Shown here: positions 1 through 64,000 of the stretch, piece by piece | How the letters are laid out: each line of letters starts with the position of its first letter | Numbering within the stretch: position 1 is the stretch's first letter | Origin: Alphaproteobacteria bacterium | GTDB taxonomy: Bacteria; Pseudomonadota; Alphaproteobacteria; Rs-D84 | NCBI GenBank assembly: GCA_017503725.1 | Contig: JAFVSL010000005.1 | Location: 15,455 to 79,454 of the forward strand | Reading direction: 5' to 3' | DNA: 64,000 bases | The notes under the pieces: model-generated | Database searches by the model: none | Seen by the model: only the letters and a program-made list of their open reading frames with translations | Told to the model about the DNA's origin: nothing | Position numbers and translations under genes: made by a program

Positions 1-1052
1 GCCAATATACATATACCGTTGGCCCAGATGGCGTATCCCTTTATCACGGCAAACAAAAACTGCCCATAACACTTAAAACGCCGGCAACCCCTGGCACATC
101 ACGATCAGTCACGGATTTCGCGATTGCCCCCCGCCCAAGAACGGGTGGCGGATCTGGCGGTGGCTCTGGTGGCGGTTCCGGTGGCGGATCTGGCGGTGGA
201 TCCGGCGGTGGCTCTGGCGGCGGTTCTGGCGGCGGTTCTGGTGGTGGATCCGGTGGCGGTTCTGGCGGTGGCTCTGGTGGCGGTTCTGGTGGTGGATCCG
301 GTGGTGGATCTGGCGGTGGTTCCGGTGGCAGTTCTGGCACAACCACAACACCACCCAAGGGATGGGGCGCGGCATCCACACTGCAAAAGGCTGGCGCGGT
401 CCTGGGGGCGGCAACCGGCGCATATGGAATCTATGAAAACACCGCGGGACAACACGAACATACCGCCGGGAACGTTGCCGGCGGGGCCGTATCAGGCATC
501 ATTGGTGGCGTCAGCGTTGGTGCACTGTGGGGTGCCAAAGCCGGCTGGATTGGGGCCGCGGCCGGTGCCGTTATTGGTGGCGCAATTGCCGGTTCGCAAT
601 TATTCTCTGAAACAGACTGTCTTTATGACCCGGTTATACGAAAAGAAGACGGCAGTCCAACATTCACTTGTTGCAACACTGCATTTAACAAAGGCGAAAG
701 ACAGGTGGAAATTGGTGGATATATGTTCTGTGATACGACCAACGAAAACGGCCAACCACTGGCCGGCGTCAGACAATGCAAGCAGGGTGGTTCTGCAACA
801 AAACTATCCTGGTGGGATGGGTTATGGCAAGACGACACTTGGGACATAGAATGCACACCACGTTGGTGCAACAATACCCCCCCCCCAGATCTTAATGTAA
901 TTCCAATTGCGGATCCTGAAAACTTTTGTTGGAATTGGCAACCGGCCGACGGCAGTGATAACGGCACACCAACCGATTCATATGGTGCACTAATTCAAAA
1001 ATTACAATCTGCGATATCGGCATACGAACGGCAATGTGGCGCATTACAATAA
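1..1052 (+). CDS. 5'-partial ORF in frame 0 running off the window start. It has a (GGGS)n low-complexity repeat of about 64 units at 144-335. A glycine-zipper-like hydrophobic segment follows (AGAVLGAATGAYG...IIGGVSVGALWGAKAGWIGAAAGAVIGGAIAG). The C-terminal domain is Cys/Trp-rich. Hypothetical protein.
   Basis: Manual translation of frame 0 from position 3 to the TAA stop at 1050-1052 found no stop codon. The six-frame ORF 705..1052 is its 3' end. The listed ORFs 124..849(+) and 44..379(-) are other frames of the same repetitive DNA. Confidence 0.55.
   Translation, partial: QYTYTVGPDGVSLYHGKQKLPITLKTPATPGTSRSVTDFAIAPRPRTGGGSGGGSGGGSGGGSGGGSGGGSGGGSGGGSGGGSGGGSGGGSGGGSGGGSGGGSGGGSGGSSGTTTTPPKGWGAASTLQKAGAVLGAATGAYGIYENTAGQHEHTAGNVAGGAVSGIIGGVSVGALWGAKAGWIGAAAGAVIGGAIAGSQLFSETDCLYDPVIRKEDGSPTFTCCNTAFNKGERQVEIGGYMFCDTTNENGQPLAGVRQCKQGGSATKLSWWDGLWQDDTWDIECTPRWCNNTPPPDLNVIPIADPENFCWNWQPADGSDNGTPTDSYGALIQKLQSAISAYERQCGALQ
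144..335 (+). repeat. Coding tandem repeat of 12-nt units (ggt ggc gg[at] tc[tc]) encoding a GGGS linker-like tract
   Basis: Direct reading of about 16 near-identical 12-nt units. Every frame stays open on both strands, which is why overlapping ORFs are called here. Confidence 0.8.
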
Positions 1053-2737
1053 TGAAAGGGATTCTGGTTTTATTTTTTCTGGTATTATTGCCAATTAACG
1101 CACTGGGGGGTGACCCGGTTCTTAAATTCGAAGATATACAAAACCAACCGCGCGATAATACCGAATGCGCAACGGGCGCATTTGCGGATGCGCTGTCCCA
1201 GACCGCCAATACAGTGTCGGAATACGATGACGAACAAACCATTCAACAATGGATTTATGCAACATTTTCTGACAAAGCCGTTTTAGAGCGTGCTTTGGCG
1301 TGTTCAGAAATCGCCAACGCCGACGACAACGACACAATAAAATTTATGCCGATACAATACCTATTTCCTGGTGGCCGTGAAATTGTCGTAAACTATGAAA
1401 CCCAACCCAAGATTTTAAAACAGCGTATCCGATTGGCGGACAAGCGTGGCACACCATCATCTGACCCAAACCCACGCATTGGTACCGACAATGCCGTTTG
1501 GACAAATATCGATCCCGCCTGGTATGCGATTATGGTAACCGAACACGGCGCATTAAATAACTTTGTGGGCCCCGATAAAAACAACACTATCTCACTAGAT
1601 TATATAAAGAGCAATATCGATTCTTTGTTCCCATCGGGGCGGGGTGGCAAATGCACCGACCGCAGTGCAAAATCACGCGACAATACAATGATTAACAAAA
1701 CCGTGCGGGACAAAACCGTCGACATCAAAGACGACACAAACGATTACTATGTCGCGGGTGATGTTAACTTGCAATGGCTTTCATATATGGAAATCGCACT
1801 TGATGTTGCATTAACAGTCGTCACGATGGGCGGTTCCCAGGCAATAACCGGCATCACAAAAGCCGCCCGTGCATCAAGAAGCCTAAAAAATTTAACCACC
1901 ACAATTAAACAACTTGAAAAAATTGATACGGTTACAGACTATGTAAAATTATCTTCTCGATTAGACGTCGCAAAGGCGGCAAACAACGCCGATGAAATTG
2001 CCGACATTACAAAACGAATGGCGGATTTAGAAAATGCTGATGACAATGTAAAACTCTTCAAACAATCAACCGATGCAGTCAAAGATATAAACAAATATCT
2101 GGACGCGCTAAAAGCAATGAAAGGATTGCGCAAGACCAAACAAACCGGCAACATTATCGCCCGCGGGTTCAAGGGCGCCAAAGCCACCGCCCAATCATTA
2201 AAGGCCGTAAATACGGGCACCAAGACCCTGGACAAGGCTGCAAAAATTGCACGCAAGGGGATGAAGACCGGCCGAATAAACGATTGGTTGTTCCAATCAA
2301 CAATGAAAAACATTGGTGCATTAGGCAGGCTAGGGACCGGCACAGGGATTCTGTACGGCGCATTAAAATTTATGGGCGGTATGTACGATTGGACCGAAAC
2401 CAGCACCGGCGATTTTACAAACAATATTGAATTTGCACCACTGTTATTATTATCCGCAGATGATTTACAGGGCCAAGAAAACGTTGTAAATCACGGAATG
2501 TGGCTAATGTGGGCGGGCGATTCCACATCCCCCACCGACGACGATGCCGCATTTTTACAGGCAATGGATTTTGCATCTAAATTCCACGAAGATTTGATGG
2601 AAAATCAAAACGATTCAAATTCGCCCTGTAATATTGACATTTGGGTTGTTAAGCCAATCATCCGTGATCCCGGCACCGAACACCAGGCATTATATTACCT
2701 GGTTATGAATGACGTGCCCTGGACCACGGGTGAATAA
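1052..2737 (+). CDS. Hypothetical secreted protein, 561 aa, with N-terminal signal peptide MKGILVLFFLVLLPINALGG. Its start overlaps the upstream stop (TAATG).
   Basis: Long ORF. Signal-peptide-like N-terminus begins at the second ATG, 1052. No recognisable catalytic motifs. Confidence 0.6.
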   Translation: MKGILVLFFLVLLPINALGGDPVLKFEDIQNQPRDNTECATGAFADALSQTANTVSEYDDEQTIQQWIYATFSDKAVLERALACSEIANADDNDTIKFMPIQYLFPGGREIVVNYETQPKILKQRIRLADKRGTPSSDPNPRIGTDNAVWTNIDPAWYAIMVTEHGALNNFVGPDKNNTISLDYIKSNIDSLFPSGRGGKCTDRSAKSRDNTMINKTVRDKTVDIKDDTNDYYVAGDVNLQWLSYMEIALDVALTVVTMGGSQAITGITKAARASRSLKNLTTTIKQLEKIDTVTDYVKLSSRLDVAKAANNADEIADITKRMADLENADDNVKLFKQSTDAVKDINKYLDALKAMKGLRKTKQTGNIIARGFKGAKATAQSLKAVNTGTKTLDKAAKIARKGMKTGRINDWLFQSTMKNIGALGRLGTGTGILYGALKFMGGMYDWTETSTGDFTNNIEFAPLLLLSADDLQGQENVVNHGMWLMWAGDSTSPTDDDAAFLQAMDFASKFHEDLMENQNDSNSPCNIDIWVVKPIIRDPGTEHQALYYLVMNDVPWTTGE

Positions 2738-2802
2738 TTTTATTCCTGTTGTGTTTTTTATTGCGTTTTAATATAATAAAAATCATAAGAAAGGACGGCA
2801 CA

Positions 2803-3120
2803 ATGAAAAAAATATTATCAGCATTTATAATTTTATGCACAACGGTTGGCCTTGCCTCTGCGTACCAGGTTATGTCTTCGCGCGAACTGGGCAAAAGCGA
2901 TGCAAAAAATCAAAATATTGTTGTAAAATGCACAACCCCCGCTGGCAAGGTTTCAAATCAAACCTGTTCATTGCGCAGGTATGCAAAATGCACCGGCACG
3001 GGCACAAACAAAAAATGTACCGGCTGGCAACCGTGGAAAGATTTACGAAACCCATCCAAACAGTATTCAGATTGGAAGGCGGCCGCATCCGCGTGCTGTC
3101 GTGAAAAGGGCCTAAGATAA
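2803..3120 (+). CDS. Small secreted Cys-rich protein, 105 aa, signal peptide MKKILSAFIILCTTVGLASA
   Basis: ATG at 2803 preceded by AAGGACGG. Eight Cys residues. Followed by a hairpin terminator. Confidence 0.5.
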   Translation: MKKILSAFIILCTTVGLASAYQVMSSRELGKSDAKNQNIVVKCTTPAGKVSNQTCSLRRYAKCTGTGTNKKCTGWQPWKDLRNPSKQYSDWKAAASACCREKGLR

Positions 3121-3148
3121 AAAATCCCGCCGGATGGCGGGATTTTTC
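3121..3148. terminator. Bidirectional rho-independent terminator hairpin (aaaaatcccgccggatggcgggattttt)
   Basis: Perfect GC-rich inverted repeat flanked by A-run and T-run. The same hairpin family recurs at about 4470-4500, 8905-8935, 15186-15215, 19697-19727, 28605-28632, 34608-34633, 35927-35958 and 57652-57685. Confidence 0.8.
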
Positions 3149-3628
3149 TTAGTTGTTCATTGCACACGGTTCGGTAAATTCATATGTGCCGGGTGCGTCT
3201 GTAAATGATACGCCCGCCGGCGCGTACATTATGCAATCCCCCGCGGGATTTGATACCAAACACGATTCTGCCACCCCCACAGATACCATTCCAGACGGGC
3301 ACGTCGTCGCAATTGTGATTTGCGGTTCATCAATCGCAATATACCCCGATGGGCAATCTGTGGCGGGGCCATTATCCAAAACACACACACCGGCATCGCA
3401 TTTTAACCCACTGGCACAGGGTGGCACACCGGTGTAAACCGTCAGTGTGCTACTGGTACAGGTCTGGCCCAGTGTTGCCGCCGCCACACAGGTTGCCATT
3501 GATAGACCACTCGTTCGCAAACATACCCCAGAATCACATTGCGTACTGTATAAACAACTTTGACCATTTGCGAGCCCTGCAATCGCGGGTAACGGCATCA
3601 GTATAAACAAAAACATAATTCGTTTCAT
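3149..3628 (-). CDS. Family-A secreted Cys-rich protein, copy A1. Conserved C-terminal block CPSGYIAIDEPQITIATTCPSG...AESCLVS.PAG.CIMYAPAGVSFTD.PGTYEFTEPCAM.
   Basis: Signal peptide MKRIMFLFILMPLPAIAG. RBS AAGGTG. Paralogous to the ORFs at 24884..25156 and 34633..35118. Confidence 0.65.
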   Translation of the reverse strand: MKRIMFLFILMPLPAIAGLANGQSCLYSTQCDSGVCLRTSGLSMATCVAAATLGQTCTSSTLTVYTGVPPCASGLKCDAGVCVLDNGPATDCPSGYIAIDEPQITIATTCPSGMVSVGVAESCLVSNPAGDCIMYAPAGVSFTDAPGTYEFTEPCAMNN

Positions 3629-3637
3629 AGCAACACC

Positions 3638-4045
3638 TTAGTTGGACACAGTTGTAAACAGTGCGGACCGGAATTCGGCATCATCTCTAACAAGCTCTGC
3701 ACAAGCGAGTGAACAATTAGTAGCGCAAATGTAATCGTCATTGTCTTCAAAATTAGAGCTGAACCAGGATGAGACCGCTGGGCTAATCATACGACACCAG
3801 CAATAGTAACCTCCGCCATAATTTAAAAGTGTGTCTGATGTTTCTTTTACTGCCCCGGACGTACCAGTGCACAGTCCAATTCCTTTTATAGTTATATTGG
3901 AAGATTTTAGCGTCCATTCTGAATACTCGTAATCGTCGATATAAAAGTCGTTGTTATTCTCTGATAGCGCGACGCATCGTTGTACGGCCGTCGCGGGTGC
4001 GGCGAGTATCGCGCCAACCGCGGTTAAAGTTAAAAGTTTTTTCAT
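3638..4045 (-). CDS. Family-B secreted Cys-rich protein, copy B1. Signal peptide MKKLLTLTAVGAILAAPATA. Conserved YYCWCRM..P..SSW motif and C-terminal Cys framework.
   Basis: Start taken at the internal ATG 4045 with RBS AAGGAG 7 nt upstream. The six-frame ORF extends to 4093. Paralogs at 24412, 35566, 16461 and 15967. Confidence 0.65.
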   Translation of the reverse strand: MKKLLTLTAVGAILAAPATAVQRCVALSENNNDFYIDDYEYSEWTLKSSNITIKGIGLCTGTSGAVKETSDTLLNYGGGYYCWCRMISPAVSSWFSSNFEDNDDYICATNCSLACAELVRDDAEFRSALFTTVSN

Positions 4046-4205
4046 TTGTTCAATCTCCTTTCTTTGTTTTATTCGCGAAAAAACAAAAACCACCGAATAA
4101 ATTCAAGTGGTCAGGAGGTTAACGACAATCTAATAGAATTGTGCTGTTTATTCAATATATTCACAGCCCCCCTGACTTTTATATTCAGGAGTTGTCTTAT
4201 TCGAT
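4046..4205 (-). promoter_or_regulatory. Conserved ~150-nt 5' leader of the B/A cassette, copy L1. Mutually exclusive pairings CTCCTGA / GTCAGGRGG / CCTCCTGAC, a downstream hairpin plus T-run, then the RBS.
   Basis: Highly similar sequence sits upstream of B2 (24262-24411), B3 (35567-35722) and B4 (16486-16625), always in the same orientation relative to the gene. Confidence 0.6.
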
Positions 4206-4503
4206 ATTAAATCGAAAACTATTAGCACGGGTCGTTACACCCCATTATGGTAAAAACACCATAACAACTACATTATAACGGATTGTTTCCATTTGCGCAA
4301 TTGCAATGATAAATAAAAATTTAGTGGTGAGCCGTAAGTGGCTAGTGGATAGTGTTTGTGTGCGGCAAATGCCGCACATTATAGTGCCATCACTAACCAC
4401 TAATCACTAAGATAAACTTTTATTTATCTTAGCGTTTTCATATCACATATCTCTTGTCTCATATCTCATAAAAAATCCCGCCGGATGGCGGGATTTTTTA
4501 TCT

Positions 4504-4579
4504 GGTGGATGAAACTGGACTCGAACCAGCGACCTCTTCGATGTGAACGAAGCGCTCTAACCAACTGAGCTATTCATCC
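4504..4579 (-). tRNA. tRNA-Val (anticodon CAC), CCA encoded
   Basis: Reverse complement GGATGAATAGCTCAGTTGGTTAGAGCGCTTCGTTCACATCGAAGAGGTCGCTGGTTCGAGTCCAGTTTCATCCACCA folds as a cloverleaf. Anticodon stem CTTCG/CGAAG, loop TTCACAT. Confidence 0.75.
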
Positions 4580-4655
4580 ATATTCGGTGACGCTTATTAT
4601 ATATTCATTCGCCATATCTTGCAAGACTTTTTGTTTTGTGATACCATTTGCACAT

Positions 4656-5696
4656 ATGATACAAAAACGCATAGTATTTCTTTGGACACTGTTAATATGT
4701 ATGATGGACGCATACGCGGCCTCTTTATTACGGGGGGCACATTTTCCGAAAACAACATCTGATTTAGACTTTTCCGAAAAATTAGATATAAAGGCCGATG
4801 GTTATGAACCGTTCACGGGGCTAAGTCCATACCAGGCAATAAAATTCATAGAAATGGAAGACGCCGCCCACGACGCAATCGAAGCGGAATTAACCCGGGC
4901 CGGAATAAACCAGTGCCCCGAATGCGATAAAAATGGCAATATGCCAACATACTCAGACGGTGGCGCAATCATAATCCCAACACAACCGTCGTACCCACAA
5001 CCGGCCTATACAAAAAACGGAACAAACCGTATGCGCCAGGGGGCGGGGGGATATTGTTCTTTGCGACATCCGCAAATTCCCGCGGGGCAACAGATTCCCC
5101 TTGGACAACCGGTTAATATGCAAGATATGCCCACCCCAGAATCGTTTACCAACGAAAAAACCAAAAACATTATGAAAAACACACTTGATGGCGCTATGTG
5201 TTCCCCGTACGGATGCCGCGAAAAAATTGGAACGCAAAACGTTACACGACCACATACCGGGGTTGATATTGGTTGCACGGCGGACTTTTATCGTATGCCG
5301 ATTTATGCAACCGCGGATGGCGTTGTATCCACCGTTATCAGGGAACAGCGGGGAAAATCTGCCGGGAACTATATCGGTATAAAACACGGTTCTGAATGGA
5401 TGACACAATATATGCACCTGGATGAAATCTTGGTATCCAAGGGGCAAAGGGTTTCCGCCGGCTGTCTTATTGGATATATGGGTTATACCGGTGGCAACGC
5501 GGATCAAAAAAATCCATCAATGGGCCGGGATTTAACCCACCTGCATTATGAAATTTTATATTCTGGACGCGCATCAAGTTTATCTGCACCAGACGGTCGA
5601 CAAATCCCGATTTATCGCGAACGCCCCTGTAATAATGGCAAAGGCTTTAAAACAAAAATCAAGCCAAACGACCTTATGACATATTACGACAAATAA
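4656..5696 (+). CDS. M23/LytM family metallopeptidase, secreted (HTGVDIG ... HLHYEI motifs)
   Basis: Conserved M23 motifs in the C-terminal half. Start at ATG 4656 gives a signal-like N-terminus MIQKRIVFLWTLLICMMDAYAAS. An alternative start lies at 4587. Confidence 0.75.
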   Translation: MIQKRIVFLWTLLICMMDAYAASLLRGAHFPKTTSDLDFSEKLDIKADGYEPFTGLSPYQAIKFIEMEDAAHDAIEAELTRAGINQCPECDKNGNMPTYSDGGAIIIPTQPSYPQPAYTKNGTNRMRQGAGGYCSLRHPQIPAGQQIPLGQPVNMQDMPTPESFTNEKTKNIMKNTLDGAMCSPYGCREKIGTQNVTRPHTGVDIGCTADFYRMPIYATADGVVSTVIREQRGKSAGNYIGIKHGSEWMTQYMHLDEILVSKGQRVSAGCLIGYMGYTGGNADQKNPSMGRDLTHLHYEILYSGRASSLSAPDGRQIPIYRERPCNNGKGFKTKIKPNDLMTYYDK

Positions 5697-5733
5697 AAAA
5701 TCGCCAAATGGCGACTCTGACTGCTAAAAACGG

Positions 5734-5820
5734 TGGTGGGGATAGTGGGACTTGAACCCACACGGTCGCAATGACCAAAGGATTTTAAGTCCTCAGCGTC
5801 TACCATTCCGCCATATCCCC
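5734..5820 (-). tRNA. tRNA-Leu (anticodon TAA), class II with long variable arm, CCA encoded
   Basis: Reverse complement GGGGATATGGCGGAATGGTAGACGCTGAGGACTTAAAATCCTTTGGTCATTGCGACCGTGTGGGTTCAAGTCCCACTATCCCCACCA. Anticodon loop CTTAAAA. Confidence 0.8.
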
Positions 5821-5836
5821 GAAGACCTTAAAAATC

Positions 5837-5912
5837 TGGTGGAGCTGATGGGACTCAAACCCACGACCTCTACGATGCGAACGTAGCGCTCTATCAACTG
5901 AGCTACAACCCC
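5837..5912 (-). tRNA. tRNA-Ala (anticodon CGC), G3:U70 identity pair present, CCA encoded
   Basis: Reverse complement GGGGTTGTAGCTCAGTTGATAGAGCGCTACGTTCGCATCGTAGAGGTCGTGGGTTTGAGTCCCATCAGCTCCACCA. Anticodon loop TTCGCAT. Confidence 0.8.
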
Positions 5913-5919
5913 TAAAAAA

Positions 5920-6006
5920 TGGTGCGGATAAGAAGACTCGAACTTCCAAGGTATTGCTACCACTAGTACCTGAAACTAGCGCGTCTACCAATTCCGCCAT
6001 ATCCGC
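5920..6006 (-). tRNA. tRNA-Leu (anticodon CAG), class II, CCA encoded
   Basis: Reverse complement GCGGATATGGCGGAATTGGTAGACGCGCTAGTTTCAGGTACTAGTGGTAGCAATACCTTGGAAGTTCGAGTCTTCTTATCCGCACCA. Anticodon loop TTCAGGT. Confidence 0.8.
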
Positions 6007-6139
6007 AGGCGAAAACTATATTATATTAAATTTAAATTCTTTGCAACAAGAAAAATAAATCCATATAAACTTTTTAAACCGCAACAACACATATTTCACT
6101 TGCCCTAAAAATTATAAATTTGCTAACATTTCATCAGAG

Positions 6140-8845
6140 ATGAAGAAAGTTCTGATTTTTGTTGCATTGTGCCTGGGACTGACCGGTGGCACATATGGCG
6201 CCGTCCGTGACGGCGGGGTGGCAACACGCGCAAAAAACGGAACCGCAAACACCACACAGCGACTTACCAATTCAACAAAATCTGCACGCACGGCGGCACG
6301 CACATCTACATTAACGCCACGCGGGGTCGCAACCACAACAAAATCCGCCACAACACGTGCAACAACCGCCCGTGCGACAGTGAATAACGCCGCGCGCACC
6401 ACAACCGCCCGCGCCACCACACAAAATCAAAGCCCAATTCCACGTGTCATTTCACGTGCCACCACGGACACAGACACCCAAACACCACAAACCCGCACCG
6501 GGGCCGAATACGAACGTTGTAAAACGGCATATTTTACATGTATGGATCAATTTTGCGGCCAGAAAAATGACGACTATCGTCGTTGTTCGTGCAGTAATCG
6601 CCTCTATGATTTGGTGGACGCGCGCGAAACATTGACCCAGGCGGGCGAACAATTGACCGTATTTACAGAAAATCTGGACGTGGTTGGTATGACCGCCGCC
6701 CAGGCAACGGCTATGAAAACCGCATCCGACGGGGAAAAGGCCTTGGCTGATGACAAATCCGCATCCAAGGCGTTATTACAGGCCATATTAAATTCAATCC
6801 GTGGCAAAGATTCATCCGTTGGCGGTAAATTTTCAGACTTAAATTCTATAAACATTTCATTTGATACGGCAAACGCATTCGGCACAATGGACGCGGGCCA
6901 GGCAATCGCAACCTATAATGGGCAAAATTTATACAGTGCGGTTTATCCGCAATGTCGCGCGGCGGTACGCGCCGACTGTAACGACGCATCGTTACAGCGT
7001 GCAATAACCGCATATCTGATGGCAATAGAGCAAGATTGCAACACCGTCGAAACGGCGGTCGAAAACAAGCGCAAAGAAATGAAGTCCGCCATACGCGAGG
7101 GCAGCGCAATGTTAGATCTGGCACGTGTTGAAAATCGTCAAAAACATAATTCATCGGATATTACCACCTGTATCGCAGAGGTAGAGTCTGCAATCCTTAG
7201 TGAACAGGTTTGTGGGGCCGGATATCACAAGTGCCTGGACAATGGTGAATTTATAGATATATCCACCGGCGCACCAATTGCGGGTGTAACAAACTTCTAT
7301 CAATTGGCAGATATGTTGAAATTTGCCGGTGGTGTTGATGCAGCAAATCAAAAATTATCCAAGAATACCGCCAACCGCACATTTGTTCAAAACTTTGAAT
7401 CACGAACAAAAAAATTTGCGGCCGACGCATTGGACAAATGTGTCGAAGATGCGGACATCGTATGGTCTGAATACCTGGACCGGGCTTTATTAGACATATA
7501 CTATGCCCAAAGGGCCAAAGTTGATATCATCAAACAAGGGTGCTTTGATTTTGTATCAACCTGCTATATGAACGCAGACGGGTCGATGACCGACGCAATG
7601 AAAGAATTAACCGGGGACAGTGGCCTGACCATACAACCCAGCAAGATTACATTAACCGGTGCAATGTGTACGGATTATGTCAACTCTTGTAACAGTCTTT
7701 TCAAAACCGATATTATCAAAGACTATATCACCGAACGCCAGGAAACAGACACCCTGACCGCGTGTCGTGCGGTTGCCAAACAATGCTTTGACAGTTTTGG
7801 TGGTGCAAACTATGAAAACTTTTACTATCCGTACAGTGGTTTATTTACACCAAACACAGGAACCGCCCCAGATTGGTTTACACTTTATGAATATATCTCG
7901 GCCGATACGTATAGCAAAAAAAGCAACATAAACGACAAAACCAATTACGATTCAACATATACGGAATTTGCAGAATACGAGGGCAAATACCGTCGTTATA
8001 AATCAACCTGTGCGAAACAATTAACCGCCATAGACTCGTGCAATTCACCCGAAATGATAGAGGCCGCATTTGGTGGATTCGATAAAATGTACGTAGAATC
8101 CCTAAGCGACGATACCGCCACAACATTCAACACATCGGGTAATGGGACCTGTGATTATATATTCACAGGGGAAAAAACAGATGGTTCCACAGAAAAATAC
8201 GGCATTATGGACGGGGACTGCCTAAGTCATCGTATCGTGCGTCCAACCGGTGTCGCAACCGAGGTTTATAACCAGGTTATTGACATCCTGACAACCCAAT
8301 GCACAAACTTGCAGGGGCGCTTTATGGAACTGCAATACGGTCGCCTGAATCAATATATGTCCGACAATATCTGTATGTCGAATTTCACATTCCCAACTGA
8401 TAACAATGAAGAGAATCCGATCAAAAAACTTCTTGTTTTGGGCGACGGCAAAAAGGATCAACACGAAAATATGTGTCCACGCGATTATACACTGTCCGTA
8501 GACACAAAATCATGGGGGGCGTGCCTGTGCTGGGAAAATGGTGGCCGACGCAGTAAAAACGGCACATCCGCCAAATGTGTTGCTGCAATTCCGGTTGCCG
8601 CAAACGCCAATGACGCGACTTGCTCTAACGAGCTGTTAGATAAACTTGGGTGGCATTTTACAGAAGAAGACGCATTTAAAACACTTGTTTCTGATCCAAC
8701 CGCCTGGTGCGTACGTAACGTATATTCCAGCAAGAAACAAATATGCCCAGTCGCATATGATGATGGCGATGAAATTACGAGCAGTGGAGAATGCGATTAT
8801 GTTGTTGGCGGACAAAGTGATTTGCCAGACGGCCTGTCAATGTAA
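6140..8845 (+). CDS. Family-C large secreted protein, 901 aa. Signal peptide, a Thr/Ala/Arg-rich low-complexity region, then a Cys-rich domain beginning CKTAYFTCMDQFCGQKNDDYRRCSCSNRL.
   Basis: Long ORF with clear signal peptide MKKVLIFVALCLGLTGGTYG. Paralogous N-terminal architecture and Cys motif in the ORF at 62682..63647. Confidence 0.7.
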   Translation: MKKVLIFVALCLGLTGGTYGAVRDGGVATRAKNGTANTTQRLTNSTKSARTAARTSTLTPRGVATTTKSATTRATTARATVNNAARTTTARATTQNQSPIPRVISRATTDTDTQTPQTRTGAEYERCKTAYFTCMDQFCGQKNDDYRRCSCSNRLYDLVDARETLTQAGEQLTVFTENLDVVGMTAAQATAMKTASDGEKALADDKSASKALLQAILNSIRGKDSSVGGKFSDLNSINISFDTANAFGTMDAGQAIATYNGQNLYSAVYPQCRAAVRADCNDASLQRAITAYLMAIEQDCNTVETAVENKRKEMKSAIREGSAMLDLARVENRQKHNSSDITTCIAEVESAILSEQVCGAGYHKCLDNGEFIDISTGAPIAGVTNFYQLADMLKFAGGVDAANQKLSKNTANRTFVQNFESRTKKFAADALDKCVEDADIVWSEYLDRALLDIYYAQRAKVDIIKQGCFDFVSTCYMNADGSMTDAMKELTGDSGLTIQPSKITLTGAMCTDYVNSCNSLFKTDIIKDYITERQETDTLTACRAVAKQCFDSFGGANYENFYYPYSGLFTPNTGTAPDWFTLYEYISADTYSKKSNINDKTNYDSTYTEFAEYEGKYRRYKSTCAKQLTAIDSCNSPEMIEAAFGGFDKMYVESLSDDTATTFNTSGNGTCDYIFTGEKTDGSTEKYGIMDGDCLSHRIVRPTGVATEVYNQVIDILTTQCTNLQGRFMELQYGRLNQYMSDNICMSNFTFPTDNNEENPIKKLLVLGDGKKDQHENMCPRDYTLSVDTKSWGACLCWENGGRRSKNGTSAKCVAAIPVAANANDATCSNELLDKLGWHFTEEDAFKTLVSDPTAWCVRNVYSSKKQICPVAYDDGDEITSSGECDYVVGGQSDLPDGLSM

Positions 8846-8927
8846 AAAATCCTTTGTGCTAAATAAAAGTTTAGTTAAGTATCTTATATCACATATCTCA
8901 TTAAAAATCCCGGCATCGCCGGGATTT

Positions 8928-10079
8928 TTATTTGTTTCTAATACCATCCGCGATTAGTGTCGCGGGGGCGCCATTTGATCGACGCCACAGCGTATCCGCA
9001 GATTTTAATTCGGCAATCATCTTTTCACGAACCGATGGAATTGTTAATTGTCCAAACGCGTCCAATGCACTGTCCGCACGGGCGGCCGGCCCTAATAATT
9101 CTGGATATACACCGCGATTTAATAAAATATTCACCAAAGATACCCATTTTACCCGTATCATTTGGCGAACCAGCCACGTGGTTATCGGGTTCATTTTATA
9201 CAAAACAATTGTCGGCACGTGCATCATTGCCAGTTCGGCAGATACCGTACCACTGGCCACAATGGCAATATATGTTTTTGAATAAACATCGTACCGCTGA
9301 TTGGACGGGACCAATGTTGGTTTAACTGGCCACCGCGACGTCTGGTCACGAACATAGTCCACCGTTGTTTCAACGGTTGGAATAACAAACTTGTATCCCA
9401 AAAATCCATTCCGCGTCAGCATATCCACCATATCACGCATTATCGGCAATAAACGTTTGACCTCTGACATACGACTGCCCGGAACCAGGGTGATAATTTT
9501 TTCATCTGATTTGTTCTTTGTTGCATCATATTTGCCGATTATCCCATCTGCAATTGGATGCCCAACCGCAACCGTATCCAAACCATATTTTGTAAAATAG
9601 GGCACCTCAAAATCAAAAAACGCATACAGTTTATCAAATGTTCGCGCATATTTTTTTGCGCGTCCCGGCCGCCAGGCCCAAACCTGGGGGGCAACAACGT
9701 GATGAAATTTAAGACCGTTTTTAATAAGTTCTTGGCCCGCCGGCAACTTGCGAATTTGTTTTATAACACTTTTGACAAAGCCAGGTGCATCAATACTGAC
9801 CACCACATCAGGTTTTATTTCCAATATTGCATTTACCGTCTCGCGGATACGGCGTGTTAGTGTGCGGGCGTGTGCTAAAACCTCTACCGCGCCCATAACC
9901 GCCAAATCACCCATCGGGAACAACGATTTTAATCCCGCAGCACACATATTTTCACCGCCGATGCCAACGAACCGCACGTCTGGCATTTGTTCCATAATAC
10001 GCGCCCCCAGCACATCCCCAGACACTTCGCCCGCGATGATAAAGACGGTTTGCTTATTCTGCATTCTTTGATGTTCCAA
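8928..10079 (-). CDS. lpxB: Lipid-A-disaccharide synthase
   Basis: N-terminus ...TVFIIAGEVSGDVLGARIMEQM is typical of LpxB. Length is about 380 aa. Lies immediately downstream of lpxA. Confidence 0.9.
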   Translation of the reverse strand: MEHQRMQNKQTVFIIAGEVSGDVLGARIMEQMPDVRFVGIGGENMCAAGLKSLFPMGDLAVMGAVEVLAHARTLTRRIRETVNAILEIKPDVVVSIDAPGFVKSVIKQIRKLPAGQELIKNGLKFHHVVAPQVWAWRPGRAKKYARTFDKLYAFFDFEVPYFTKYGLDTVAVGHPIADGIIGKYDATKNKSDEKIITLVPGSRMSEVKRLLPIMRDMVDMLTRNGFLGYKFVIPTVETTVDYVRDQTSRWPVKPTLVPSNQRYDVYSKTYIAIVASGTVSAELAMMHVPTIVLYKMNPITTWLVRQMIRVKWVSLVNILLNRGVYPELLGPAARADSALDAFGQLTIPSVREKMIAELKSADTLWRRSNGAPATLIADGIRNK

Positions 10080-10851
10080 TGCCGCGTTTTGAACGATTTT
10101 CGATAAAGTCTATGGCGTCCATTGCGTATTTGTTATTTTTGACCTCTTTACGCACCTTGGCCAGGCGGTCTGCGGTTGTCCCTTCGTCATTACGAAATAC
10201 CGCCGAATAAACAGAATGAATTGCGTGCATATCTTCATTTGTAAATCCGTGACGCATCAATCCAACACGATTGATTGTACGATACACGGCACGATTACCA
10301 TCATAAATGGCATATGGCAAAACATCACTGCCAACGCCGGACATACCACCAATAAAGGCATTGCGCCCAATACGTGCGAACTGTAATACCATTGTTCCAC
10401 CAGATAAAATCGCAAAGTCTTCGATTTCGACGTGACCGGCAACCTGGACCAGGTTAGACATAACAACACTGTTGCCAACCTTGCAATCGTGGCCAACGTG
10501 CGCATTAACCATAATCTGACAATCATCGCCAATAACCGTACCATCAGATGCCGGCGTCCCCGAATGAATTGTCGCATATTCACGAATCTTGCAGCGCTTA
10601 CCAATACGCAGACCGGTCATTGTGGATTCATCCTGCCACTTTAAATCCTGGCTCATAACGCCCAGAACTGCGAATGGATAAACAATAGAATCGTCCCCGA
10701 TTGACGTTTTTCCGTCAATAACAACGTGCGACACCAATTCAACGCGATCGCCCAAAACAACGTTCGGCCCAATAATGCAATATGGGCCAATTTTGCAATC
10801 TGCGCCCAGTTTGGCCCCTTCGTGAATAATAGCAGTTGGATGTATAGCCAT
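10054..10851 (-). CDS. lpxA: Acyl-ACP-UDP-N-acetylglucosamine O-acyltransferase
   Basis: Left-handed beta-helix hexapeptide repeats. C-terminal ...RHGF..EDM..I...Y..VF motif region. 265 aa. Overlaps the lpxB start by 26 nt. Confidence 0.9.
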   Translation of the reverse strand: MAIHPTAIIHEGAKLGADCKIGPYCIIGPNVVLGDRVELVSHVVIDGKTSIGDDSIVYPFAVLGVMSQDLKWQDESTMTGLRIGKRCKIREYATIHSGTPASDGTVIGDDCQIMVNAHVGHDCKVGNSVVMSNLVQVAGHVEIEDFAILSGGTMVLQFARIGRNAFIGGMSGVGSDVLPYAIYDGNRAVYRTINRVGLMRHGFTNEDMHAIHSVYSAVFRNDEGTTADRLAKVRKEVKNNKYAMDAIDFIENRSKRGIGTSKNAE

Positions 10852-10934
10852 AATATAACTTCTTTGTTTTATTTATTTTCTGCAGAAATCATACCCTAAC
10901 GGGGCACAAAATGGTATTAAATAAATATAACAAA

Positions 10935-11924
10935 TTATAACAAAGTGCGGAATTCCCGCCAATTTTTAACCTGGGGCAATACGGACAAATACAAAACACC
11001 GATTGCGGCCACCGCCGGCATCGTTGTAATCGTCCCAAACAGTATTACCGTCATCGCCAGCATACGTTCCATTAACCCACGTGGTTGCGCCTTTGCGTGC
11101 CATACCGACAACATAAACAGCACCAATACTGCACCACACATACCAACAAACAACGGCACAGATTCCGTCAGCATAAACAGCGCCATCATCAAAACAGACA
11201 CAACCCGCATCATCCATTTTAATTTCACATAGGCACTTTGACGAATCTTGCCACGCGAATTAACATTGTTAAGCGCAATCACCGCCATTGCGCACACACC
11301 AATCATCAGCACAAAAATCAAATGCACCGGTGTTAAATTACCCAACTGACCAAAGCGGAAAAATTCTGGTTGCATCAGCATTGCCACCGTCACCATCAAG
11401 ATAATTAAAATCATTCCCGCAACCGGTCGCATTGCACCACGTGCCACGCGCCCCATCAGCCAGCCCAACGAACACGCACCAACCTGTAATATTGGCCCCC
11501 ACCAGGCGTGCACGTCAGACATCACCAACGCCAAAAGAATCAAGACCGCAATGGCGAATCGCGCCCGTGCATTTATCTTGAATGCTGGCAAATGACGCAT
11601 ATGCGACGCAACAAACAAAGACGTCAGGAAAACAATAACCGCCACCACAAATGGCAACACCGACACTTCATCGCGCAAAACGGCATAGTTTCCACCAAAA
11701 AGCACAACCCACACAAACGTCAGCAACGCCACCACAACACCACCACGCGCATTGATATTATCCGCCCCCAGTGAAAATTTATCACAAATCATCGGTGCGC
11801 ATTTCCACACCAAAAACATCAAAGGCAACGACAGAACCGCCCACCACAAAAACGCAGGCGCGACCAATGCCGCATTATTAAACGCACTAATTGCACTTTG
11901 CACAATAACAACATCATTAAACAT
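10935..11924 (-). CDS. Polytopic integral membrane protein, about 10 TM segments, function unknown
   Basis: 329-aa ORF that is highly hydrophobic throughout. No diagnostic motif recognised. Confidence 0.55.
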   Translation of the reverse strand: MFNDVVIVQSAISAFNNAALVAPAFLWWAVLSLPLMFLVWKCAPMICDKFSLGADNINARGGVVVALLTFVWVVLFGGNYAVLRDEVSVLPFVVAVIVFLTSLFVASHMRHLPAFKINARARFAIAVLILLALVMSDVHAWWGPILQVGACSLGWLMGRVARGAMRPVAGMILIILMVTVAMLMQPEFFRFGQLGNLTPVHLIFVLMIGVCAMAVIALNNVNSRGKIRQSAYVKLKWMMRVVSVLMMALFMLTESVPLFVGMCGAVLVLFMLSVWHAKAQPRGLMERMLAMTVILFGTITTMPAVAAIGVLYLSVLPQVKNWREFRTLL

Positions 11925-11962
11925 AAACTTGCCTTTTGATTTTGTTGAATTATGATATAGGT

Positions 11963-12646
11963 ATGTCTGAAAAACAAGAAATTTTTACCCTTATGGGGGG
12001 GCGCGTTCGTATGCGCCGTGGTTTTTACAATCCAACATCAGATGCGGTGTGGCTGGCGGCGTTTACGCCAACGGGCGCAAAAACCGTGCTGGATGTCGGA
12101 ATTGGTTCCGGCGGGGTGGGGCTGTGCGTACTGGCGCATAATCCGGACATAAAATTAACGGGGATTGATGTGTCGGATGAAATGCTGAACGCGGCACGCG
12201 AAAACGCCGAATTAAATAACCGGGACATAGAACTAATCAACACCGACATTACCAAATGGCGCACAGACCGCACATTTGATATTGTTGTTACAAACCCACC
12301 ATACTTTCGTGGCACGCCCGCAAAACATAACGCACATCATAATGCAGATTTAACCGCGTGGATAAAGAAATGCGTTGCCCGCACAAAACCAAATGGATAT
12401 TGCTGTGTTATAACTGATGCAACAACCGTGGACAAAATAATTGCAGAAATGTCCGTGAATTGTGGTGATATAAATATCTTTCCGTTATTTGGTGCACGCG
12501 ATACCGCCGAACGCGTATTGTTGCGTGGGCGCGTGGGCGCACGGGGTGGGGCGACGCTGCATCGTGGGTTGCCTATGAATTGGGACCCGGTATTGCGCGA
12601 TGGCTTGACTATCGCCGAATCATTGGGTAAACTGTCCAAGATATGA
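11963..12646 (+). CDS. SAM-dependent methyltransferase with NPPY motif, resembling tRNA1(Val) (adenine37-N6)-methyltransferase of the TrmN6/YfiC type
   Basis: VLDVGIGSGGVGL (motif I) and VTNPPYF (motif IV). Start placed at the ATG 11963 (MSEKQEIF). The six-frame ORF begins at 11936. Confidence 0.65.
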   Translation: MSEKQEIFTLMGGRVRMRRGFYNPTSDAVWLAAFTPTGAKTVLDVGIGSGGVGLCVLAHNPDIKLTGIDVSDEMLNAARENAELNNRDIELINTDITKWRTDRTFDIVVTNPPYFRGTPAKHNAHHNADLTAWIKKCVARTKPNGYCCVITDATTVDKIIAEMSVNCGDINIFPLFGARDTAERVLLRGRVGARGGATLHRGLPMNWDPVLRDGLTIAESLGKLSKI

Positions 12647-13920
12647 TAAACTTTATAACAAGACATTTTACATCCCTGTGGGCGTTTGTAACGTCACCGT
12701 TTCGCGCGATATGGCGCGGAATTGTGCGTTTTTTTCCGCCACGCGAATTTACGGTTATGGATACACCGCGTGGTAATGTGTATACTTTCCAGCAAAGCAG
12801 TTTTTGGCGCTTTACGCGTTTTTGTGGCAAAATAGGGCTGATTATTTGGGCATCTTGGTCGACCTATGTATTTGTATATCATCGTCCGTTATTGCAAAAG
12901 CGCACCCAACAACTAGAGGAAATTCGTGCCGCACACGATCGTCATATGACTGATTTACAGACGTATTTGGCAAAATACAACGAATTGGCGCGCAACTTAA
13001 ATGTCATTGATGATAAAATCCTGAACGACAAGGAATTAAAACAAGATGAAAAAGACAAGTTAATGAACACACGTATCAAGACGTGGGGGGAATTGGACTT
13101 CTTGCGCACACGCATTAACGAAATGTTTAAAAACGAAGACTTCGCCCCTGAATATACCAAGATGTCTGAATTATCACTTGAATACGAATTGACACGCGCC
13201 GAAAACGAAGAATTAAAAAAACGCAACACCCAGATGATGGAATCAATGGCCGAAATCGCATCGGCTGACACCCAGATTGTTGATTTGGTCACATCTATGA
13301 CAACCCAGAACACCGAAGAATTACGCGCCGGAATTAAAAAGATAAAATCCACCGTAAATTCATTGGGACTAAGCGAACGTGCGCTGGTTACACGTGCAAA
13401 CAAATTTTCCAGTCCAATTGTCGGTTCGGCATTCAATCCACTTGAATTTGACAAAGAAATGGATGAAAAATACAAAAAACTGGCCGATGGTTTGGAATTA
13501 TGGCACGGCCTTAGCCGCTTGAACGAAATGCTGCCAATTGGTGCCCCGGTTGAAAAGGTTCGCATTACATCAAACTATGGCAAACGCGCCGATCCATTTA
13601 CCGGCGAAACCAAGCGCCACAAGGGAATCGATTTTGCAGGTAAAATTGGCACAGAATTATTTGCCGTTGCCCCCGGCCGCGTGGTTTCCGCCGGCGACAG
13701 AATAGGGTACGGTACAACGGTTGAAATCGACCACGGACTGGGCTTTACAACGCTTTACGCGCACCTGTCCCAGATAATGGTTTCGCGTGGTGATTGGGTA
13801 CGTCCGGGCACGGTTATCGGTCTGGGGGGCTCGTCGGGCCGTTCAACGGGACCGCACTTGCACTATGAAATCCGTTACAAGGGCGCCCAGTTTGACCCAA
13901 CTAAATTTGTAAAGGAATAA
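12643..13920 (+). CDS. M23 family peptidase with N-terminal TM segment and long coiled-coil, EnvC-like architecture
   Basis: C-terminal KGIDFAG...HLHYEIRYKG M23 motifs. A coiled-coil-rich middle region. ATGA overlap with the upstream gene. Confidence 0.8.
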   Translation: MINFITRHFTSLWAFVTSPFRAIWRGIVRFFPPREFTVMDTPRGNVYTFQQSSFWRFTRFCGKIGLIIWASWSTYVFVYHRPLLQKRTQQLEEIRAAHDRHMTDLQTYLAKYNELARNLNVIDDKILNDKELKQDEKDKLMNTRIKTWGELDFLRTRINEMFKNEDFAPEYTKMSELSLEYELTRAENEELKKRNTQMMESMAEIASADTQIVDLVTSMTTQNTEELRAGIKKIKSTVNSLGLSERALVTRANKFSSPIVGSAFNPLEFDKEMDEKYKKLADGLELWHGLSRLNEMLPIGAPVEKVRITSNYGKRADPFTGETKRHKGIDFAGKIGTELFAVAPGRVVSAGDRIGYGTTVEIDHGLGFTTLYAHLSQIMVSRGDWVRPGTVIGLGGSSGRSTGPHLHYEIRYKGAQFDPTKFVKE

Positions 13921-13925
13921 GAAAA

Positions 13926-14276
13926 ATGTTGGCATTTACAAACGCAAAAGAAAAACAATCACCGACCATTATTGGCGCGGGTTGCAAATTAACCGGTGAC
14001 ATAAAAACAGATCACAGTGTCCAAATTCACGGCGAAATTATCGGCGATGTAACAGCCGATGTGGTCGTTATTGGTCGCGGTGGCAGTGTCCAGGGCAAGG
14101 TGACGGCATCACACCTGTTCTTGCACGGGACATTGGATGGTCCGGCAACCGTAAACACGGCAAATATTTTCAGTGCTGCCCAAATGACCGGCGTGCTGTC
14201 TTATCATACATTGAACATCACCGGCAACACGGGTCTGGAATGCAAATTATCGAAACGAAAGGACAAGGCAAAATGA
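13926..14276 (+). CDS. Bactofilin family cytoskeletal protein (DUF583)
   Basis: Repeated beta-helical pattern I.G...G.I......I.G.V.G.V typical of bactofilins. Lies 5 nt downstream of the M23 gene. Confidence 0.7.
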   Translation: MLAFTNAKEKQSPTIIGAGCKLTGDIKTDHSVQIHGEIIGDVTADVVVIGRGGSVQGKVTASHLFLHGTLDGPATVNTANIFSAAQMTGVLSYHTLNITGNTGLECKLSKRKDKAK

Positions 14277-14719
14277 ACAAAAACGTATCAAAAGTATTTA
14301 TCGCGGCCGATCATCGTGGCGTTGGATTAAAATTATACTTGATTGAAATGTTGGCGGCGGCGGGCTATAACGTTGTAAATTTGGGCGTTGACGATCCAAA
14401 CACATCCGCCGATTATCCAGACGTTGCCGCAACCCTGGCCGATGCAATGGAAAGCGATGAAAAATCACGTGGCATCATTATTTGTGGCACGGGCGCGGGC
14501 ATAATGATTGCGGCAAACCGTTACCGCCATATTCGTGCATCACGTTGTGAACGCCCAGACCAGGCGCGCGACGATCGTTTTCACGACGACACAAATGTTT
14601 TGGCATTGGCGGCCGACGACATTGATATTGAAATGGCGTTCTTGTGTGTTCAGGCATTTTTAGAAAGCCCATTTGATGCCGTTGAACGTCGCATCCGCCG
14701 AATTGAAAAAATTTCGTAA
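14273..14719 (+). CDS. rpiB: Ribose-5-phosphate isomerase B of the RpiB/LacAB family
   Basis: IICGTGAGIMIAANRYRHIRA active-site region. About 148 aa. Start at ATG 14273 with RBS AAGGACAAGG. Confidence 0.75.
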   Translation: MNKNVSKVFIAADHRGVGLKLYLIEMLAAAGYNVVNLGVDDPNTSADYPDVAATLADAMESDEKSRGIIICGTGAGIMIAANRYRHIRASRCERPDQARDDRFHDDTNVLALAADDIDIEMAFLCVQAFLESPFDAVERRIRRIEKIS

Positions 14720-14729
14720 AGGATAAAAA

Positions 14730-15185
14730 GTGGAAAAACCAGTCAAACTATCACTAGAACAAGTGTACAATGCTTGCCATCGCTTTATTTGGCACATGGA
14801 CAGCAAGGTAAAAATTGTCCACACCCCAACAGAACGCAGATATATAATCTCGAACTATGATGTCTGGGAGGGCAGTCGTGGGATTTTATACATCTGCATT
14901 CCGCACTATGTGGCCAAAAGCCCCCAGAATCAAACCGGACACATTTTATTCTGTTACAATGGAGCTACGCCAAGATGGATTGCTGCAACACATCACAATA
15001 TTGCACATGCGATGGATGAATCTGCATCAAAACTAACTAAATTGTTGGGCCGTTACCGCGAACCAGTGTTTTTTGATTTAGTGGACAGTGCCGACAAACG
15101 CCCCCTGTATGATCGAGGCCACCCAGGCCTTGGTCGCGGAAGCCAATACCATTTTGTTCGTGATCTTTATCAAAAACAAAAATAA
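14730..15185 (+). CDS. Hypothetical protein with a GTG start
   Basis: ORF of 151 aa followed by a hairpin terminator at 15186-15215. No recognisable motifs. Confidence 0.45.
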   Translation: MEKPVKLSLEQVYNACHRFIWHMDSKVKIVHTPTERRYIISNYDVWEGSRGILYICIPHYVAKSPQNQTGHILFCYNGATPRWIAATHHNIAHAMDESASKLTKLLGRYREPVFFDLVDSADKRPLYDRGHPGLGRGSQYHFVRDLYQKQK

Positions 15186-15214
15186 AAAAATCCCGCATTA
15201 TGCGGGATTTTTTT

Positions 15215-15967
15215 TCATTCGTTACACGGCGCGCTGTACAGATATGTACCAACGTCATCAGAATATACATTCCCCGCGCGCGAATAAAGCCAACACGTCC
15301 CCAGGCCAGCATCACTTAGATGCGTTACTTCTTCGCACGCTGGCGCCGTCCCCAAACTCGCCTTACACGTTCCGTATGACGACGCGTCATAGTCCCTAAA
15401 AATCAAGCCCTGGCGTTCAATTGCAAGCCCACCAAGTCCAGACGGCGCCTCGTCTGGGAACATCTGGTCTTCTATGTCACTGCCACGATATGTCATCCAT
15501 TTGTTCATTTCTGTAAAAAGATACATACCAAGAGTTTGCTTCTCTAATATGCTAGCTTTGCACGCATATGCGCAATTATACATACATGAATCCAAATCAG
15601 CGCTTGTATCCGCCCCCGTTTTTTCTGGAAACCACTGTGTCGCATATGGGCGTATCATTTTACACCAACAATAATTACCCGTTTGTGTGGGCGCCGCAAG
15701 ATGTTTCGCAAATGTACTCATACTTGTGAATCTCGTCGACGAACACGCTGAAATTATTCTGGCATCTGTAAGATATGTATTTACAGAACCAGCAACCGTG
15801 AAACTATGATGCGACGGCCAAATCGATGCTCCAACTGTATAAGTGTCATTTGCCGTCCAACCAAATGCCGTATTCCCAAGAAAATCGGACCCAATTGACA
15901 CTTGGGTAATCGATGCCGCAAATGCGGGTTCTAATACCAACATATATAATATAAATATTTTCTTCAT
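15215..15967 (-). CDS. Family-B secreted Cys-rich protein, long variant, copy B5 (NYCWCKMIRP...W motif)
   Basis: Signal peptide MKKIFILYMLVLEPAFAAS. Contains the YCWCKM motif. Lies immediately downstream of B4 in a tandem arrangement. Confidence 0.6.
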   Translation of the reverse strand: MKKIFILYMLVLEPAFAASITQVSIGSDFLGNTAFGWTANDTYTVGASIWPSHHSFTVAGSVNTYLTDARIISACSSTRFTSMSTFAKHLAAPTQTGNYCWCKMIRPYATQWFPEKTGADTSADLDSCMYNCAYACKASILEKQTLGMYLFTEMNKWMTYRGSDIEDQMFPDEAPSGLGGLAIERQGLIFRDYDASSYGTCKASLGTAPACEEVTHLSDAGLGTCWLYSRAGNVYSDDVGTYLYSAPCNE

Positions 15968-15987
15968 CTTTTATCCCCCCTATATCC

Positions 15988-16461
15988 TTAAAACGCCTCA
16001 AACGCACCAAAAATCTTGCCACGAAAATCTGATGATGTTACCATATAGCTTGCACAATCACGCGCACAATTTGTCACACACTCCAACGCCGAAGTATAAA
16101 GAGTATTAGCCGGCAATCTAACATAACTAGATAAAACTGGTTCGGTCATCTGGCACCAACAATACTTATGCACACCACCCGTCGCGTTTTTCAATGGTCC
16201 CACCGACGGAGACCCCGAAGCCACCGTTGAACAATGTCCATACATCATAACCGCAACATTTTCGCCCGTATAGGGCAGTGTGCATACCACCCCATGTTTA
16301 TACGCGTATTGGCTAAAATACGAATATGCACTTGAATGCACACACGTTGTTTGCGACGCCAGATCTGCTCTGAACGGTGAACAAATATATGACCGCGTTG
16401 GCGTGGCAGCATTCGCAGACAAAACGCCCCCAATTAAACAAAAACATAAAAATCTTTTCAT
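15988..16461 (-). CDS. Family-B secreted Cys-rich protein, copy B4 (KYCWCQMTEP..SSY motif)
   Basis: Start at the ATG 16461 (MKRFLCFCLIGGVLSANA) with RBS AGGAGAAAGG. Preceded by conserved leader copy L4. Confidence 0.6.
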   Translation of the reverse strand: MKRFLCFCLIGGVLSANAATPTRSYICSPFRADLASQTTCVHSSAYSYFSQYAYKHGVVCTLPYTGENVAVMMYGHCSTVASGSPSVGPLKNATGGVHKYCWCQMTEPVLSSYVRLPANTLYTSALECVTNCARDCASYMVTSSDFRGKIFGAFEAF

Positions 16462-16485
16462 TTTCCTTTCTCCTGTTGTTATCAA

Positions 16486-16625
16486 TCCAACGCACCCGCG
16501 TCAGATAATCAAAAACCACCATTCATCAGGTGGTCAGGAGGTTGGAAACAATCATCGGAATTGTGTCGCTTATTCAATATATTCGCAACCCTCCTGACGA
16601 CAAATATCAGGAGTTTAAATTTACC
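16486..16625 (-). promoter_or_regulatory. Conserved B-cassette leader, copy L4
   Basis: Contains AACTCCTGA...GTCAGGAGGGTTGCGAATATATTGAATAAGC...AACCTCCTGACC in the mRNA sense. Confidence 0.55.
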
Positions 16626-16807
16626 GTCCGCAAGACAGATATCCATTGCGAACGCCGATGCACGGGTTTCCACACCCCATTATGACAAAAACCGCCATAA
16701 CAAGTATATTATAGCGAATTCTTTCAACTTAGGCAAATACTAAGATAAGTAAAAATTATGTCCCGAAAAATAAAAAATTTTGTAAATAATCCACCCGGCG
16801 GGATTTT

Positions 16808-17722
16808 TTATTCGTCGCCTGCGCGCGGATGGGCGTGCGCATATATATTTGAAATATCACTCATATTAACGCGTGTATAAACTTGGGTTGCCGCCAACGA
16901 TGAATGCCCCAGTAATTCCTGTAAACTGCGCAAATCCGCACCGCCGGCCAACAATGCCGTCGCAAACGTGTGGCGCAATGCGTGCGGTGTCACATAGTCC
17001 GGCAACTGTAAATAATTTCGCAGGTTTTCCACAACCTTTTCCGCCATACGCGGCGACATCGGCAGGCCCCGCACACTGCGAAACGCAACCTCGTCCGGGA
17101 CCTTTTCGAACGGGTGGGTTGACATATATTTATCCATCGCATCCCAAACCGCCGGCAAGACCGGAACCAAGCGTTCCTTGTTCCCTTTACCCACGATACG
17201 CAAAACATCGGGGCGCCCCATAACATCCCGATTTCGCAGGTTCAAGGCCTCTGATATTCGCAGGCCACACCCAAACAGCAACACCACCAACGCCCAATCA
17301 CGCGCCGCAACCCACGGATTTTTTACATTTGTCGCACGAATCGCCCCGTGCATATCGGCAACATCCGACACGTTTATCGCCTTGGACAATTTGCGTGGCA
17401 CCTTTGGCGAAGATACAAGGCCAATTGCATCGTTTTTTATATCGTATTTTCGCCCCAAGAACTTGTAAAACCCACGCAACGAAGACAATGCCCGCGCCGT
17501 CGATTTATACGCCAATCCGCGCCGCTGACGATCCGCCAAATATGCGCGAAAACAAATCGTATCTGCGCGCGACAAATCCGCGACATCCGCATCCGCGCCA
17601 TTAAATTTGTTAAAAAATTTCAGGAAATCTAAAACATCCATTTCATACGCATCAATCGTATTCAACGAATACCCCTTGGTATCAGACAAATATTTTAAAA
17701 ATTCCTGAATAACGTCTTGCAT
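16808..17722 (-). CDS. Tyrosine site-specific recombinase of the XerC/XerD family
   Basis: C-terminal catalytic region ...HALRHTFATALLAGGADLRSLQELLGHSSLAATQVYTRV. About 300 aa. Confidence 0.85.
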   Translation of the reverse strand: MQDVIQEFLKYLSDTKGYSLNTIDAYEMDVLDFLKFFNKFNGADADVADLSRADTICFRAYLADRQRRGLAYKSTARALSSLRGFYKFLGRKYDIKNDAIGLVSSPKVPRKLSKAINVSDVADMHGAIRATNVKNPWVAARDWALVVLLFGCGLRISEALNLRNRDVMGRPDVLRIVGKGNKERLVPVLPAVWDAMDKYMSTHPFEKVPDEVAFRSVRGLPMSPRMAEKVVENLRNYLQLPDYVTPHALRHTFATALLAGGADLRSLQELLGHSSLAATQVYTRVNMSDISNIYAHAHPRAGDE

Positions 17723-17725
17723 ATT

Positions 17726-18460
17726 TTACCGTATTTCAAACACCGCAGACACACCGACCGACACGTCTGTATCACGACTGACGATTGTGCCGGCGGCATC
17801 CATTGTGGTGGCGACTTCTAATTTTGCCGCACGCATTAAATTACCAGATGCCGGGCGTACCACATCACCGGTTTGCGTACCATATGACACCGCCAACAGT
17901 TTTCCCGCACGCTTGCCATCGCCCGCCGCCAGGGCATCTGCACGCGTACGCGCGTTTTCAACCGCACGCGCCATACAATCTTCGACGATTGGCTTTAAAG
18001 CCTCTGGACTGGTGTACATACGCAAATCTTCGGAAAAGACATTGGTCTGTCCCGCAAACTGGGTCAGAATTTTTTCGATTGTTTCGATATTGTTTGCAGA
18101 AACCTCGACCGCGATTGTTGTTTCGATACCCAATGTCACAGATTTTTGTTCGTCACGATTCCATTCAGTCTTTTCATAAGAATTAAACTGCGTGGTCTGC
18201 ATTTGCACATCTTGCGTTTTCAGAAATTCTGTTATTTCTGCAACCTTGGCCGTTGCCATTTTCACGGACAGCGCCGCCGACTTGTCCAACGTTGTCACAC
18301 GCAGTGTAATTGCCGTTTTATCACGCGGTGCCGTCGTCAGGCATTCCCCCGTTGTCGCAATCGTGCGCGGTTCGCTTTTACGTTCCAGCGCCCCAAATAT
18401 CAGCGCCAACACCGCCGCCGTTCCGATAACTGTTCCAATCCAGGTCAATGATTTTTTCAT
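17726..18460 (-). CDS. Periplasmic SIMPL/DUF541-like protein
   Basis: N-terminal TM/signal segment. Length and composition resemble SIMPL-domain proteins. Assignment by resemblance only. Confidence 0.5.
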   Translation of the reverse strand: MKKSLTWIGTVIGTAAVLALIFGALERKSEPRTIATTGECLTTAPRDKTAITLRVTTLDKSAALSVKMATAKVAEITEFLKTQDVQMQTTQFNSYEKTEWNRDEQKSVTLGIETTIAVEVSANNIETIEKILTQFAGQTNVFSEDLRMYTSPEALKPIVEDCMARAVENARTRADALAAGDGKRAGKLLAVSYGTQTGDVVRPASGNLMRAAKLEVATTMDAAGTIVSRDTDVSVGVSAVFEIR

Positions 18461-18479
18461 ATTCTCTCTCCTTTACTAA

Positions 18480-19472
18480 TTATCCCAACATAGCCTTTTT
18501 AACACGCGCCATTGTTTCGCGTGCAACCACACGTGCGCGCGCCGCACCCCGTGCCAAGATTTCTTCTATCTCGTCCGGATTTGCCATCAAGCGTTCGTAT
18601 TCGTTGCGTGCCCCAGCAAGCGCAGAATTGATTTTTTCAAACAATATTGTTTTTGCCGTACCATACCCCATACCACCCGCACGGAACATTTCCGCAAATT
18701 CGGCGGTTTCAGCATCCGTCGCAAAATGTTTATAGAGTTGATATATGGTCGATGTATCCGGATCCTTGGATTCTTCGGGGGTCTTGGAATCCGTGATAAT
18801 GCGCATAATTTTCTTTTTTAATTCCTTTTCCGGGGCAAACAATGCGATTGTGTTATCATAAGACTTGCTCATCTTTCGTCCGTCCAGGCCCGGAATCAAT
18901 CCCGTATCCGACCCGATTACTGGTTCTGGCAACTTGAATATTTCGCCATATGTATTATTGAAATATCCCGCAATATCACGTGCAAATTCAACGTGCTGCT
19001 TCTGATCGGCACCAACCGGCACAATATCAGAATTATAAAGCAATATATCCGCCGTCATCAGAATAGGGTACGTATAAAGCCCCATATTAACCCCGGCATC
19101 TGTATCCAGGCCCGCGGCGATATTTTTATCCATTGCCGCCTTGTACGAATGCGCACGGTTCATCAACCCCTTGGGCGTGACATTGGATAACAGCGTGTTT
19201 AATTGATAGATTTCATCAATATCCGATTGACGAAACAGTACCGCGTTATCTAAGTCCAGCCCCAACGCAATCATCATCGCCGCAATTTCATAGGTATGCT
19301 GTTTAATTTGTGCCGCATCGTGAATAGAATTCAGCGCGTGCAAATCCGCAATAAACATAAACGTTTTATATTCGCGCGCCCTTTCAATCAGCGGTTTCAA
19401 CGCACCGATATAGTTGCCCAAATGTGGCATTCCCGTGGGTTTAATACCCGTTAATACAATTTTATCTGACAT
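18480..19472 (-). CDS. trpS: Tryptophanyl-tRNA synthetase
   Basis: Class I motifs: HIGH-type (GMPHLGNY) and KMSKS. About 330 aa. Confidence 0.9.
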   Translation of the reverse strand: MSDKIVLTGIKPTGMPHLGNYIGALKPLIERAREYKTFMFIADLHALNSIHDAAQIKQHTYEIAAMMIALGLDLDNAVLFRQSDIDEIYQLNTLLSNVTPKGLMNRAHSYKAAMDKNIAAGLDTDAGVNMGLYTYPILMTADILLYNSDIVPVGADQKQHVEFARDIAGYFNNTYGEIFKLPEPVIGSDTGLIPGLDGRKMSKSYDNTIALFAPEKELKKKIMRIITDSKTPEESKDPDTSTIYQLYKHFATDAETAEFAEMFRAGGMGYGTAKTILFEKINSALAGARNEYERLMANPDEIEEILARGAARARVVARETMARVKKAMLG

Positions 19473-19722
19473 AATAATTACCTTTTCCTGTATTTGATTT
19501 TAATGAATTTGTTATTGAAATGAAAGCCCAAAAATACGCGGGCAGGGTGTAAAAAATCCTTAGGCGGCGATGCGCCAACAAAAAGCACTTGAAAAGATAA
19601 ATTTATTCGAACTCATACCAATCATTATAGTGCACAATTATAAAATTTGCAAGTTTTACAAAGATAACTATTTATAGTATCCACCACTAGCCACTAAAAA
19701 ATCCCGCCAATGGCGGGATTTT

Positions 19723-22119
19723 TTATTTTTTCACAACAAAGTTTACCAATTTTTTCGGGACAACAATTGTCTTGATAATCGTTGCGCCATCTAACTTGGC
19801 ACCCAATGCACTTTTTGCCATTTCAACCAATGCATCGTCGGCCACGTCCGCCGGCGCAACAAATTCTGCACCACGTTTACCGTTAACGGACGCAACAATT
19901 GTCATTTCGGTCTCAACCAGTTTCGCCGCATCAAATGTTGGCCAATCTGACAACGCCAGCATTTCATCGTGTCCCAATTTTTCCCACATTTCTTCGGTCA
20001 AATGTGGTGCAAATGGATTTAACACCCGAACCAGCGTTTCGTACGCCGCCCGCGGCATACCACCCGAAAATGCATTGATATATTCCATCATCGCAGAAAT
20101 CGCCGTGTTAAATTTCATATTTTCAACGCGCTCTGTCACATCCGCAATCAATTTATGCATCAAACGTTCTTGGGTCGCGGTCATTTCATCGCCCGTCAAA
20201 TTATCAGACATATTTTCTACACGTTTCAAGAAACGCTGAACCCCGGCCAGTGCACCATCGGTCCATACCGCGTTATTTTCCCACGGCCCCAGTGACAACA
20301 CCGAAACACGCCCCGCATCAGCCCCAACAGAATCAACCAAATCCGCCACCATAAAACCATTCCCACGCGACTTGGACATTTTATACCCATCATTACCCAT
20401 CAACAGTCCCTGGGCCGTACGCTTTGCGTATGGTTCCGGTGTATTAACCAATCCCAAATCATACAATGCGTGATGCCAGAAACGCGAATAAATCAAATGA
20501 CGTGTGTTATGCTCGTGTCCACCGTTATAGTGTGTAACCGGCATCCAATTTTCCATCTGCTGGCGCGAACAAAATTCTTTATCATTCTTTGGATCCAGAT
20601 ACCGTAAATAATACCACGATGACCCCGCCCATCCCGGCATAGTATCCGTTTCACGTTTTGCAGGCGCCCCACAATGTGGACACGTTGTATTTACCCAATC
20701 GGTTGCACGGGCCAGGGGCCCTTCGCCATCATCGGTTGGTTTATAGTCCACCATATATGGTTGCATAATCGGCAATTCAGATTCATCAACCGGTACCCAG
20801 CCACATTTTTCACAATAAACCATTGGGATTGGTTCGCCCCAATACATCTGGCGTGAAAAACCCCAGTCTTTTAATTTATATTTTGTTGTGCCACGTGCAA
20901 AGCCGTGTTCCGTACCATATTTAATTGCGGTGGCAATGGCTTCTTCTTTGCCCATACCGTCCAAGAAGGATGAATTTATATGCGCACCGTCGCCTTCCCA
21001 AACTTTATCAGGTTCACCACCGGCCAAAACCGGGATAATTTCCAAACCGAATTTCTTGGCAAAGTCCCAGTCACGACCATCGTGCGCCGGCACCGCCATA
21101 ATTGTCCCATACGCATAATCAACCAATACATAGTCCGATGTGAACACAGGGATTTCTTTGCCGGTATATGGATTCAATGCCATTATACCCTCTAAACGCA
21201 CACCCGTCTTTTCCTTGGTCGCGTCTGTCCGTTCAATCTCAGATTTTGCGGCAGATTCCTTGATATACGCACGTACCGCATCCGCGTTTTTAATTTTACC
21301 TTCGTCCAGCCATTTTGCCAACAACTTGTGTTCCGGGGCAATTACACAGAACGTCACACCAAATATAGTATCTACACGCGTCGTATAAACCGTCATAACA
21401 TCATCCCCAACACGGAAATCAACATCCGCGCCGTGCGATTTACCAATCAGGTTTACCTCATCTTTTTTAATACGTTCATCAAAATCAACATCTTTTAAGC
21501 CGTCTAATAATTTATCGGCATATTTAGACAACGCCAAATTCCACTGAACCTTCATTTTCTTTTCGACCGGCCCGTGACAGCGTTCACAACAACCATCTTC
21601 TAACTCTTCATTTGTCAGGTTTGTTTTGCACGCCGGGCACCAATTCATCGGCAGGGCAGATTTATACGCCAACCCCGCCTTGTAAAACTGAATAAACATC
21701 CATTGTGTCCATTTAACATATTCCGGGTCAGACGTTGCAACACGTGTTTCCGGACTGACCGACCAACCAACACGATCAATCATTTTTGAATATGCTTCTA
21801 TCAATTCCTTTGCAACGTCTGCCGGATGGCGTCCAATCTTGGTGGCATAGTGTTCACCGGCAATCCCCATTGCATCAAAACCCATTGGGAACAAAACATC
21901 ATATCCACGTGCACGACGAAACCGGGCCAAAACATCGATTCCCGAATAATTCATCATATGTCCCGCGTGCATCCCGGCACCGGACAAGAACGGAAATTCC
22001 ACCAACGTGTAAAAACGTGGTTTCGAACCATCATCTTTCGGTACAAACGCGCGTGCATCGCGCCAGCGTTTTTGCCATTTTGCCTCACGTTCGTGAATTT
22101 TTTTCATATCATCTGCCAT
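19723..22119 (-). CDS. leuS: Leucyl-tRNA synthetase
   Basis: Class I HMGH, the zinc-knuckle region NWCPACKTNLTNEE...CERCHGPV and KMSKS motifs. 798 aa. Confidence 0.9.
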   Translation of the reverse strand: MADDMKKIHEREAKWQKRWRDARAFVPKDDGSKPRFYTLVEFPFLSGAGMHAGHMMNYSGIDVLARFRRARGYDVLFPMGFDAMGIAGEHYATKIGRHPADVAKELIEAYSKMIDRVGWSVSPETRVATSDPEYVKWTQWMFIQFYKAGLAYKSALPMNWCPACKTNLTNEELEDGCCERCHGPVEKKMKVQWNLALSKYADKLLDGLKDVDFDERIKKDEVNLIGKSHGADVDFRVGDDVMTVYTTRVDTIFGVTFCVIAPEHKLLAKWLDEGKIKNADAVRAYIKESAAKSEIERTDATKEKTGVRLEGIMALNPYTGKEIPVFTSDYVLVDYAYGTIMAVPAHDGRDWDFAKKFGLEIIPVLAGGEPDKVWEGDGAHINSSFLDGMGKEEAIATAIKYGTEHGFARGTTKYKLKDWGFSRQMYWGEPIPMVYCEKCGWVPVDESELPIMQPYMVDYKPTDDGEGPLARATDWVNTTCPHCGAPAKRETDTMPGWAGSSWYYLRYLDPKNDKEFCSRQQMENWMPVTHYNGGHEHNTRHLIYSRFWHHALYDLGLVNTPEPYAKRTAQGLLMGNDGYKMSKSRGNGFMVADLVDSVGADAGRVSVLSLGPWENNAVWTDGALAGVQRFLKRVENMSDNLTGDEMTATQERLMHKLIADVTERVENMKFNTAISAMMEYINAFSGGMPRAAYETLVRVLNPFAPHLTEEMWEKLGHDEMLALSDWPTFDAAKLVETEMTIVASVNGKRGAEFVAPADVADDALVEMAKSALGAKLDGATIIKTIVVPKKLVNFVVKK

Positions 22120-22269
22120 AATTTCGTCCTATGTGTTATTAAAATTACCTTAACCCCCAGTTTATATTTCGCGCGCACATTATTCAAGTTTTTTTATACA
22201 GACACATAAAAAAATCTAGACTTTTTTTATTTTTCAATAAATACTTGTTACGGGGTGCATATATGCCCC

Positions 22270-22440
22270 GGACATAGTGATGTGGCTTTGGCTTAGAACA
22301 CCAAAACATTGAACGAAATGGCTACCACTTTATGTCCCGACCAAGCGGTCGGGATGTCGTTGCTCGCAAGACAACGAGGTCATCAATGTTTGACTGTTCT
22401 AACTCCCGACCACCACTTGCTATGGTGGTTTTTTTATTAC
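22270..22440 (+). promoter_or_regulatory. Structured leader upstream of the PAP2 phosphatase gene. Several hairpins ending in a strong intrinsic terminator (ACCACCA-CTTGCTA-TGGTGGT plus T7). Alternative pairing of GGTCGGGAT with two TCCCGACC copies.
   Basis: Read directly. GTCCCGACC-aagc-GGTCGGGAT is a perfect hairpin. A second TCCCGACC overlaps the 5' arm of the terminator. The terminator ends about 20 nt before the RBS. Confidence 0.5.
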
Positions 22441-22459
22441 AATCGAAAGGAAAGAAAAT

Positions 22460-23014
22460 ATGTCAAGACTTAGAACTCTTGTCGCGTTTTCTGTTTGCGG
22501 GGCATTGACCGCAAATGGTGCAATTGCGGGTGGACCTTTTTCATTTTCCAACCCGAATAAACTAAGCGATACATTTATGGTGATGACGGTGGCATACGCC
22601 CTGGGGCTAAGCAGTACCGAAGATAACTTTGACGGTGCCATTGAATTAGCCACCAGTATTGCCGGTGCCCAGATAGTTGCCGAAGGTATCAAGGCCCTTG
22701 AACTGGAACGCCGCCCGAATGGTTCCGATTGGAAATCATTCCCCAGTGGTCATTCCGCCGCCGCATTCAGCAGCGCAATGTTCGTCCACCGTCGTTACGG
22801 ATGGAAACCGGCAATTATACCATACGCAATGGCCGCGGTAACTGGTTGGGGCCGGGTACGTGCCGACGCGCACTATTGGCACGACGTCCTGGGCGGGGCG
22901 GCAGTATCTGCACTTTTTACCTGGATTGTTGTGGATAAATATGACGTGGCACAAAATATTACAGTTGCTGCCACCCCCGATAACATCCACGTCGGGTTCA
23001 AGACAGAATTTTAA
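22460..23014 (+). CDS. PAP2 superfamily phosphatase, secreted or membrane-associated
   Basis: Signature motifs KxxxxxxRP (ELERRPNG), PSGH (FPSGHS) and SRxxxxxHxxxD (RVRADAHYWHDV). Signal peptide present. Confidence 0.8.
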   Translation: MSRLRTLVAFSVCGALTANGAIAGGPFSFSNPNKLSDTFMVMTVAYALGLSSTEDNFDGAIELATSIAGAQIVAEGIKALELERRPNGSDWKSFPSGHSAAAFSSAMFVHRRYGWKPAIIPYAMAAVTGWGRVRADAHYWHDVLGGAAVSALFTWIVVDKYDVAQNITVAATPDNIHVGFKTEF

Positions 23015-23739
23015 TATTTAAAACACGCCAAGAATTCGGTATTGCCACTGCCACCCTGAATAGGGGACGTGGTGATACCACACGATTTAAATCCACATTT
23101 TTCAAACGCATCAACAACACGCGCAATTGATTCTTCGTGCAGTTGCGACGACTTGATAACGCCATTATATTTGGCGGCGATTTCGCGCGAAACTTCAAAC
23201 TGGGGCTTAATCAGGGCAATCACATATTTTGGCATCCATCGGGGCAGGGATTCCACAATATTCGTCAGCGATATAAACGACACATCAATCACGATTAAAT
23301 CAACCGTCTCGGTCGGCACAACATCGCGAATATCGGTCTGCTCCATCGATATAACACGCGGATTCATTCGCAGTTCATCCGCCAACTGATTTGTCCCAAC
23401 ATCAACGGCATAGACACGTTTCGCCCCACGTCGCAACAACACGTCTGTAAATCCACCGGTACTGGCCCCGATATCCAGACAAAATAAACAATCCGGACTT
23501 ACACCAAAATAATCCAAGGCGTGTTCCAATTTCAAACTGCCGCGACCAACGGAATAGGGCAAATCACCCCCAACAATAACGTCGCTTTCCTCGACCGATT
23601 GACTGGGCTTCTTGGCGGGTGCACCATTAACCGTCACCAGCCCCGCACGAATGGCCGCCACCGCACGTGCACGCGTTGGGTATAAATTCCGCCGAACTAA
23701 TTCTAAATCCAATCTCATAGACGCACTATAGCGCCACAT
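23011..23739 (-). CDS. tlyA: TlyA-family rRNA 2'-O-methyltransferase (S4 RNA-binding domain plus FtsJ-like MTase)
   Basis: ...VDVGASTGGFTD... and S4 domain (RAR..I..G.V.VNG). The start may be the internal ATG at 23718. Confidence 0.75.
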   Translation of the reverse strand: MWRYSASMRLDLELVRRNLYPTRARAVAAIRAGLVTVNGAPAKKPSQSVEESDVIVGGDLPYSVGRGSLKLEHALDYFGVSPDCLFCLDIGASTGGFTDVLLRRGAKRVYAVDVGTNQLADELRMNPRVISMEQTDIRDVVPTETVDLIVIDVSFISLTNIVESLPRWMPKYVIALIKPQFEVSREIAAKYNGVIKSSQLHEESIARVVDAFEKCGFKSCGITTSPIQGGSGNTEFLACFKY

Positions 23740-23806
23740 ATGTTAAAAATCAACTTGACTCTGTTCTTTTTACACCTATACTAAGAACCCCAAAAGGATA
23801 AAATTT

Positions 23807-24058
23807 ATGAGCAAAACAATCACATGTAACGGATGCAACAAATGCTGCGCACTTGGTGCAACACCTGTAAAAAACAACTATGTACTGGATATAGAAAAGC
23901 AATATTATATCCCAACCATTAACGGCGAAATTATCACCGCCTATATCGAAAACGGCGAACAGAAAAATATCAATCTGTGCGAAACTGTCGAAAAGGCGAT
24001 TGAAGCAGCCCAGCGGGTTTCTTGCTTCTGTTGTTATCATACACAAAATGTGAAATAG
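23807..24058 (+). CDS. Small Cys-rich hypothetical protein, 83 aa (CNGCNKCC ... CFCCYH)
   Basis: RBS AAAAGGATAAA upstream of the ATG. Nine Cys residues. Confidence 0.4.
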   Translation: MSKTITCNGCNKCCALGATPVKNNYVLDIEKQYYIPTINGEIITAYIENGEQKNINLCETVEKAIEAAQRVSCFCCYHTQNVK

Positions 24059-24261
24059 GGGGCCCACCACCAAAATCCACACCGCCCATCCAGGCGGTGT
24101 TATTATTTATTTTTATTATTGTATTTTTTCTCTATACATTTTATAATCACGGTGTCAGCGGGATTTTCCACTGATGGGGTGTCAGAACCCGTACATAACG
24201 CGTTTGGAATCGAAATCCAGCGCGCCATTGGCGTGTTTTTTTCGTATCTGTCCAAACGATA

Positions 24262-24411
24262 AATAAAACTCCTGAACACATAGGTGTCAGGAGGGTTGCG
24301 AATATATTGAATAAGCACACAATTCGTTATGATTGTTCTGAACCTCCTGACCACTCGTTTATGCGCGGTGGTTTTTGTTTTTTCGCGAAAAACAATGAAA
24401 GGAGATTGAAT
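24262..24411 (+). promoter_or_regulatory. Conserved B-cassette leader, copy L2
   Basis: aaaactcctgaacacataggtgtcaggagggttgcgaatatattgaataagcacacaattcgttatgattgttctgaacctcctgaccactcgtttatgcgcggtggtttttgttttttcgcgaaaaacaatgaaaggag, then ATG. Confidence 0.6.
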
Positions 24412-24873
24412 ATGAAAAAACTTTTAATCTTAACCGCGCTTGGTGCGATTTTGACCGCGCCCGCAATGGCGGTACAAAAATGCGTACAGTTGCCCACAAA
24501 AGGCTCAGGTTGTTCTTTTAGCAGCAGCTCTTTCAGCATTGAAATACCCATAAGCTGCAGTGCTGCTGGGATATCTATGAAGGCTATAGCGTTGTGTGCT
24601 TCTGCTTATGCTGACAAAGGAGGCGTCGTATCAGCAGGCTTAGTCGCAAACACAATAGATGGGGAAACTATGTCTTATGGTCCCTACTATTGTTGGTGCA
24701 AACTTGTTCAGCCAGTTGAATCAAAGTGGGTATTGGCTTCTAGTACAAGCAACGACGAATTCAGTTCCTGTTCTTATTCCTGCTCCCAAAAATGCGCCGA
24801 AGCGATGCGGGCCCCTAAAGATGTTGAACTTGATATCTGGCCAATAATGCTGGAAAATTTATTAGTTGATTAA
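24412..24873 (+). CDS. Family-B secreted Cys-rich protein, copy B2 (PYYCWCKLVQP.ESKW)
   Basis: Start at ATG 24412 (MKKLLILTALGAILTAPAMA) with RBS AAAGGAG. Confidence 0.65.
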   Translation: MKKLLILTALGAILTAPAMAVQKCVQLPTKGSGCSFSSSSFSIEIPISCSAAGISMKAIALCASAYADKGGVVSAGLVANTIDGETMSYGPYYCWCKLVQPVESKWVLASSTSNDEFSSCSYSCSQKCAEAMRAPKDVELDIWPIMLENLLVD

Positions 24874-24883
24874 GGTGGCGGAT

Positions 24884-25156
24884 ATGAAACGAATTATATT
24901 TTTATTGTTGTGTATGCCAGGGTTGGCGCACGCCGCCGCCCCCAGTACCACTTGTCCATCTGGATACATCGCCATAAACGAACCTGCCATTACAATTGCA
25001 ACCACGTGCCCCAGTGGCACAATTTCGGTTGGCACGGCGGAATCGTGTTTGGTGGAAAGTCCCGCGGGGGATTGTATAATGTACGCGCCGGCGGGTGTCA
25101 GTTACACCGACAGTCCCGGCACATATGAATTTACCGAACCGTGCGCAATGCAGTAA
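24884..25156 (+). CDS. Family-A secreted Cys-rich protein, copy A2, short form of 90 aa
   Basis: MKRIIFLLLCMPGLAHA signal peptide, then the conserved block CPSGYIAINEPAITIATTCPSG. RBS AAGGTGGCGG. Terminator at 25157-25185. Confidence 0.65.
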   Translation: MKRIIFLLLCMPGLAHAAAPSTTCPSGYIAINEPAITIATTCPSGTISVGTAESCLVESPAGDCIMYAPAGVSYTDSPGTYEFTEPCAMQ

Positions 25157-25185
25157 AAAAACGCCCATTGGGCGTTTTTTTAATC

Positions 25186-25953
25186 AGGCAGGAACAGGGC
25201 CTATCCCCCCCCTGGATACAGTATTCTTGTCACATATCTCATTTCTCACAAAAATCCCCCAACCCGGGGGATTTTTTGCAATTTTTACCGCCCCGCCGAC
25301 CGTTTTTCGCCCGCAAACCCGCAGAAATCCGCCATTTTTCGCATTTTTAGCACCAGAATAGGGGGCAAAACCCCAATTTTCGGCCATTTTTGACATTTTC
25401 ACCATACAAATCCACCCGTTATCCAAACATCAAAAAAAAACATAAATCGGATACAAAAAAGTACTTAAAAAAGTATTTTAATAAAAAACACTTAAATTTA
25501 TTTATAAATCTATAAACAAAATGATATTTTTATTATTTAATAAATAATTTTAATTTTTTCCGCAACAAAACACGCATCGCACCACAGACAAAAAAACAGA
25601 TCGATTTTCATCGCGCCGGGCACAGAATTATACGTCACAAAATTATCATCGCCACCAGAATCAAACAACATCACACCAGGGCCACACAAACACACCAATC
25701 GCGCCACAGGGCGCAGAATTCCGCCAATCACACAATTATACGTTCATCGCGCCGAGAATCGATTAAGGCATATACCACCAACACACACCAAGCGGAATAA
25801 CACCCGCCATAATCGCAATCATCGGCCCCAGGACAGACATAAATCGGCATAATTATCGGATATTATGCATACACACGCACATTTCCGCTATTCTTCTATA
25901 CCAAACTATACATAATATAAATTATGCGCCTTTTATATATCACTGTCAACCTA
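25186..25953. other. About 770 bp of non-coding AT-rich DNA with direct-repeat motifs (ATCGCGCC x3, ACA[GC]AATTATACGT x2, CCATTTTT x several), an AT-rich tract of about 130 bp at 25430-25560, and one near-DnaA-box TTATCCAAA
   Basis: No ORF with RBS spans the region. Repeats read directly from the sequence. Confidence 0.4.
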
Positions 25954-26124
25954 TCATTTTCTAGACTTCTTTACCCTATTATTTTCAACACTCAGCAAAT
26001 CTTTTATCTCTTGCAAATTTCTGTTAACGGCACGCAATTCAAACGGCATCATCAGCCACGCTATGACAAAGCACACCACCAATACCAGAAATAACAGATA
26101 CAATATCCCCCAAATCAAAAACAT
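25954..26124 (-). CDS. Small membrane protein of about 56 aa (MFLIWGILYLLFLVLVVCFVIAWLMMPF...)
   Basis: Internal ATG with RBS AAGGAG 7 nt upstream. A single TM helix. Confidence 0.35.
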   Translation of the reverse strand: MFLIWGILYLLFLVLVVCFVIAWLMMPFELRAVNRNLQEIKDLLSVENNRVKKSRK

Positions 26125-26273
26125 ACCCCACTCCTTTTTATACAATCCTATTATATCATATTTGCCAACGCCAGTCCACCCACCCTGCAAAACTATACAT
26201 AATTCATAACAATCCCACAAAAAAAGCGGGGCCGCAACGCCCCGCCAACAAACCTAAACCAAATTATCACAAA

Positions 26274-26837
26274 TTATTTCTTAGCCTTTGTAATCTTTTT
26301 GATTTTTTTGATTTGGCTGACTGCTAATTTCTTTACATTTTTCAGACTTTTTTCCAAATCACTATCTTCGGCGGCCGCCGTTTCAACCGGTTCCACATCC
26401 GAACAACAGAACGGACATTTTGTTGCCGCGTTGCTAATATTCGATTTACAGTATGGACACGCGTGTGTTGTCACCGGTGCTTTGGCACGTGCCTTATTCA
26501 CCGTACGCACAAACAAGAATATTGCAAACATAGTAATAAGGAAACTAACAATCGAATTCAGGAACAGCCCCAAATTCAACGTTGTTGCGCCCGCCGCCTG
26601 GGCCGCCGCAATCGTTTCATAGTGCGCGCCTGCTTCGCCACCGCCCAAGACAAAGAACCACTGTGAAAAATCAACACCACCAATCAACAACCCAATCGGT
26701 GGCATCAAGACATCTTTTACCAACGAATTTACAACACTGGTCATAACACTACCGACAATGATACCAACCGCCATATCGATTGCATTGCCACGATGAATAA
26801 AAGAACCAAATTCTTTAACAAGTTTCTTTACCGCCAT
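26274..26837 (-). CDS. mscL: Large-conductance mechanosensitive channel with a C-terminal extension containing CPYC...CPFCC
   Basis: N-terminal 130 aa match the MscL hallmark (...FGSFIHRGNAIDMAVGIIVGSVMTSVVNSLVKDVLMPPIG...). The protein has about 50 extra C-terminal residues with four-Cys spacing. Confidence 0.8.
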   Translation of the reverse strand: MAVKKLVKEFGSFIHRGNAIDMAVGIIVGSVMTSVVNSLVKDVLMPPIGLLIGGVDFSQWFFVLGGGEAGAHYETIAAAQAAGATTLNLGLFLNSIVSFLITMFAIFLFVRTVNKARAKAPVTTHACPYCKSNISNAATKCPFCCSDVEPVETAAAEDSDLEKSLKNVKKLAVSQIKKIKKITKAKK

Positions 26838-27393
26838 TTTTCTTTCCTTTTGCTATATGTTGTTTTATTGCACAAATCACCTTGTCCAGGGTTTTGCGCA
26901 AATTCTCGTCACGGGTTTCAACCGTAATATCTGCGCACGCATACGTCTGATACCGCTCATCAATTAACTGCCCCAAAATTTTACGACTGTCTGCGTGTAA
27001 TAATTGCGGACGCGTATTTCGCGAATTTGTTCTTTTTACAAGTAATTCCAGGTCAGCCTTCAACCAAATTGTCAACGCATTTTTAAGTAATATCTCGCGC
27101 ACCGCCGGGGTTATAAAAGCCCCCTCGCCGGTGGACAAAACCTTGACCCGCGGGTCCGTATCCAACAGACGTTCGATAACACGTTGTTCAACACGACGAA
27201 ATTCGGCCTCGCCGTACATAGAGAAGATATCAACCACACTGCACCCGGCGGCGGCCTCTATTTCTTTGTCTGAATCCACGAACACAACCCCCAGACGTCG
27301 TGCCAACGCACGTCCAACACTGGTCTTGCCCGCCCCCATCAGGCCGACCATAACAATCGGCCGATCCAACAATTTTACTAAATCTTTATCCAT
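26815..27393 (-). CDS. aroK: Shikimate kinase
   Basis: Walker A (GLMGAGKTSVGRALA). About 190 aa. Confidence 0.8.
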   Translation of the reverse strand: MDKDLVKLLDRPIVMVGLMGAGKTSVGRALARRLGVVFVDSDKEIEAAAGCSVVDIFSMYGEAEFRRVEQRVIERLLDTDPRVKVLSTGEGAFITPAVREILLKNALTIWLKADLELLVKRTNSRNTRPQLLHADSRKILGQLIDERYQTYACADITVETRDENLRKTLDKVICAIKQHIAKGKKNGGKETC

Positions 27394-27512
27394 AACACGC
27401 TTATTTTAGCAAAAAAAGCCACGCGCACAATAAAAAATCTTTTTATGTTTTTATTCCGACAAAAAATATGGTATAATTCCCACATAAGTACTTATTAAAC
27501 GAGAGAATAAAA

Positions 27513-28595
27513 ATGAAACCATCATATCTTTTAATTGCCGGCTTGTTGGCCACGGTCACATACGGCGCAAACGCATCTCATTTTTATGCAAATGGCATTT
27601 CTATGAACAACATTGCCACAATCCAGGATTCAATTCTGCACACCGCAATGCACACATTTGATCGTGTTCCGGCGGCAAATCTGGGCGACAAAAAAACAAT
27701 GATGCCCCCCGCCCCCGAAAAAAGCATAAATGAGTTATATGGTCAATTTCCGATATACGGCACAATGTCCATATACGGCGAATACGAAGAATATGAATTC
27801 GCCGGGCGCAGTGGTGGTGACGGCAAAAACCCACTGTTAAAGAATTTACAGTTCACGTGGCAACATTACAGCGACGATGTAAAACTGGATAATTTTGGCC
27901 GTGCCGATTCCAGATACGATTTAGCAATGACCGGCATCACCGGCGGACGCACGGAATTTTTCGACGGAATAACCGGTTGGGCGGCATACGCGGGCTTTAT
28001 CGATGGCAAACAATCGACCAGCGCCCTGCAAATCGACCAACGTGGTGGATACGCCGGGATATTTAGTCGTTTTAATTTAAAGCACTTTAACTTATCCGCA
28101 ACAATCAATGGCGGTGTTTTAACAAACGATGCAGATTTCGCACTGGGGTCTGACAATTATACAAATATGTGGGCCGGCGCGGCGGCAAACGCATCCATTA
28201 ACATAATATTGGATGACACATTCTCGCTGCAACCGGGGGTCCAGGTTGGATACACCTGGATTGAATCAGACAGTTATGTTTCCGCCACCGGCGACGACGT
28301 TTCTAATTCCGACCTGGGTGTGTTTGAGGTTGCACCCGCCCTGCACGCGATTAAGCATATCGGCAGTGGTTGGTTCGGAACCGCACACGTACGCTATGTT
28401 GCAATGATGACGGACGGCGGCGATTTATCGGTAAACGCAACTGATTTCGCCACATTGGAATCTGACAATTTTACAGAATATGGCCTGTCACTGGAAAAGA
28501 CGGTGGGACGTCTGAATCTGTCGGGCACATTGGTCCGTCGCGACGGTGGCCGTGACGGCTGGGGCGGCGGTTTGAATGTAAAGTATATATTCTAA
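27513..28595 (+). CDS. Outer-membrane beta-barrel protein of unknown function
   Basis: Signal peptide. Alternating amphipathic strands. C-terminal ...NVKYIF with terminal Phe. Confidence 0.6.
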   Translation: MKPSYLLIAGLLATVTYGANASHFYANGISMNNIATIQDSILHTAMHTFDRVPAANLGDKKTMMPPAPEKSINELYGQFPIYGTMSIYGEYEEYEFAGRSGGDGKNPLLKNLQFTWQHYSDDVKLDNFGRADSRYDLAMTGITGGRTEFFDGITGWAAYAGFIDGKQSTSALQIDQRGGYAGIFSRFNLKHFNLSATINGGVLTNDADFALGSDNYTNMWAGAAANASINIILDDTFSLQPGVQVGYTWIESDSYVSATGDDVSNSDLGVFEVAPALHAIKHIGSGWFGTAHVRYVAMMTDGGDLSVNATDFATLESDNFTEYGLSLEKTVGRLNLSGTLVRRDGGRDGWGGGLNVKYIF

Positions 28596-28632
28596 TAAAA
28601 CACAACAAAAAAAATCCCCCGTTGGGGGATTT

Positions 28633-28968
28633 TTAACGTTGTTTTTGGATTTTAACAGGCAATTTTTTATTCACACCTAACACCCACCGCCAGGTATCCG
28701 CGATAATCTTGTCAAATCCACCTTTTTGCTCAAATTCTACAATCCACGATTGAACGTCTGACTGATATCTTTCAAAACTCTCATACGACTGCCAACAATT
28801 ACGCAAGGTGCTGCGCTGATATCGCAACCGCTTATCATACTCGGTATACTCAGCGGGGGACTTCCCATCCAACACCTTTTCACACAGAGTATAAACCGCC
28901 TTGATTGTTGCCTTGCGACGCACAAGCCTACTCCATATTCGCCAGTTGCTCCAACTGATCCGCCGCAA
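28633..28968 (-). CDS. Hypothetical protein overlapping the prfA 3' end. May start at the GTG at about 28923.
   Basis: ORF only. No motif recognised. Confidence 0.3.
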   Translation of the reverse strand: MRRISWSNWRIWSRLVRRKATIKAVYTLCEKVLDGKSPAEYTEYDKRLRYQRSTLRNCWQSYESFERYQSDVQSWIVEFEQKGGFDKIIADTWRWVLGVNKKLPVKIQKQR

Positions 28969-29992
28969 TCAGCGCATCAATCATTTCATCCAATCCGACG
29001 CCACCCGCCAAGATATCATCCAACTTGTACAGGGTTAATTTGATACGATGATCGGTTACACGTTGTTCTGGGAAATTGTACGTACGAATCTTTTCGCTGC
29101 GGTCGCCCGAACCAACCATTGTTTTACGCGAAGCGTTGCTGGCCGATTCCTGTTCCATACGCTGTTTTTCATACAGTTTTGAACGCAACACAGACATCGC
29201 GGAAATCTTGTTTTGCAATTGACTGCGTTCATTCTGGCACGTGACAACAATCCCCGTCGGAAAGTGCGTAATACGAATCGCACTGTCGGTTTTGTTAACG
29301 TGCTGGCCACCGGCACCGGACGCACGGAAAATATCGATACGAATATCCTTGTCTTCGATAACGACGTCTATGTCTTTGGCCTCGGGCATAACGGCGACGG
29401 ATGCGGCACTGGTATGAATACGGCCGCCGGCCTCGGTCTCGGGCACACGCTGAACACGATGAATCCCCGATTCAAATTTCATACGACCATACGCCCCCGC
29501 CCCGTCGATTTTAAAGACAATCTCTTTGTACCCGCGCAGGGATGTCGCATTTTCTTCGATAACCTCGACTTTCCAGCCCTGGCGCAGGGCATATGATTTA
29601 TACTGATTATATAAATCACCCGCAAACAGCGCAGATTCTTCGCCACCGACGCCCGCACGAATTTCCATAATCACACTGTTGTCATCGGCATCGTCACGTG
29701 GCAACAACGCAATTTGCAGACTTTTTTCAATATCCGGCAATTTGTGATTTAATTCGTGCAGTTGTTCATTTGCAATTTCACGCAATTCTGGGTCGTTCAG
29801 CATTTCTTGGGCATCACTAATCCCCGCCACTGTTTGAAAATATTCCGTAATTAACGGCAAAATTTCATTCAGGCGCGAATATTCCTTGGACAGTTTTGTT
29901 AACTCATCCCCCGAAACCGACCCCGAATTCATTTGCGCTTCGATATCTGCGGCACGCGTTTGAATATCGCGTAATTTTTGTTCAATAATCAT
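28928..29992 (-). CDS. prfA: Peptide chain release factor 1
   Basis: GGQ motif (SGAGGQHVNKTDSAIRITH). RF1-type tripeptide region (RVPETE, PxT-like) rather than the SPF of RF2. No programmed frameshift. Confidence 0.85.
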   Translation of the reverse strand: MIIEQKLRDIQTRAADIEAQMNSGSVSGDELTKLSKEYSRLNEILPLITEYFQTVAGISDAQEMLNDPELREIANEQLHELNHKLPDIEKSLQIALLPRDDADDNSVIMEIRAGVGGEESALFAGDLYNQYKSYALRQGWKVEVIEENATSLRGYKEIVFKIDGAGAYGRMKFESGIHRVQRVPETEAGGRIHTSAASVAVMPEAKDIDVVIEDKDIRIDIFRASGAGGQHVNKTDSAIRITHFPTGIVVTCQNERSQLQNKISAMSVLRSKLYEKQRMEQESASNASRKTMVGSGDRSEKIRTYNFPEQRVTDHRIKLTLYKLDDILAGGVGLDEMIDALIAADQLEQLANME

Positions 29993-29997
29993 TTTTA

Positions 29998-31299
29998 TTA
30001 CGCCCCCAACACCGTCTTTATCGCATCGGCAACCGACAACGACTGCTGTTCACCGGTTGTCATATTTTTCAATGCAACAACTTGATTTTCTTTCTCGGAT
30101 TCGCCAACTATCACACTGAATTTAGTTTTAATTTTATCGGCATACTCAATTTGATTTTTAAACTTTTTTTCCGCATCCAGATATGCCACCGCCGGTATTT
30201 TTGCATCGCGCAACGCGTTTAAAACAGACACCGCGTACGATAAATTTTCATTCCCCATACACAGCACCGCCACATCCACCGGCGATTCAAATTGCGTCAA
30301 ATCAATCGCCCCAGATTCCATCAGCGCAACAAAGATACGCGAAAAACCAATGGCTGCACCGACACCAATAATCTTGGTTTTACTGAATTTTCCGGTCAAA
30401 TCCGCATAACGACCACCACCGGCCGCCGTACCCAGTTCTGGATGATTTAATAACTTAAATTCAAATACCAAACCGGTATAATACGCCAAACCACGTGTAA
30501 TCGACAAATCAATTTCGGCATTTTTTACCCCGAACAATTCCAGCGTTTTCATAAATTCATTCAATTCTGAAACCGCCGCATCCAACTTGTCAGACTTGTT
30601 CAAGAAATCAAAATAACCATTTGTAAATACTGATTTGATTTGATTTTCTTTGCTTTCATTATTTAACGTATCACGCAACCCTTCGGCAAAGTCTGCATCG
30701 CCCATTTTATCTTTTTTATCGATTAAAACGAACACATCTTTCTTTTGATTATCATTCATTTCCAGATAATCAAACAATGCATCCCAGAACGGACGCGAGC
30801 CGACACGAACCGCATTTTCACCGATAAATTCGGACACTGAATTTAACGTACGTTGAATCACAGAAATAATTTCCGCATCATAATTCGTAGACAACGAATT
30901 TACGCCCATTATATCCATATCCATCTGATAAAATTCGCGATACCGACCACGCTGTGCGCGTTCACCACGGTAACGTTTTGAAAACTGACTGGCCCGGAAT
31001 GGGAACGTCAAATCGTTCAGGTGCCCCGCCACATATCGCGACAATCCCACCGTCCCGTCATAGCGCAGGCCCATTTTTGTGTCGCCCTTCTGGAACAAGA
31101 ACATCTGGGTTTCAATTTCATCCCAGTTATCTTTGTCCGTCAACACCTCGGCCCGTTCAATGGCCGGCAAATCCAGCATATTAAACCCAGACGTTTTTAA
31201 TACATCCAACATACGCGCCGCACAAAAATCAAAGCAACGCTGTTGCGCCGGTAATAATTCTATAAAACCTGATAATGGTTTTGTTGGTTTAAGATCCAT
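29998..31299 (-). CDS. hisS: Histidyl-tRNA synthetase
   Basis: Class II motif 2 region (RYRGERAQRGRYREFYQ), motif 3 (GGGRYADL) and a C-terminal anticodon-binding domain. Confidence 0.85.
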   Translation of the reverse strand: MDLKPTKPLSGFIELLPAQQRCFDFCAARMLDVLKTSGFNMLDLPAIERAEVLTDKDNWDEIETQMFLFQKGDTKMGLRYDGTVGLSRYVAGHLNDLTFPFRASQFSKRYRGERAQRGRYREFYQMDMDIMGVNSLSTNYDAEIISVIQRTLNSVSEFIGENAVRVGSRPFWDALFDYLEMNDNQKKDVFVLIDKKDKMGDADFAEGLRDTLNNESKENQIKSVFTNGYFDFLNKSDKLDAAVSELNEFMKTLELFGVKNAEIDLSITRGLAYYTGLVFEFKLLNHPELGTAAGGGRYADLTGKFSKTKIIGVGAAIGFSRIFVALMESGAIDLTQFESPVDVAVLCMGNENLSYAVSVLNALRDAKIPAVAYLDAEKKFKNQIEYADKIKTKFSVIVGESEKENQVVALKNMTTGEQQSLSVADAIKTVLGA

Positions 31300-31650
31300 T
31301 TTTTATTCCCTATTGTTTTTAATGGAAAAACTTAATGCACAATGTGCACACATTATATCATATAAAAATGCAATATGCTAATATTCGCCCGCGCGGGCGT
31401 GATGAAAAACAGAAAAGATAAACTTATTTTCTTTCATATCGCTTTAATTTTAGGACAAATTTTATAATTTTCAAGTAAAAACCGATAAAAAAAGGCGGGA
31501 CACACGCCCCGCAATAAACATCCAAATGACGAAAGAAAAGAATTCCTTGCCTTGAACATCCGAACAATTCATCACAGATTTGTGTGTCCCATCAAGATAT
31601 CCATATTATGACACACCACACCATCCACCGCCACAGGTACGTTTTCACAT

Positions 31651-32358
31651 TCAAAACCACTTGTGCAATTCGCCACCATTCTGGGTCAGCCAACGTTTTG
31701 CACGCTCCACCCCAAATCCATATAATTCACGTACCGTCGCCCAAAATTCCGCCGAATGATCCATATGTTTTGTATGTGCCAATTCGTGCATCACCACATA
31801 TCGCATAACCGCCAAGGGCGCAAACGCCAATCGCCACGAAAAAGACATTGTGCCCGTTGTTGAACAACTGCCCCAGCGGGTTGTTGTATCACGCACCGCA
31901 ATCCGCGCAGGCCAAAATTCACGTGGGGTTGTTCGTATTATTTCCTTTACACGCTTTAAAAATTCAGATTTTATAAAATCGCGTACCCGTCGTTCAAACA
32001 TATCCGCCCCACCCCCAACAATCAACGTATATGTACCATTATTATTTTGAACAAACGCATTTGACCGACGTGATGCATCACGAACCAACGCAACACGCAG
32101 GTCAAAAATCAAAATCTCGTCCCCCGGGCCCAAGGCGCATTTTTGCGGACACGTTGCATAAATATTTTCAACCCATTTTCGTTTAGACTCTAAAAAACGC
32201 AACGCCGCCGAATTTGACGCCAGCCACGGTCGCGACATATGAATTTCACGCACCGGGCGTGTTTTTGGTCGCAGGGTAATATTACGCGCACCACGTCGTG
32301 TTTGAATAATTACTGGGATTTTTTCACCGTTTGATAAAACAAATTCAAATTCGGCCAT
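31651..32358 (-). CDS. Zinc metallohydrolase of the DUF45/YgjP (WLM-like) type
   Basis: HELAH zinc-binding motif (VMHELAHTKHMDHS) near the C-terminus. About 235 aa. Confidence 0.65.
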   Translation of the reverse strand: MAEFEFVLSNGEKIPVIIQTRRGARNITLRPKTRPVREIHMSRPWLASNSAALRFLESKRKWVENIYATCPQKCALGPGDEILIFDLRVALVRDASRRSNAFVQNNNGTYTLIVGGGADMFERRVRDFIKSEFLKRVKEIIRTTPREFWPARIAVRDTTTRWGSCSTTGTMSFSWRLAFAPLAVMRYVVMHELAHTKHMDHSAEFWATVRELYGFGVERAKRWLTQNGGELHKWF

Positions 32359-32360
32359 TT

Positions 32361-34142
32361 TTATTTAATTTTCTTTTTTAAATCACCCGCAATTTTATCC
32401 GCATCAAAACCAAAGTGTTTGTAAACTTCATCCCCGGCCCCAGACATACCGAATTCATCAATTCCAACAACCGCATCGGCAAATTCAAACCACGGCGCGG
32501 TGGCGCCCGCCTCTATCACCACAACAAAGCCACGTAATATTTCATTTTTATATTCATCACTTTGGCGCTTGAAATATTCAACCGATGGCATAGACACAAC
32601 CTGAATCCCGGCGCCTAATTTTTCTGCAACCGCAATGGCCAACGGAACCTCGGCCCCGGTTGCAATAATTGTCGCGCGAACGCGCGCCGTTGTTGCCGGA
32701 CGTATTACATATGCCCCACGACAAATCTGGGCATCGGTTGGCGTCGGAATTTGCTTAAACCGCTGTCGCGACAGGATGATTGACGACGGACTGTTATTAT
32801 CACGCAACGCCATTTGCCAGCATACCGCAACCTCGTCCGCGTTACAGGGTCTAAACACATTCATATTTGGAATCAATCGCAATGATGCCAGTTGTTCAAT
32901 CGGCTGATGCGTGGGACCATCTTCACCAACGGCAATACTGTCGTGTGTCAAAACATAAATCATCGGCAACTTGGACAATGCCGCAATACGCATCGCCGGC
33001 CGCATATAATCACTAAACACCAAGAACGTTGACGCATACGCACGCAGTCCAACCGACACAACACCATTCATAATCGCCGCCATTGCGTGTTCGCGCACAC
33101 CAAAGTTTATATAATTGCCATTAAATTTCCCCGGCAAGATATCACGCGACGCGCCCACACGCACATTCGTACTGGCGCCCAGGTCCGCACTGCCCCCAAA
33201 TATCGGGAATCCCGCGCGGATAATTTCATTCAAATAAAGTCCCGACAATTCACGCGTTGAAATTGTATCTGATACCGCCGGCATTTTCACCGTCGACACA
33301 TTCATAGACGGATTAACCATTAACATATCAACACGACGACGCGCCACATCCGACCACAGCATTTCACCCGTCGACGATATGTTTTCTTCAATTAAACGTG
33401 ACAATTCATCATCCGTCAGTGCATACCCGTGCGCCCGATTAGAACCCGCCAAACTTGTCCCCAGGCCAATCTTGGTCTTGCATTGAATAAAGGTTGGCCT
33501 GTCCGCATTTTGCGCCATAGACAATGCGCGATTTATTTTTACAAAATCATTACCCGGCACCGTTATCACATTCCAACCCGCGGCCGTCATACGCATAGAC
33601 ACATCAGCATCCACCAATGCGGCGCCATCAATCGATACGCCATTATCATCCCACAACAAAACCAGATTATTTAAACCATACCGACCGGCAAAAGAAATCG
33701 ATTCGTTTGCGACCCCTTCCATTAAATCACCATCAGAGCACAAACAATACACCCGCCCATCTGAATTACGCAGCTTTTCCGCCAACGCGATGCCAACCGC
33801 ATTTCCAACACCCTGGCCCAGTGGCCCCGTTGTTGCATCAACACCGTCAATACCAAATTCTGGATGCCCCGGCAGGCCACCCATTTTACGAAAAGAATTT
33901 AACGACCGAATATCATACCCACACAAATTCAAAACCGAATACAATAACGCCGATCCGTGTCCCGCCGACAAAATAAATTTATCCCGACCGAATCGCAAAT
34001 GATTTGCATAAATCGCGGTTATAATATCCGCCGCCCCCATCACAATTCCAATATGTCCATTGCCGGCACATTTTAACGCATGCAGGGCCCACGCGCGAAC
34101 CGCACGTGACATTTCTTTTAAATCTTTGGAATTGTACGCCAT
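32361..34142 (-). CDS. tkt: Transketolase
   Basis: N-terminal TPP-binding region (GHIGIVMGAADI...SAGHGSALLYS...GHPE...GPLGQG). Confidence 0.85.
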   Translation of the reverse strand: MAYNSKDLKEMSRAVRAWALHALKCAGNGHIGIVMGAADIITAIYANHLRFGRDKFILSAGHGSALLYSVLNLCGYDIRSLNSFRKMGGLPGHPEFGIDGVDATTGPLGQGVGNAVGIALAEKLRNSDGRVYCLCSDGDLMEGVANESISFAGRYGLNNLVLLWDDNGVSIDGAALVDADVSMRMTAAGWNVITVPGNDFVKINRALSMAQNADRPTFIQCKTKIGLGTSLAGSNRAHGYALTDDELSRLIEENISSTGEMLWSDVARRRVDMLMVNPSMNVSTVKMPAVSDTISTRELSGLYLNEIIRAGFPIFGGSADLGASTNVRVGASRDILPGKFNGNYINFGVREHAMAAIMNGVVSVGLRAYASTFLVFSDYMRPAMRIAALSKLPMIYVLTHDSIAVGEDGPTHQPIEQLASLRLIPNMNVFRPCNADEVAVCWQMALRDNNSPSSIILSRQRFKQIPTPTDAQICRGAYVIRPATTARVRATIIATGAEVPLAIAVAEKLGAGIQVVSMPSVEYFKRQSDEYKNEILRGFVVVIEAGATAPWFEFADAVVGIDEFGMSGAGDEVYKHFGFDADKIAGDLKKKIK

Positions 34143-34178
34143 ATGTGATATTATATCACAAAAAGGACATATATAAAA

Positions 34179-34607
34179 ATGTTAAAAATTTGGACGGATG
34201 GATCGTGCCTGGGTAATCCGGGCCCCGGCGGATGGGGATTTGTTGCAACCGACGGCAAAAACATTGCCGAACGCAGTGGCGGCGAAAAAAACACTACAAA
34301 CAATCGAATGGAATTGATGGCGGTGATATGCGCCCTGACCGCGGCGCGCCGACACGACGAATTGGAAATCCACACCGACAGCCAGTATGTAAAAAACGGA
34401 ATGTTATCCTGGGTCAAAAATTGGAAGAAAAACAATTGGCGCACCGCTAACAAAAAACCGGTCAAGAACCAAGACCTGTGGATGAAACTGGATGAATTGG
34501 CATCGACAAAAAAAATTCATTGGTTCTGGGTACGTGGCCACAATGGCGACGAAATGAACGAACGCGTAGACTTACTTGCCCGCACCGCCGCCGAAAACCT
34601 GAAATAA
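34179..34607 (+). CDS. rnhA: Ribonuclease HI
   Basis: IWTDGSCLGNPGPGGWG ... NNRMEL ... TDSQYV catalytic residues. 142 aa. Confidence 0.9.
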   Translation: MLKIWTDGSCLGNPGPGGWGFVATDGKNIAERSGGEKNTTNNRMELMAVICALTAARRHDELEIHTDSQYVKNGMLSWVKNWKKNNWRTANKKPVKNQDLWMKLDELASTKKIHWFWVRGHNGDEMNERVDLLARTAAENLK

Positions 34608-34632
34608 AAAGCCCCAGTTTCTGGGGATTTTT

Positions 34633-35118
34633 TTATGACATTGGACACGCACCTGTAAATTCATACGTGCCTAGTGTGTCTGTAAATGATACGCCCGCCG
34701 GCGCATACATTATACACGACCCCGCGGGACTGGATACCAAACACGATTCCGCCGTACCAATGGCGGTTGTGCCACTGGGGCAATTGGTCGCGATGGTGAT
34801 TTGTTCTTCATTTATTGCAATGTAACCTGATGGACAGGTATCTATTGCATTACAAAGACCGTTTTGACATATCAAACCACTGGCACAAGGTTTTTCCGTA
34901 TCAAGATAATAACCTATATCTCCTACTTTTGTTCTACAGGATTCTCCAAGGACGGCGGGCGCTGCACAATACCTCAATAATTCGCCACTTTTTTGTGAAC
35001 ATACCAGCGATGCGCAATCTCTGTTCGCTATGCACTGTTCACCATTGGCCAGTTCGCCTTGTGCAGCCGCATACGCGACAATCGGTACAAGCATCAATAA
35101 AAATATCAATCGTTTCAT
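34633..35118 (-). CDS. Family-A secreted Cys-rich protein, copy A3
   Basis: Start at ATG 35118 (MKRLIFLLMLVPIVAYA) with RBS AAGGGG. Carries the conserved block CPSGYIAINEEQITIATNCPSG. Confidence 0.65.
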   Translation of the reverse strand: MKRLIFLLMLVPIVAYAAAQGELANGEQCIANRDCASLVCSQKSGELLRYCAAPAVLGESCRTKVGDIGYYLDTEKPCASGLICQNGLCNAIDTCPSGYIAINEEQITIATNCPSGTTAIGTAESCLVSSPAGSCIMYAPAGVSFTDTLGTYEFTGACPMS

Positions 35119-35128
35119 TCGCACCCCC

Positions 35129-35566
35129 TTAATTGGCCAATGAACCAAACAGCGCGGACCGGCACTCGGAAACGCTCTGGGCGTAGTACGCACAGCTGTA
35201 CGAACAGGAGTACACGCAAAAACTGGCGGACGAAACCGCGCCGAGATACACCCAAGACGACACGGCCGGCTCGACCATTTTGCACCAGCAATATTTATTG
35301 GTCGTATCCGATGAGTCGCTTACCGTTGTAATTGCATCCGATGTGCCATATGTTGCGTCCGCTTTTTGATTTGAGCACATCGCAATTCCCTTAATCGGGA
35401 CACTGGTACCATTCGTTGTACACGTCGCGGACCAATCCGCATTCCCCGCCGTCGGTGTCGATGTACATGTCGTGCTTGATGCGTCCAGCGCCACGCATTT
35501 CTGGACGGCGGTGGCGGGTGTGGCGAGTATCGCACCAATCGCGGTTATTGTTAAAAGTTTTTTCAT
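35129..35566 (-). CDS. Family-B secreted Cys-rich protein, copy B3 (NKYCWCKMVEPAVSSW)
   Basis: Signal peptide MKKLLTITAIGAILATPATA. RBS AAAGGGAG. Confidence 0.65.
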   Translation of the reverse strand: MKKLLTITAIGAILATPATAVQKCVALDASSTTCTSTPTAGNADWSATCTTNGTSVPIKGIAMCSNQKADATYGTSDAITTVSDSSDTTNKYCWCKMVEPAVSSWVYLGAVSSASFCVYSCSYSCAYYAQSVSECRSALFGSLAN

Positions 35567-35722
35567 CTGTTTACTCCCTTTCTTTTGTTTTATTCGCGAA
35601 AAAAAACAAAAACCACGCGCATAAACGAGTGGTCAGGAGGTTAGTAACAATTATAAGGAATTGTGTGCTTATTCAACATATTCGCAACCCTCCTGACACC
35701 TATATGTTCAGGAGTTTTTATT
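35567..35722 (-). promoter_or_regulatory. Conserved B-cassette leader, copy L3
   Basis: Near-identical to L2 in the mRNA sense, including the U-run hairpin (cactcgtttatgcgcgtggtttttgtttttttt). Confidence 0.6.
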
Positions 35723-35959
35723 TGTCATTTGGATTTCATACGAAAAAACACGCCATATGGCGCGCCCGGTTCAGGATCTTTCGTTGTTTTATCCAGACGC
35801 CTTATATCGGGTTACTACACCCCATTACAACCATCGGTTATAACAAACAAATTATAACCAAATATTTCATCAAACGCAACGACGAAGATAAATAATTATG
35901 TATTCCTCCACTAACCACTTACACTAATCACTAAAAAATCCCGCCGAATGGCGGGATTT

Positions 35960-36619
35960 TTATCCACGGAACCCCAGTGCAACAATAAACATTTCCACAC
36001 TGTCCTTGCGTGACGATGGTGGCTTGATATGATGCACAGATTCAAATTTTTCTTTGATTTGTTTTAATAAATCATTTGTTGTTCCGCCGGTAAAGGACTT
36101 ACACACAAACGTACCACCCGGCTTTAATGCACGTAACGCAAAATCAAACGCATATTCCAATAAAACCATCTGACGAATATGATCTGTCTTTTTATGTCCA
36201 ACCGTATTCGGCGCCATATCAGATACAATCACATCCGCGGTTCCATTACCAATCTGGTCTGGTTGCAAGCCCAACTTTTCTTCCAGCCAGCGCAATGCCG
36301 CATCAGATGTAAAATCGCCCTGATATGTTTCCACACCGACAATTGGCGATATTTCCAGCAAATCCATCGCAAAAACTTTCGATTTCGGATACGTCCGCGC
36401 AATATATTGCGACCACGAACCCGGTGCCGCACCCAAATCAACAACAACCTGACCATTGCGCAAGAATTTAAACTTCTCGTTCATCTCAATCAGTTTATAT
36501 GCCGCACGTGCGCGATAGCCATCCTTTTGTGCGCGTGCGACATACGGATCCGCCGCCTGGCGTTGCAGCCACGCGACCGACGATTTCTTTGCCGCAATTT
36601 TCTTATTTGTTATTTTCAT
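35960..36619 (-). CDS. rlmE: 23S rRNA (uridine2552-2'-O)-methyltransferase
   Basis: FtsJ motifs (VVDLGAAPGSWSQY, DVIVSDMAPN). About 219 aa. Confidence 0.85.
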   Translation of the reverse strand: MKITNKKIAAKKSSVAWLQRQAADPYVARAQKDGYRARAAYKLIEMNEKFKFLRNGQVVVDLGAAPGSWSQYIARTYPKSKVFAMDLLEISPIVGVETYQGDFTSDAALRWLEEKLGLQPDQIGNGTADVIVSDMAPNTVGHKKTDHIRQMVLLEYAFDFALRALKPGGTFVCKSFTGGTTNDLLKQIKEKFESVHHIKPPSSRKDSVEMFIVALGFRG

Positions 36620-37137
36620 TATCGTGTACGATTCTGCTCTTTGATACGACGCTTGTGCGCATTGTATGCCTCCATAGCAGCCGCCTGGGGACTTACATAT
36701 GTTGTATACATACGTTCATCATCGGCGCTATAAAATTCTGTATCCTTGCCGTGATGCTTATAGGTCACAACAACATTATACCCGATAACACGCCCATTTT
36801 CTATGACCTCGCGCGGGGATTCAACAGATGTCACATCCCAATTAAAAATATGCCGCCAATCTGTTTTCAGTCTCTGCGCCTTTATTCTTTCACGTTCTTG
36901 CTGTTTTCCCATTTTACGCAGATGTTCCTTGTACGATGCCTGGGCCGCATCTTTGGGGCCAACCCACACCTTGTACAAACGCGGATCATCTAAACTATAA
37001 AACTCCACATCTTGACCGTGATACTTATATTCCACGACAACCCGATATCCAACGGTCTTGCCATCTCGCACAACTGCCTCTGGGGCTTTAAGTGCGACAA
37101 TATCCCAGTCCAATATATGCTTCCAATCTATTTTCAT
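36619..37137 (-). CDS. Hypothetical protein made of two tandem copies of an ~85-aa module (W.D.....P.EV...G...GY.VVV.YK.HG.D.EFYS.DD.R.Y)
   Basis: Internal repeat seen by eye. Start taken at the ATG 37137 (MKIDWKHIL), 1 nt after the upstream gene's TAG. The six-frame ORF extends to 37260. Confidence 0.5.
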   Translation of the reverse strand: MKIDWKHILDWDIVALKAPEAVVRDGKTVGYRVVVEYKYHGQDVEFYSLDDPRLYKVWVGPKDAAQASYKEHLRKMGKQQERERIKAQRLKTDWRHIFNWDVTSVESPREVIENGRVIGYNVVVTYKHHGKDTEFYSADDERMYTTYVSPQAAAMEAYNAHKRRIKEQNRTR

Positions 37138-37138
37138 A

Positions 37139-37411
37139 CTATCTACCTTTAATTTTTTGTTGTTTTTCACGATAGAAGTCGAACGCCATTTTTCGTGCCT
37201 TGGCACGTGTAACCATACATAACTTCTCTTCATCATCTGCGAACAGGTATTTCCGTTCACCGTGATATTTATAGTTTACCGTAACCTCGTATCCCAAAAG
37301 AACGTGCCCCTTATCACGATAATCACGATAAACCTCGACCGGTGCAGACACCGCAACCGGTGTCCAATCAAACCAAGTTTTTACATCATTTACAATACCA
37401 CGCAAACCCAT
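37139..37411 (-). CDS. Hypothetical single-module protein of 90 aa, with the same ~85-aa module as the downstream gene
   Basis: VKTWFDWTPVAVSAPVEVYRDYRDKGHVLLGYEVTVNYKYHGERKYLFADDEEKLC aligns with both repeats of the 36619..37137 protein. Confidence 0.5.
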   Translation of the reverse strand: MGLRGIVNDVKTWFDWTPVAVSAPVEVYRDYRDKGHVLLGYEVTVNYKYHGERKYLFADDEEKLCMVTRAKARKMAFDFYREKQQKIKGR

Positions 37412-37412
37412 T

Positions 37413-37910
37413 TTAATTTACCCCCTGTGGTTTTGGGCCAGGTTGCTGTTGCATACGTGCCATAACCGCTTCCATACCACCCATACGCTGAATCATTGCC
37501 ATTTGTTGTTTCATTTTTGTGTATTGCTTAATCATATGTTCAACATCACGTACGGTGCAACCTGCTGTCTCGGCAATACGTGCCTTGGCATTGGCGAAAA
37601 CTTTTTCTGGATTTGCGCGTTCTTCGGCGGTCATCGCTTCCAAGATTTTAATTTGCGCATCGACACTGCCGTCTTTGATTTTTTCTTTCATTGCACCAAC
37701 GGCATCTTTCATACCCGGCACCATTTTCAACAGACCGCTAAAATTGCTCATTTTCTTAATCTGCTTTAACTGCGCCAGCATATCATTCATATCAAATTGA
37801 CCCGACATCATACGCTCGGCCGTTTCGCGCATACCAGATGGTATTTTTTCCGCCACCGCTTCGTTTTCTACAACATTTTCTTGTTTTTTCTTTTTACCAA
37901 AGCCAAACAT
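37413..37910 (-). CDS. Standalone SRP54 (Ffh) M-domain-like protein of 165 aa, with no NG/GTPase domain
   Basis: Aligns by eye to the Ffh linker and M-domain (FD.ND.L.QL.Q.KKM..........PGM ... AEERA.PE ... A.ARIAE.AG..V.DV..M.KQY..M). Strong RBS AAGGAG 7 nt upstream of the ATG. The upstream neighbour is uvrA. Confidence 0.65.
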   Translation of the reverse strand: MFGFGKKKKQENVVENEAVAEKIPSGMRETAERMMSGQFDMNDMLAQLKQIKKMSNFSGLLKMVPGMKDAVGAMKEKIKDGSVDAQIKILEAMTAEERANPEKVFANAKARIAETAGCTVRDVEHMIKQYTKMKQQMAMIQRMGGMEAVMARMQQQPGPKPQGVN

Positions 37911-37951
37911 TTCTACTCCTTTTAATGTTTTCTATTTTATTGTCTTTTTAT

Positions 37952-40786
37952 CTATTTGTCCAGATACTTCTTTAAATATTTCCCGGTCTGCGATTCGGAT
38001 ACATTTACAATATCTTCGGGCGTACCGGTTGCGATGACCCGACCGCCATTTGAGCCACCGGTTGGCCCTAAATCTATAATCCAGTCTGCGGTCTTAATCA
38101 CTTCCAGATTATGTTCGATAACGATAACCGTATTCCCTTGTTCGACCAATTCGTGTAACACAGACAACAACATCTTGATATCTTCAAAATGCAATCCCGT
38201 TGTTGGTTCGTCCAAGATATAAATTGTTTGCCCCGTACTGCGTGCGGCTAATTCTTTGGATAATTTTATACGCTGGGCCTCGCCCCCGGACAGGTCCAAC
38301 GAACTTTGCCCCAGTTTGATATAATCCAACCCCACACGCTTTAACAACCCCAATTTGCGGGCAATTTTGGGGACATTGACAAAGAACCGATATGCCTCTT
38401 CGACGGTCATATTCAAGACATCTGCGATTGATTTACCCTTGTACTTTACCGCCAGTGTTTCTTCGTTATAACGCGTCCCGTGACAGCAATCACATTCCAC
38501 ATACACATCGGCCAAGAAATTCATTTCTATCTTAATCTGGCCATCACCCTGACAGGCCTCGCACCGGCCACCTTTGACGTTAAATGAAAAACGCCCCGAC
38601 GTGTATCCACGTGCCTTGGCCTCGGGCAGGCACGCAAAGAAATCACGAATATCGCCAAATACACCGGTATATGTTGCCGGATTACTGCGTGGTGTGCGCC
38701 CAATTGGGGATTGATCGATATCAACCACCTTGTCCACGTTTTCCATACCACGAATAATATCGTGCGCCCCCGTTTCCAGTTTTGAATTGTACAACGCACG
38801 CATCAGCGCCGGATACAACGTATTTAACAGCAATGTCGATTTCCCAGACCCCGACACACCCGTCAGCGCCACAAATTTACCCAACGGAAATTCAACATCT
38901 ATGTTTTTAAGGTTATTCCCACACGCACCCGTCACAACAATTGATTTTCCATTACCCGCGCGACGCTTTTTCGGTACGGCAATTTTACGTTTACCCGATA
39001 AATATTGCCCGGTGATTGAATCTTTGTTTTTTATAACCTGACCGGGGGTCCCGTGCGCAACAACATTTCCACCGTTAATTCCCGCGCCACGTCCAATATC
39101 CACCAAATAATCCGCCGCGCGCATTGCATCTTCGTCGTGTTCGACAACAATGACCGTGTTATCCTTGTCCCGCAGCATTTTCAGCGTTTCCAACAATTTG
39201 TCATTATCCGCCTGGTGCAGACCAATGGATGGTTCATCCAAAACATACAGAACCCCCGACAGACCACTGCCGATTTGTGACGCCAGGCGAATACGCTGGG
39301 CCTCGCCCCCCGACAGGGTGCCCGCCATACGCGACATTGTTAAATACCCCAACCCAACATTTTGCAGGAAATATAATCTGTCTGTAATTTCACGCAAAAC
39401 AATTCGTGCGATTTCATTATCTTTGGTCGACAAATGATTTGGCAAATCACGGAACCATTGCAGGCAATCATCAACCGACATATCACACACATCCATAATG
39501 TCGGCACCATTTATACGCACACATAACGCATGAATATTCAAGCGCTTGCCGTGACACACCGGACACGGTTTTTCAGACTGATATCGCGCCAGATCGCTAC
39601 GTACCGCCTCTGAATCCGATTCGCGCCACCGGCGTTCCAGATTTGGAATAACCCCTTCGAACGGCTTTTCGTACACAAATCCATTCCAGTTAATTTTGAT
39701 TGGTTTATCACCACTGCCGTACAGAATTAAATCTTTTTGTTCCGCCGTCAATGTGTGCCACGGTTTTCCAAGTGGGATTTTGAATGCTTTATGCAAGGCT
39801 TCGAACAAATGCTCATATTGACTAAGCATTCCGCCACGTGACCACGGTGCAATCGCCCCACCCAAAATTGACTTAGATGGATCCGGCACAGCCAAATCCG
39901 GCGACATATTTAATTGCACACCCAACCCGTCACAGTTCTGGCATGCCCCCATCGGCGCATTAAACGAGAACAAGCGTGGCTCAATCTTTGGTACTGTAAA
40001 ACCACTGACCGGACAGGCATAGTTTTGCGAATATAAAATATCTTCATTTGTGTCCAGGCGACGCACCAACACCGACCCCGGCACCAAACGCAAGCCCCCC
40101 TCGAACGATGCATACATACGCGACCGAATTTCTTCTGTTTCGGCATCTGCATCTGGAATTTGTAATCTATCAACAATAACGAAAATATTATGCTTTTTGT
40201 TTTTATCTAATGTCGGCACCGCGGACAAATCAACCAATTCATCATCAATAATCGCGCGCTGATACCCCTGCTTGACCAAGAACGCCAATTCTTTGCGATA
40301 TTCACCCTTACGCTCGCGTACCAGTGGCGCCATAATAAATATTTTTGTACCCGCCGGGATTTTCATTGTCCAATCGACCATTTCCGCAATAGATTGCGAC
40401 TTAATCGGCTTGCCGGTAACGGGTGAATGCGGCACACCAATACGCGCCCACAACAGACGCAGATAATCATAAACCTCGGTCACGGTACCAACGGTAGAGC
40501 GTGGGTTTTTTGACGTTGTTTTCTGTTCAATGGAAATGGCGGGTGACAGCCCCTCAATCAAATCAACGTCTGGCTTTTTCTGCATATCCAGGAACTGACG
40601 TGCATACGACGACAGCGATTCAACATATCTGCGCTGGCCCTCGGCATAAATGGTATTAAATGCCAGCGACGATTTTCCCGACCCAGATACGCCGGTAAAG
40701 ACCACCAATTTATTCTTTGGTATGTCCAGGTCGATATTTTTAAGATTATTTTCGCGTGCACCACGAATTTTTATTACATTTGCCAT
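37952..40786 (-). CDS. uvrA: Excinuclease ABC subunit A
   Basis: Two ABC ATPase modules ([20 protein letters not shown]), zinc fingers. 944 aa. Confidence 0.95.
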
Positions 40787-40862
40787 AGTGATATAAATAT
40801 AGATTAAATATTCAAAAATTCAATAGAAAGGGGCGAAATTTCTTTCGCCCCGGAATACGTTC

Positions 40863-41732
40863 TTATTTCTTGCCCATCAGATTTTCCGGCGACAAAATAA
40901 TCCCAGTTTTGCGAACACCGACATCACCCACACGTGGTGCCAATTTTCCATTAACCCAAACGTCAATTCCGCCCGCGTTACCAAATGTCGCCTTGTACTT
41001 ATCCCCCAATGGCACATAGTAAACATCGCCCGTCACCAACACACGACTAAATTCGGTATTACCACGTGCATCTTCTACCTTGACCCAGGATTCCTGGGTT
41101 GCCTGTAAAATGACATTTGATTTTTTACGATTTTCTGTACCAAAGCGTTCACGCACCGTCAGTTTATATTCAGGCTCGGAACTTTCAACCACCGCAACGG
41201 TTTCTGGTACAACGGGCGCGACCTCTTCTGCGTTACCACCACCCAGTAACGACGCAACAACAATCGCCAAAATAATCGCCGCCAGCGCACCCGCAAACCA
41301 AATCCAGTGTTGATAAACAAACTGATACGCACGCACAAAGAATTCCTTGGTCGGATTTTCAACCTTTAAACTGGGGCGCGCACAGGTCGGTCCTTCTTCG
41401 TCTGCATTATCACCCGACGTTGAACAGGCACCCGGAATAACACCCATTTCCTGTTTAATTTTGGTTACAATTTCATCCGGATTTAACCCCAATTCCATTG
41501 CATAGTTACGCGCAAACCCCAGAATATAAACCGTCTCTGGGATGAACGTATAATTACCCTCTTCCAGTGCTTGCAAAAATTCCTCACGAATGCACAACTG
41601 TTTTGCAATGGTTGAAATTTCACGCTTTCTGCGACCGGTCGTACGCGCATTGCGCAACATTTCACCCGCGGTTAATTCAACCGGCGTTTCGACAACATCA
41701 ACATTTTCGACATTTTCATTCATAATAAACAT
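40863..41732 (-). CDS. rodZ: RodZ-like cytoskeleton protein: N-terminal XRE-type HTH, single TM, C-terminal DUF4115-like domain
   Basis: HTH (GEMLRNARTTGRRKREISTIAKQLCIREEFLQALEEG). TM (WIWFAGALAAIILAIVVASLL). Conserved C-terminal domain. Confidence 0.65.
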   Translation of the reverse strand: MFIMNENVENVDVVETPVELTAGEMLRNARTTGRRKREISTIAKQLCIREEFLQALEEGNYTFIPETVYILGFARNYAMELGLNPDEIVTKIKQEMGVIPGACSTSGDNADEEGPTCARPSLKVENPTKEFFVRAYQFVYQHWIWFAGALAAIILAIVVASLLGGGNAEEVAPVVPETVAVVESSEPEYKLTVRERFGTENRKKSNVILQATQESWVKVEDARGNTEFSRVLVTGDVYYVPLGDKYKATFGNAGGIDVWVNGKLAPRVGDVGVRKTGIILSPENLMGKK

Positions 41733-41756
41733 CCCATCGTTAATAGCATTGTTCGC

Positions 41757-42668
41757 CTAAATCATACCCCAAAATTCGCGAATTGCAACCTTTAAGACAT
41801 CGGCGTCATCAATTTGATTTACACGGATTCTGAATTCAGATGAATTTGGCATTCCCGCACTGTACCACGCGGCGTGCTTACGAAACATCGGCACGGCGGT
41901 CTTTTCACCATAGTATTCAATCGCATATTCCAAATGTCGCAACACAACATCCCCAATATTTTCCGGGTCGCGCCCACCAATCATTTGATTTAAAATCCAC
42001 GGTCGCCCCATCAGACCACGCCCAATCATCGCCCCCGCATAGCCCAATGTATCCAGCCCCTTTAAATCATCCGCCGATTTAATATCGCCATTTGCAATAA
42101 TCGGAATCGGGCACGCCGACACATCTGGATGTACCGCCACCCCCAGGTATAATTGCGCACGTGTTCGCCCGTGCAGCGCCGCGAACCGCACGCCGCAATC
42201 CGCCGCTATATTGATTAAATCGCGCCAATCCATATGCGCATCATCCCACCCCAGGCGCGTTTTTATAGACACTGGAATTTGTACCGCATTTACAACCGCC
42301 GCCATTATTTTACCGGCCTGCCTATGATCACGCATCAAATGCGCCCCGGCATTTGCACGTGTTGCAACCTTTGGCACGGGACACCCCATATTAATATCAA
42401 TCCATTTAGCGCCGGCATCTTGTAAAATACGTGCGGCATCCGCCATCAGGTTTACATCCGCACCAAATATCTGGGCACCAACAGAACCCTCGTCCGCATA
42501 GTTATCAAAATTACGCAGGCAATTCTTATGCGCCCCCACAATAGAATGACACGAAATCATTTCGGTCACCATTGGCGCATTTGGTGAAAACTCACGCACG
42601 ATACGACGAAACGGGCGATCAGTAACCCCGGCAAGTGGCGCAGCAAAAATTTGATTATCACATAACAT
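41757..42668 (-). CDS. dusB: tRNA-dihydrouridine synthase
   Basis: FAAPLAGVTDRPFRR...GADVNLMADAARI...DINMGCPVPKV motifs. Start placed at the ATG 42668 (MLCDNQIF). The six-frame ORF extends to 42905 and would overlap the divergent ftsB-like gene. Confidence 0.75.
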   Translation of the reverse strand: MLCDNQIFAAPLAGVTDRPFRRIVREFSPNAPMVTEMISCHSIVGAHKNCLRNFDNYADEGSVGAQIFGADVNLMADAARILQDAGAKWIDINMGCPVPKVATRANAGAHLMRDHRQAGKIMAAVVNAVQIPVSIKTRLGWDDAHMDWRDLINIAADCGVRFAALHGRTRAQLYLGVAVHPDVSACPIPIIANGDIKSADDLKGLDTLGYAGAMIGRGLMGRPWILNQMIGGRDPENIGDVVLRHLEYAIEYYGEKTAVPMFRKHAAWYSAGMPNSSEFRIRVNQIDDADVLKVAIREFWGMI

Positions 42669-42678
42669 TTGTGATATA

Positions 42679-43014
42679 ATGCCACCGATGAAGGAAAAAA
42701 TCAAAAATTTATTTGCATTTATTGGTCGCGCCTGGTCGGGCGGGATTCGTGGAAAATTTGGCGTTTTGGCGTGTATGTTTGCGCTGTTTATATTCCTGCG
42801 CATATTCTGGGGCGATGTAAACGTCCAGAATTTTGTCATTAACATATGGCGCCTGAACGGGGAACAGGAAACACTGCGCACAGAACGCGCAAAATTGGAC
42901 GCCATTAACCGTCACATCGATTTATTAAAATCATACAGTCCTGATTACGTTTCTGAAATTGGGCTAAAATACCTGAACATTGGTGATGATAAATACAAGA
43001 TTTTAAAGATATAA
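42679..43014 (+). CDS. ftsB: Septum formation initiator of the FtsB/DivIC type: TM segment plus coiled-coil
   Basis: Single TM (FGVLACMFALFIFLRIFW) followed by the coiled-coil LRTERAKLDAINRHIDLLK. Confidence 0.55.
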   Translation: MPPMKEKIKNLFAFIGRAWSGGIRGKFGVLACMFALFIFLRIFWGDVNVQNFVINIWRLNGEQETLRTERAKLDAINRHIDLLKSYSPDYVSEIGLKYLNIGDDKYKILKI

Positions 43015-43076
43015 AAATCCCCCACTTGCCCCCGCGCAAACGGAAGTTTGCGTAGGTGGACATTCAGGGGATTTTT

Positions 43077-43550
43077 TTAATTCAAAAACAAGATTGACGC
43101 ATTTAAATATGTCGCGAACAGCATCCAAATCACATACGGCCATACCAGATATGATGCCAGTTTGCTGATTGGCTTGAACGCAGACGCCATCCATATTGCA
43201 ACTATAATCAACGCAATCAGAACAACCAACGCCGCACCAACCATATGCAGACCAAAATACAAATACGTCCACGCAAAATTCAACACCATTTGCGCCAAAA
43301 ACAGCCAGTACGCACGCGCCTTGCTAAGTCTGGTCTTTTCGTTGCTGATAATCAGATACAACGCCCAACCCAACAGGGCATATAATATTGTCCACGCCAC
43401 ACTGAACACCCAGCCATCTGGTGTCAGCACAGATTTATTCAATGCATTAAACCAGGCATCCGAACCATTATGCGGTGTAAACATCACCCCGAATATTCCC
43501 GGGATAAAAGATATAACCATCGCGATGATAAATTGAAAAAACTTTTTCAT
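43077..43550 (-). CDS. tspO: TspO/MBR family tryptophan-rich sensory protein
   Basis: Five-TM Trp-rich protein of about 157 aa with typical W/Y pattern (WFNAL.K....P..WVFSVAWTILY). Confidence 0.75.
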   Translation of the reverse strand: MKKFFQFIIAMVISFIPGIFGVMFTPHNGSDAWFNALNKSVLTPDGWVFSVAWTILYALLGWALYLIISNEKTRLSKARAYWLFLAQMVLNFAWTYLYFGLHMVGAALVVLIALIIVAIWMASAFKPISKLASYLVWPYVIWMLFATYLNASILFLN

Positions 43551-43686
43551 CTTTTTTCTCTCCTTTATACTCTGGGGAACATTATATCACGTGTTTCCCC
43601 ACCCCGACACAGGAACGATTTCACACACCCCTTGACAAAACAACCCCGGATTTGCTATCCATTCAAGTATTCAAGGAGTAAAAGTA

Positions 43687-44121
43687 ATGAAAAACGAAGA
43701 TATTTTCTTAAAAATCGTTAACCAAAACCCATCTATTTATCAATATGTAGAATTCAAAACCGGCACCCCATACATCAGCGCATTTGACACAAACGGCCGT
43801 CGTACTGCCAAGCATGTAACCTATGACGATAAACATCGTGCCCTAGAACTGGCCATAAGCACCAAGGCACCAACCCTGTCATACGACAACGGTGTTTATT
43901 GTTGGGCAGACGGTACAAATGTTTATCTATTTGTTGAACCAGACCTGGCGCGCGCCCTGTGGCCAAATCGCGAACCATTACAGAACGGATATGTACCAAT
44001 GGCAAATGGCGAAACATTACTGACATTTCCATCATTGATGCACCTGCGCAATACATCATATCATCATCAGAAACAAAAACTGATGAACGCGGCCCAACGC
44101 AACACACAGCACACAATATAA
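43687..44121 (+). CDS. Hypothetical protein
   Basis: RBS AAGGAG upstream of the ATG. Terminator hairpin at 44124-44150. Confidence 0.5.
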   Translation: MKNEDIFLKIVNQNPSIYQYVEFKTGTPYISAFDTNGRRTAKHVTYDDKHRALELAISTKAPTLSYDNGVYCWADGTNVYLFVEPDLARALWPNREPLQNGYVPMANGETLLTFPSLMHLRNTSYHHQKQKLMNAAQRNTQHTI

Positions 44122-44189
44122 AACCATCGCCCCAAAATGGGGCGGTTTGAATTTCTGGTTTACCATACGAAGCATTTTGCGAAGTATGG

Positions 44190-44300
44190 CGCGCCCGGCA
44201 GGATTGTAAATTCCCATATTCGCTTTCGCTCTATGGGCCCCTTTCGCCTACGGCTCGAACCCACAGGTTCTCATCCAAGTTCGTGCAACAAAAATTAAAC
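44190..44300 (-). pseudogene. Tandem decayed tRNA 3'-end fragments. TGGCGCGCCCGGCAGGATT is the last 19 nt of a tRNA-Arg, broken in the T-loop. A second T-arm-like piece is GGGTTCGAGCCGTAGG.
   Basis: The acceptor 3' strand CGGGCGC-G-CCA is complementary to the 5' half at 57571-57618. Confidence 0.45.
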
Positions 44301-44326
44301 CGTCCATCCGGACGGTTGAATTTCTG

Positions 44327-44375
44327 GCACGCCCTACAGGATTCGAACCTGTGACCTGCAGATTAGAAATCGTCT
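44327..44375 (-). pseudogene. tRNA-Arg(TCT)-like 3' half: anticodon loop to CCA with no 5' half. Candidate att remnant.
   Basis: Reverse complement CGATTTCTAATCTGCAGGTCACAGGTTCGAATCCTGTAGGGCGTGCCA has an intact T-arm, acceptor and CCA. The upstream sequence is not tRNA-like. Confidence 0.55.
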
Positions 44376-44479
44376 GAACCGAAACCGATTGTTTGCCCGA
44401 TTCCCGCCCTTTGCCACCATTTTACCCTTATACTAAACTCCATACTATGTAGCAAATATGTAACATTTTTACAAAAACG

Positions 44480-45532
44480 CTACACAATTTCCCAATGACC
44501 GCCACGATCTGGACCGATACGGCGAATTTTCCCGGACTTTTTCAATTTATCCAGATTCCACTTTACACCATCCGGGCTAAGCCCTGTTGCGCTGGCCAAT
44601 TCGGCACGTGTTGCACTTGGATTCTTCGCCAATATATCCAAAATTTTCTGGGCAGTTTTCTGGGTAGTTTTCTGGGTAGTTTTCTGGGTAGTTTTTGCCA
44701 CATTTTCCTTTATCTGCATTTCACGATTATCAAGGCGATTTTTCTCGCCCAATAACAAATTACCAAAGAATTTGTTCAAGTATTCCATCGTGTACGGAAT
44801 ATTCTTTTCCAGATTTTGATAATTCGCACGAACCAGTGCATTTCTGAAATATTTCGCATGCTTTTCAAACATTTCATTGTTTGTATGCAAACCCAACGTA
44901 TCTAAATACTTTATAATAAATACAACTGTCGCGCGAGTATTCCCCTCGCCAAACGGGTGTATTTGCCATATCCCAGACATAAATTTTTCAATATGTTCTA
45001 TGCGTTGGCGTTTGGTTAAACTGCTATAATCAAACTGTTTCTCTTGTGCAAAATCGTATTCCAGCGTTTCAGCAATACTGTCTGCCCGACCATAGACAAC
45101 AGTATCATTGTTCAATATTTCTTCTTTCTTGGTTATATTATATGTGCGGAACTGACCAGCTATTTTTTTATCCAGAACACCATCAAATAAAGCCCCATGA
45201 ATCGATTTATATTCGGCCGGGCTGAATGTAAATGTCTTTTCGCTTAATAATTTCGCAATACGTGCAGATACCTTATCAGCTTCTTGCTCGTCTTGCTCTT
45301 TCTGGGTAGTTGCAGCATTTTCATGATAATAGCGATTTATTTCACGTTCTGCATCATAGACCGATATTTTCCCCTCTATATTATCTTTTGCAATATCAAT
45401 CAGATATTTAGATGGCGTTAAATTATCAACCATCTGCAGACCAATGGCAACACCCCAGTTTTCTGCACGAGTGCGTTTATCCGGTTCGCCTTGCTTTTTA
45501 TATTCACTAAAATACTGCTTTTGTCTTGCCAT
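44480..45532 (-). CDS. Fic/DOC family protein with C-terminal winged-HTH. Contains an in-frame TTQK x4 tandem repeat.
   Basis: Fic motif HPFGEGNTRAT. C-terminal wHTH (ILDILAKNPSATRAELASATGLSPDGVKWNLDKLKKSGKIRRI). Confidence 0.8.
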   Translation of the reverse strand: MARQKQYFSEYKKQGEPDKRTRAENWGVAIGLQMVDNLTPSKYLIDIAKDNIEGKISVYDAEREINRYYHENAATTQKEQDEQEADKVSARIAKLLSEKTFTFSPAEYKSIHGALFDGVLDKKIAGQFRTYNITKKEEILNNDTVVYGRADSIAETLEYDFAQEKQFDYSSLTKRQRIEHIEKFMSGIWQIHPFGEGNTRATVVFIIKYLDTLGLHTNNEMFEKHAKYFRNALVRANYQNLEKNIPYTMEYLNKFFGNLLLGEKNRLDNREMQIKENVAKTTQKTTQKTTQKTAQKILDILAKNPSATRAELASATGLSPDGVKWNLDKLKKSGKIRRIGPDRGGHWEIV

Positions 45533-45623
45533 CTCTGAATTTCATAGTAATCAAACTTCCCCACCTTTTCAACCAAGAAATAAAAACGCGGTCATTCGAC
45601 CACGTTTTTTCGTTCGGTTATAT

Positions 45624-48236
45624 TTATTCCTGTTTGTATCGTTTTTCTCTGTTTAAGAAAGCCTCAAAACCGCCCTCTAGAGCATATAATTTGGCACGTT
45701 GTTCCATATTTTCTATGGTAAAACTTGTTATGTTAGAATCTTTATCAAGATGAATCACTTGATCAGAGTCACCATTTATAACTATATTTGCATTGTGTGT
45801 AGCAAAAATAATTTGCCGTTTAGATTTGATGATTTTTAATATTTTTACTAACTCATTATATATTACAGGTTCTCCTAGGTTGCTTTCTGGTTCATCTATA
45901 ATGATTGGTGTATTTCCAAGTGATAATAATATAATAATAGTTGCGGTTGCTCTTTGTCCAAATGAGCAATCCAATATGTTTTTGTTGTTGTACAGTATAT
46001 TTATTTGTTTGTACTTAACAATATTGTTATATATTTCATCATACTTTGTTTGGAATTCATCCCAATAAATTGTTAAATAATTTGATAAATATTCGACAAT
46101 TTTTAAATCTTGTTTTTCTAACTTCTTGATATAATCTTCTGGTTTATTTATGTTTTTTGGGCATATAAAAGAATTGTTCGAAATTAGTCTCCTTTCCAAT
46201 TCAGATATAAAACTACGTTCTGTTATTTTTAATTCTTGCAATCTATGATCTAGCCAATTGATAAAATCTTTATTCGCTGTTCTATAATCAAAAGTTAATT
46301 CAAAGTTTATCAAGGAACTTTCTTTTCCGCCTATGTTAACCATCTTTTGTGATAAAGAAGTAAATTCTTCTTGTAATGTATTCTGATATGCCTTGATATC
46401 ATTATCAATGTCATTTACAACATTTTTCATAGATACTATATCCGAACGAAGTCCAGAAATTTTAATCATGCATTGTTTAATTTGCTCTTCAAGATTCACT
46501 TTGTTTTGTTCCAAAACAAGTTTGTCTGTTAAATTCTCATCGTTTTCAAAACCACGAAGTTTCAAATATTCTTTCAGTTGGTCTTGTATTTGAACGATGT
46601 CTGAATTGATAGTTTGAAGGCGTTTTTCGGTTGTTTCGAATTGTTTTGGAACAAATGTTTCACCGGCAAATACGGTATGTTCTTCTAATAAGGTTCTTAA
46701 AGATTCAAAAATTGCGTTATATGCTATTCCATATTCGCTTGACGGCTCTGCAGGAATATAATTACCTGTTTTGTGTTCATCGGAATGGTGAACAATGCGA
46801 AGTAATTCTAAAATAACTTTTGTGTATTTATCTTTTTCAATTTGTATATTATTACCTTGTAATATATTTGCTCTTAACCGTTTATTAAAATCAATATAAG
46901 TTTCATCACTAATCCCTGAAATGATTTTTTCAATGTGTTGCTGTTTAATGGTTAAATTGTTCTTTTCTGTTTCGGCATCTAATAATTGCTTGTTTTTGTT
47001 TATAATAGAAATGTAACAGGCAAGTTTATTTTGAATACGTTGTTCTATGTCAGAAAGCGTTGGAGATTGTATTCGATGTCTAACAATATTGGTTATTTCA
47101 TAATTTCTTGCTATACTCTCTATCTCGTTTTGTGTGTAGTATTCTACCTGATCTGTGTTTTTTGTTTCTGCTAAAAATTCTGTCGGTTTATATTGTTTGT
47201 TTAATATTTTGTTAATTATATGATCTCCTTTCTCTCTGATCTTTTTATTGATGGATGAAAGCCCCATTTTATAAGCCAGCAAATCTAGAAAGACCGATTT
47301 TCCTGTTCCTCTATCTCCAATTATACAAATCAGTCCTTTGTTAAGAAATACTTCTTGGTTGATTCCAGAAAAGCAAAATTTGTCCTCTTTCCCGTCCACA
47401 AGTGGTATATATACTTCATCAGGTACAGATAACCGAACATTTTCAATATTGTATAAAGATTCTTCAGGAACCGCCCCAGAAGGTTTTACCTGTATTCTAG
47501 ATTCGCATGAGCAAAGCGCCTGTCTTAGACCTTCTAGTGTTAAATCTGATTTGATCCACAAATCTGCTTTAGGGCTATATGCTCTTGCATCGTGATTGTC
47601 GGAACACAGAATCATAGGGTATACACCTATATTTGGAAATACTTTTTCTTTGTATTCTGCCATATCTCTTTCTTGTCCCATTTCAAAAATATCAATTTTG
47701 TTAACAATATCTGTTTTGATAGCTTGAGATACCTGTAACGAATTTGTTATAACATCATCGATACCATTGCTTTTTCTTCCCGCGTGTATAGATACTAGAC
47801 CATTAAATTCTCGGATTATTTCAATGGCCGCATCTATGTTTACATAGATTTCGTCCTCTGTTCTGCCATTCTGCTTCTGATGATATATACCGCCTTTGTG
47901 TTCAAACGAATTATTGATAGCATCAATGTCAACATGTTCATCAAATATCCCGATTATGTGAATATTCTCTCCAGCACCGCATTCTGTTCGAATTTCAATT
48001 CCTGGAAATACAACCAATTTATCTGCAGCTAATCTTTGTAAATTTTCTATTCTATTTTTATCAATATTGTTATGATCTGTTATTACGACCGCAGAAATAT
48101 TTTTTGAAGTTAAACTATTTATGATGTCTTCGTCGGTTATTGCATTATTTTTATAATCTGAAGAAGATGGTGTATGAAAATGCAAATCCCATTTGTGCCA
48201 TTGGGAACCACAAAAAGATTTTCTTAAATTACCCAT
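45624..48236 (-). CDS. 870-aa protein: N-terminal PHP-type phosphoesterase domain plus ABC/SMC-like ATPase with a long coiled-coil insert between Walker A and Walker B. Defence-type single-protein architecture.
   Basis: PHP motifs (WDLHFHTPSSSDY, VITDHNN, HAGR). Walker A GDRGTGKS. Walker B IIIDEPES. H-loop FATHNANIV. A coiled-coil of about 400 aa in between. The gene is AT-rich. Confidence 0.75.
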   Translation of the reverse strand: MGNLRKSFCGSQWHKWDLHFHTPSSSDYKNNAITDEDIINSLTSKNISAVVITDHNNIDKNRIENLQRLAADKLVVFPGIEIRTECGAGENIHIIGIFDEHVDIDAINNSFEHKGGIYHQKQNGRTEDEIYVNIDAAIEIIREFNGLVSIHAGRKSNGIDDVITNSLQVSQAIKTDIVNKIDIFEMGQERDMAEYKEKVFPNIGVYPMILCSDNHDARAYSPKADLWIKSDLTLEGLRQALCSCESRIQVKPSGAVPEESLYNIENVRLSVPDEVYIPLVDGKEDKFCFSGINQEVFLNKGLICIIGDRGTGKSVFLDLLAYKMGLSSINKKIREKGDHIINKILNKQYKPTEFLAETKNTDQVEYYTQNEIESIARNYEITNIVRHRIQSPTLSDIEQRIQNKLACYISIINKNKQLLDAETEKNNLTIKQQHIEKIISGISDETYIDFNKRLRANILQGNNIQIEKDKYTKVILELLRIVHHSDEHKTGNYIPAEPSSEYGIAYNAIFESLRTLLEEHTVFAGETFVPKQFETTEKRLQTINSDIVQIQDQLKEYLKLRGFENDENLTDKLVLEQNKVNLEEQIKQCMIKISGLRSDIVSMKNVVNDIDNDIKAYQNTLQEEFTSLSQKMVNIGGKESSLINFELTFDYRTANKDFINWLDHRLQELKITERSFISELERRLISNNSFICPKNINKPEDYIKKLEKQDLKIVEYLSNYLTIYWDEFQTKYDEIYNNIVKYKQINILYNNKNILDCSFGQRATATIIILLSLGNTPIIIDEPESNLGEPVIYNELVKILKIIKSKRQIIFATHNANIVINGDSDQVIHLDKDSNITSFTIENMEQRAKLYALEGGFEAFLNREKRYKQE

Positions 48237-48388
48237 ATTATTTGTGCCCTTATGTTAATATTATTATATATCCAATATACCGATACAAGTATAGCTTGGT
48301 TTAATTTTATTTTCAACCTTGCAAATACCTGTTACTTTTGCCAAAATATAAATACACAGTATATCCATATGAAGTCAGCAACCCCATC

Positions 48389-48760
48389 ATGATCACGATA
48401 TTATTATCCATTAAGCCGCAATTTGTAAAAAAGATACTTTCTGGTGAAAAGTGTTTTGAATTCAGAAAGCATATTCCAAATAAAGCGATTGATAAAATTT
48501 TGATATACAGTTCCTATCCGGTGTGTGCTGTTGTAGGAGAGGTAGAAGTTCTAAGTATAATATCTACATCGCCAAAAAAGCTGTGGGAAGAAACTAAAAA
48601 TCAATCGGGAATTGATTCTGAGTTCTTTTTCAAATATTTTGCCGGCAAGGATACAGCATACGCATATAAGCTAGGCAAAATAACAAAATATCCAATTGCA
48701 AAACAGTTAAGTGACTTCGGGGTAAAATATGCCCCTCAGTCATTTGTTTACATAAAGTAA
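48389..48760 (+). CDS. ASCH (PUA-like) domain protein
   Basis: MITILLSIKPQFVKKILSGEKCFEFRK resembles the N-terminal beta-barrel of ASCH domains. ATG at 48389. The six-frame ORF begins at a TTG at 48338. Confidence 0.5.
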   Translation: MITILLSIKPQFVKKILSGEKCFEFRKHIPNKAIDKILIYSSYPVCAVVGEVEVLSIISTSPKKLWEETKNQSGIDSEFFFKYFAGKDTAYAYKLGKITKYPIAKQLSDFGVKYAPQSFVYIK

Positions 48761-48761
48761 A

Positions 48762-49727
48762 TTACCATTCTACATCGATGTAAAACATATCGGCTGGTTG
48801 ACCAAGCAACTGTATATCGAATTTCAAACTTGGTTCTACAATCGTGCTGGCACTGTGTATTCTGAAAGATATCGCCCAACCATTGTCCATTGTTAACACG
48901 ATGGTCGTTTTAGAACCGGGTTTGTATGCTAATTCAATAATTCTTGTAGGTAGTTTGATTTTTGGGATGCTAATCTGCGGTTTAGACACTTTAGATGACT
49001 GGTTTAGGGTGCCGCATACATTAAATGGCATTACTGTGGTTTTATGATCGTTATGGTGGATTAGTTTATAATAATCTTTGCCATTTGACCCCAGTAGATA
49101 TGCGATTATTCCAGATGTAACTTTATCATTATGCAGTTTGAATAGGCTATTAAACTCATCAATAAATGCATCTAAAACTGGCACATAAACGCCATCTTGC
49201 TTATCTGGTAAATCTGACCACGCCACACCGTTATGTTTCAACTCTATAAGCCGGTTAAAAATTGGAGTTATAGCAGAAAAATATTTGTCCGAGCACGGTA
49301 AACCAAACCATTCGTTCCCAAAATCAATATGTTGGGACAATCTGGAGTGTTTAAGAGCAGCATGATTATGTTTCACGGATATCCCTATCTCCCATTTAAT
49401 ATCTCTGCGAATTATGATGACATCACGAATATCACCAGTTCTTGCAATATTATCTGGTTGTAAAAATATTGTCAACGCATCTCTTCCGTCTTCAATGATC
49501 TTTGGTTCCATTTGAATAATGACATCTATACCGGCTGCAGCTGATTTTAGCATATCTTGCTGAACTGTTTCTGTTACACATTCAAAACATTGTTTAGCTA
49601 CCGCAAAGCTGGAGTTTTCTTCAATCGTCACAGGACGGATCTTGGAAACCTTATCATGTATTGTTTGCAAACATGCGTATTCGTATGCCTTGCCCATAAT
49701 CATTGATTGTTCGGTGGATCTGTTCAT
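48762..49727 (-). CDS. Probable Type II restriction endonuclease partnered with the adjacent C5-methyltransferase
   Basis: 321-aa ORF overlapping the MTase stop by 4 nt on the same strand. No sequence motif is conclusive. Assignment is by context and size. Confidence 0.45.
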
Positions 49728-50713
49728 TCGGTTAAATCCTCCATAATCTGTTTTGCAATTTCAAAAGCTAGATTGACAGGAACTGCATTGCCAATCATTT
49801 TGTATCCCACAGCAACATCGGTATATACAAAAATGAAGTCATCCGGGAAGGTTTGGATTCTTGCGCACTCGCGCACGGAAAGTCTGCGATAAGCAGATTC
49901 TTGTCCTTTTACAAATTCGAACTTGTCAGTACTTGCCTTTTGCATAGCTGGTGCGCTGGGGTGTAATGGTGCTTGGCGACCTCCAGCCTGAATAGTGAAA
50001 GAAGGTTCATTCCATCCCCTTACACGATTTCGTGACATAAATATAGAAGACCAGCCACCGATCATGTATTCATGATTAGGAATTTGCAATTCTCCATTGG
50101 TCTTGTTCTTTTCTTTTGCTGGAATTGCGGTCGGCAAATCGCCGATCGCATCTTTCAGGGTTGGCTTATATTCTTTTGGTGCAGGAAACACAAATTTCTT
50201 TTTAAGATCTTTGCGATATCCAATTATGATAACCCTTTTGCGGGTTTCTGGAACGTTATAATCATTAGCATCCACCAATTGCCAGAATATATCATATCCA
50301 CAATCTTCAAATTCTTTTAGAAATCCCTGAAACGCATCAGCGTGTTTTGGATGTAATATGCCAGCCACATTTTCTACCAAGAAGAACTTGGGTTGTTTTA
50401 CTTTCAAAATCCGAATATAGTCATAAAACAGTTGGCCTCGTTTATCTTCTATTCCTCGTCTCGCTCCAGCTTCCGACCAACTTTGACATGGAGGTCCACC
50501 TATAATGCCGATAGAATCTGGGATTTCGCTAGCATCAACATCGGTAATGCTACGTCTGTCCAGCTTAGTGTGTGGAAAATTACGTTCAAAAGTCGCCCAT
50601 ATAGTTTTATCAAACTCATTTGCCCATATAGTATGAAAACCTGCTTTTTCAAAACCTAAATCTAAACCACCAGCACCGCTAAAAAACGACACAACACTAA
50701 AATCTTTCGACAT
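49724..50713 (-). CDS. DNA (cytosine-5)-methyltransferase, from memory closely resembling the GGCC-specific M.HaeIII
   Basis: Motif [12 protein letters not shown], motif [11 protein letters not shown], motif VI ENVAGIL, the C-terminal ...[16 protein letters not shown], and the variable region ...KNKTNGE...[33 protein letters not shown]. Confidence 0.9.
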
Positions 50714-50844
50714 TTTCCTTCCCTTTGGGTTTCTCTCAAAGGGCGGAATAATTAAACCACGAAATTGTTGTTACACAAAAACAATTGCTGAAATCGGTTG
50801 ATTTTCGCGGTTTTTTTATTTACAATTTTGGAACAATTAAAGGG

Positions 50845-51441
50845 TCATTTTCTGCTTTCAAGAAATCGCGAAATTGTGGGCGGGCTGACCCGGATAGTTC
50901 TGGCAATTTTTCGTTTAGAAACTCCTGCTGAATACATATCTAAAATCAAGTTTTCATGACCGTCAATGATATGGTAAGTATTCTTTTGGCCATTTGGACG
51001 GCCCAGTTTTACACCGCGTAATTGCAATGCTGCCAATGCCTCTTTGGTGCGCTGGGCGATAAGATTACGTTCAATCTCAGCTGATAGCCCAAATGCAAAC
51101 GCTAAAACCTTAGATTGAATAGTGTCACCCAACTCATAGCCATCTTTGACGGTATAAAGACGCGCCCCTATTTTCATGCAATGTTCCAATATTCGCATAA
51201 TCATGAACATTTTTCGCCCAAGACGCGAAAGTTCACTACATATTATAACGTCGCCCGGATTTAAATGTTGCAAAACACCGCCTAATGCGCGTTGCTCTGG
51301 CTCTTTGGTGCCGGAAATGCCCGCATCTTCAATGTATTTATCAATACAAAGCCCTAATGCGCTGGCTTTGGATTCAATGCCCAATTTTTGGTTTTCACAG
51401 TCTTGTTTATCGGTCGAAACCCGAATATACCCATATATCAC
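50845..51441 (-). CDS. Serine recombinase (resolvase/invertase family)
   Basis: N-terminal catalytic MIYGYIRVSTDKQ (Ser nucleophile). C-terminal HTH. 198 aa. Confidence 0.85.
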   Translation of the reverse strand: MIYGYIRVSTDKQDCENQKLGIESKASALGLCIDKYIEDAGISGTKEPEQRALGGVLQHLNPGDVIICSELSRLGRKMFMIMRILEHCMKIGARLYTVKDGYELGDTIQSKVLAFAFGLSAEIERNLIAQRTKEALAALQLRGVKLGRPNGQKNTYHIIDGHENLILDMYSAGVSKRKIARTIRVSPPTISRFLESRK

Positions 51442-51597
51442 AATAAACTCCTTTGGTTTGTTGTTCTATATGCCGTAGATTTCATTTTATTCAAGTAAAA
51501 ATAATGTTGATATTACCCTTGCTTTTACTAAATGTCGTATTATTAAACTGGATGTTTGCGCTGGTTGTGCTTTGTTTGTTCTAAAAAAGGAGTAAGC

Positions 51598-52767
51598 ATG
51601 ACATTAAAAGAATCAATCAACAACCTAGAAATACGGATAATCAAGGATAAACAGCAACTTATTCGCCTAGAGCGGGAATTAAATAAAAATCAACAACTAA
51701 CAATAAAAATCTTGCAACAAATTTGTCAGCAAATGCAAATGACACAAAAAACACAGTATACCAAGCGGTTATCAATTGGTGAGGTGCTGGAACGTTACAG
51801 AATAAAAAACGGAATAGACAGCGAGGAGACCAAGCGTAAATGCAAAACTATAGCATATTATTCAAATAAAGTAGGCTTAGAATTGAAATGCGAGTATACA
51901 AAATTTCATAGGGATGTAATTTTGTTGAAAATATTTAATGAAATATCAGATAGAAAAGATATAAAGGGGGATCAGAAAGCAAAGCATGCTAGATGGATTG
52001 TTAGTTTTGTAAAATTTGCAGTATTTGCATATCCTGACCTGTATAAAACAGATGTGCTGGTTGGACTTCCATCTATGAAAAAAACACCCAAAAGCGCCAA
52101 ATGCCCCCATACTCCATATACAGATGAACAATTGAAGTCTATTTTTGACCCGAATAAGAAATTCTTTTATTATAATCCAGAGATTTTTTGGGGGTGTATG
52201 ATAGCATTATTTACTGGTGCAAGAAAAAATGCAGCATTTACATTACAATACAAAGATATAATTCTAAAAGATGGTATTTGGTGTATAAATTTCATAGAAG
52301 ACAGTCCAGGAATTAAACAATTAAAAACAGAAGAGTCTGAGCGAATAGTACCAATTCATTCGGCGCTTTTGAAAATGGGTTTCTTAGAATACATCAATAA
52401 AAAACATAAAAACAATGATCAAGATTTTATCTTTAAAAAGACATGCTTGACCTCCAAAGGCAATCTAAATCCTCACATTACGAGGAACTTTTTTATATAC
52501 CTAAAAGATATCGGTGTAAAAAATCCAGAATATGGAAGGTTTGATTTTCATTCATTCCGTAAAAATGCAAACATTATGATGGAAAAATGCGGGATACTCC
52601 GACCCTATATAGATAAGATTATCGGTTGGATGAGTCGTGGTAGCGAGGGCGAAAGATCATATTCAAATTACTCCATAAAACAAGTGTCGGAACAATTAGA
52701 ATTATTACGCTACGATTGTCTCAAAACGGAATTTAAGAGATGGCAAAAGATAATGTCTAAGATATAA
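51598..52767 (+). CDS. Tyrosine integrase/recombinase (phage integrase family)
   Basis: C-terminal catalytic region with R...H.FRKNA...GW...Y pattern. RBS AAGGAG upstream of ATG 51598. Confidence 0.7.
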   Translation: MTLKESINNLEIRIIKDKQQLIRLERELNKNQQLTIKILQQICQQMQMTQKTQYTKRLSIGEVLERYRIKNGIDSEETKRKCKTIAYYSNKVGLELKCEYTKFHRDVILLKIFNEISDRKDIKGDQKAKHARWIVSFVKFAVFAYPDLYKTDVLVGLPSMKKTPKSAKCPHTPYTDEQLKSIFDPNKKFFYYNPEIFWGCMIALFTGARKNAAFTLQYKDIILKDGIWCINFIEDSPGIKQLKTEESERIVPIHSALLKMGFLEYINKKHKNNDQDFIFKKTCLTSKGNLNPHITRNFFIYLKDIGVKNPEYGRFDFHSFRKNANIMMEKCGILRPYIDKIIGWMSRGSEGERSYSNYSIKQVSEQLELLRYDCLKTEFKRWQKIMSKI

Positions 52768-52839
52768 AAAATTCGATTATTTCACTAGATATTCCATTTT
52801 TTGTTGGCATTGTTGTGTTGAAAAAACAAGAGGCACAAC

Positions 52840-53373
52840 ATGACAACGATAAACAAGCAACACGGGTTCTATGGTGCACTGGCGACACGCTATGACAGTC
52901 CGGTCCACCGACAGGAAATCTGGGACTTAGCGATTAAACGCCTGGGGCAAATTCACTCCGAAAAGTCCGCCGCAGAAATCGTAGACTTTCTGAACAGTCG
53001 TACCGGGCGACACCTGGCCGATGAAATATTTGATGACCCCGGCACCCTAAGCTATGGGGTGGCGATGCTACGCATAGCAATGCTGAACAGGCTTAAAATG
53101 GCGAAATGGTGGGCGCATTACAGTGGCACCACGCTGCACACAGCGCCGGTGGACAAGCGTATGCTGTACCGATCGGCAATCAAGAACGAGATGCGCAATC
53201 GGCAAATACGAAAACTGATAGAAGATGCGCTGGCGTGCACCCATTACGAAGTTTGGCAGACCCCAGAAATGTGGTTGAAATCAGACCTGACAGGTTTGGA
53301 CGAGCTGGAAATGATGTGGACACAGATTCAGCAAGAACTAAAAACCAAAGGCGCCACACATGGAAACGATTGA
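52840..53373 (+). CDS. Hypothetical island protein
   Basis: ORF with ATG. No motifs recognised. Confidence 0.4.
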   Translation: MTTINKQHGFYGALATRYDSPVHRQEIWDLAIKRLGQIHSEKSAAEIVDFLNSRTGRHLADEIFDDPGTLSYGVAMLRIAMLNRLKMAKWWAHYSGTTLHTAPVDKRMLYRSAIKNEMRNRQIRKLIEDALACTHYEVWQTPEMWLKSDLTGLDELEMMWTQIQQELKTKGATHGND

Positions 53374-53629
53374 TGCACTGGAACGGAAACTGCACGCCGC
53401 CCAACAACAGGCATGCAACGCTAAATACCCAACGGGGCTGATAGTTGATCTGAACGGGCCAGCCGGCAATATCTTCTATCTTATGGGCATGTGTAATCGG
53501 CTGGTACGGGAACTGCAATTAAGGCCCGCTGAACGCCAAGAATTTGAAACCGAACTATATGCCACCAGGGACTATCAATCCCGACTGGCTGTCATGGCAA
53601 AATGGTTCGGAATCGTGTTTGTAAAGTAA
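53360..53629 (+). CDS. Hypothetical island protein, 89 aa, start overlapping the upstream stop
   Basis: ORF only. Confidence 0.35.
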   Translation: METIDALERKLHAAQQQACNAKYPTGLIVDLNGPAGNIFYLMGMCNRLVRELQLRPAERQEFETELYATRDYQSRLAVMAKWFGIVFVK

Positions 53630-53702
53630 AACCTGGATTGTTTTTTAAGTCCACAAAAAAAGATCTTCTTACTTTATTGCTTTTTCTTGATTTTTATGGA
53701 TT

Positions 53703-54173
53703 ATGGGGTATGATTTCTGTATGAAAAATAATAATCGACGTGTTATTCTTAACCGTTTTTTTGAAGAATTGGACGATGAGACAAAGTGGACACGGGCACG
53801 CGTTGAGGCACAAATTTATTCTGCGGTCATCCTTGCTATTCAGATGGATAAAAACGACAAAACACGGCAACACATGTTGGCAACATGGCCGGCGGAATGT
53901 TCTGTTCGATATGAATGGTTTGAATCTGTTATTGCAGACGTTAAATTGCCCCCAAATATAGCCCCCTTTGATAACACACACGATAATTTTTATAATGTTT
54001 TGGTGCATTGGTTAGATTCTGTGGACAGTGTCACAGATAGAAAATTATTGATTCTGCATTCAATCGGTTTATCAATGAATAAAATCGGCAAAAAGACTGG
54101 GCTGTTACGTCAGACCGCCAGTCGTCGTTACACCAACGCAATCGATGCGCTGGTTTGGAAATTAAACCACTAA
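53703..54173 (+). CDS. Hypothetical protein with C-terminal HTH resembling sigma-70 region 4 or a LuxR-type helix
   Basis: LILHSIGLSMNKIGKKTGLLRQTASRRYTNAIDALVWKL. Confidence 0.4.
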   Translation: MGYDFCMKNNNRRVILNRFFEELDDETKWTRARVEAQIYSAVILAIQMDKNDKTRQHMLATWPAECSVRYEWFESVIADVKLPPNIAPFDNTHDNFYNVLVHWLDSVDSVTDRKLLILHSIGLSMNKIGKKTGLLRQTASRRYTNAIDALVWKLNH

Positions 54174-54334
54174 ACAAACTAACCTGTATACTTATATCGT
54201 ACCTTTTTATACCGTAAAGTAACCTAAACTAACTTAATTTCCTTTTTGTCGCAAAAACGTGCATTGCGCACGGTTATTTTTTATGCATATATCTTTACAT
54301 AGACTCATCAAAACCCGAAACAAAAGGACAAACC

Positions 54335-54544
54335 ATGACAACAATATTATCCAAGGACGAATATATGACGGAACGCGCGCTGGCTGAAATGTGGGGATTG
54401 AAACGCAATACTTTACAAAAATGGCGCAGTACCGGTGTTGGACCAAAATTTCTAAAACGTGTTGGTCGCATTGTATATCGGAAACAAGATATAGCTGAAT
54501 TTGAACAAAACAACATATTTCAGCGTACAAGCGACAAGCAATAG
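54335..54544 (+). CDS. AlpA-like excisionase / MerR-type HTH DNA-binding protein
   Basis: 69 aa. LAEMWGLKRNTLQKWRSTGVGPKF is typical of AlpA/Xis-family prophage regulators. Lies among the integrases. Confidence 0.55.
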   Translation: MTTILSKDEYMTERALAEMWGLKRNTLQKWRSTGVGPKFLKRVGRIVYRKQDIAEFEQNNIFQRTSDKQ

Positions 54545-54547
54545 GAA

Positions 54548-55135
54548 ATGGTTATGAAACGGCTGGCCAATCCAAAATGGGCACTTTTATTGGAAAATAT
54601 ATCACGCGAAGAACGCGGCGACATATTTATGGCGATTTTGAAATACCCCGACTTGGAATGTTCAAGCGCTGTGTGGCCATTTATAAAAGCCGAACTAGAT
54701 GAAGACGATATTAAATATAAAGCCAAATGTGAACGACTGGCCACGAACAGATTGGCGCGTTGGGGCGAACAGAATTCATCAGATATCAAACAGAACTTAT
54801 CAGATATCAGACAGAAATCAGATGCAATAGCAAATAGCAAGTACAGTACAAACACAATAAAACAAAACAAGGAAATGCATACTCATACGAATGATTTGCT
54901 TCAAAAATTAGCAACTTCTTTTAACCCATCACGAGAGCCAACATATCACATAGACAACGAATTTTCGTTAGCCAAAATCATTAAGAGAACCCCAAACTTG
55001 TTCCCAATATTCGATGAATTTACACCGGAACAAATTGCAAATGGGGAAACCTCATTGAAACGCAAATGCATGGGACAAGATAAAACGATGGCACAAATCA
55101 TAGGATGGATAAGAAATGAAGGAAATTTCACATAA
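54548..55135 (+). CDS. Hypothetical island protein
   Basis: ORF only. Confidence 0.4.
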   Translation: MVMKRLANPKWALLLENISREERGDIFMAILKYPDLECSSAVWPFIKAELDEDDIKYKAKCERLATNRLARWGEQNSSDIKQNLSDIRQKSDAIANSKYSTNTIKQNKEMHTHTNDLLQKLATSFNPSREPTYHIDNEFSLAKIIKRTPNLFPIFDEFTPEQIANGETSLKRKCMGQDKTMAQIIGWIRNEGNFT

Positions 55136-55248
55136 AAACATAATAGGTTCTGTGACGAGTTTTCACATTGAGGGTAACGGCGACCGCGACACTTGCCTAG
55201 CGACAGAAATAAAAAAACGGTGAACGGCGAACACTAAAAGGGGTAACG

Positions 55249-55728
55249 ATGTTATTATCTAGAAGAGAATATGCCGCACATCGCGGTGTTGCGGTATCCG
55301 CAGTCCAAAAAGCCATTGAAACAGGACGAATAACACTAATAGACGGGAAAATAGACCCCGAAAAGGCGGATAAAGAATGGGCAGAGAACACTAACCCAGC
55401 CTATAACACCCCGCGCACAAATGACAGTTCTTCAAATTCTTATCAAAGAAGCAAAGCAATGAAGTCGACATACGATGCAATGCTGAAAAAACTGGAATAC
55501 GAAGAACGTGTAGGAAAGCTAATACCATTAGCACAAGCACAATCTGAGGCTTTTGCGGCAGCCCGATTTTCAAGGGATCAATTACTGATGATTCCGCGAC
55601 GTGTTGCACCGCGACTTATCGGACAAACAAACATTTCCGACATTGAGTATATCTTGACCCAAGAAATTACAGAGGCGTTAAGAAATTTATGCAACATATT
55701 ACAAGGAAACAAAGGAGAACAAAAATGA
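55249..55728 (+). CDS. Hypothetical protein with N-terminal HTH-like segment
   Basis: RBS AAAAGGGG. REYAAHRGVAVSAVQKAIETGRI is HTH-like. Confidence 0.4.
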   Translation: MLLSRREYAAHRGVAVSAVQKAIETGRITLIDGKIDPEKADKEWAENTNPAYNTPRTNDSSSNSYQRSKAMKSTYDAMLKKLEYEERVGKLIPLAQAQSEAFAAARFSRDQLLMIPRRVAPRLIGQTNISDIEYILTQEITEALRNLCNILQGNKGEQK

Positions 55729-55955
55729 CACAAAACACAAAAACTGAAATCAAAACTGCATGGGATAAAACAGTTGCATTTTTAATAGAAAAATCAGACA
55801 CAGTATCTGAAAACATCGCATTGGAAATAATAGGAAAACCCAAAGATGAAATACATGCAATTTTAAGTCGCGCAATGACAGAATTCTGGGACATGGGCGA
55901 GCAATATTTCATACAAGAAATCCGCAAAAGCCAGCAAAAAATACAAGAGTCTTGA
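55725..55955 (+). CDS. Hypothetical small protein, 76 aa
   Basis: ATGA overlap with the upstream gene. RBS AAAGGAGAAC. Confidence 0.4.
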   Translation: MTQNTKTEIKTAWDKTVAFLIEKSDTVSENIALEIIGKPKDEIHAILSRAMTEFWDMGEQYFIQEIRKSQQKIQES

Positions 55956-56018
55956 TAGTCTTATTCACTGGACTTGTGCGCTTTTATTATCAATGTTGTG
56001 TGTAACAAAGGACAACAT

Positions 56019-57230
56019 ATGCGGGCACTTAAATGTCAAAAGTTGGTTTTAACAACAGGATTTCTGAACAAACTGAAATCCGACATTGATTTGCAAATAA
56101 CAGATGCAGCACTGCCAGGGCTACAATGCCGGTATTCGGCCGCATCTGGACGCAAAGTGTTCTATTTGGGATATCGCGTTCGCGGTTCATATCAACAAAA
56201 GCATATGAGATTGGGCACATTGGCGGAATTTAGCTTAAATGAGATTCGCGCACGTGCGATACAAACCAAACAAGATATCGCCAACGGTCTGGACCCGCAA
56301 TCAGAACAACGCATACGCATAAAGCAAAACGAAATGGCCGCAGCACGACGTAAACAAGTCCGTGAACTAACCCCAATATTTATGGAAAAACATTGTCGCG
56401 AAAATAATCGGGAAAACACCTATCGCTCAAACGAAACATTGATGCGCCTATATATAATCCCATATCTTGGCGATAAATACATTGCAGATATTGATCTGCG
56501 CACAATCCAGGATATGTACGATAAAATCAAAAACACAAAAACCGTTGCTGTTGGATTGCATGTTATGCGGTTATTATCGACCTTTCTAAATTGGTGTGAA
56601 AAATACAATTATCGCACAATAAATTCGAATCCGTGCCATTTGGTTCAAAAGGCAAAATCCCCAAAGATGAACCATACGATTCTAGATATTGATGGTTATA
56701 AACGTTTATTTACTGCACTGGACGAGGCATTTTGCGCTGGGAAATATGCACCACAAACCATCCTGGCTATTAAAACACTTGCGCTGACGGGCTGTCGCAG
56801 CAGCGAAATAACAAGCCTGGAACGGGACGAATTAGACCTAGAAAACGGGTATCTACGTTTAAATAAACGCAAAACAGATGCATTTAATGTACCGCTGGGC
56901 GATCCAGCAATCGAAGTTATAAAACAGGCATTGAGAATTTGTAAAAGCAAACAGTATGTTTTTCATTCCCCAATTGACCATACACGCCCATTAACCGATT
57001 TACGTAAAGCGTTCTGGTGGGCATTGGATCGTGCTGGATTACCGCGTATGCGAATACACGACCTGCGCCACTCTTTTGCAACACTGGCCACCAGCATGGG
57101 CGAAGATATACGAATATTAAAAGACGTATTGGGACACACAAAAATCACCACAACTGAAATATACGCACACGCATCAAGTATTGCGGCACGCCGCACTGCA
57201 AACAATGTTGCAAGCATGATAACAGGATAA
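56019..57230 (+). CDS. Phage-type tyrosine integrase (P4-like), convergent on tRNA-Arg
   Basis: Catalytic residues in ...GCRSSEITSLERDELDL... HDLRHSFATLA ... TTEIYAH (R, H-x-x-R, Y). RBS AAAGGA upstream of ATG 56019. Confidence 0.85.
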   Translation: MRALKCQKLVLTTGFLNKLKSDIDLQITDAALPGLQCRYSAASGRKVFYLGYRVRGSYQQKHMRLGTLAEFSLNEIRARAIQTKQDIANGLDPQSEQRIRIKQNEMAAARRKQVRELTPIFMEKHCRENNRENTYRSNETLMRLYIIPYLGDKYIADIDLRTIQDMYDKIKNTKTVAVGLHVMRLLSTFLNWCEKYNYRTINSNPCHLVQKAKSPKMNHTILDIDGYKRLFTALDEAFCAGKYAPQTILAIKTLALTGCRSSEITSLERDELDLENGYLRLNKRKTDAFNVPLGDPAIEVIKQALRICKSKQYVFHSPIDHTRPLTDLRKAFWWALDRAGLPRMRIHDLRHSFATLATSMGEDIRILKDVLGHTKITTTEIYAHASSIAARRTANNVASMITG

Positions 57231-57296
57231 ATTGGTGAATACTGGGTCAACAAATAAAAAGAAAATCGGGGTAAACCCGATTTAATTTTTGGCGTG

Positions 57297-57373
57297 CCCA
57301 GCAGGATTCGAACCTGCAACCTATTGCTTAGAAGGCAATTGCTCTATCCGGTTGAGCCATGGGCACAAAACCA
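57297..57373 (-). tRNA. tRNA-Arg (anticodon TCT), CCA encoded. Its 3' end faces the integrase.
   Basis: Reverse complement GTGCCCATGGCTCAACCGGATAGAGCAATTGCCTTCTAAGCAATAGGTTGCAGGTTCGAATCCTGCTGGGCACGCCA folds as a perfect cloverleaf. Confidence 0.85.
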
Positions 57374-57570
57374 ACTGTATGGAATTCGGCACACCATGCG
57401 ACCAATTCCTGTGTAACATTCTATGTAACAAATATGTAACATTATACATACAATTACATACAATTCAATCAATCTGTGTCAAGTTTTATACAGAACTGAT
57501 TTTCACGCACACCCGCATAAATCCAACCTTTATACATCTTTATCCAAATCTATCCATAAAAATTGCGGAC

Positions 57571-57618
57571 GATTAGAAATCCGATGCTCTATCCAGCTGA
57601 GCTACGGGCGCACGACGC
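57571..57618 (-). pseudogene. tRNA-Arg 5' half (acceptor, D-arm, anticodon stem 5' strand and loop TTTCTAA), broken after the anticodon loop
   Basis: Reverse complement GCGCCCGTAGCTCAGCTGGATAGAGCATCGGATTTCTAATCG, then non-tRNA sequence. Its acceptor matches the fragment at 44195-44213. Confidence 0.55.
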
Positions 57619-57685
57619 ACATTTTATATCAAAATTATTAAGATTTCAAGCACACACAAATAAAAAATGCCCCAACGGGGCATTT

Positions 57686-58318
57686 TTAATCATCAACAGC
57701 TTTCTTTAACTGGCGCAGTTCTATAAACATATAGACGTCTGCCGCCGCATAAAACAGCATTGTTATCGCCAACCAATACACAACTGCGACCGCACCCGCC
57801 ATCGGCCAGAACAGCAACGCAATCGCCAGCGTACATAACGCCAACGCCACAATCAAATCAAAAACCCAATGCCCAAATCGCGCGCGCGCCATATTTATTG
57901 CAAAAATCAATGCACGCAGTGCTTTGAAAAGGAACAAGACCAAAAACACATACAGTAACGCAATCATTGACCCCGCCGGATATACCAGGAACAACACCCC
58001 TAACACAACATTCGCCAATCCAAAAATAACATCAACCCAGCCACCACCATATGGGCGCGCCACAACAAAGCCAGCAATTGCACGATAAAGCCCAAACAAT
58101 ATCAATCCACACCCCAGCACAAACATCAAAGTCGTCAAAACCGCCAACGGTTTAAAAGCCATAAACAGCGCAATTACCCCCAGTAATAAAGCCTCGCCCA
58201 ACAGCAAGGGCGCACTTTTATTATATAATCTTTCAACCGATGCGGCAATCGCATCACGTGCATTGCCACGCGTCATTTTTTTCGTATTTTTTGATGCTGT
58301 ATTTTTACTTTTTACCAT
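57686..58318 (-). CDS. HdeD-family (DUF308) membrane protein
   Basis: Six-TM pattern with repeated G..L..G motifs. Lys-rich N-terminus. Confidence 0.6.
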   Translation of the reverse strand: MVKSKNTASKNTKKMTRGNARDAIAASVERLYNKSAPLLLGEALLLGVIALFMAFKPLAVLTTLMFVLGCGLILFGLYRAIAGFVVARPYGGGWVDVIFGLANVVLGVLFLVYPAGSMIALLYVFLVLFLFKALRALIFAINMARARFGHWVFDLIVALALCTLAIALLFWPMAGAVAVVYWLAITMLFYAAADVYMFIELRQLKKAVDD

Positions 58319-58411
58319 AAAATCCCCCTATTGTTTATATATGGGGGATTATAAAACAAACATCCTAAACATCCAAGGGATTAGTATTCCCAGGCACAAA
58401 AACCGCACCCC

Positions 58412-58771
58412 TTAGGCAAAGAACACAAACAACCACACACACACAACCGCAGTAATGGTTAATAATACAATCGCACTGCCAATATCTTTGGCGCGACCGG
58501 ACAATTCGTGATATTCGGGCCCTATTCTGTCAACGATATTTTCAATGGCACTATTAACCAATTCTGCAACCAGCACACACACCATTGACACCGCCAACAC
58601 AACACGCTCTGTCATTGTTATATTGGCAAACGTCAACACAATCACACCAATTACACACATAAACAATTCTTGGCGAAATGCGGCCTCGTTCTGGGCAACC
58701 GCACGCAACCCATTCCACGAATTTTTAAATGCGGCCATAATTCGATTTAGACCCTTTTTTTTATTCGTCAT
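58412..58771 (-). CDS. dgkA: Diacylglycerol kinase
   Basis: Three-TM protein of about 120 aa with the conserved ...ELVNSAIENIVDRIG... motif. Start at an internal ATG. The six-frame ORF extends to 58810. Confidence 0.75.
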   Translation of the reverse strand: MTNKKKGLNRIMAAFKNSWNGLRAVAQNEAAFRQELFMCVIGVIVLTFANITMTERVVLAVSMVCVLVAELVNSAIENIVDRIGPEYHELSGRAKDIGSAIVLLTITAVVCVWLFVFFA

Positions 58772-60191
58772 TTGATTCGCCCCCAACCGACAGTTTGTAA
58801 TACAAATCATTTTTCTGTTCCATCAATTCCTGTAATGACATATCACCATACTTCTCGCGCAGGGTTTTAACCCCCGCACAACGCGCACTCATCGCCGTCC
58901 CCAGGCCCAACCGGCATCCCGGGACGATGCCACCGGCGGCCTCTATGACCGTTGGAAAGAAATCAAATGCCGCCACCGGACGCGACGTATCAACACCCCG
59001 GAACACATCGTCTGCATTGATGAACACATTATTCAGCGCACGCGACCCCAATGGACTTAATTTTTTCATAATATCCCCAGAATGTTGCATATGATCGTTT
59101 ACCAGGATAACAACCGCGGTCGGATCTTGGCTACGAAACCATTCAACAAAATCTGCGATAATTTTATCCTCGCATTTGGCGATATCTTCCATATTTTCCT
59201 GTTTAAAACCCAAATCGCGACAATACTGGGTATAGTACCCCTTGCAATGCGTATTTATCGTTTCCATAAAGATAAAATAAGGTTGACCAGATTTTATAAT
59301 ATCCGCAATCATTGGACGCGTCATTTCAAACAAAGTTCCATCATCTATGCCCTCGAACGGAATAACGTCCAGTTCATAATCCAACATTGCGCGCAAACGC
59401 ACCCCATCGAATATATTTTCAAATCCCATACGTCGCAAGAAATTTTCTTTCAACGAAAATTTTCCACTGGCTGGAAAAAAGGACCAGGTTTGATATCCAT
59501 TCTTTACAAAGACATTTCCAATACCACTGGCCCCCAGCATTTTTTCAATGCTTTTATAACTGGAAAAGAACAACGGCAACCCAGTCACCATCCCCGTTAT
59601 CGCGGCAATAGTATGCGACAGTCCAGACAACACCCGATAATCTTCGAACGATACATTATCGCGTTCCATTTGCGTGATATGCGGTGTCAAACCACCCGCC
59701 CCGAACAGATTTTCATCCGCATATGGTTTTTCCATACTTTCCAAAGCAATCATCAAGACATTGCGTTTATTTTTAAATGTAATCTTTGTCTTCTCGGGAA
59801 AGACATATTCACGTTCATAAAAATCCGAAACCGTTGTGTTAAAGAAACTGCCGAATTGTATATTTGCATCAACAATCCGCATTCCCAACACAACAACCAA
59901 ACCAACATACACCAAAATTGGTACAATTTTATATTTTCTAAGCAGACCACACACCACCGTCAAAATCACAGACCACAATGCGGAACGTAAAATAACCTTG
60001 CGAATAAAAGACCAAAATATTTCTGCATCAACGCCACCCATACCAACCTGTAACATCAGTGACACTTCATCCATATTGATGCGCCCAAACAGGTCGCCAA
60101 TCCACTTAATCGTGCATTCCAACAACAATATAAACAACACACACGACCACAAAACAAATAACTTTTTATCAAAATTAAATTTAAAAGACAT
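58761..60191 (-). CDS. Sulfatase-superfamily membrane protein, probably a phosphoethanolamine transferase or LTA-synthase-like enzyme
   Basis: N-terminal multi-TM domain plus a periplasmic alkaline-phosphatase/sulfatase-like domain. Lies immediately upstream of dgkA. Confidence 0.55.
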   Translation of the reverse strand: MSFKFNFDKKLFVLWSCVLFILLLECTIKWIGDLFGRINMDEVSLMLQVGMGGVDAEIFWSFIRKVILRSALWSVILTVVCGLLRKYKIVPILVYVGLVVVLGMRIVDANIQFGSFFNTTVSDFYEREYVFPEKTKITFKNKRNVLMIALESMEKPYADENLFGAGGLTPHITQMERDNVSFEDYRVLSGLSHTIAAITGMVTGLPLFFSSYKSIEKMLGASGIGNVFVKNGYQTWSFFPASGKFSLKENFLRRMGFENIFDGVRLRAMLDYELDVIPFEGIDDGTLFEMTRPMIADIIKSGQPYFIFMETINTHCKGYYTQYCRDLGFKQENMEDIAKCEDKIIADFVEWFRSQDPTAVVILVNDHMQHSGDIMKKLSPLGSRALNNVFINADDVFRGVDTSRPVAAFDFFPTVIEAAGGIVPGCRLGLGTAMSARCAGVKTLREKYGDMSLQELMEQKNDLYYKLSVGGESNDE

Positions 60192-60282
60192 AACGCCCCC
60201 GGTGCTATGCTAAGAAATATATCATACGCACGCCTCTATTTCCATTTGAAAAAAGACAATAATTATAACGAATTATAACGGG

Positions 60283-60612
60283 TTATTCCGCCAGATATTT
60301 ATTTGCCAACGAAATCAATTTAATCAAAGATTCAAATTTTTTTATACCCATTTTTTGGGATAAATCCGATAAAAGACGTTGATTTGTCGCCAAATATTCC
60401 AAATACAATTTACGTCCCTTTTTGGTTGGCAAAATTATAACACTGCGCCCATCATCGGGCGACACTACACGCGATACATATCCCAAATCCGCCAACATCA
60501 TCGGCGTATGCGGCCCCGGCATTGTGCACAAAATTTCCAACACCAACATCTGGCTGTGCCGAATCGGCATCCCCGAATTGGCCCGCATATACGCCCGACA
60601 GAACAAATCCAA
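60283..60612 (-). CDS. MarR-family transcriptional regulator
   Basis: Winged-HTH region (HSQMLVLEILCTMPGPHTPMMLADLGYVSRVV...GRSVIILPTKKGRKL). Confidence 0.55.
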   Translation of the reverse strand: MDLFCRAYMRANSGMPIRHSQMLVLEILCTMPGPHTPMMLADLGYVSRVVSPDDGRSVIILPTKKGRKLYLEYLATNQRLLSDLSQKMGIKKFESLIKLISLANKYLAE

Positions 60613-60746
60613 CTCTTAATTTCCAGAACCCATAATAATTCACCCCGGTTAATTAGTATACTTAATCTATATTAACTAAATCGATAAAAAATTACAACAA
60701 AAAAAGACGGTCATACAACCGTCTAAAACGATTATGTTTATACGCA

Positions 60747-62438
60747 TTACATTGATTCTGGGACACGCAATCCCATCAAATCAATTGCACGCAACAATGT
60801 TTCACGCGCAACATTCGCAATATACAAACGCGCTGCCTTTACCCCATCCACTACATCATCACGCAAAATAGGACAATGGTGATAGAATGTATTTATATCC
60901 TGGGCCAAATCGTATGTATAGTTTGCCAACAAATCGGTTGCACGACGCGCAAACGCATTTTCCAGCACGCGTTCAAAATCCATCACACGCAATAACAAAT
61001 TGCGTTCTTCGGCCTGTAATGCGCCGGCATCAGCCATCGCAACAACGCCCATATCGGCCGCCTTTTTTGCAACCGCATTTAAACGCACCGCCGTGTATAA
61101 AATGTATGGTCCGGTGCGCCCCTCGAACTGGGTGACTGAATCAACATCAAAGACATAGTCTGATTTTACATCGTGCATCAAATCATTAAACTTTAACGCG
61201 GCCAACGCAATCATTTCAACCGTTTCATCAGATAATTCTTTGCCCGATTCGGTCGCGCGCGCCCGCACAGAATCCGCAACCATATCCATCATCTGGGCCA
61301 AACTTGGCACATCACCATCACGTGTTTTAAATGGCTTGCCATCGGCACCGGTTATTGTACCGAATCCAATATGTTGCAAATTCGCAGAATCCATACCCGC
61401 CATTTTTGCCGCACGAAATACCTGGGTAAAGTGCAAGTTCTGACGACTGTCGGTGAAATAAACAATATCATTTGGATTGTCGGTCGTCGTACGATAATAA
61501 ATCGCCGCCAAATCCGCCGCCGCATACGTCTGGGCACCCGTACTGGACCGCCACAGAACCGGTGGCATTGGCGCCGTATCTGAATCCAGTTTTACTGGGA
61601 TAATTGTTGCGCCCGCATCCTGGACCAGCATATTTTTTTCTTCTAAAATCTTTTGAACCGCCGGAACATATTCCGCGACCAGGCGTTCACCTTTGTTTTC
61701 ATCAAACGGCAAAATATTCAAGCGCACCAAAACATCCGAAATCTGTGACAAAGACATTGGCGCAAACTTATTATAAATATCCAAATATTCCGCATTACCA
61801 TTTTGCAATTCAACCGTGACACGCTGTGCACGTTCCAACCATTCTTTATCTTCTTTGGCGCGTGCCGCAGATGCCGGATATATCACGTTGATATCATCTG
61901 CATTCTTTGGCATACCGTGTTCCAAAATCCACGCAATAATCAGCCCCATCGGACGCCCCCAGTCGCCCATATGATTATAAGACTTGGTTTTATGTCCCAA
62001 CGCACGCGCAATGCGATTAAACGTATCGCCAACAACCGTCGTACGCAAATGCCCAATATGCAGGGCCTTACCAATATTATAACTGCCGTAATCCATATCT
62101 ATGGTCAAAGGTGCGGCCTTTTCACTTGCGACGTTATATTTTTCTGGGGCCACCAAGAAATCATTCTTCAATGTGATGTTAATGAAGCCCGGCCCCGCAA
62201 TCGTTGCATTTTCTACGAATGGAATTTCGCAAATTTTTGGCAAAATCATTTCTGCGATATCACGTGGCGCCTTTTTTAATGGTCGCGCCAGAATCATTGC
62301 AATATTTGTCGAAAAATCCCCAAAATCACGGATTTTTGGTGTTTCAATCGCAACGTCTGTTGGTAAAGCGTCCGCCAAACCATCAATTTCCATTAACTTG
62401 GATTTTACATTCTCAGAAATAATTTTATAGACATTCAT
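60747..62438 (-). CDS. argS: Arginyl-tRNA synthetase
   Basis: Class I HIGH (ALHIGHLR) and the ArgRS C-terminal DALR domain. Start at the ATG 62438 (MNVYKII) with RBS GAGGT. The longer six-frame ORF would overlap tRNA-Pro. Confidence 0.9.
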   Translation of the reverse strand: MNVYKIISENVKSKLMEIDGLADALPTDVAIETPKIRDFGDFSTNIAMILARPLKKAPRDIAEMILPKICEIPFVENATIAGPGFINITLKNDFLVAPEKYNVASEKAAPLTIDMDYGSYNIGKALHIGHLRTTVVGDTFNRIARALGHKTKSYNHMGDWGRPMGLIIAWILEHGMPKNADDINVIYPASAARAKEDKEWLERAQRVTVELQNGNAEYLDIYNKFAPMSLSQISDVLVRLNILPFDENKGERLVAEYVPAVQKILEEKNMLVQDAGATIIPVKLDSDTAPMPPVLWRSSTGAQTYAAADLAAIYYRTTTDNPNDIVYFTDSRQNLHFTQVFRAAKMAGMDSANLQHIGFGTITGADGKPFKTRDGDVPSLAQMMDMVADSVRARATESGKELSDETVEMIALAALKFNDLMHDVKSDYVFDVDSVTQFEGRTGPYILYTAVRLNAVAKKAADMGVVAMADAGALQAEERNLLLRVMDFERVLENAFARRATDLLANYTYDLAQDINTFYHHCPILRDDVVDGVKAARLYIANVARETLLRAIDLMGLRVPESM

Positions 62439-62507
62439 AACAAACCTCACATTTATTAGCGCATTTAATAAAAATACCGCACTGAATGCGGTGTTTTTAT
62501 TTATCTC

Positions 62508-62584
62508 TGGTCGGGGCGAAAGGATTCGAACCTTCGACATCTTGGTCCCAAACCAAGCACTCTACCAGACTGAGCTACACCCCG
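62508..62584 (-). tRNA. tRNA-Pro (anticodon TGG), CCA encoded
   Basis: Reverse complement CGGGGTGTAGCTCAGTCTGGTAGAGTGCTTGGTTTGGGACCAAGATGTCGAAGGTTCGAATCCTTTCGCCCCGACCA. Anticodon loop TTTGGGA. Confidence 0.8.
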
Positions 62585-62681
62585 AAACGAGTCCCATTAT
62601 AACAGTATTTTTTCAAAATGCAAATTTTATATTTAATTTTGTGCTTGTCTGAAATTGTGAAAATTTCTATGATATAGATAT

Positions 62682-63647
62682 ATGAACAAGTACGTGCATT
62701 TTTTTGGTTTATTACTGGCAATTACAACCACGTCTGCATCGGCGGTGGCGGTATCAACCACGCCACGCGCAACGTCCCAGTATATCAAGCGCGACACATA
62801 TAACTATATGTACCCATATATGAACAATCAAATGCGTACAGACCTGAACCCTGGTGTCACAGTATCGCAATCCACCAATCCAATGGACGTCGTGGTAAAG
62901 ACCAAGCCATTATCAAATTCAACATCCTCACGTCGTGTCGTACCACGCGGCAACGCACAAACAACCGCGCGCGCGGCCACAGCAAATTTAACGCAACCCG
63001 CCACGCAACAAACGAATCGTCGCGTGGTTGCCCGGCGCGCAACAAACACGAACGCAATACCCACAATGGCGCGTGGCAATCGCCGCACCAGTCCGGTTGT
63101 CACAAACGAACGAAACGCATCATCAACAACAATAACCAGCGCAAAAGAGCCCGTATCAACCGCGCGCTGTATGGCGGACTATACCGAATGTATGAACCAA
63201 TATTGTGAACGTGCGGACACTGAATATAACCGCTGTTATTGCAGTGCAAAACTGTCCCAAATCGATGCAAAATACCAACCAGAAATTCAAAATTTAATTA
63301 ACAAGATTTTAACGGCAAAATCGACCAACAAATGGTCTGATGCCGAAATGAACGAATATTGGATGAATACCGTCGGTGGTTATACGGGCGGTGATAATTC
63401 CTGGGCCAATCTGGACGATGCCTTGAACATTGATTGGGCGGGTCTGGAAAGCACCGTACGCGGTCAAAGCGCATTCACGATGGGACACGAATATTGTGTT
63501 CAGCATTTAAACAATTGTTACTATATGTCATCAAATTTGCGTGACGCGTACCGATCGGAAATATCACGTGATTGCGCGATATACGAACAATCATTACAAC
63601 GTATCAAGACCGCCGCCGAAAGTTTATTGGAGTATTATGATGATTGA
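62682..63647 (+). CDS. Family-C secreted protein, short paralog. Signal peptide, Thr/Ala/Arg/Asn-rich low-complexity region, then CMADYTECMNQYCERADTEYNRCYCSAKL.
   Basis: Cys motif and architecture parallel the ORF at 6140..8845. Confidence 0.6.
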   Translation: MNKYVHFFGLLLAITTTSASAVAVSTTPRATSQYIKRDTYNYMYPYMNNQMRTDLNPGVTVSQSTNPMDVVVKTKPLSNSTSSRRVVPRGNAQTTARAATANLTQPATQQTNRRVVARRATNTNAIPTMARGNRRTSPVVTNERNASSTTITSAKEPVSTARCMADYTECMNQYCERADTEYNRCYCSAKLSQIDAKYQPEIQNLINKILTAKSTNKWSDAEMNEYWMNTVGGYTGGDNSWANLDDALNIDWAGLESTVRGQSAFTMGHEYCVQHLNNCYYMSSNLRDAYRSEISRDCAIYEQSLQRIKTAAESLLEYYDD

Positions 63648-64000
63648 ATTTATGGGCATTGAATATGCCCGTGGCGCAACGGCAACAATTCGCAATGACG
63701 GCCCAGCAATGGCACCACGTGCGGTTCAACAAATGTTCCCAGACACAGATTGGATAATGATTGCCGCCGACAATGTTTCACCAACGGTTGCGGCCCAGGA
63801 CCGATTCGGTGACGCGTTTAATATTCACAAGCGTGTCTATGCCGCCACACCACGCGGCCGACATATTATGATTGGCGGCGATCATTCCGTAAACTTTGGA
63901 CATTTTGCGGCCATACGTGACGGATTTCCGGACGAAGATTTGTGCCTGGTCTATATTGATGCGCACCTGGACATTCATACACCCGAATCGTCACGGATTC
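63637..64000 (+). CDS. Arginase/agmatinase/formiminoglutamase-family (ureohydrolase) protein, 3'-truncated by the window end
   Basis: Manual translation from ATG 63637 gives ...IMIGGDHSVNFGH...LCLVYIDAHLDIHTPESS, carrying the GGDHS and DAHxD manganese-binding motifs. Overlaps the upstream stop by 11 nt. Confidence 0.6.
   Translation, partial: MMIEFMGIEYARGATATIRNDGPAMAPRAVQQMFPDTDWIMIAADNVSPTVAAQDRFGDAFNIHKRVYAATPRGRHIMIGGDHSVNFGHFAAIRDGFPDEDLCLVYIDAHLDIHTPESSRI

Follow-up and report, generated by a model that had tools for sequence, protein, structure and literature searches.

A new family of small basic proteins encoded between an M-domain-only Ffh relative and rlmE in uncultured Alphaproteobacteria

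We describe two small genes, A and B, which lie between rlmE and a gene for an Ffh/SRP54 relative reduced to its M domain, and which are new at the level of both protein family and operon architecture—the proteins have no assignable family or superfamily, and the arrangement has no described equivalent. This novelty is not extended to a demonstrated mechanism; the mechanism discussed below is a proposal. In the stretch of DNA analyzed here (64 kb in length, hereafter the window), the minus strand carries, in this order, uvrA (40786–37952), the M-domain-only gene (37910–37413), gene A (37411–37139), gene B (37137–36619) and rlmE (36619–35960). The M-domain-only gene encodes 165 aa with neither an N nor a G domain, and residues 38–137 of its product match Pfam SRP_SPB (2.4e-23). 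Gene A is an open reading frame for a single A-type module (90 aa, pI 9.4), and gene B, an open reading frame with the conserved start MKIDWKH, encodes 172 aa in which two B-type modules, B1 (36868–37137, minus strand) and B2 (36622–36867, minus strand), are fused in frame. The last gene of the series, rlmE, encodes the 23S rRNA U2552 2'-O-methyltransferase and was identified by Pfam FtsJ (1.3e-58); against the NCBIfam RlmE models it reached 2.7e-56 and 3.6e-56 (190.5 and 189.7 bits), under the curated cut-offs of 269 and 300. The open reading frames and the sequence itself bore out the coordinates, the strand, the two-gene layout and the TAG-t-ATG junction given in a preliminary description of this DNA.

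The junctions within this series are tight. The stop codon of the M-domain gene, TAA, is followed after 1 nt by the ATG of gene A; gene B starts at 37137, with one base between A and B (TAG-t-ATG) and the two genes in different frames; and the TAA of gene B overlaps the ATG of rlmE (TAATG). Overlapping or 1-nt junctions with both neighbors point to co-translation as one unit, and M-A-B-rlmE indeed looks like a single, translationally coupled four-gene unit. A sigma-70-like promoter match (TGGACA-17-TAAAAT, 10/12; 37934–37962, minus strand) sits just upstream of the M-domain gene and overlaps the end of uvrA; it is a consensus match only, and the count of sigma-70-like sites in the region does not rise above the shuffled expectation. 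Approximately 190 nt 3' of rlmE, a hairpin followed by a T-run (35746–35767, minus strand), again a consensus match only, resembles an intrinsic terminator and is a possible terminator of the M-A-B-rlmE transcription unit.

Genes A and B together hold three copies of one module. A family HMM searched against the six-frame translation of the whole window recovered exactly three copies (E 9e-44, 2e-18 and 3e-21), the next best match having an E value of 0.29, and BLASTP related B1 to B2 at 47–48% identity (E 3e-33), A to B1 at 39% (E 2e-9) and A to B2 at 29% (E 6e-10). Both searches agree with the three modules of the preliminary description, and its figure of about 40% identity between copies is a fair average of the 29–48% observed. 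A repeat search at the DNA level located a conserved 39-nt core encoding GY.V.V.YK.HG in gene A (37256–37294), B1 (37012–37050) and B2 (36745–36783), with 69–72% identity among the three copies and spacings of 267 and 244 nt. The modules as a whole are 43–59% identical pairwise at the nucleotide level and their synonymous sites are saturated, with a dS of 2.4 between B1 and B2 and none that could be computed for A/B—hence, the duplications are old and not the product of slippage, and a recent slippage-type tandem repeat is ruled out by these two measures.

The proposal of one old duplication under selection held as regards age and selection, but two duplications of different age were found, the A/B split being the older and the B1/B2 split the younger. 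Across the sequences compared, the A/B split is older than all relatives sampled, and the B1/B2 split arose within one sub-group only. In a neighbor-joining tree of B modules, built without bootstrap support values, B1 and B2 fall into separate groups, and the single-module B proteins of L010, L001, L014 and L006 are B1-like while those of L011 and P0113 are B2-like. This grouping indicates that the window's third module most likely stems from one duplication within an Enterousia sub-group, followed by fusion in some lines, whereas other lines lost one copy or the other. Since a B with one module is the rule among relatives, the gene B of the window appears to be a lineage-specific B1-B2 duplication and fusion. 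The three-module picture is therefore correct for the window but not as an ancestral state, which is a single-module A plus a single-module B, and the comparison replaces it by a pair of A and B in which the copy number of B varies.

With only one base between A and B and a change of frame, the two genes could in principle be fragments of one three-repeat gene split by a frameshift error in the sequencing, or even non-coding repeats—a possibility that the preliminary description had itself raised for the split. The window is near-identical to the MAG SUUO01000003.1 (locus L009; 98% for A, 99% for uvrA), and this independent assembly displays the same A/B1B2 layout and an identical split at 93–98% amino acid identity. 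Moreover, A and B are separate genes in more than 20 other, independent assemblies, where each gene keeps its own conserved N-terminus and the junctions vary, with spacers of 1, 2 or 16 nt or an overlap of 4 nt. The separation of A and B in L009 and the other relatives refutes the frameshift alternative. The rates of evolution and confident structure predictions (see below) argue in the same direction, and we give an artefact of either kind practically no credence. Compared with the closest relatives, L009, L010 and L011, for which dS is unsaturated, dN/dS was 0.07–0.10 for gene A and 0.11–0.16 for the B modules, as against 0.02–0.05 for uvrA, the M-domain gene and rlmE. At non-synonymous sites, A and B evolve 3–8 times faster than the M-domain protein, and in more distant relatives identity drops to 47% for A and 39% for B, while it stays at 88% for uvrA, 83% for rlmE and 82% for the M-domain protein. 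Genes A and B are truly coding, are under purifying selection and evolve several times faster than their neighbors; the selection inferred in the preliminary description is thus seen in dN/dS values of 0.07–0.16 against orthologues.

To delimit the family, an exhaustive HMMER profile search was run on 1.84 billion representative proteins, and 99 clusters were found at E <= 0.001. A few clusters at the weak end look spurious, among them proteins of 3076 and 477 aa that match over short stretches; the remaining ones measure 48–233 aa, mostly 80–105 aa. In sequence searches, gene A has 28 close homologues, all of approximately 90 aa, and the two-module B only 3 clusters. All named source records are MAGs of an uncultured Alphaproteobacteria bacterium or of Candidatus Enterousia, the samples behind them come from chicken, ruminant and human gut, and the members carry the NCBI label 'hypothetical protein'. 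Candidatus Enterousia is a genus of the uncultured order Rs-D84; its genomes are, as a rule, smaller than 1 Mb, and it has been proposed to live as an obligate symbiont or parasite (PMC12306168). The module was described beforehand as unrecognized, and no curated-threshold match arose in Pfam-A 2025, NCBIfam 20.0, PHROGs v4, PADLOC 2.0 or PDB sequences—gene A had no match at all in these five collections, and gene B only sub-threshold noise. Likewise, no Pfam family recurred among 77 aligned members at E values up to 5, and no description of the family or the operon was found in the databases and literature searched. One candidate that was tried and rejected is Cas4 PREFRAN (TIGR04328 / PDLC00945), for which gene B had E values of 1e-4 to 4e-4 but 20.6 bits against a 70-bit cut-off; B1 alone scored 13.4 bits and was the sole match among 25 modules.

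The genomic setting of the family is as constant as its sequences are variable. The order uvrA, SRP_SPB-only gene, module gene(s) and rlmE occurs in every locus with enough flank (L001–L021, L023 and L025), so the Ffh-M and rlmE context, whose conservation had been in question, is kept wherever both flanks are readable. Where contigs were shorter, as in L022 and L032, the gene directly upstream of a divergent member is again the M-domain gene, and on the short contig L033, which has a very divergent member, another module gene lies upstream. Modules and M-domain-only gene were found together at every locus, never one without the other. The number of modules per locus varies from 1 to 3, with at least two in most loci. 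The commonest arrangement is A plus a single-module B; A plus B1-B2 is found in the window, L009 and L013; in-frame A-B fusions occur at the same locus in P0082 (L021), P0083 and P0106 (L025); P0100 (L023) is a B-B fusion without a separate A; and L015 has A alone, which implies that B is dispensable in that species. None of the 99 clusters contained a fusion of the M domain with A or with B.

The wider order dus - rodZ - uvrA - M - A - B - rlmE - rnhA - tkt - ygjP - hisS is, at the same time, equally conserved, and synteny alone consequently discriminates weakly. These data leave room for a fast-evolving, lineage-specific family whose function is unrelated to that of its neighbors and whose position is merely kept by a frozen gene order in reduced genomes: the order from dus to hisS is just as conserved as the core of the locus, the module number is not fixed, and A and B change much faster than every neighbor. 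Such a passive arrangement does not readily account for the overlapping or 1-nt junctions on both sides, for the joint occurrence of the modules and an unusual M-domain-only gene in all loci or for the purifying selection that keeps A and B in genomes smaller than 1 Mb, and we judge it somewhat unlikely, if still deserving serious attention.

Structure prediction with AlphaFold2, based on a 77-sequence family alignment, gave a confident model for gene A (pLDDT 89, pTM 0.73). The predicted module fold is a helix, four antiparallel strands and a long basic C-terminal helix; in gene A, these elements correspond to a helix at residues 3–14, strands at 18–21, 25–31, 35–47 and 51–58, and a helix at 69–88. 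The model of the two-module B had a pLDDT of 93.1 and a pTM of 0.61, a value that leaves the relative position of the two modules without a confident prediction and that should be read with the shallow alignment of the first half in mind—MAFFT had placed all single-module sequences on one half, leaving only ~5–8 rows for the first. In this model, the C-terminal helix of B1 is continuous with the N-terminal helix of B2 (residues 61–97), linking the two β-meanders. The shared sequence pattern and the basic helical tail of the earlier description proved correct: the β core is slightly acidic (−1 to −3), and the C-terminal helix and tail are strongly basic (+4 to +6.5). Over 147 single-module members, the pI has a median of 9.6. 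The residues common to A, B1 and B2 (W16, P24, G40, Y41, V43, V45, Y47, H50, G51, D60, A76 and Y80) are mostly hydrophobic or aromatic ones that alternate along the long strand or line one side of the helix, and look like core positions. The outward-facing positions of the long central strand differ between A, B1 and B2, and this lack of conservation on the solvent-facing side speaks against sequence-specific nucleic-acid recognition by the sheet. Conserved loops are specific to each type—FDWTPV, Y.D.G.VLLGYEV and DEEKL in A; W..IF.W.I..V and E.LW..Y..P..AA in B—as would fit non-redundant roles of A and B.

A Foldseek search, a check suggested at the outset for a single module and run here on the PDB, returned nothing better than E 0.6. 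Two dsRBDs and the chloroplast 30S factor chain 5x8r_y were among these hits, and the structural likeness to nucleic-acid-binding folds is no stronger than that to enolase N-terminal or PH-like domains. The PH-like fold, a seven-stranded closed β-sandwich with a C-terminal helix cap, was rejected since the module does not have this architecture. Two further candidates concern DNA binding. The P4-type integrase encoded in the window itself has an arm-type DNA-binding domain with which the module HMM aligns from end to end (10.9 bits, with 0 of 2000 shuffles scoring higher; hhalign probability 19%); a scan of viral contigs turned up no relatives of this enzyme. Against a profile of five phage integrase arm domains (PF13356, Arm-DNA-bind_3 / DUF4102), the probability dropped to 2%, and the match was rejected as evidence of homology. 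The AP2/ERF family (PF00847) was rejected by sequence as well: hhalign gave 0.1–0.4% against an alignment of 4 plant AP2 domains, no Pfam AP2 match was seen in the 77 members at E values up to 5, and Foldseek did not recover the fold. Given these negative profile tests and the Foldseek result, the resemblance to AP2 is taken to describe a shape, a core of sheet plus helix, and not family membership.

The same tests weigh on the idea that A and B are small DNA-binding proteins with an AP2- or integrase-arm-like fold, serving as nucleoid-associated proteins or operon regulators that are mechanistically unconnected with the M-domain protein and with RlmE. The basic nature of the proteins, the tandem or dimeric modules that DNA binders typically have, the upstream position of uvrA and the weak match to the window's integrase arm domain would sit well with such a role. 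AP2 domains have conserved Arg/Trp positions, whereas the exposed main-strand positions of the modules are variable; adding the probabilities of 2% for the five arm domains and below 1% for the four plant AP2 domains, the lack of any member with a Pfam AP2 or Arm-DNA-bind match at E values up to 5 and the empty Foldseek result, we consider a DNA-binding role unlikely. The family may nonetheless prove to be a mundane peripheral nucleic-acid binder, an ordinary protein of its lineage.

The upstream partner offers a different lead. Among PDB sequences it is closest to the E. coli Ffh M domain (3e-15), and it also matches the Tetrahymena mL105 chain 6z1p_AT (E 2.5e-4). The domain is nearly invariant across 17 loci, and the canonical RNA-binding motif, GSRKRRIAAGSG in E. 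coli, reads ANAK(A/T)RIAETAG in the M-domain paralogue. Neither ffh nor an SRP RNA was found within the 64-kb window. The proteins encoded by A and B could be SRP-type accessories that act on the M-domain protein only and do not bind the ribosome—replacing the NG domain or the SRP RNA scaffold, or regulating signal-peptide binding, in the manner of YlxM. The departure from GSRKRRIAAGSG suggests that the partner of the M domain may have changed, the modules always lie immediately downstream of its gene and are translationally coupled to it, and the strongly conserved A-type loops could contact an invariant partner. Set against this are the absence of M-A and M-B fusions from the 99 clusters, the strong difference in evolutionary rate between M and A/B and the lack of sequence similarity to YlxM or any SRP component; an accessory role confined to the M-domain protein hence appears improbable.

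The reading that we favor, though tentatively and with considerable doubt, sees A and B as paralogous subunits that form a small, basic, lineage-specific complex and work on the large ribosomal subunit together with the M-domain protein. The exit tunnel is where the Ffh M domain docks, and RlmE methylates U2552 of 23S rRNA late in 50S assembly, such that both operon partners point to the large subunit; the natural A-B fusions provide Rosetta-stone evidence that A and B act together as a heteromer. Each module would be a four-stranded β-meander packed on a long C-terminal helix with a Lys/Arg-rich tail at its end, and an A-type and a B-type module would pair as a pseudo-dimer—extended, in the window, by the extra fused B copy to a unit of three modules. 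Translational coupling would ensure stoichiometric production with the M-domain protein and RlmE. On the large ribosomal subunit, the complex could serve as an accessory or anchor that seats the M-domain protein at the exit tunnel or, alternatively, as an rRNA-binding assembly or peripheral ribosomal protein, with the basic helices supplying non-specific RNA contacts. Of this proposal, the A-B pairing, any binding of the M-domain protein or rRNA and the placement on the ribosome are inferred. A functional link with the ribosome or with protein targeting is probable; physical association with the ribosome may be suggested on circumstantial grounds, namely the rlmE/M-domain operon, the basic pI and the mL105 precedent.

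Several observations favor a ribosomal complex of this kind: synteny, the tight junctions, the fusions, the basic charge, the type-specific motifs, the mL105 precedent and purifying selection in genomes smaller than 1 Mb. Other observations count against it. Gene neighborhood is its main argument, and uvrA, a DNA repair gene, is just as constantly adjacent; B is missing in L015; a near-invariant M-domain protein next to fast-evolving A and B is unexpected for a tight, extensive interface; and nucleic-acid-binding folds are no better structural matches than enolase N-terminal or PH-like domains. A bolder version, which we regard as quite improbable, would make the M-domain paralogue and A/B a GTPase-independent device stationed permanently at the ribosome exit tunnel, handling nascent chains or membrane targeting—a free-standing bacterial counterpart of MAP67/mL105, conceivably related to it by descent, in which A and B would count as new ribosomal proteins specific to this lineage and the co-transcribed RlmE would tie their loading to late 50S maturation.

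At the least, what is now labelled 'hypothetical' can be set down as a new family that comprises two sub-types, has a confidently predicted fold and is diagnosed by its locus; the module search recommended in the preliminary description led to 99 clusters and a conserved neighborhood. If the neighborhood reflects function, these are undescribed small proteins working with a GTPase-less M domain and a 23S rRNA methyltransferase in an alphaproteobacterial order whose genomes are smaller than 1 Mb. A bacterial M-domain operon with two dedicated partners would also be a tractable, recombinantly testable model of an M domain without its GTPase, and specialists in SRP and the ribosome would find a bacterial M-domain-only protein with two dedicated small partners surprising.

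To our knowledge, M-domain-only Ffh relatives have so far been known as mitochondrial proteins (MAP67/mL105). In the Tetrahymena mitoribosome, these relatives sit at the tunnel exit (PMC7326499, PMC8321541), with mL105 as a constitutive large-subunit partner (PMC7326499). The likeness concerns the neighboring M-domain gene and the proposed system, not the module: MAP67/mL105 is an Ffh M domain without N and G domains, as is the window's M-domain protein, but the latter is bacterial and much closer to bacterial Ffh M domains (3e-15). No A/B-like partner has been described for MAP67, and ribosome binding is a property of mL105 that is only proposed for the window's protein. As for the modules themselves, dsRBDs and the pY/HPF hibernation factors belong to a similar topology class, with a helix, an antiparallel sheet and a second helix. 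AP2/ERF domains combine a three-stranded sheet with a helix; the predicted module differs from them by an additional N-terminal helix, a fourth strand and an insert of ~10 residues before the helix, and also in that its exposed sheet residues vary. These domains, including the AP2-fold proteins that apicomplexan mitoribosomes have recruited (PDB 6sy0, 9i05 and 9g6k), count among the closest known systems. YlxM (UPF0122) is a small protein encoded beside ffh in Firmicutes and a reported accessory of the SRP pathway. As a small protein in one operon with an Ffh-type gene, it sets a precedent for operon-encoded small SRP accessories, although its helical, HTH-like fold is unlike that of the module and there is no sequence similarity (no Pfam match) between the two. 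YlxM, moreover, accompanies full-length Ffh, whereas the modules of the window accompany an M-domain-only protein.

Two extreme variants of the module locus are found among the equivalent loci of related genomes. In L015 (4001-4932), the single-module A-type gene is the only module gene present, and rlmE starts at its stop codon. In L023 (4001-4528), on the other hand, one gene encodes two B-like modules and the A-type gene is missing. These two loci serve as natural 'deletions', useful for finding which module is essential.

Two ORFs on the minus strand, encoding 186 aa (34633-35193) and 145 aa (35129-35566), lie between rlmE and rnhA in the window. Both products combine signal-peptide-like N-termini with a high content of Cys, Thr and Ser; neither has a match in Pfam. 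When each ORF is called from its first start codon, the two overlap by 65 nt; the real start of the 186-aa ORF may therefore lie further inside the called frame. In the near-identical MAG (L009), the rlmE-rnhA gap (~1.3 kb) is similar in size to that of the window. In L010 and L001, as in most of the remaining relatives, rlmE is directly followed by rnhA. The ORF pair has the look of an insertion confined to the species and encoding secreted or surface proteins.

Elsewhere in the window, a P4-type tyrosine integrase (55974-57230, plus strand) with Arm-DNA-bind_3, SAM-like and catalytic domains adjoins a tRNA gene (57293-57366, minus strand), and together they probably mark the border of an integrated element. 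The closest relative of this integrase in the phage database, from Aeromonas phage ST4, shares only 31% identity. A 350-aa Fic/DOC-domain protein with a winged-helix domain at its C-terminal end is encoded at 44480-45532 (minus strand). We also observed two pairs of neighbouring ORFs, each of 159 aa plus 151 aa, at 3149-4093 (minus strand) and 14240-15185 (plus strand); judging by their equal lengths and opposite strands, they may be a two-gene unit that was duplicated in inverted orientation.

The Ffh M-domain-only gene (37413-37910, minus strand) has an equivalent in the related loci L001-L025, which come from genomes under 1 Mb; neither SRP RNA nor ffh was found within the 64-kb window. Across the 17 loci compared, the encoded protein is nearly invariant, with an unchanging N-terminus (MFGFGKKK) and variation confined to a linker of ~25 residues. 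The conserved part also includes the motif ANAK(A/T)RIAETAGCTVRDVEH, where E. coli has GSRKRRIAAGSGMQVQDVNR, and the protein weakly matches mL105 (6z1p_AT; E 2.5e-4), an M-domain-only Ffh relative at the tunnel exit of the Tetrahymena mitoribosome.

Follow-up and report, generated by a model that had tools for sequence, protein, structure and literature searches.

A 13-kb defence island in Candidatus Enterousia that probably splits the host tRNA-Arg(UCU) gene and carries a substitute

A 13-kb island in the genome of Candidatus Enterousia, a gut alphaproteobacterium with a reduced genome, appears to split a host tRNA-Arg gene without repairing it and to bring a substitute. This trick is known from some phages; here it would be used by a satellite-like defence island. 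The best explanation, and in our judgement a likely one as a whole, is that the interval 44372–57570 together with one copy of an 11-bp core is a single integrative element, which combines a short-core attP in the anticodon loop with a carried replacement tRNA. The element is probably a phage satellite or a mobilisable island with anti-phage cargo. Positions refer to the 64-kb stretch of DNA that was analysed (the window), and L-numbers are labels of comparison loci from relatives.

The core GATTAGAAATC occurs as two exact copies, at 44361–44371 and 57571–57581, both intact at 11 of 11 positions. There are none elsewhere in the 64-kb window, where 0.04 matches are expected by chance. This is in good agreement with a first-pass annotation of the DNA, which had taken the 11-bp direct repeat as the bounds of the island. 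The AT-richness described there was also recovered, with a G+C content of 0.28–0.39 across 45.5–52.5 kb vs 0.43–0.49 in the flanking DNA, and the GC skew collapses within the island interval.

As read from the sequence, the two core copies are the anticodon loops in the two halves of one split tRNA-Arg(TCT). At the right, attL-like junction lies the truncated 5′ half (57571–57617, minus strand) of what we call the A-type, the native or ancestral allele. Its sequence is the same as that of the corresponding half of the intact tRNA in L012, L013 and L017, and its native promoter lies ahead of it (57649–57621, promoter scan). When the excerpt 57571–57611 was scored alone, Infernal gave 26.5 bits for model positions 1–39, with 3′ truncation; ARAGORN called no tRNA at 57571–57617. 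A junction hairpin with a T-run was seen at this half in the promoter and terminator scans. At the left, attR-like junction lies the displaced 3′ half (44325–44371, minus strand), which is of another allele, the B-type, and is identical to the B-allele 3′ half in L009, L018, L020 and others. The excerpt 44328–44371 alone scored 29.9 bits at model positions 29–71, with 5′ truncation. The two halves are complementary and meet at model positions 29–39, and no tRNA rebuilt at either junction was found using ARAGORN and Rfam. As the 3′ half is B-type and the 5′ half A-type, either the target before insertion was a hybrid or the flanks were exchanged later. The implied hybrid tRNA has a G7–A66 mismatch and one G–U pair. 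An anticodon-loop sublocation of tRNA-targeting integration was reportedly described by Williams in 2002.

The island does contain a complete tRNA-Arg(TCT) at 57290–57366 on the minus strand (ARAGORN; Rfam tRNA, 73.1 bits), roughly 200 bp in from its right end, where it adjoins the P4-type integrase. The first-pass annotation had noted this intact gene and an integrase converging on it. The gene is indeed intact, but it is a different allele, the element-borne C-type, which the island brings along as a replacement and which is not the target. It has a terminator of its own (57263–57283, terminator scan) and, upstream in the right arm, a promoter-like site TTGAAT-16-TATAAT (57468–57441, promoter scan). 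We infer that the host expresses the element tRNA and depends on it. Enterousia genomes are ∼0.75–1.0 Mb in size, which makes a lone essential tRNA-Arg(UCU) gene plausible.

The arms of the attachment site extend over 44372–44479 on the left and 57367–57570 on the right. Both contain a 27-nt arm repeat (44441–44467 and 57417–57443; repeat family D7) at 93% identity, which is consistent with their being arm-type sites of one attP. When the arms were rejoined in silico, they gave a perfect 5-bp stem with a 7-nt loop, GACGA-TTTCTAA-TCGTC, mimicking an anticodon arm.

These features suggest the following course of integration. The P4-type tyrosine integrase would recombine attP with the anticodon loop of the host tRNA-Arg(UCU) gene, the identity between the two being confined to GATTTCTAATC, that is, the 7-nt loop and two stem pairs per side. 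As this attP would lack a tRNA 3′ half, the host gene would stay split, with its promoter-proximal 5′ half at the right end and the displaced 3′ half at the left end. The loss would be covered by the complete tRNA-Arg(UCU) of a different allele that the element keeps, with its own terminator and promoter-like site, between integrase and right arm. The integrase (56019–57230, plus strand; Pfam Arm-DNA-bind_3, Phage_int_SAM_3 and Phage_integrase) is presumed to be the catalyst. It has an arm-binding domain, is full length with the catalytic R, HxxR, H and Y motifs conserved in the alignment, is 97.5% identical to the integrase of L015, and has homologue clusters of 198 and 258 members at 92–93% identity. 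Because a second tyrosine recombinase (51598–52767, plus strand; Pfam Phage_integrase, E 1e-10) and a serine recombinase, a resolvase or invertase (50845–51441, minus strand; Pfam Resolvase, E 3e-31; PHROG DNA invertase), also lie inside the island, another catalyst is conceivable. The second tyrosine recombinase is unrelated to the P4-type integrase next to the attachment site: the best local BLASTP alignment between the two, 24% over 70 residues, is not significant (E 0.16).

Comparison with related Enterousia genomes yielded syntenic empty sites. L012 is island-free: its A-type tRNA is intact and runs straight into the sequence that extends leftwards from 44205 in the window. L009, the closest relative (ArgS 97% identical to that of the window, flanks 93–97%), is likewise island-free with an intact tRNA. 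The right arm, the C-type tRNA and the integrase are joined after ...GATTTCTAATC in three different hosts, the comparison with L015 and L105 being of the right-end junction of each copy. There the 5′ half is A-type in the window, B-type in L015 and very different in L105, whose context is unrelated (TolC, HlyD and aldolase upstream). In both L015 and L105 the C-type tRNA travels with the integrase and a right arm of 92–93% identity, which adjoins different host sequences. For the left end, L017 retains a 90%-identical remnant of the left arm, which meets the core and a 3′ half at exactly the nucleotide used in the island. Distant relatives of the integrase (62–63% identity) also show the split-and-replace layout. 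In L094 and L095 the order is integrase, intact tRNA-Arg(TCT), two genes and a truncated 5′ half, and in L100 a truncated 5′ half is followed after ∼220 bp by an intact tRNA, then an OLD-like gene and the integrase. The arrays of L096 and L101 are more complicated and cannot be reduced to a single simple scheme. Contigs encoding the exact island proteins all show one and the same context.

Tandem 3′-end remnants and mosaic tRNA alleles are found at this locus in many species and show repeated recombination there, at the anticodon loop and the T-loop alike. With the empty sites and the L015 and L105 junctions, this supports the earlier proposal of repeated independent integrations at a tRNA-Arg hotspot, using both sublocations.

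Three other explanations were weighed. The integration could have been a classical one, into the T-loop-to-3′ part of the C-type tRNA at 57290–57366 as the host's own gene, leaving the 11-bp repeat and the halves as unrelated older debris. The integrase directly adjoins the 3′ end of this intact tRNA, which is the usual layout, the chromosomal allele of L033 is a C-type tRNA, and Logan unitigs break inside the C-type tRNA. We nevertheless regard this as very unlikely, because the C-type tRNA and the 204-bp arm are both missing from the island-free L012 and L009, and because arm, C-type tRNA and integrase enter three host tRNA contexts together, with the break always after GATTTCTAATC. A 15-nt T-arm identity (CAGGATTCGAACCTG, 44337–44351 vs 57303–57317; repeat family D1) could be taken for a T-loop core, but amounts to ordinary tRNA conservation; a crossover there would imply a tRNA with C-type 5′ and B-type 3′ acceptor strands, predicted from their sequences to be unable to fold. 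The 27-nt repeat would place both arms in one attP.

Alternatively, the island may be a decayed, immobile remnant, in which overlapping integrations and deletions, and not a short-core attP with a carried tRNA, produced the halves and the extra tRNA. The locus is clearly layered (B-type 3′ half, then mini-module, then A-type 3′ end), its tRNA halves derive from different alleles, and L096, L101 and L017 show disordered arrays. Neither an excised circle nor a restored attB was observed, and the predicted attP and hybrid attB are absent from all comparison loci. Decay of this kind is unlikely, however, given the same junction nucleotide and arm in three hosts at 92–93% arm identity, the two intact core copies, a full-length integrase that retains its catalytic residues and belongs to large near-identical clusters, and the repetition of the split-and-replace layout in independent relatives. 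An assembly artefact would be a chimera of unrelated pieces joined at tRNA-like repeats. The source is a metagenome scaffold, and short-read unitigs break at 44238, at 57320/57349 and at 52836, where the assembly graph branches just right of the second tyrosine recombinase. This we consider highly improbable, since the right junction (5′ half, arm and tRNA) is spanned by identical unitigs in two other runs and by a scaffold from a second sample, since the left junction is spanned in a second sample (L097), and since L015 and L105 are independent assemblies with the same right-end junction of 5′ half, right arm and C-type tRNA. On the preferred reading, a single element with a short-core attP and its own tRNA, we infer that the element is still mobile.

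To the left of the island lie older remnants, all on the minus strand. The 3′ end of the displaced native A-type tRNA-Arg, from T-loop to CCA (AATCCTGCCGGGCGCGCCA, 44187–44205), is cut in the T-loop. All 19 of its 19 positions agree with the tRNA 3′ end of L012, L013 and L017, the trailer that follows is also the same, and the acceptor strand of the displaced end pairs perfectly with 57611–57617 of the 5′ half. Synteny with L012 and L009 resumes here. The terminator hairpin of the ancestral A-type trailer follows at 44128–44144 (terminator scan), outside the island; this trailer also follows the intact tRNA in L012 and L009. Between this 3′ end and the B-type half, 44206–44324 holds the B-type trailer with its terminator and a conserved ∼100-nt module, ending at the T-loop junction TAC|AATCC. 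Modules of 80–92% identity are found downstream of the tRNA in L020, L030–L032 and L040, between ∼45-bp repeats. No Rfam family matches the module in 44206–44324, and its hairpin shows a few compensatory changes. The module would represent an older att remnant or else a mini-element. Of two decayed tRNA-Arg 3′ ends annotated earlier at 44190–44300, the one cut in the T-loop is real, whereas the T-loop-like piece at ∼44250–44275 has no tRNA score and is part of the conserved module, which spans 120–190 nt downstream of this tRNA in several species. A motif described as duplicated is exact at 44314–44327, but has an extra T in the copy at ∼44146; both copies are tRNA trailer plus terminator read on the opposite strand. 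The stacking of B-type 3′ half and trailer, module and A-type 3′ end implies that the site recombined at least once earlier.

The gene content previously read from the open reading frames (Fic, PHP/ATPase and ASCH proteins, a restriction enzyme with a Dcm-type methyltransferase, a serine resolvase, a tyrosine integrase, an AlpA-like protein and a P4-like integrase) was confirmed with Pfam, PADLOC and NCBIfam. The cargo begins with a Fic-domain protein with a winged helix-turn-helix (44480–45532, minus strand; Pfam Fic and HTH_24; PADLOC PDC-S72 candidate, E 1e-113) and an 870-aa PHP and AAA-like ATPase (45624–48236, minus strand; Pfam AAA_21 and PHP). The latter is a Ppl-like member of the TrlF family (NCBIfam 381 bits, cut-off 350; PADLOC Ppl, E 1e-30). 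An ASCH-domain protein (48389–48760, plus strand; PADLOC PDC-M11B candidate, E 1e-43; weak Pfam ASCH match) precedes a type II restriction-modification pair (48762–50713, minus strand; PADLOC REase_II and MTase_II), which consists of a HaeIII-family endonuclease (48762–49727; Pfam RE_HaeIII, E 5e-119) and a C5 cytosine methyltransferase (49724–50713; Pfam DNA_methylase, E 2e-95). A conserved core module on the plus strand (52840–55955) starts with two small phage-related ORFs and continues with DUF6362 (53703–54173), an AlpA-like HTH_17 protein (54335–54544), DUF6291 (54554–55135), all three from Pfam, a small-terminase-like protein (55249–55728; PHROGs phrog_57 terminase small subunit, E 1e-28) and, last, a 76-aa ORF. 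The module of DUF6362, HTH_17, DUF6291 and integrase recurs in L092, L094, L096 and L101 with other defence cargo.

With its ∼13 kb, integrase, AlpA-like HTH, small-terminase-like gene and variable defence-gene block without virion genes, the island resembles PICI-type phage satellites and other small defence-carrying islands, of which it is a candidate member. Unlike PICI-type satellites it has no recognised primase or replication gene and no known helper phage.

A comparable strategy is tRNA-dependent lysogeny, described for the actinobacteriophages Fionnbharth, LeBron and Gaia (Guerrero-Bustamante and Hatfull, 2024; PMC10865867). These phages have cores of 8–17 bp, do not reconstruct the tRNA and require a cognate phage tRNA. 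The island shares with them a tyrosine integrase with an arm-binding domain, putative arm-type sites flanking the core and a host with a minimal tRNA set; in both, the core lies within the host tRNA gene, so that the junction tRNA is not rebuilt. It differs in its size of 13 kb, in which only a small-terminase-like gene and defence cargo, and no capsid, tail or lysis genes, were found, in its reduced-genome alphaproteobacterial host, and in its target, tRNA-Arg(UCU), vs Lys, Ile2 and Leu for the phages. A requirement for the element's tRNA, demonstrated for the phages, is presumed for the island. Like Islander-class islands with P4-type integrases (PMC4383910), it has the integrase at one end, a target tRNA split in the anticodon loop, a displaced 3′ fragment marking the far end and a hotspot site with tandem remnants. 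Classical islands restore the junction tRNA from island sequence; here no restored tRNA was found at the junctions, and a separate complete tRNA gene would take over its role. A Sinorhizobium meliloti study (PMC11476347) describes phage-related sequences that substitute a host tRNA gene. This case differs in host order, element family and tRNA, but likewise involves an alphaproteobacterial host and an incoming tRNA gene for the same isoacceptor but distinct from the host's allele, and its authors tie the substitution to tRNA gene diversification.

The 11-bp direct repeat GATTAGAAATC, which the first-pass annotation took as the boundary of a defence/mobility island in a tRNA-Arg gene, is exact and occurs exactly twice in the 64-kb window, at 44361-44371 and 57571-57581, where chance would give ∼0.04 copies. 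On the minus strand, 57617-57571 reads GCGCCCGTAGCTCAGCTGGATAGAGCATCGGATTTCTAATC, the 5′ half of a tRNA-Arg(UCU) gene ending two bases past the anticodon loop, and 44371-44325 reads GATTTCTAATCTGCAGGTCACAGGTTCGAATCCTGTAGGGCGTGCCA, a 3′ half beginning two bases ahead of that loop. Run as excerpts alone, the 5′ half scored 26.5 bits in Infernal (model positions 1-39) and the 3′ half 29.9 bits (model positions 29-71). Thus, the repeat is the anticodon loop with two stem pairs on each side, and the tRNA gene is split. An Rfam scan of the whole of 43500-58500 gave no score for either half because internal truncations are not modelled, which the excerpt-only runs resolved. The element-side sequence next to the core is not tRNA: the 5′ half (57571-57617) runs into GTCCGCAATTTTTATGG... 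with no 3′ half, and neither ARAGORN nor Rfam found a rebuilt tRNA at either junction. The native tRNA promoter, TTGAAA-17-TAAAAT, is retained ahead of the truncated 5′ half, and the junction carries a hybrid stem-loop followed by a T-run.

The host is Candidatus Enterousia of the order Rs-D84, as identified from ArgS, encoded 3 kb to the right; members of this group are gut Alphaproteobacteria with genomes of ∼0.75-1.0 Mb. The syntenic tRNA-Arg(TCT) is present in many relatives as three main alleles, A (loci L012, L013 and L017), B (L009, L018, L020, L025, L027-L032 and L040) and C (L033). The syntenic empty site to be sought in related genomes is present in L012 and L009. In L012 an intact A-type tRNA is followed directly by the left flank of the window, from 44205 leftwards; in L009, the closest relative (ArgS 97% identical), an intact tRNA is followed by the same flank at 96.9% identity. 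Neither locus contains the complete C-type tRNA gene found inside the island or the 204 bp separating it from the 5′ half, which is one of the grounds on which a crossover in the T-loop of the C-type tRNA was rejected. Exact-protein look-ups with the two flank proteins, the integrase, the Fic protein and a 177-aa ORF matched nothing outside one strain context, which recurred in several samples, and revealed no empty site and no second host.

The attachment-site arms at the left (44372-44479) and right (57367-57570) ends share a 27-nt repeat, CATWCTATGTARCAAATATGTAACATT, at 44441-44467 and 57417-57443, the copies of which are presumably arm-type sites. When the two ends are joined, the sequence reads GACGA-TTTCTAA-TCGTC and forms a stem-loop resembling the anticodon arm. 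As the arms probably belong to one attP, and given the anatomy of the junctions, the element comprises 44372-57570 plus one copy of the core; the predicted attP and the target have only 11 bp in common. The predicted attP (...AAAAATTGCGGAC-GATTAGAAATC-GTCTGAACCGAAACC...) and the hybrid attB (...GAGCATCGGATTTCTAATCTGCAGGTCACAGG..., tRNA sense) were absent from every locus compared. The integrase gene (56019-57230) matches PF13356, PF14659 and PF00589 in Pfam, the arm-binding, SAM-like and catalytic domains, and its catalytic motifs R..HxxR..H..Y are conserved in the alignment, so that it has all three domains and the motifs of P4-type (Arm-DNA-bind_3) integrases. We infer that this enzyme, encoded beside the attachment arm, is the catalyst.

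Between the integrase and the right arm lies the C-type tRNA-Arg(TCT) (57290-57366, minus strand), which was found by ARAGORN as the only intact tRNA-Arg(TCT) in the 64-kb window and scores 73.1 bits with Rfam. It has a terminator at 57283-57263 and a promoter-like TTGAAT-16-TATAAT ∼75 nt upstream. Three of the 11 core positions are mismatched in its anticodon arm, GCCTTCTAAGC, and with these mismatches neither the element tRNA nor C-type hosts such as L033 would be expected to serve as targets.

The same junctions were found in other hosts, where the C-type tRNA accompanies the element. In L015, from another Enterousia species (contig JAZQTD010000030.1), a B-type 5′ half is cut after GATTTCTAATC; beyond the cut follow the 204-bp stretch at 92% identity, the C-type tRNA, an additional ORF and an integrase that shares 97.5% identity with that of the window. 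Scanning metagenome contigs with a 30-mer from the 204-bp stretch yielded L105 (JAEIGA010104372.1), in which this stretch and the C-type tRNA, at 93% identity, are joined to a tRNA-Arg 5′ half of quite another sequence, GTGCACCCGTAGCACAATGGATAATGCAACAGATTTCTAATC. The break is at the same nucleotide, in a gene context unrelated to that of the window (TolC-like, HlyD-like and aldolase genes). In L017 a remnant of the left end of the island (44372-44470, 90% identical) meets the core and a 3′ half, again at this nucleotide, and the 5′ half in L016 is broken in the same loop by a different sequence. A right-arm 30-mer had no match in the IMG/VR viral contigs. In total, three alleles were seen as targets of the island.

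In the window the 5′ half is A-type, the displaced 3′ half B-type and the intact gene within the island C-type; the A-type and B-type halves imply either a target tRNA that was already a hybrid before the last insertion or a later exchange of flanks. The carried gene was probably captured from a C-type host such as L033, whose only copy on the chromosome is of the C type, has its own promoter and is accompanied by no island; alternatively, islands have taken the place of the earlier allele in that chromosome. The distribution of the A, B and C alleles among Enterousia species is out of step with ArgS identity. Short-read Logan unitigs from other runs (L091, L003, L004, L006-L008) end exactly at 52836, 57320/57349 and 44238, one of them being exactly 52836-57349. 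Such ends mean that the samples hold variants which share 30-mers at the break points and diverge alongside. This suggests that the block left of 52836, with the second recombinase, the resolvase and the defence genes, varies among co-occurring strains. The breaks could stem from alternative cargo to the left of 52836 and from a further tRNA context of C-like type; the known differences between the C and C′ tRNAs do not account for the exact break point, their positions being off by one.

The gene list and AT-rich composition of the first-pass annotation both held up, the former against Pfam, PADLOC and NCBIfam. G+C is 0.28-0.39 in 45.5-52.5 kb as against 0.43-0.49 in the flanks, and the strong negative GC skew of the flanks is gone inside the interval. 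Among the cargo, the Fic protein carries a winged helix-turn-helix domain and matches PADLOC candidate PDC-S72; the PHP plus ATPase protein, 870 aa long, falls in the NCBIfam TrlF family above the cut-off and matches Ppl more weakly; and the ASCH protein matches PADLOC candidate PDC-M11B. The cargo also has a HaeIII-type endonuclease with a C5 methyltransferase. These are accompanied by a serine resolvase, a second tyrosine recombinase, DUF6362, an HTH_17 AlpA-like protein, DUF6291 and the P4-type integrase with its arm-binding domain. The 3′ part of the Fic gene contains three tandem 12-nt units (TTTTCTGGGTAG, 44644-44691), encoding a QKTT repeat immediately ahead of the winged-helix domain. 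The resolvase and second recombinase (50845-52767) sit between the defence genes and the core module, and may mark a separately mobile cargo cassette. The second recombinase is not significantly similar to the P4-type integrase, the best local alignment between them being 24% over 70 residues (E 0.16).

Phage satellites of the PICI kind are islands of ∼10-15 kb that lack virion genes and encode an integrase, a regulator of AlpA type and a small terminase for packaging, together with a primase or replication initiator with an origin, and are induced by a helper phage. The island likewise has an integrase, HTH_17 and a small-terminase-like protein (phrog_57) in 13.2 kb without virion genes. The terminase match comes from a 159-aa ORF of the conserved core (55249-55728; E 1e-28 in PHROGs), for which Pfam, NCBIfam and PDB sequence and solved-structure searches gave nothing useful, and suggests that the island may be packaged by a helper phage. 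Besides this match, no virion or lysis genes were found in the interval with Pfam, PADLOC, NCBIfam or PHROGs. No primase or replication family was recognised there by Pfam, PHROGs or NCBIfam, DUF6291 and DUF6362 being of no known function. A PICI-kind phage satellite is a reasonable guess.

The integrase has 1202 homologues in the search made here. Homologues with 53-69% identity are located in similar small islands that have a core of DUF6362, HTH_17, DUF6291, a small ORF, HTH_17 and int in common, with a cargo that varies (type I/III restriction systems, Hachiman-like genes, AAA_15, KAP NTPase, Fic). The split-and-replace layout recurs in two of these relatives. L094 and L095 show int, an intact tRNA-Arg(TCT), two genes and the 5′ half of another tRNA-Arg, truncated directly after the CTTCTAA loop. 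In L100 a truncated 5′ half is separated by ∼220 bp from an intact tRNA-Arg(TCT), after which come an OLD-like gene and an integrase with 63% identity to that of the window. The truncated 5′ half in L100 adjoins one integrase and is opposite a second element that brings a tRNA of its own. In L096 and L101 the arrays are more complex and include 3′ halves.

The term tRNA-dependent lysogeny was defined by Guerrero-Bustamante and Hatfull (PMC10865867) from three features, namely a tyrosine integrase, a core limited to 8-17 bp of a tRNA gene, which for that reason is not rebuilt, and a required cognate phage tRNA; they considered that it may be widespread, citing the Lactobacillus prophage Lj965. 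In agreement with this, the island has its junctions in tRNA-Arg(TCT) halves with the P4-type integrase adjacent as the likely catalyst, its core is 11 bp with no functional tRNA at attL or attR, and it carries a cognate tRNA-Arg(TCT). Unlike those elements it is no temperate phage, and its 13.2 kb hold defence, recombinase and regulator matches. As in Islander-class islands, the integrase (56019-57230) is near one end and a displaced 3′ half (44325-44371) at the other, but the island sequence does not restore the target tRNA at the junction, which is the defining feature of classical tRNA islands (PMC4383910). Since the sequence-level marks of tRNA-dependent integration are present and junction restoration is absent, we place the island with the former, as a case that adds both a host group and a type of element to it, with a putative dependence on the carried tRNA. 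The island is real and the first-pass annotation was broadly right, and we have good confidence in its anatomy and mechanism as read here. The point of interest is the target left unrepaired together with a carried replacement tRNA, a principle already published; phage-related sequences of S. meliloti also substitute a host tRNA gene (PMC11476347).

Integration at a short core in an essential tRNA gene, with a compensating cognate tRNA on the element, had been shown experimentally only for actinobacteriophages, and the reach of the mechanism would extend to small satellite-like defence islands in uncultured, reduced-genome gut Alphaproteobacteria. Island finders that seek a restored tRNA and a displaced fragment would mis-place such islands, taking the carried tRNA as the target. 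The island would also show concretely how mobile elements can exchange the alleles of an essential tRNA gene from one species to another, and marks tRNA-Arg(UCU) as the main defence-gene hotspot in Enterousia. A tentative and rather doubtful extension is that the carried tRNA is more than a patch, serving both host range and stabilisation and so driving the turnover of a tRNA gene that is essential. Under this proposal 11 bp of anticodon loop would suffice for the island to enter any tRNA-Arg(UCU) allele, and its own tRNA would be spared by the differences from the core. A reduced-genome host could come to rely on the island copy unless excision is precise, and over time the island allele could displace the chromosomal one.

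Left of the island, one of two decayed tRNA-Arg 3′ ends proposed earlier was confirmed: 44187-44205 is an A-type 3′ end from the T-loop onward, identical to that in L012, L013 and L017, and the A-type trailer comes after it; its pairing with 57611-57617 of the 5′ half is perfect. The other, 44250-44275, is no scorable tRNA and corresponds to the GGTTCGAGCC motif of a conserved module. The motif reported as duplicated here corresponds to the tRNA trailer and its terminator. Together with the B-type trailer, the module fills 44206-44324, between the A-type 3′ end and the B-type 3′ half. It is also found in L020 (12587-12708), L030 (13799-13962), L031 (6558-6747), L032 (3617-3777) and, as two tandem copies, L040 (11491-11614 and ∼11700-11839). 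The module is 120-190 nt long, always ends TAC|AATCC in the T-loop, and is flanked by ∼45-bp repeats consisting of the tRNA 3′ end and terminator. Two of its motifs, GGATGAGAACC and GCGAAAGGGGCCC, are invariant, and a few compensatory changes occur in its hairpin. The module may consist of the fused arms of an element that targets the T-loop, or else be a miniature integrative element or a small RNA; 44206-44324 had no match in Rfam. A hammerhead-like ribozyme, prompted by GGATGAG...CGAAA, was rejected, as the invariant core letters do not fit and Rfam gave nothing.

In close relatives the tRNA promoter is separated from the DUF308 gene by 2.5-3 kb (L009 14840-17747, L012 13098-15669, L011 13141-16121) that are absent from the window (57675-57684), which points to a second variable spot just upstream of the tRNA. 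Of the four genes in this interval of L009, one is ADP-ribosylglycohydrolase-like. The tRNA-Arg(UCU) locus is a recombination hotspot in many gut Alphaproteobacteria, with mosaic alleles (L015 15948-16270, L016 14350-14390, L017 12377-13116, L100 11264-11605, L094 11282-12790). The displaced 3′ half in L017 combines a C-type anticodon stem with an A-type T-arm and acceptor, and in L009 an A-type trailer directly follows the B-type tRNA.

Follow-up and report, generated by a model that had tools for sequence, protein, structure and literature searches.

The gene at 45624..48236 on the minus strand of the 64-kb window (the whole stretch of DNA analysed) probably codes for a defence nuclease that works on its own and belongs to the Ppl/TrlF superfamily, and is a candidate anti-phage gene. 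Gao et al. reportedly described Ppl in 2020 as a single-gene anti-phage protein. The ORF list and the translation indicate an intact gene with an ATG start encoding 870 aa, and an exact-sequence look-up retrieves its product from GenBank as MBR2393119.1, labelled 'hypothetical protein'. In the AlphaFold model (AF2; pLDDT 85), an N-terminal PHP (polymerase/histidinol-phosphatase) barrel is followed by an ABC/SMC-type ATPase head that is split by a helical coiled-coil insertion. The gene and its parts are as follows:

45624..48236, minus strand: gene encoding the putative PHP nuclease-ABC ATPase fusion (ORF, translation, NCBIfam TrlF_fam_ATP, exact-sequence look-up)
47484..48209, minus strand: PHP domain, residues 10-251 (invariant ligands, AF2 barrel, Foldseek)
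47073..47450, minus strand: N-terminal half of the ABC ATPase head, residues 263-388 (Walker A and Q-loop, AF2; profile matches to Rad50, SMC5 and ABC proteins)
47295-47318, minus strand: Walker A GDRGTGKS, residues 307-314 (translation, coordinates)
46032..47066, minus strand: helical coiled-coil insertion, residues 391-735 (AF2 secondary structure, sequence)
45651..46013, minus strand: C-terminal half of the ABC ATPase head, residues 742-862 (Pfam AAA_21 34.3 bits, cutoff 27)
within 45651..46013, minus strand: ABC signature SFGQR, residues 758-762 (translation)
45885-45908, minus strand: Walker B PIIIDEPE, residues 777-784 (translation, coordinates)
within 45651..46013, minus strand: H-loop ATHNAN, with H814 (translation, alignment)

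A preliminary description of this DNA had proposed the fusion of a PHP domain with an SMC-like ABC ATPase, which is borne out by profile searches and fold matches. All the motifs that it listed are present in the translation, as a check of their coordinates confirms (HFHT 19-22, DHNN 54-57, HAGR 151-154, GDRGTGKS, IIIDEPE and ATHNAN), and a second PHP motif CSDNH (211-215), a Q-loop (Q369) and the ABC signature can be added to them. More than 1000 database proteins match the PHP-ATPase at E<=1e-5. All PHP metal ligands are kept (H19, H21, D54, H55, E81, H93, H151, D213 and H215) and these residues are invariant in 33 full-length homologues, as are G307, R309, G310, G312, K313, S314, Q369, S758, G760, D781 and E784 in the ATPase part; H814 is nearly invariant (>=90%). 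Since they are invariant across 33 homologues that are only 30-55% identical, these conserved motif residues are not due to chance. A single-sequence PDB search with the protein gave at best E=0.05, to UvrA, the profile and fold searches being informative instead, and no Ppl structure is among the entries of the PDB copy searched.

Judging from its sequence, the protein belongs to a deep branch apart from Ppl that NCBI files under 'TrlF family'. Its residues 10-868 match positions 2-944 of the 944 of the NCBIfam model 'TrlF family AAA-like ATPase' (NF045780, TrlF_fam_ATP) with 381 bits for a cutoff of 350, this score being the lowest among the 11 family members scored. The resemblance to Ppl, which the preliminary description had suggested, is confirmed: Ppl (PDLC02208) is the best PADLOC match (E=1.3e-30, 104 bits, as raw model scores), its best stretch covering positions 3-305 of 894 and not the full length, and an hhalign profile-profile comparison with the Ppl-like clade is colinear over 785 aligned columns (probability 100%, E=2.5e-62, ~21% identity). 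A Hafnia homologue (L059), which the PADLOC Ppl model matches with 520 bits (positions 3-892), stands in here for the authentic tested Ppl sequence. A DNA similarity search from this homologue reached 17 E. coli genomes and, among the matches listed, all are annotated 'TrlF family'. However, the Ppl equivalog model (NF042955) gives only 120 bits, in two stretches, versus a cutoff of 1000. Furthermore, the deepest split of the family tree (neighbour joining, 73 sequences, 200 bootstraps, capped distance) has 100% bootstrap support and places the protein opposite four Ppl-like proteins. The low score and the position across this split lead us to reject the gene as an orthologue of Ppl.

The Ppl-like and the TrlG-paired proteins fall in the other half of the tree, and TrlG is absent beside 33 of the 34 genes in the half that holds the gene studied. 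An overlapping trlG (SLFN_AlbA_2 and HATPase_c_4 domains, ~390 aa) lies directly downstream in 31 of 80 genome loci, almost all of them in the other half. Searched at E<=10 against all frames of the window, an HMM built from 28 TrlG-like neighbours detects no TrlG-like ORF, and this missing partner excludes a canonical TrlF. No small HTH regulator of the trlR type was found upstream, where the neighbour is a divergent ASCH-domain gene. In Photorhabdus, the phenotype of the temperature-restriction locus trlR-trlF-trlG was mapped only to trlG, and a role of TrlF itself was not demonstrated in that study (PMC7554251). The defence reading of the deep branch draws on Ppl-like proteins, to which the protein is only ~21% identical, and the gene is a candidate only.

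The PHP domain is an alpha/beta barrel in the AF2 model and, on the strength of its residues, has all the ligands of a trinuclear metal site, although Pfam PHP matches it only weakly (18.3 bits versus a cutoff of 26.4). Its best structural matches in Foldseek are RNase AM structures (7ug9 and 9etk, E ~2e-6), RNase AM being a 5'-3' exoribonuclease, and the PHP domains of Pol III alpha, which act on DNA, are also found. Because the closest solved PHP structure is RNase AM, the fold cannot tell the substrate (DNA or RNA) or the polarity. Alternatively, the effector might be directed at RNA: as an RNase AM-like exoribonuclease, the PHP domain would degrade that of the host or the phage and cause abortive infection or growth arrest. 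Weak NCBIfam matches of the 870-aa protein to RNase RNM and 3',5'-bisphosphate phosphatase point in this direction. So do the resemblance of Bas63 gp130, the sole counter-defence against Ppl that has been reported from phages, to the RNA-binding protein Ro60 (PMC11482910), and the restriction of host growth by the Photorhabdus TRL operon, which indicates toxicity (PMC7554251). However, besides the Pol III alpha matches, the ATPase half resembles the DNA-handling heads of SMC, Rad50 and JetC and not RNA-handling ATPases, and Ppl is reported, in literature summaries, as an NTP-inhibited ssDNA 3'-5' exonuclease (PMC12904381; PMC13434339, reference 51, Xu et al., Mol Cell 2026). An action on RNA is therefore quite improbable in our opinion.

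Fold matches of the ATPase head in the AF2 model are the heads of SMC, JetC, MukB and Rad50, and Rad50 is the top PDB match of the sequence profile. No TOPRIM match was obtained for the 870-aa protein in Pfam, NCBIfam or PADLOC. The preliminary description had counted about 400 residues of coiled coil; the coiled coil itself is found, but the helical insertion comprises ~345 residues (391-735), with long antiparallel helices over ~391-634 (AF2; 391-438, 444-482, 533-559, 565-606 and 609-634). SMC and Rad50 have far longer coiled coils. The insertion shows no CxxC zinc hook when residues 391-735 are read, and only at the profile level can it be aligned with its counterpart in Ppl-like proteins. 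Furthermore, the Walker B motif is DEPE in the protein studied versus DQPE in Ppl-like proteins.

The gene is horizontally acquired cargo of an integrative island. This island is a ~13 kb low-GC insertion at tRNA-Arg (GC 0.31 versus 0.45 in the background), its empty site is visible in an island-free relative and tRNA-Arg fragments border it. Besides the PHP-ATPase gene, the following features are found:

44322..44371, minus strand: edge of the island, marked by a displaced 3' part that comes from the native tRNA-Arg (92% identity with the tRNA in the island-free relative)
44480-45532, minus strand: Fic and winged-helix (wHTH) gene (Pfam Fic, HTH_24; PADLOC PDC-S72 378 bits)
48389..48760, plus strand: ASCH-domain gene, 123 aa from a conserved Met (weak Pfam ASCH; PADLOC PDC-M11B 147 bits)
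48762-49727, minus strand: HaeIII-family endonuclease (Pfam RE_HaeIII 397 bits; PADLOC REase_II)
49724-50713, minus strand: C5 cytosine methyltransferase (Pfam DNA_methylase 320 bits; PADLOC MTase_II)
50845-51441, minus strand: small serine resolvase (gene context)
51556-52767, plus strand: tyrosine integrase (gene context)
55974-57230, plus strand: second tyrosine integrase (gene context)
57290-57366, minus strand: intact tRNA-Arg(TCT), adjoining the second tyrosine integrase
57571-57635, strand not given: native tRNA-Arg 5' part matching the displaced 3' part (comparison with the island-free relative)

Hence the neighbours named in the preliminary description, a Fic gene at 44480-45532 and a HaeIII-type R-M pair at 48762-50713, both on the minus strand, are where it had put them. 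Its defence-island setting also stands, with a tRNA-Arg-flanked, integrase-bearing, low-GC insertion in which the R-M pair is accompanied by two genes that PADLOC classes as 'phage defence candidate'. Homologues of the PHP-ATPase are also present in phage and satellite records; a tblastn search of plasmids gave 1135 records, mostly partial ABC-ATPase matches, which were left out of inference.

The combination of a nuclease with a coiled-coil SMC-like ATPase is the design of SbcCD and Mre11-Rad50, and the protein might be a single-chain analogue of these complexes, serving the island or the host in DNA repair, recombination or maintenance of the element. The gene travels with recombinases and some relatives are found amid housekeeping genes (ribonucleotide reductase, phosphoglucomutase, SprB), which, like the Rad50 profile match, would suit such a role. 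However, its distribution is patchy and horizontally transferred, its GC content is low, and it lies in no conserved repair operon, uvrA at ~5 kb being core genome outside the island. In addition, it has no zinc hook and no adjacent gene for an Mre11/SbcD calcineurin-type nuclease, and, among its homologues with a tested function, the nearest is an anti-phage protein. Context and anatomy thus lead us to reject an SbcC/RecF-type repair protein, and a role in repair or maintenance is very improbable. Two findings that, according to the preliminary description, would have spoken against its reading, an N-terminus other than PHP and a place in a conserved repair operon, are not observed: PHP is what the N-terminus carries, and no RecF or SbcC repair operon surrounds the gene. 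The reading as a defence nuclease is kept.

Two kinds of evidence bear on whether this nuclease acts alone, namely the signals around the gene and its neighbours in relatives. The signals are:

48288..48316, minus strand: promoter-like site TTGAAA-17-TATACT (consensus scan, 10/12 matches) in the 152-nt divergent intergenic region upstream
45582..45609, minus strand: terminator-like hairpin, 12-bp stem then T-run, starting 15 nt past the stop codon, between the gene and Fic

The upstream site is suggestive of a promoter belonging to the gene itself, promoter-like sites in the 152-nt region being as frequent as expected from shuffles; both the promoter and the terminator calls are consensus matches without enrichment over shuffles, and the positions of the two sites lend weak support. 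Fic, which is on the same strand 91 nt away and matches a PADLOC defence candidate, could form a two-gene system with the PHP-ATPase, as sensor or effector, the more so as a DNA-binding-type protein follows TrlF in canonical TrlFG loci. However, every other close relative examined has a KAP NTPase instead, and DNA homology to a 93%-identical relative (L003) stops at 45614, 10 nt past the stop codon. Moreover, the hairpin and a promoter-like site separate Fic from the PHP-ATPase gene, PDC-S72 is a single-gene candidate in PADLOC ('S' prefix), and the Fic family is absent from the recurrent neighbour families. Because a KAP NTPase replaces it in relatives >90% identical, Fic is an exchangeable neighbour, not a partner; the swap, the homology break and the hairpin lead us to reject it as such, and a joint system is extremely improbable. 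A 53%-identical homologue is found alone beside an integrase and an HTH_17 gene at two different chromosomal sites. The PHP-ATPase has no conserved partner gene, and it is plausible that it is a self-contained member of the known Ppl/TrlF defence superfamily.

The restriction-modification genes deserve separate consideration. The order methyltransferase, HaeIII endonuclease, ASCH gene and PHP-ATPase is kept in all examined relatives >90% identical and in several genomic contexts. R-M genes are also rich among the 82 neighbours of clade relatives (ResIII 5, Methylase_S 5, D12 MTase 3, N6_Mtase 2, Eco57I 2, and further HaeIII, PstI, AlwI, GmrSD and HsdR families). More distant clade members follow R-M genes of diverse kinds on the same strand at a distance of 3-12 nt, examples of these genes being hsdS-X-hsdR (L011), hsdS (L013), a PstI-like endonuclease (L019), an AlwI endonuclease (L038) and, in L020, a fused MTase-S gene read as type IIG-like. 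In the other half of the family, N6_N4 MTase, TrlF and TrlG genes overlap in an operon-like manner. These arrangements could reflect a functional coupling in which the nuclease-ATPase processes restriction-made ends into irreversible degradation, or is a latent back-up released when a phage disables the R-M system, like PrrC, which sits within the EcoprrI type I R-M locus. However, HaeIII-type enzymes leave blunt ends, not 3' overhangs, and the opposite-strand ASCH gene, whose position between the endonuclease and the PHP-ATPase is kept in all close relatives, parts the endonuclease from a gene with its own promoter-like site. Furthermore, no R-M gene is found near the 53%-identical homologue, and the heterogeneity of the partners (types I and II) is better explained by shared residence in defence islands than by a specific partnership between proteins. 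One report, in which Ppl needs 3'-OH DNA ends made by another endonuclease (PMC12904381), speaks for coupling, which we nevertheless regard as unlikely.

For the self-contained defence nuclease that we favour, homology to E. coli Ppl, as summarised in PMC12904381 and in the title of Xu et al., Mol Cell 2026, suggests how it might work. The PHP domain would be a metal-dependent exonuclease degrading invading DNA from free 3'-OH ends, and the ATPase head would be a nucleotide- and DNA-dependent switch that keeps the nuclease off at normal NTP levels. Phage infection, by making DNA ends and draining nucleotides, would then release the nuclease. As the canonical Walker B glutamate is kept (DEPE), unlike in DQPE proteins, real ATP hydrolysis would be expected, with Rad50-like engagement and disengagement of the heads on DNA rather than pure nucleotide sensing, and the regulatory logic may differ from that of Ppl. 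A more doubtful proposal is that the DEPE subclade, with its complete PHP site and without TrlG, is a distinct module: an ATP-hydrolysing single-chain Mre11-Rad50 analogue that would turn the cuts of the accompanying restriction enzyme into processive exonucleolytic destruction, or fire once R-M is neutralised. If so, the Ppl-like DQPE proteins would be slow-hydrolysing nucleotide sensors and the DEPE subclade a different solution.

These data allow a 'hypothetical protein' of a MAG to be annotated as a nuclease-ATPase of the Ppl/TrlF superfamily on a defined tRNA-Arg island. They also indicate that at least three things are lumped under the label 'TrlF family': TrlF proteins paired with TrlG, solo proteins of the Ppl-like kind, and a large half of solo genes found time and again immediately behind restriction-modification genes. 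Part of this solo half restores the canonical Walker B glutamate, which guides the choice of representatives for infection-sensing experiments. Nothing is overturned, and to a specialist a gene of this kind in an island of this kind would be no surprise.

Among known systems, Ppl shares with the protein full-length colinearity and the build of a single chain, in which an N-terminal PHP domain precedes an ABC/SMC-like ATPase with a coiled-coil insertion; the Ppl-like proteins have the same PHP ligand set. Both are stand-alone genes in mobile or defence contexts, which for the gene studied is indicated by genomic evidence. It differs by its ~21% identity (proxy L059), by DQPE versus DEPE and by its position on the other side of the deepest split. 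Photorhabdus TrlF (trlR-trlF-trlG) shares the PHP and ATPase architecture and the family model whose cutoff the protein exceeds, but canonical TrlF is followed by an overlapping trlG, whereas the gene studied has Fic downstream and no trlR-type HTH gene upstream. The PHP domains of RNase AM (YciV/TrpH), Pol III alpha and PolX are the closest solved folds to residues 10-251 (TM 0.46-0.59, target-normalised); they are stand-alone or polymerase-attached, without an ATPase, and 12-19% identical in sequence to the protein.

SbcCD and Mre11-Rad50 likewise combine a metal-dependent nuclease with an SMC-like ABC ATPase whose head halves are parted by a coiled coil, and the Rad50 and SMC heads are the best profile and fold matches of the C-terminal 580 residues. 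However, their nuclease is of the calcineurin type and a separate partner, whereas here a PHP domain is fused in cis, with a ~250-residue coiled coil without a CxxC zinc hook, in a gene that is mobile, patchy and low in GC rather than part of a core repair operon. OLD/Gabija GajA, PARIS AriA-AriB, Wadjet JetC-JetD, Lamassu LmuB and PrrC/RloC follow the same principle, with an SMC/ABC ATPase as the sensor and a nuclease joined to it as the effector. Weak PADLOC/Foldseek matches to LmuB, JetC and AriA were obtained, the AriA structure 8v46, which weakly matches the ATPase head in the fold search (E ~2e-3), being the sole match among OLD, Gabija GajA and PARIS AriAB. All these systems use other nuclease folds (TOPRIM, Cap4 and others) instead of PHP and show no orthology. 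PrrC, which cleaves tRNA, offers a parallel in genomic placement, since several members of the clade are also inserted inside R-M operons.

The gene under study (window 45624-48236, minus strand) is an intact ORF of 870 codons that starts with ATG, with an AAGGG motif resembling a ribosome-binding site 9-13 nt 5' of the start. Its GC content is about 0.31 versus about 0.45 in the surrounding genome, and an exact-sequence look-up retrieved it as MBR2393119.1, annotated as 'hypothetical protein'. The preliminary description had proposed a PHP domain fused to an SMC-like ABC ATPase. The motifs that it cited are present: HFHT (residues 19-22), DHNN (54-57) and HAGR (151-154) for PHP, and Walker A GDRGTGKS (307-314), Walker B IIIDEPE (778-784; window 45885-45908) and the H-loop ATHNAN, which includes H814, for the ATPase. 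These are accompanied by a second PHP motif, CSDNH (211-215), the Q-loop glutamine Q369 and the ABC signature SFGQR (758-762). Across 33 aligned full-length homologues, whose identity is only 30-55%, the PHP ligands H19, H21, D54, H55, E81, H93, H151, D213 and H215 are invariant, as are the Walker A residues, Q369, S758, G760, D781 and E784; H814 is nearly so (at least 90%). Since they are invariant at such divergence, these residues are functional and not chance occurrences.

Single-domain Pfam models match weakly: AAA_21 passes its threshold (34 bits) and PHP and SMC_N (18 bits each) remain under theirs. The NCBIfam model NF045780 'TrlF family AAA-like ATPase' reaches 381 bits over residues 10-868 (curated cutoff, 350). 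Whole-protein models of this kind are decisive for the predicted family. Furthermore, AlphaFold2, using the 33-sequence alignment, gave a confident model (mean pLDDT 85.4, pTM 0.75) with the following parts:

Residues 11-251: alpha/beta barrel (PHP)
After the barrel: beta-rich linker into the N-terminal ABC lobe, which bears Walker A
Residues 391-735: helical insertion, with long antiparallel helices at about 391-634
Residues 742-862: C-terminal ABC lobe

Foldseek searches of the PDB matched the ATPase to SMC, JetC, MukB, Rad50 and condensin heads, and the N-terminus to the PHP domains of RNase AM and Pol III alpha. Searching the PDB with a sequence profile likewise retrieved Rad50, SMC5 and ABC proteins, together with a PHP phosphoesterase. 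The coiled coil, itself short, has no CxxC hook in the sequence or in the model. Motifs, whole-protein model and fold matches thus bear out the proposed fusion, and the protein combines a complete PHP metal site and a complete ABC ATPase in one chain.

Relatives are widespread: of the candidates scored, more than 1000 proteins reach E<=1e-5, and at least 566 species-representative genomes from many phyla carry one. A Hadza-gut metagenome homologue is 93% identical and a few others are 53-55% identical; in the nearest species-representative genomes, identity falls to 30-34%, and with Ppl-like or TrlG-paired proteins it is only 18-23%. We called ORFs in 80 fetched loci of relatives (relatives carry L-numbers below) and clustered the neighbours. 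In 31 of the 80, a protein of about 390 aa with SLFN_AlbA_2 and HATPase_c_4 domains is encoded directly 3' of the TrlF-family gene, on the same strand and usually overlapping it. This protein is the TrlG of the Photorhabdus trlR-trlF-trlG temperature restriction locus, whose phenotype comes from trlG mutations only, with no role shown for TrlF (PMC7554251).

Neighbour-joining analysis of 73 full-length proteins (200 bootstraps) gave a tree whose deepest split, with 100% support, separates two halves. One comprises the proteins paired with TrlG together with a Ppl-like group. A member of that group, the Hafnia protein L059, matches the PADLOC model of Ppl, a known single-gene anti-phage protein, along the full length of the model at 520 bits, and the NCBIfam model at 616 bits. 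The other half comprises 34 proteins including ours, 33 of them without TrlG, and an HMM built from TrlG sequences found no match in the whole 64-kb window. Ppl is nevertheless the best PADLOC match of our protein (E=1.3e-30, 104 bits; best stretch limited to the N-terminal third), and its profile-profile alignment with the Ppl-like group runs colinearly through 785 columns (probability 100%, E=2.5e-62), which supports, as homology, the resemblance to Ppl that the preliminary description pointed out. Family scores, tree position, colinear alignment and lack of TrlG together mark the protein as a homologue of Ppl that formally belongs to the 'TrlF family'. It is not a Ppl orthologue, given 120 bits against the NCBIfam equivalog cutoff of 1000 and a place on the opposite side of the deepest split; nor is it a canonical TrlF, with no TrlG match anywhere in the window. 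In E. coli, only 17 of 5426 complete genomes carry a Ppl-like gene that shares 91-96% identity with the Hafnia homologue (13 chromosomal, 4 plasmid); RefSeq labels the ten E. coli matches listed 'TrlF family AAA-like ATPase', not Ppl.

Selection acts on the ATPase throughout the tree, since K313, Q369, S758, D781 and E784 never vary and H814 hardly does. The position that follows the Walker B aspartate does vary. All 39 members of the Ppl/TrlFG half, and 22 of the 34 in the half of our protein, have glutamine there (DQPE); it is glutamate (DEPE) in our protein and the surrounding subclade (76% bootstrap; relatives L001, L003-L006, L014, L017, L020-L022 and L034). Glutamate at this position is the canonical catalytic base of ABC ATPases, in which the choice between the two residues usually decides ATP hydrolysis. 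Because its Walker B is DEPE, genuine ATP turnover is suggested for our protein. Moreover, in about half of the proteins on its side of the tree, three PHP histidines are exchanged (H55 for Y, H93 for N, and H151 for A, G, P, S or C); the full set of ligands is retained in our protein and in its closest relatives, L001 and L003-L006, as it is in Ppl-like proteins.

The gene lies in an island at tRNA-Arg. In an island-free relative the site reads DUF308-tRNA-TspO; in the window the same flanks are about 13 kb apart, with these tRNA sequences:

44322-44371: 3' part of the native tRNA-Arg, 92% identical to the tRNA of the island-free relative
57571-57635: native-like 5' part of tRNA-Arg
57290-57366: intact tRNA-Arg(TCT), adjoining a tyrosine integrase

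The native tRNA-Arg seems to be split into its 3' and 5' parts. From low to high coordinates, the island carries a Fic gene with a winged helix (wHTH), our gene, an ASCH gene, a HaeIII-family endonuclease, a C5 methyltransferase, a small resolvase, a second integrase and small phage-like genes (DUF6362, DUF6291). Since two integrases and a resolvase are present, the island may be a composite or tandem element. Beyond the tRNA parts, a 27-nt repeat (44441-44467 and 57417-57443) is 93% identical, and the junction regions (44313-44467, 57278-57443 and 57571-57635) show a more complex structure than simple att duplication would give. A 144-aa ORF (43687-44121, plus strand), located between TspO and the displaced tRNA fragment, has no Pfam match and no counterpart in the island-free relative; it may be left over from an earlier insertion.

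Restriction-modification (RM) genes are recurrent neighbours of the family. Among 82 neighbours (up to two genes away on each side in the 25 closest-scoring loci), RM families dominate: ResIII, Methylase_S, SWI2_SNF2, D12, N6 and Eco57I methylases, HaeIII, PstI and HsdR. In several loci the PHP-ATPase gene lies 3-12 nt 3' of an RM gene on the same strand, and HsdR or type III-like genes occur nearby in further ones. Examples of the first arrangement are:

L011: hsdS-X-hsdR, with the PHP-ATPase gene 3-12 nt downstream of an RM gene, same strand
L013: hsdS upstream, GmrSD after the PHP-ATPase gene
L019: PstI-like endonuclease upstream
L020: fused methyltransferase-S gene upstream, read as type IIG-like
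L038: AlwI endonuclease upstream

In L011 the relative (5297-7840) interrupts a type I operon, with hsdS on one side and hsdR on the other; the anticodon nuclease PrrC is arranged in the same way at the EcoprrI locus. In the Ppl/TrlFG half, N6_N4 methyltransferase, TrlF and TrlG genes overlap like three-gene operons. Across the family, an N6_N4 methyltransferase gene sits immediately ahead of the PHP-ATPase gene in L021, L028, L040, L050 and L067, with 11 nt between the two in L028 and an overlap in the other four; in L040, L067 and L021, TrlG comes next. This arrangement resembles an RM-like operon with the PHP-ATPase as the would-be nuclease. Functional coupling of our protein to its adjacent RM system is the likeliest of four alternatives to the main reading, a Ppl-like exonuclease. 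A repair or maintenance factor is the third; some family loci have plain housekeeping surroundings. Phage and satellite-like records, too, contain homologues.

The Fic-winged helix gene (44480-45532, minus strand) itself matches a single-gene defence candidate (PADLOC PDC-S72, 378 bits); four in-frame 12-nt tandem units (44644-44691) encode a KTTQ linker between Fic and HTH. A two-gene system formed with Fic is the least likely alternative. In relatives more than 90% identical, the (resolvase-)methyltransferase-endonuclease-ASCH-PHP-ATPase block is kept in several chromosomal contexts, and a KAP NTPase (PDC-S20) follows after 2-8 nt instead of Fic. DNA homology to the window ends 10 nt past the stop codon of our gene, and the 91-nt gap before Fic holds a terminator-like hairpin (12-bp stem) and a promoter-like site. 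In addition, a 53%-identical homologue has only an integrase and an HTH_17 gene beside it at two unrelated sites. Because KAP replaces Fic, homology breaks and this homologue is solitary, Fic is an exchangeable neighbour and our gene behaves as a self-contained cassette. In L088-L095 (L088, about 12616-14253), the KAP-family P-loop NTPase also matches PifA and QatA more weakly; its start 2 nt after the PHP-ATPase stop codon suggests co-transcription. The ASCH gene (48389-48760, plus strand, 123 aa; PADLOC PDC-M11B, 147 bits), close to the 5mC methyltransferase, invariably separates the HaeIII endonuclease from the PHP-ATPase in close relatives, and an EVE-domain protein takes its place upstream in the distant L022. 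ASCH and EVE are PUA-like folds, often readers of modified bases. Our gene sits in a mobile defence island and lacks a conserved partner; the RM pair, Fic and the tRNA-Arg site confirm the setting first proposed, and the cautious reading as a defence candidate is supported overall.

The nearest solved PHP domain is that of RNase AM (Foldseek, PDB), a 5'-3' exoribonuclease, and an RNA-directed activity ranks second among the alternatives; from the modelled fold alone, substrate and polarity would not be fixable. These data indicate a divergent new member of an already catalogued family, unsurprising to a specialist, that deserves correct annotation and could be useful as an experimental representative of the branch that combines DEPE with lack of TrlG. 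Bas63 gp130 counteracts Ppl (PMC11482910). According to a review (PMC12904381) and to Xu et al., Mol Cell 2026, as cited in PMC13434339, Ppl is inhibited by NTPs bound at both its PHP and NTPase domains, and is triggered by 3'-OH ends from phage homing endonucleases together with nucleotide depletion. By homology, our protein would most likely be the same kind of end-triggered, nucleotide-gated exonuclease as Ppl.

Follow-up and report, generated by a model that had tools for sequence, protein, structure and literature searches.

In the 64,000-nucleotide stretch of DNA analysed here (the window), which derives from the MAG of an uncultured gut alphaproteobacterium, Candidatus Enterousia sp., two adjacent genes on the reverse strand encode a C5 DNA methyltransferase and a restriction endonuclease. 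The first gene (M, positions 49724-50713, 329 aa) codes for an M.HaeIII orthologue recognized through PF00145, TIGR00675 and the structure 1DCT, with GG(m5C)C as the predicted product of its activity. The second gene (R, positions 48762-49727, 321 aa) codes for a HaeIII-family Type IIP restriction endonuclease recognized through PF09556 and PADLOC, for which GG^CC is the predicted cut. Both open reading frames (ORFs) lie on the same strand, as stated in a preliminary description of this DNA, whose coordinates were those of M only. Proteins identical to the two are present at NCBI under the names “HaeIII family restriction endonuclease” (R, MBR2393121.1) and “DNA cytosine methyltransferase” (M, MBR2393122.1).

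The junction between the genes reads GGAGGATTTAACCGAATGAAC, where the TGA of M (49726-49724) and the ATG of R (49727-49725) share a 4-nt ATGA (49724-49727, reverse strand), which establishes the overlap of the 321-aa ORF with the M stop that had been described previously. The Shine-Dalgarno sequence of R, GGAGGA (49742-49737, reverse strand), is embedded in the 3’-terminal part of M and precedes the R start codon by 9 nt. The M leader (50716-50743, reverse strand), read directly from the sequence and of putative function, comprises a 7-bp hairpin, CCCTTTG...CAAAGGG (50743-50721), and then a Shine-Dalgarno sequence, AAGGA (50720-50716), ahead of the ATG of M at 50713. A weak promoter-like match, TTGAGA-16-GAAAAT at 50739-50712, is the only one of its kind upstream of M, no clear promoter having been found 5’ of the gene, and neither the ORF list nor profile searches revealed a controller (C) protein or a Vsr repair gene beside the pair.

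Family placement of the methyltransferase and the endonuclease

Pfam DNA_methylase (PF00145) recognizes M with an E-value of 2.2e-95 and 320 bits (cutoff 22) over profile positions 1-323 of 324, and TIGR00675 (dcm) does so with 4e-81 and 273 bits (cutoff 100.65). In HMMER searches of solved structures the best matches are both M.HaeIII (1DCT, 420 bits, and 3UBT, 416 bits), followed by M.HhaI at approximately 127 bits. In a global alignment M and M.HaeIII are 60.2% identical; the value is lowest for the catalytic half (55%), rises to 71% within the core recognition region (205-250) and reaches 75% over the C-terminal part. The canonical C5-methyltransferase motifs initially attributed to M are indeed present: a pattern search located five of them, namely FSGAGG (I) at position 11, PPCQ (IV) at 74, ENV (VI) at 114, RECARIQ (IX) at 281 and GNAV (X) at 308, while motif VIII occurs as ETRKR, in which the Gln of the canonical QxRxR is replaced by Glu and RxR is retained. 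Cys76 of M corresponds to the catalytic Cys71 of M.HaeIII. The proximity of the target recognition region to that of M.HaeIII, which the preliminary description had proposed, was also borne out, every residue that it listed being identical in the HMMER alignment to 1DCT.

The residues that read GGCC were defined by directed evolution of M.HaeIII based on 1DCT, in which GGCC recognition was altered by mutation of Arg225 (first G), Ser224 and Arg227 (inner bases) or Arg243 (PMC3526282). All four are identical in M (Ser227, Arg228, Arg230 and Arg246, equivalent to HaeIII Ser224, Arg225, Arg227 and Arg243), as are Ile224 (HaeIII Ile221) and the IFMSRNRVR and GRQ segments that surround the contact residues. 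The same study reported that few substitutions suffice to relax, expand or shrink the specificity of M.HaeIII (PMC3526282), so that residues of M beyond the checked set could also influence specificity.

For R, Pfam RE_HaeIII (PF09556) is matched from end to end (profile positions 1-298 of 298; E = 4.8e-119, 397.4 bits, cutoff 25), and PADLOC REase_II is matched with 2.5e-111 over positions 6-317 of 318. The nuclease identity of the 321-aa ORF had been set beforehand as a test of the initial proposal, and the protein falls in the predicted RE_HaeIII family rather than in a non-nuclease family; a Pfam scan at E <= 0.01 detected no family other than RE_HaeIII. A database search yielded over 4000 homologues, PF09556 being present in 120 of the 120 matches listed. 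R is placed in the HaeIII family by its matches to the Pfam and PADLOC profiles, together with the name given to it at NCBI. Membership of both M and R in their respective families is essentially certain, and none of the ORF, motif and family matches can be due to chance at these E-values.

A classification of the Type II enzymes published in 2008 assigned no fold to the HaeIII subfamily (PMC2441816). Searches of PDB chains, performed both with the single R sequence and with a 51-sequence profile, produced no meaningful match, and R is therefore linked to known nucleases by structure comparison alone. Modelled by AlphaFold from 51 homologues (pLDDT 90.5, pTM 0.82), R has MspI, HinP1I and other PD-(D/E)XK nucleases as its closest structures, and the alpha-beta-beta-beta-alpha-beta core of this fold is recognizable in the model. 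The residues that are invariant in the family are all present (G12, K13, E16, D99, D102, S117, K119, H120, N121, H122, K126, H127 and R129), together with the GKxxE helix and the GD(I/V)xD and SxKHNHxALKH motifs. These invariants hold in relatives down to 26% identity, with the exception of K13, whose place is taken by Arg in the three most divergent members; D92 and the KHNHxALKH segment are likewise invariant over this range. Candidate catalytic residues are E16, D99 or D102, and S117-V-K119, where the middle acidic residue of D...(D/E)xK is replaced by Ser. The conserved residues map to helix 1 and strands 2-3 of the predicted model, which suggests that the catalytic motif of R may take the variant form D-X17-S-X-K, to which the motifs of MspI and HinP1I would be comparable. 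The HaeIII endonuclease family is thereby predicted to belong with the MspI/HinP1I-like PD-(D/E)XK enzymes, which is a mildly new point, and the candidate site provides a target for mutagenesis as a modest by-product.

Gene order, variation and the mobile island

A scan of species-representative genomes identified 55 loci, of which 43 combined a strong R match with available upstream sequence and were counted. A C5-methyltransferase gene lies directly upstream of R, on the same strand, in all 43, and the layout seen in the window is thus the norm for the family; the initial view of the overlapping pair as a classic cognate arrangement is in agreement with this result. An overlap of 4 nt (11/43) is the most frequent spacing, followed by one of 1 nt (8/43), and the SRNR contact motif is kept in 37 of the 43 methyltransferases.

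Much closer copies of the cassette, approximately 98% identical to that of the window, are found at loci L002 and L004. Compared with either, R carries 3 nucleotide differences, all synonymous, and M carries 69-71, of which 63-64 are in synonymous codons (64 of 71 in the case of L002), while the R protein is identical across at least 14 contigs; both genes are under purifying selection. The differences in M are concentrated in a 0.8-kb tract (49.8-50.6 kb) with near-identical DNA on either side, a substitution pattern that indicates a putative recombination event in which M alleles were exchanged and the protein was preserved. In sister strains R can be broken: one form (P0122), present on 22 contigs, stops before Trp112, and another strain carries a split gene whose two halves are P0129 and P0131. 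Breakage of the endonuclease gene is the usual route by which Type II systems decay, and these broken genes show that strains can do without the system and at times lose it. The copy of R in the window is intact and full length.

The pair is carried by a low-GC genomic island of 13.2 kb (44361-57581), which has a direct repeat of 11 bp, GATTAGAAATC, at either end (44361-44371 and 57571-57581), and whose GC content is 0.28-0.40, versus about 0.45 outside. When the two repeats are fused, a tRNA-Arg(tct) becomes whole again, and it follows that the island split that gene; an intact tRNA-Arg(tct) located inside the island, beside the integrase (57290-57366, reverse strand; ARAGORN and reconstruction), replaces it. 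CATG has an observed/expected ratio (O/E) of 0.79 inside the island versus 0.07 outside, a relaxed avoidance that fits with recent acquisition.

The right half of the island contains a tyrosine integrase with an Arm-DNA-binding domain (55974-57230, forward strand; phrog_1, 6.8e-57) and, in the module adjacent to it, an AlpA-like excisionase (54335-54544; phrog_66, 1.7e-6) and a small terminase subunit, TerS (55249-55728; phrog_57, 9.7e-29). This half holds no virion genes, and its gene set appears to resemble that of a PICI-type phage satellite. The size of 13.2 kb lies within the range of about 10-15 kb expected of a PICI-like satellite, and the 11-bp att repeats, the integrase and the AlpA-like and TerS-like genes would be in keeping with such an element; no primase/replicase was recognized in the island.

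The left half comprises, in order, a second tyrosine recombinase, an Mpi-like serine recombinase, M, R, an ASCH-like gene, a TrlF/Ppl-like gene and a Fic-HTH gene. The second tyrosine recombinase (51556-52767, forward strand; Pfam Phage_integrase, 1.4e-10; phrog_1, 3e-20) is divergent from the serine recombinase, which is an Mpi-like invertase or resolvase located directly upstream of M (50845-51441, reverse strand; Pfam Resolvase, 3e-31) and scores 246.8 bits against the NF009949 Mpi family, under the cutoff of 272. The serine recombinase is retained with the pair in L001-L008 and in L011, and thus travels with the cassette. Convergent with R, the ASCH/PUA-like small protein (48338-48760, forward strand; PADLOC PDC-M11B, 1.3e-43, and a weak Pfam ASCH match) is probably 123 aa long, with its start at 48389; its stop lies 1 nt from that of R, and the gene accompanies the pair in every cassette copy as well as in the distant locus L043. 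No PDC-M11A partner for it was found in the window, in L011 or in L043.

The remaining genes are cargo. An 870-aa TrlF-family/Ppl-like protein, which combines a PHP domain with an ABC-type ATPase (45624-48236, reverse strand; NF045780 TrlF, 2e-113, above cutoff; Ppl models, 8e-35 and 1.3e-30), is neighbouring defence cargo that lies outside the restriction-modification system. The Fic-domain protein has a C-terminal winged helix-turn-helix (44480-45532, reverse strand; PADLOC PDC-S72, 1.2e-113; Pfam Fic and HTH_24). A CBASS cyclase and NucC pair replaces the TrlF/Ppl-like ATPase in L011, other genes replace the Fic-domain protein in L004, and L002 has different flanks, the cassette being found in other genomic contexts in the two latter loci. 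The pair occupies, as cargo, a defence slot of exchangeable content, and the island around it bears an integrase and sits in a tRNA-Arg gene. This satellite-like, tRNA-replacing island with its exchangeable slot is a mildly new by-product of the analysis.

Predicted function and alternative readings

We hold with high confidence that M and R form an intact, routine two-gene Type IIP restriction-modification system that is orthologous to HaeIII and most likely GGCC-specific. GGCC is very likely to be the recognition sequence of the predicted system, and activity in vivo is likely. In the mechanism proposed, M would employ S-adenosylmethionine and its nucleophile Cys76 to flip the inner GGCC cytosine out and methylate it, generating GG(m5C)C, a mark that would shield the many GGCC sites of the host, and R, through its PD-(D/E)XK fold, would cleave the unmethylated GGCC of incoming phage or plasmid DNA, with a predicted blunt cut at GG^CC. 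The synthesis of R would depend on earlier translation of M, given that M comes first, that the genes overlap by ATGA and that the Shine-Dalgarno sequence of R lies inside M. Through this putative translational coupling, a host newly entered by the island would be protected before restriction sets in, and no dedicated controller protein would be required.

The genomic frequency of GGCC is relevant to how such protection would operate. The 50.7 kb of flanking chromosome contain 179 GGCC sites, versus 229.5 expected under a Markov model (O/E 0.78, z -4.6), and the 13.2-kb island contains 16, versus 23.9 expected (O/E 0.67, z -2.0). The chromosomal z-score is the fourth-lowest among the 256 tetramers, and GGCC is nonetheless commoner in the chromosome than base composition alone predicts, with one site per 283 bp. 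The suggestion that GGCC would be depleted in the surrounding DNA consequently holds in a weak form, as a deficit found in both compartments, and fails as a protective degree of depletion, given 179 sites in 50.7 kb; with so many sites, protection of the chromosome from an active R must come from methylation, the alternative to depletion that the preliminary description had named. Strong GGCC avoidance was considered as evidence for the system and rejected, the O/E of 0.78 being far weaker than the chromosomal values for CATG (0.07) and GATC (0.30), and the modest under-representation could stem from any past GGCC system.

Several other readings of the locus have to be weighed against that of an intact GGCC-specific pair. 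The system could be genetically intact but silent or decaying, with R unexpressed or inactive and M effectively acting as a solitary methyltransferase. The truncated forms of R in close relatives (P0122 on its 22 contigs, and P0129 with P0131) and the lack of a detectable strong promoter speak in favour of this idea, which we nevertheless regard as quite unlikely, considering that R in the window is full length with every family-invariant residue, is identical as a protein on at least 14 contigs with only synonymous nucleotide changes, and possesses a good Shine-Dalgarno sequence as well as predicted coupling to M. A shifted or relaxed recognition sequence within the same two families, such as GGNCC/GGWCC or a longer site containing GGCC, is very unlikely. 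It draws on the fact that few mutations expand or shrink the specificity of M.HaeIII (PMC3526282), on the 40% of positions at which M differs from the prototype, and on the placement of R by family profiles; set against these are the identity of all four published base-contact residues and of the IFMSRNRVR and GRQ segments, and the retention of the contact motif in 37 of the 43 family loci. We know of no characterized PF09556 member with a specificity other than GGCC.

The participation of neighbouring genes has also been considered. It can be envisaged that the pair and the ASCH/PUA-like gene (PDC-M11B) constitute a three-gene, phase-variable or recombinase-mobilized HaeIII-type cassette, which the Mpi-like recombinase would move or invert and in which the ASCH-like protein would read or modulate the m5C mark. 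The ASCH-like gene, R and M, and no others, lie between the arms of an imperfect inverted repeat of 22 nt (48285-48306 and 50750-50771); the repeat is marginal by shuffling (4 of 300) and was not found in distant loci, and the orientation of the cassette is the same in all 8 of the 14 contigs that were inspected. We view this three-gene arrangement as highly improbable. Lastly, PADLOC matches of M to DruM (9.8e-104) and DrmMII (2e-64) could be taken to place M in another multi-gene defence system (Druantia or DISARM), with which the 321-aa ORF would have no connection. The two models are in effect descriptions of C5-methyltransferases, the best match being MTase_II (1.6e-109), and the locus lacks DruE, DrmA, DrmB and any other signature gene, while the adjoining ORF is a bona fide HaeIII-family endonuclease, all of which makes such an origin scarcely credible.

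The intact HaeIII-type system thus favoured is of small significance beyond its correct annotation. The lineage of this Candidatus Enterousia is predicted to carry GG(m5C)C methylation, which would be useful for methylation-motif binning and, if a member is ever cultured and transformed, for the choice of methylation-compatible DNA. The pair also represents one more restriction-modification system that rides the swappable defence slot of a small integrative element.

Relation to known restriction-modification systems

HaeIII-family pairs in gut and host-associated MAGs (L009-L053, which include Bacteroidales, Saccharibacteria, Alphaproteobacteria and others) share with the window pair the M-then-R order on one strand, usually with a 4- or 1-nt overlap, and the conserved SRNR motif in M; their R proteins are 55-75% identical to that of the window (100% in L011). 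They differ from it in that L015, L019, L023 and L024 display two methyltransferases upstream of R, and in that an ASCH-like neighbour is present in L011 and L043 only.

By predicted structure, the closest enzymes to R are MspI and HinP1I, monomeric PD-(D/E)XK Type IIP enzymes with 4-bp sites. Their identity to R is 8-9%, and HMMER yields no match between them even when the family profile is used; they also differ from R in recognition sequence (CCGG for MspI and GCGC for HinP1I) and in cut position, and R has an extra C-terminal beta-rich region. The enzymes NgoPII/MthTI/FnuDI and BsuRI/BspRI, on the other hand, recognize GGCC, as predicted for R, and also have cognate C5-methyltransferases. 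Pfam has a separate NgoPII model. The HaeIII, NgoPII and BsuRI families are considered to be convergent, evolutionarily unrelated solutions to GGCC cleavage (2014 review, PMC4081073), and the membership of R is therefore specifically in the HaeIII family; NgoPII and MthTI, which had been entertained as relatives of R.HaeIII, were dropped in light of the same review (PMC4081073).

The closest characterized counterpart is the HaeIII system of Haemophilus aegyptius, represented by M.HaeIII (1DCT/3UBT) and by R.HaeIII, the type member of PF09556. M and M.HaeIII share 60% identity along the whole of M, as well as their motifs and GGCC-contact residues, R fits the family profile end to end and falls in its length class (317-324 aa), and both systems have a two-gene Type IIP layout without a controller protein. 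The window pair differs in that its host is an uncultured Candidatus Enterousia, in that 40% of the residues of M are not those of the prototype, and in its situation as cargo of a tRNA-Arg island, beside a serine recombinase and an ASCH-like gene. It is an uncharacterized addition to a very well-known class, which public pipelines already annotate correctly.

The ASCH/PUA-like gene and the variable parts of the cassette

The endonuclease gene, R, of the HaeIII-like system is convergent with a gene encoding an ASCH/PUA-like protein (48338-48760, forward strand), which matches the PADLOC candidate defence model PDC-M11B at 1e-43 and the phage protein family phrog_3136, the stop codons of the two genes lying 1 nt apart. 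The ASCH/PUA-like gene is kept beside the methyltransferase gene, M, and R in every variant of the cassette, and also adjoins the M-R pair in a distant Rickettsiales MAG (L043, 1886-2257); its PDC-M11A partner was searched for in the window, in L011 (the same cassette with another neighbour) and in L043, and was not found. The ASCH-R-M block is exactly enclosed by an imperfect 22-nt inverted repeat (48285-48306 and 50750-50771; 17/22 complementary, with an exact core of 10 nt), beside which lies a gene for an Mpi-like serine recombinase (50845-51441). The repeat is marginal by shuffling (4/300) and absent from the distant loci, and no inverted orientation of the block was seen among the 8 contigs listed of the 14 matches.

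On the reverse strand, at 45624-48236, lies a gene for an 870-aa TrlF-family/Ppl-like protein with PHP and ABC-ATPase domains, whose position is a swappable defence slot. In L011, whose cassette is identical apart from this slot, a CBASS cyclase and a NucC effector occupy it (7349-8838), and different genes fill it in L004. A Fic gene (44480-45532, reverse strand; PADLOC candidate PDC-S72 at 1e-113) holds approximately four copies of the 12-nt tandem repeat TTTTCTGGGTAG at 44644-44691, encoding a KTTQ-type linker that joins the Fic domain to a C-terminal winged helix-turn-helix. The Fic protein has 350 aa in the window vs 346 aa in the related locus L002, and the two loci diverge sharply across the repeat region (44400-44800).

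Methyltransferase alleles and probable loss of restriction

In comparison with the L002 and L004 copies, M is approximately 8.5% diverged across its interior (49800-50600), by changes that are almost all synonymous, and R and the remainder of the cassette approximately 0.3%; to judge from these alignments, a 0.8-kb recombination tract has swapped M alleles. A 7-bp hairpin (CCCTTTG-N9-CAAAGGG; 50721-50743, reverse strand) lies directly upstream of the M ribosome-binding site, in the gap that separates the stop of the resolvase gene from the start of M; it carries neither a T-run nor GGCC, and may act as a weak terminator or have a regulatory function.

Restriction itself seems to have been lost recurrently in sister strains, as suggested by the inactivated R genes that they carry (P0122, P0124, P0129 and P0131, from the protein cluster of the window's R). 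In one, a stop codon precedes Trp112 immediately (22 contigs, the longest of 211 kb), and in another the gene is split near residue 160. In some HaeIII-family loci of Bacteroidales and Muribaculaceae (L015, L019, L023 and L024), R is preceded by a tandem pair of C5-methyltransferase genes, and in three of these four loci the R-adjacent enzyme is devoid of the SRNR motif.

Origin and insertion of the island

In the chromosomal segments of the window (1-44312 and 57614-64000), CATG occurs 12 times vs 173 expected (O/E 0.07), GATC is also under-represented (O/E 0.30), and AGCT and CTAG show very low counts for the base composition. The avoidance of CATG and GATC suggests that the host lineage has long been exposed to systems of these specificities. 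Since CATG is close to expectation within the island (44376-57572; O/E 0.79) whereas it is strongly avoided outside, the island would appear to be a recent acquisition from a foreign source.

The island splits a chromosomal tRNA-Arg(tct) within the anticodon loop, so that 57571-57612 now holds the 5' half and 44324-44371 the 3' half; joined in silico, the halves form an ARAGORN-valid tRNA. The island bears an intact tRNA-Arg(tct) of its own (57290-57366) beside its integrase, apparently a replacement for the split gene. Approximately 70 bp and 130 bp inward from the island's two ends lie the copies of a 27-nt direct repeat (44441-44467 and 57417-57443; 93% identical). The integrase has an Arm-DNA-binding domain, and these copies are candidates for its arm-type binding sites. 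Between 52840 and 57230, the integrase is accompanied by an AlpA-like excisionase (54335-54544), a small terminase subunit (55249-55728; phrog_57 at 1e-28) and DUF6291/DUF6362-like genes; no virion gene besides the small terminase subunit was found in this region, whose gene set resembles that of a PICI-type phage satellite.
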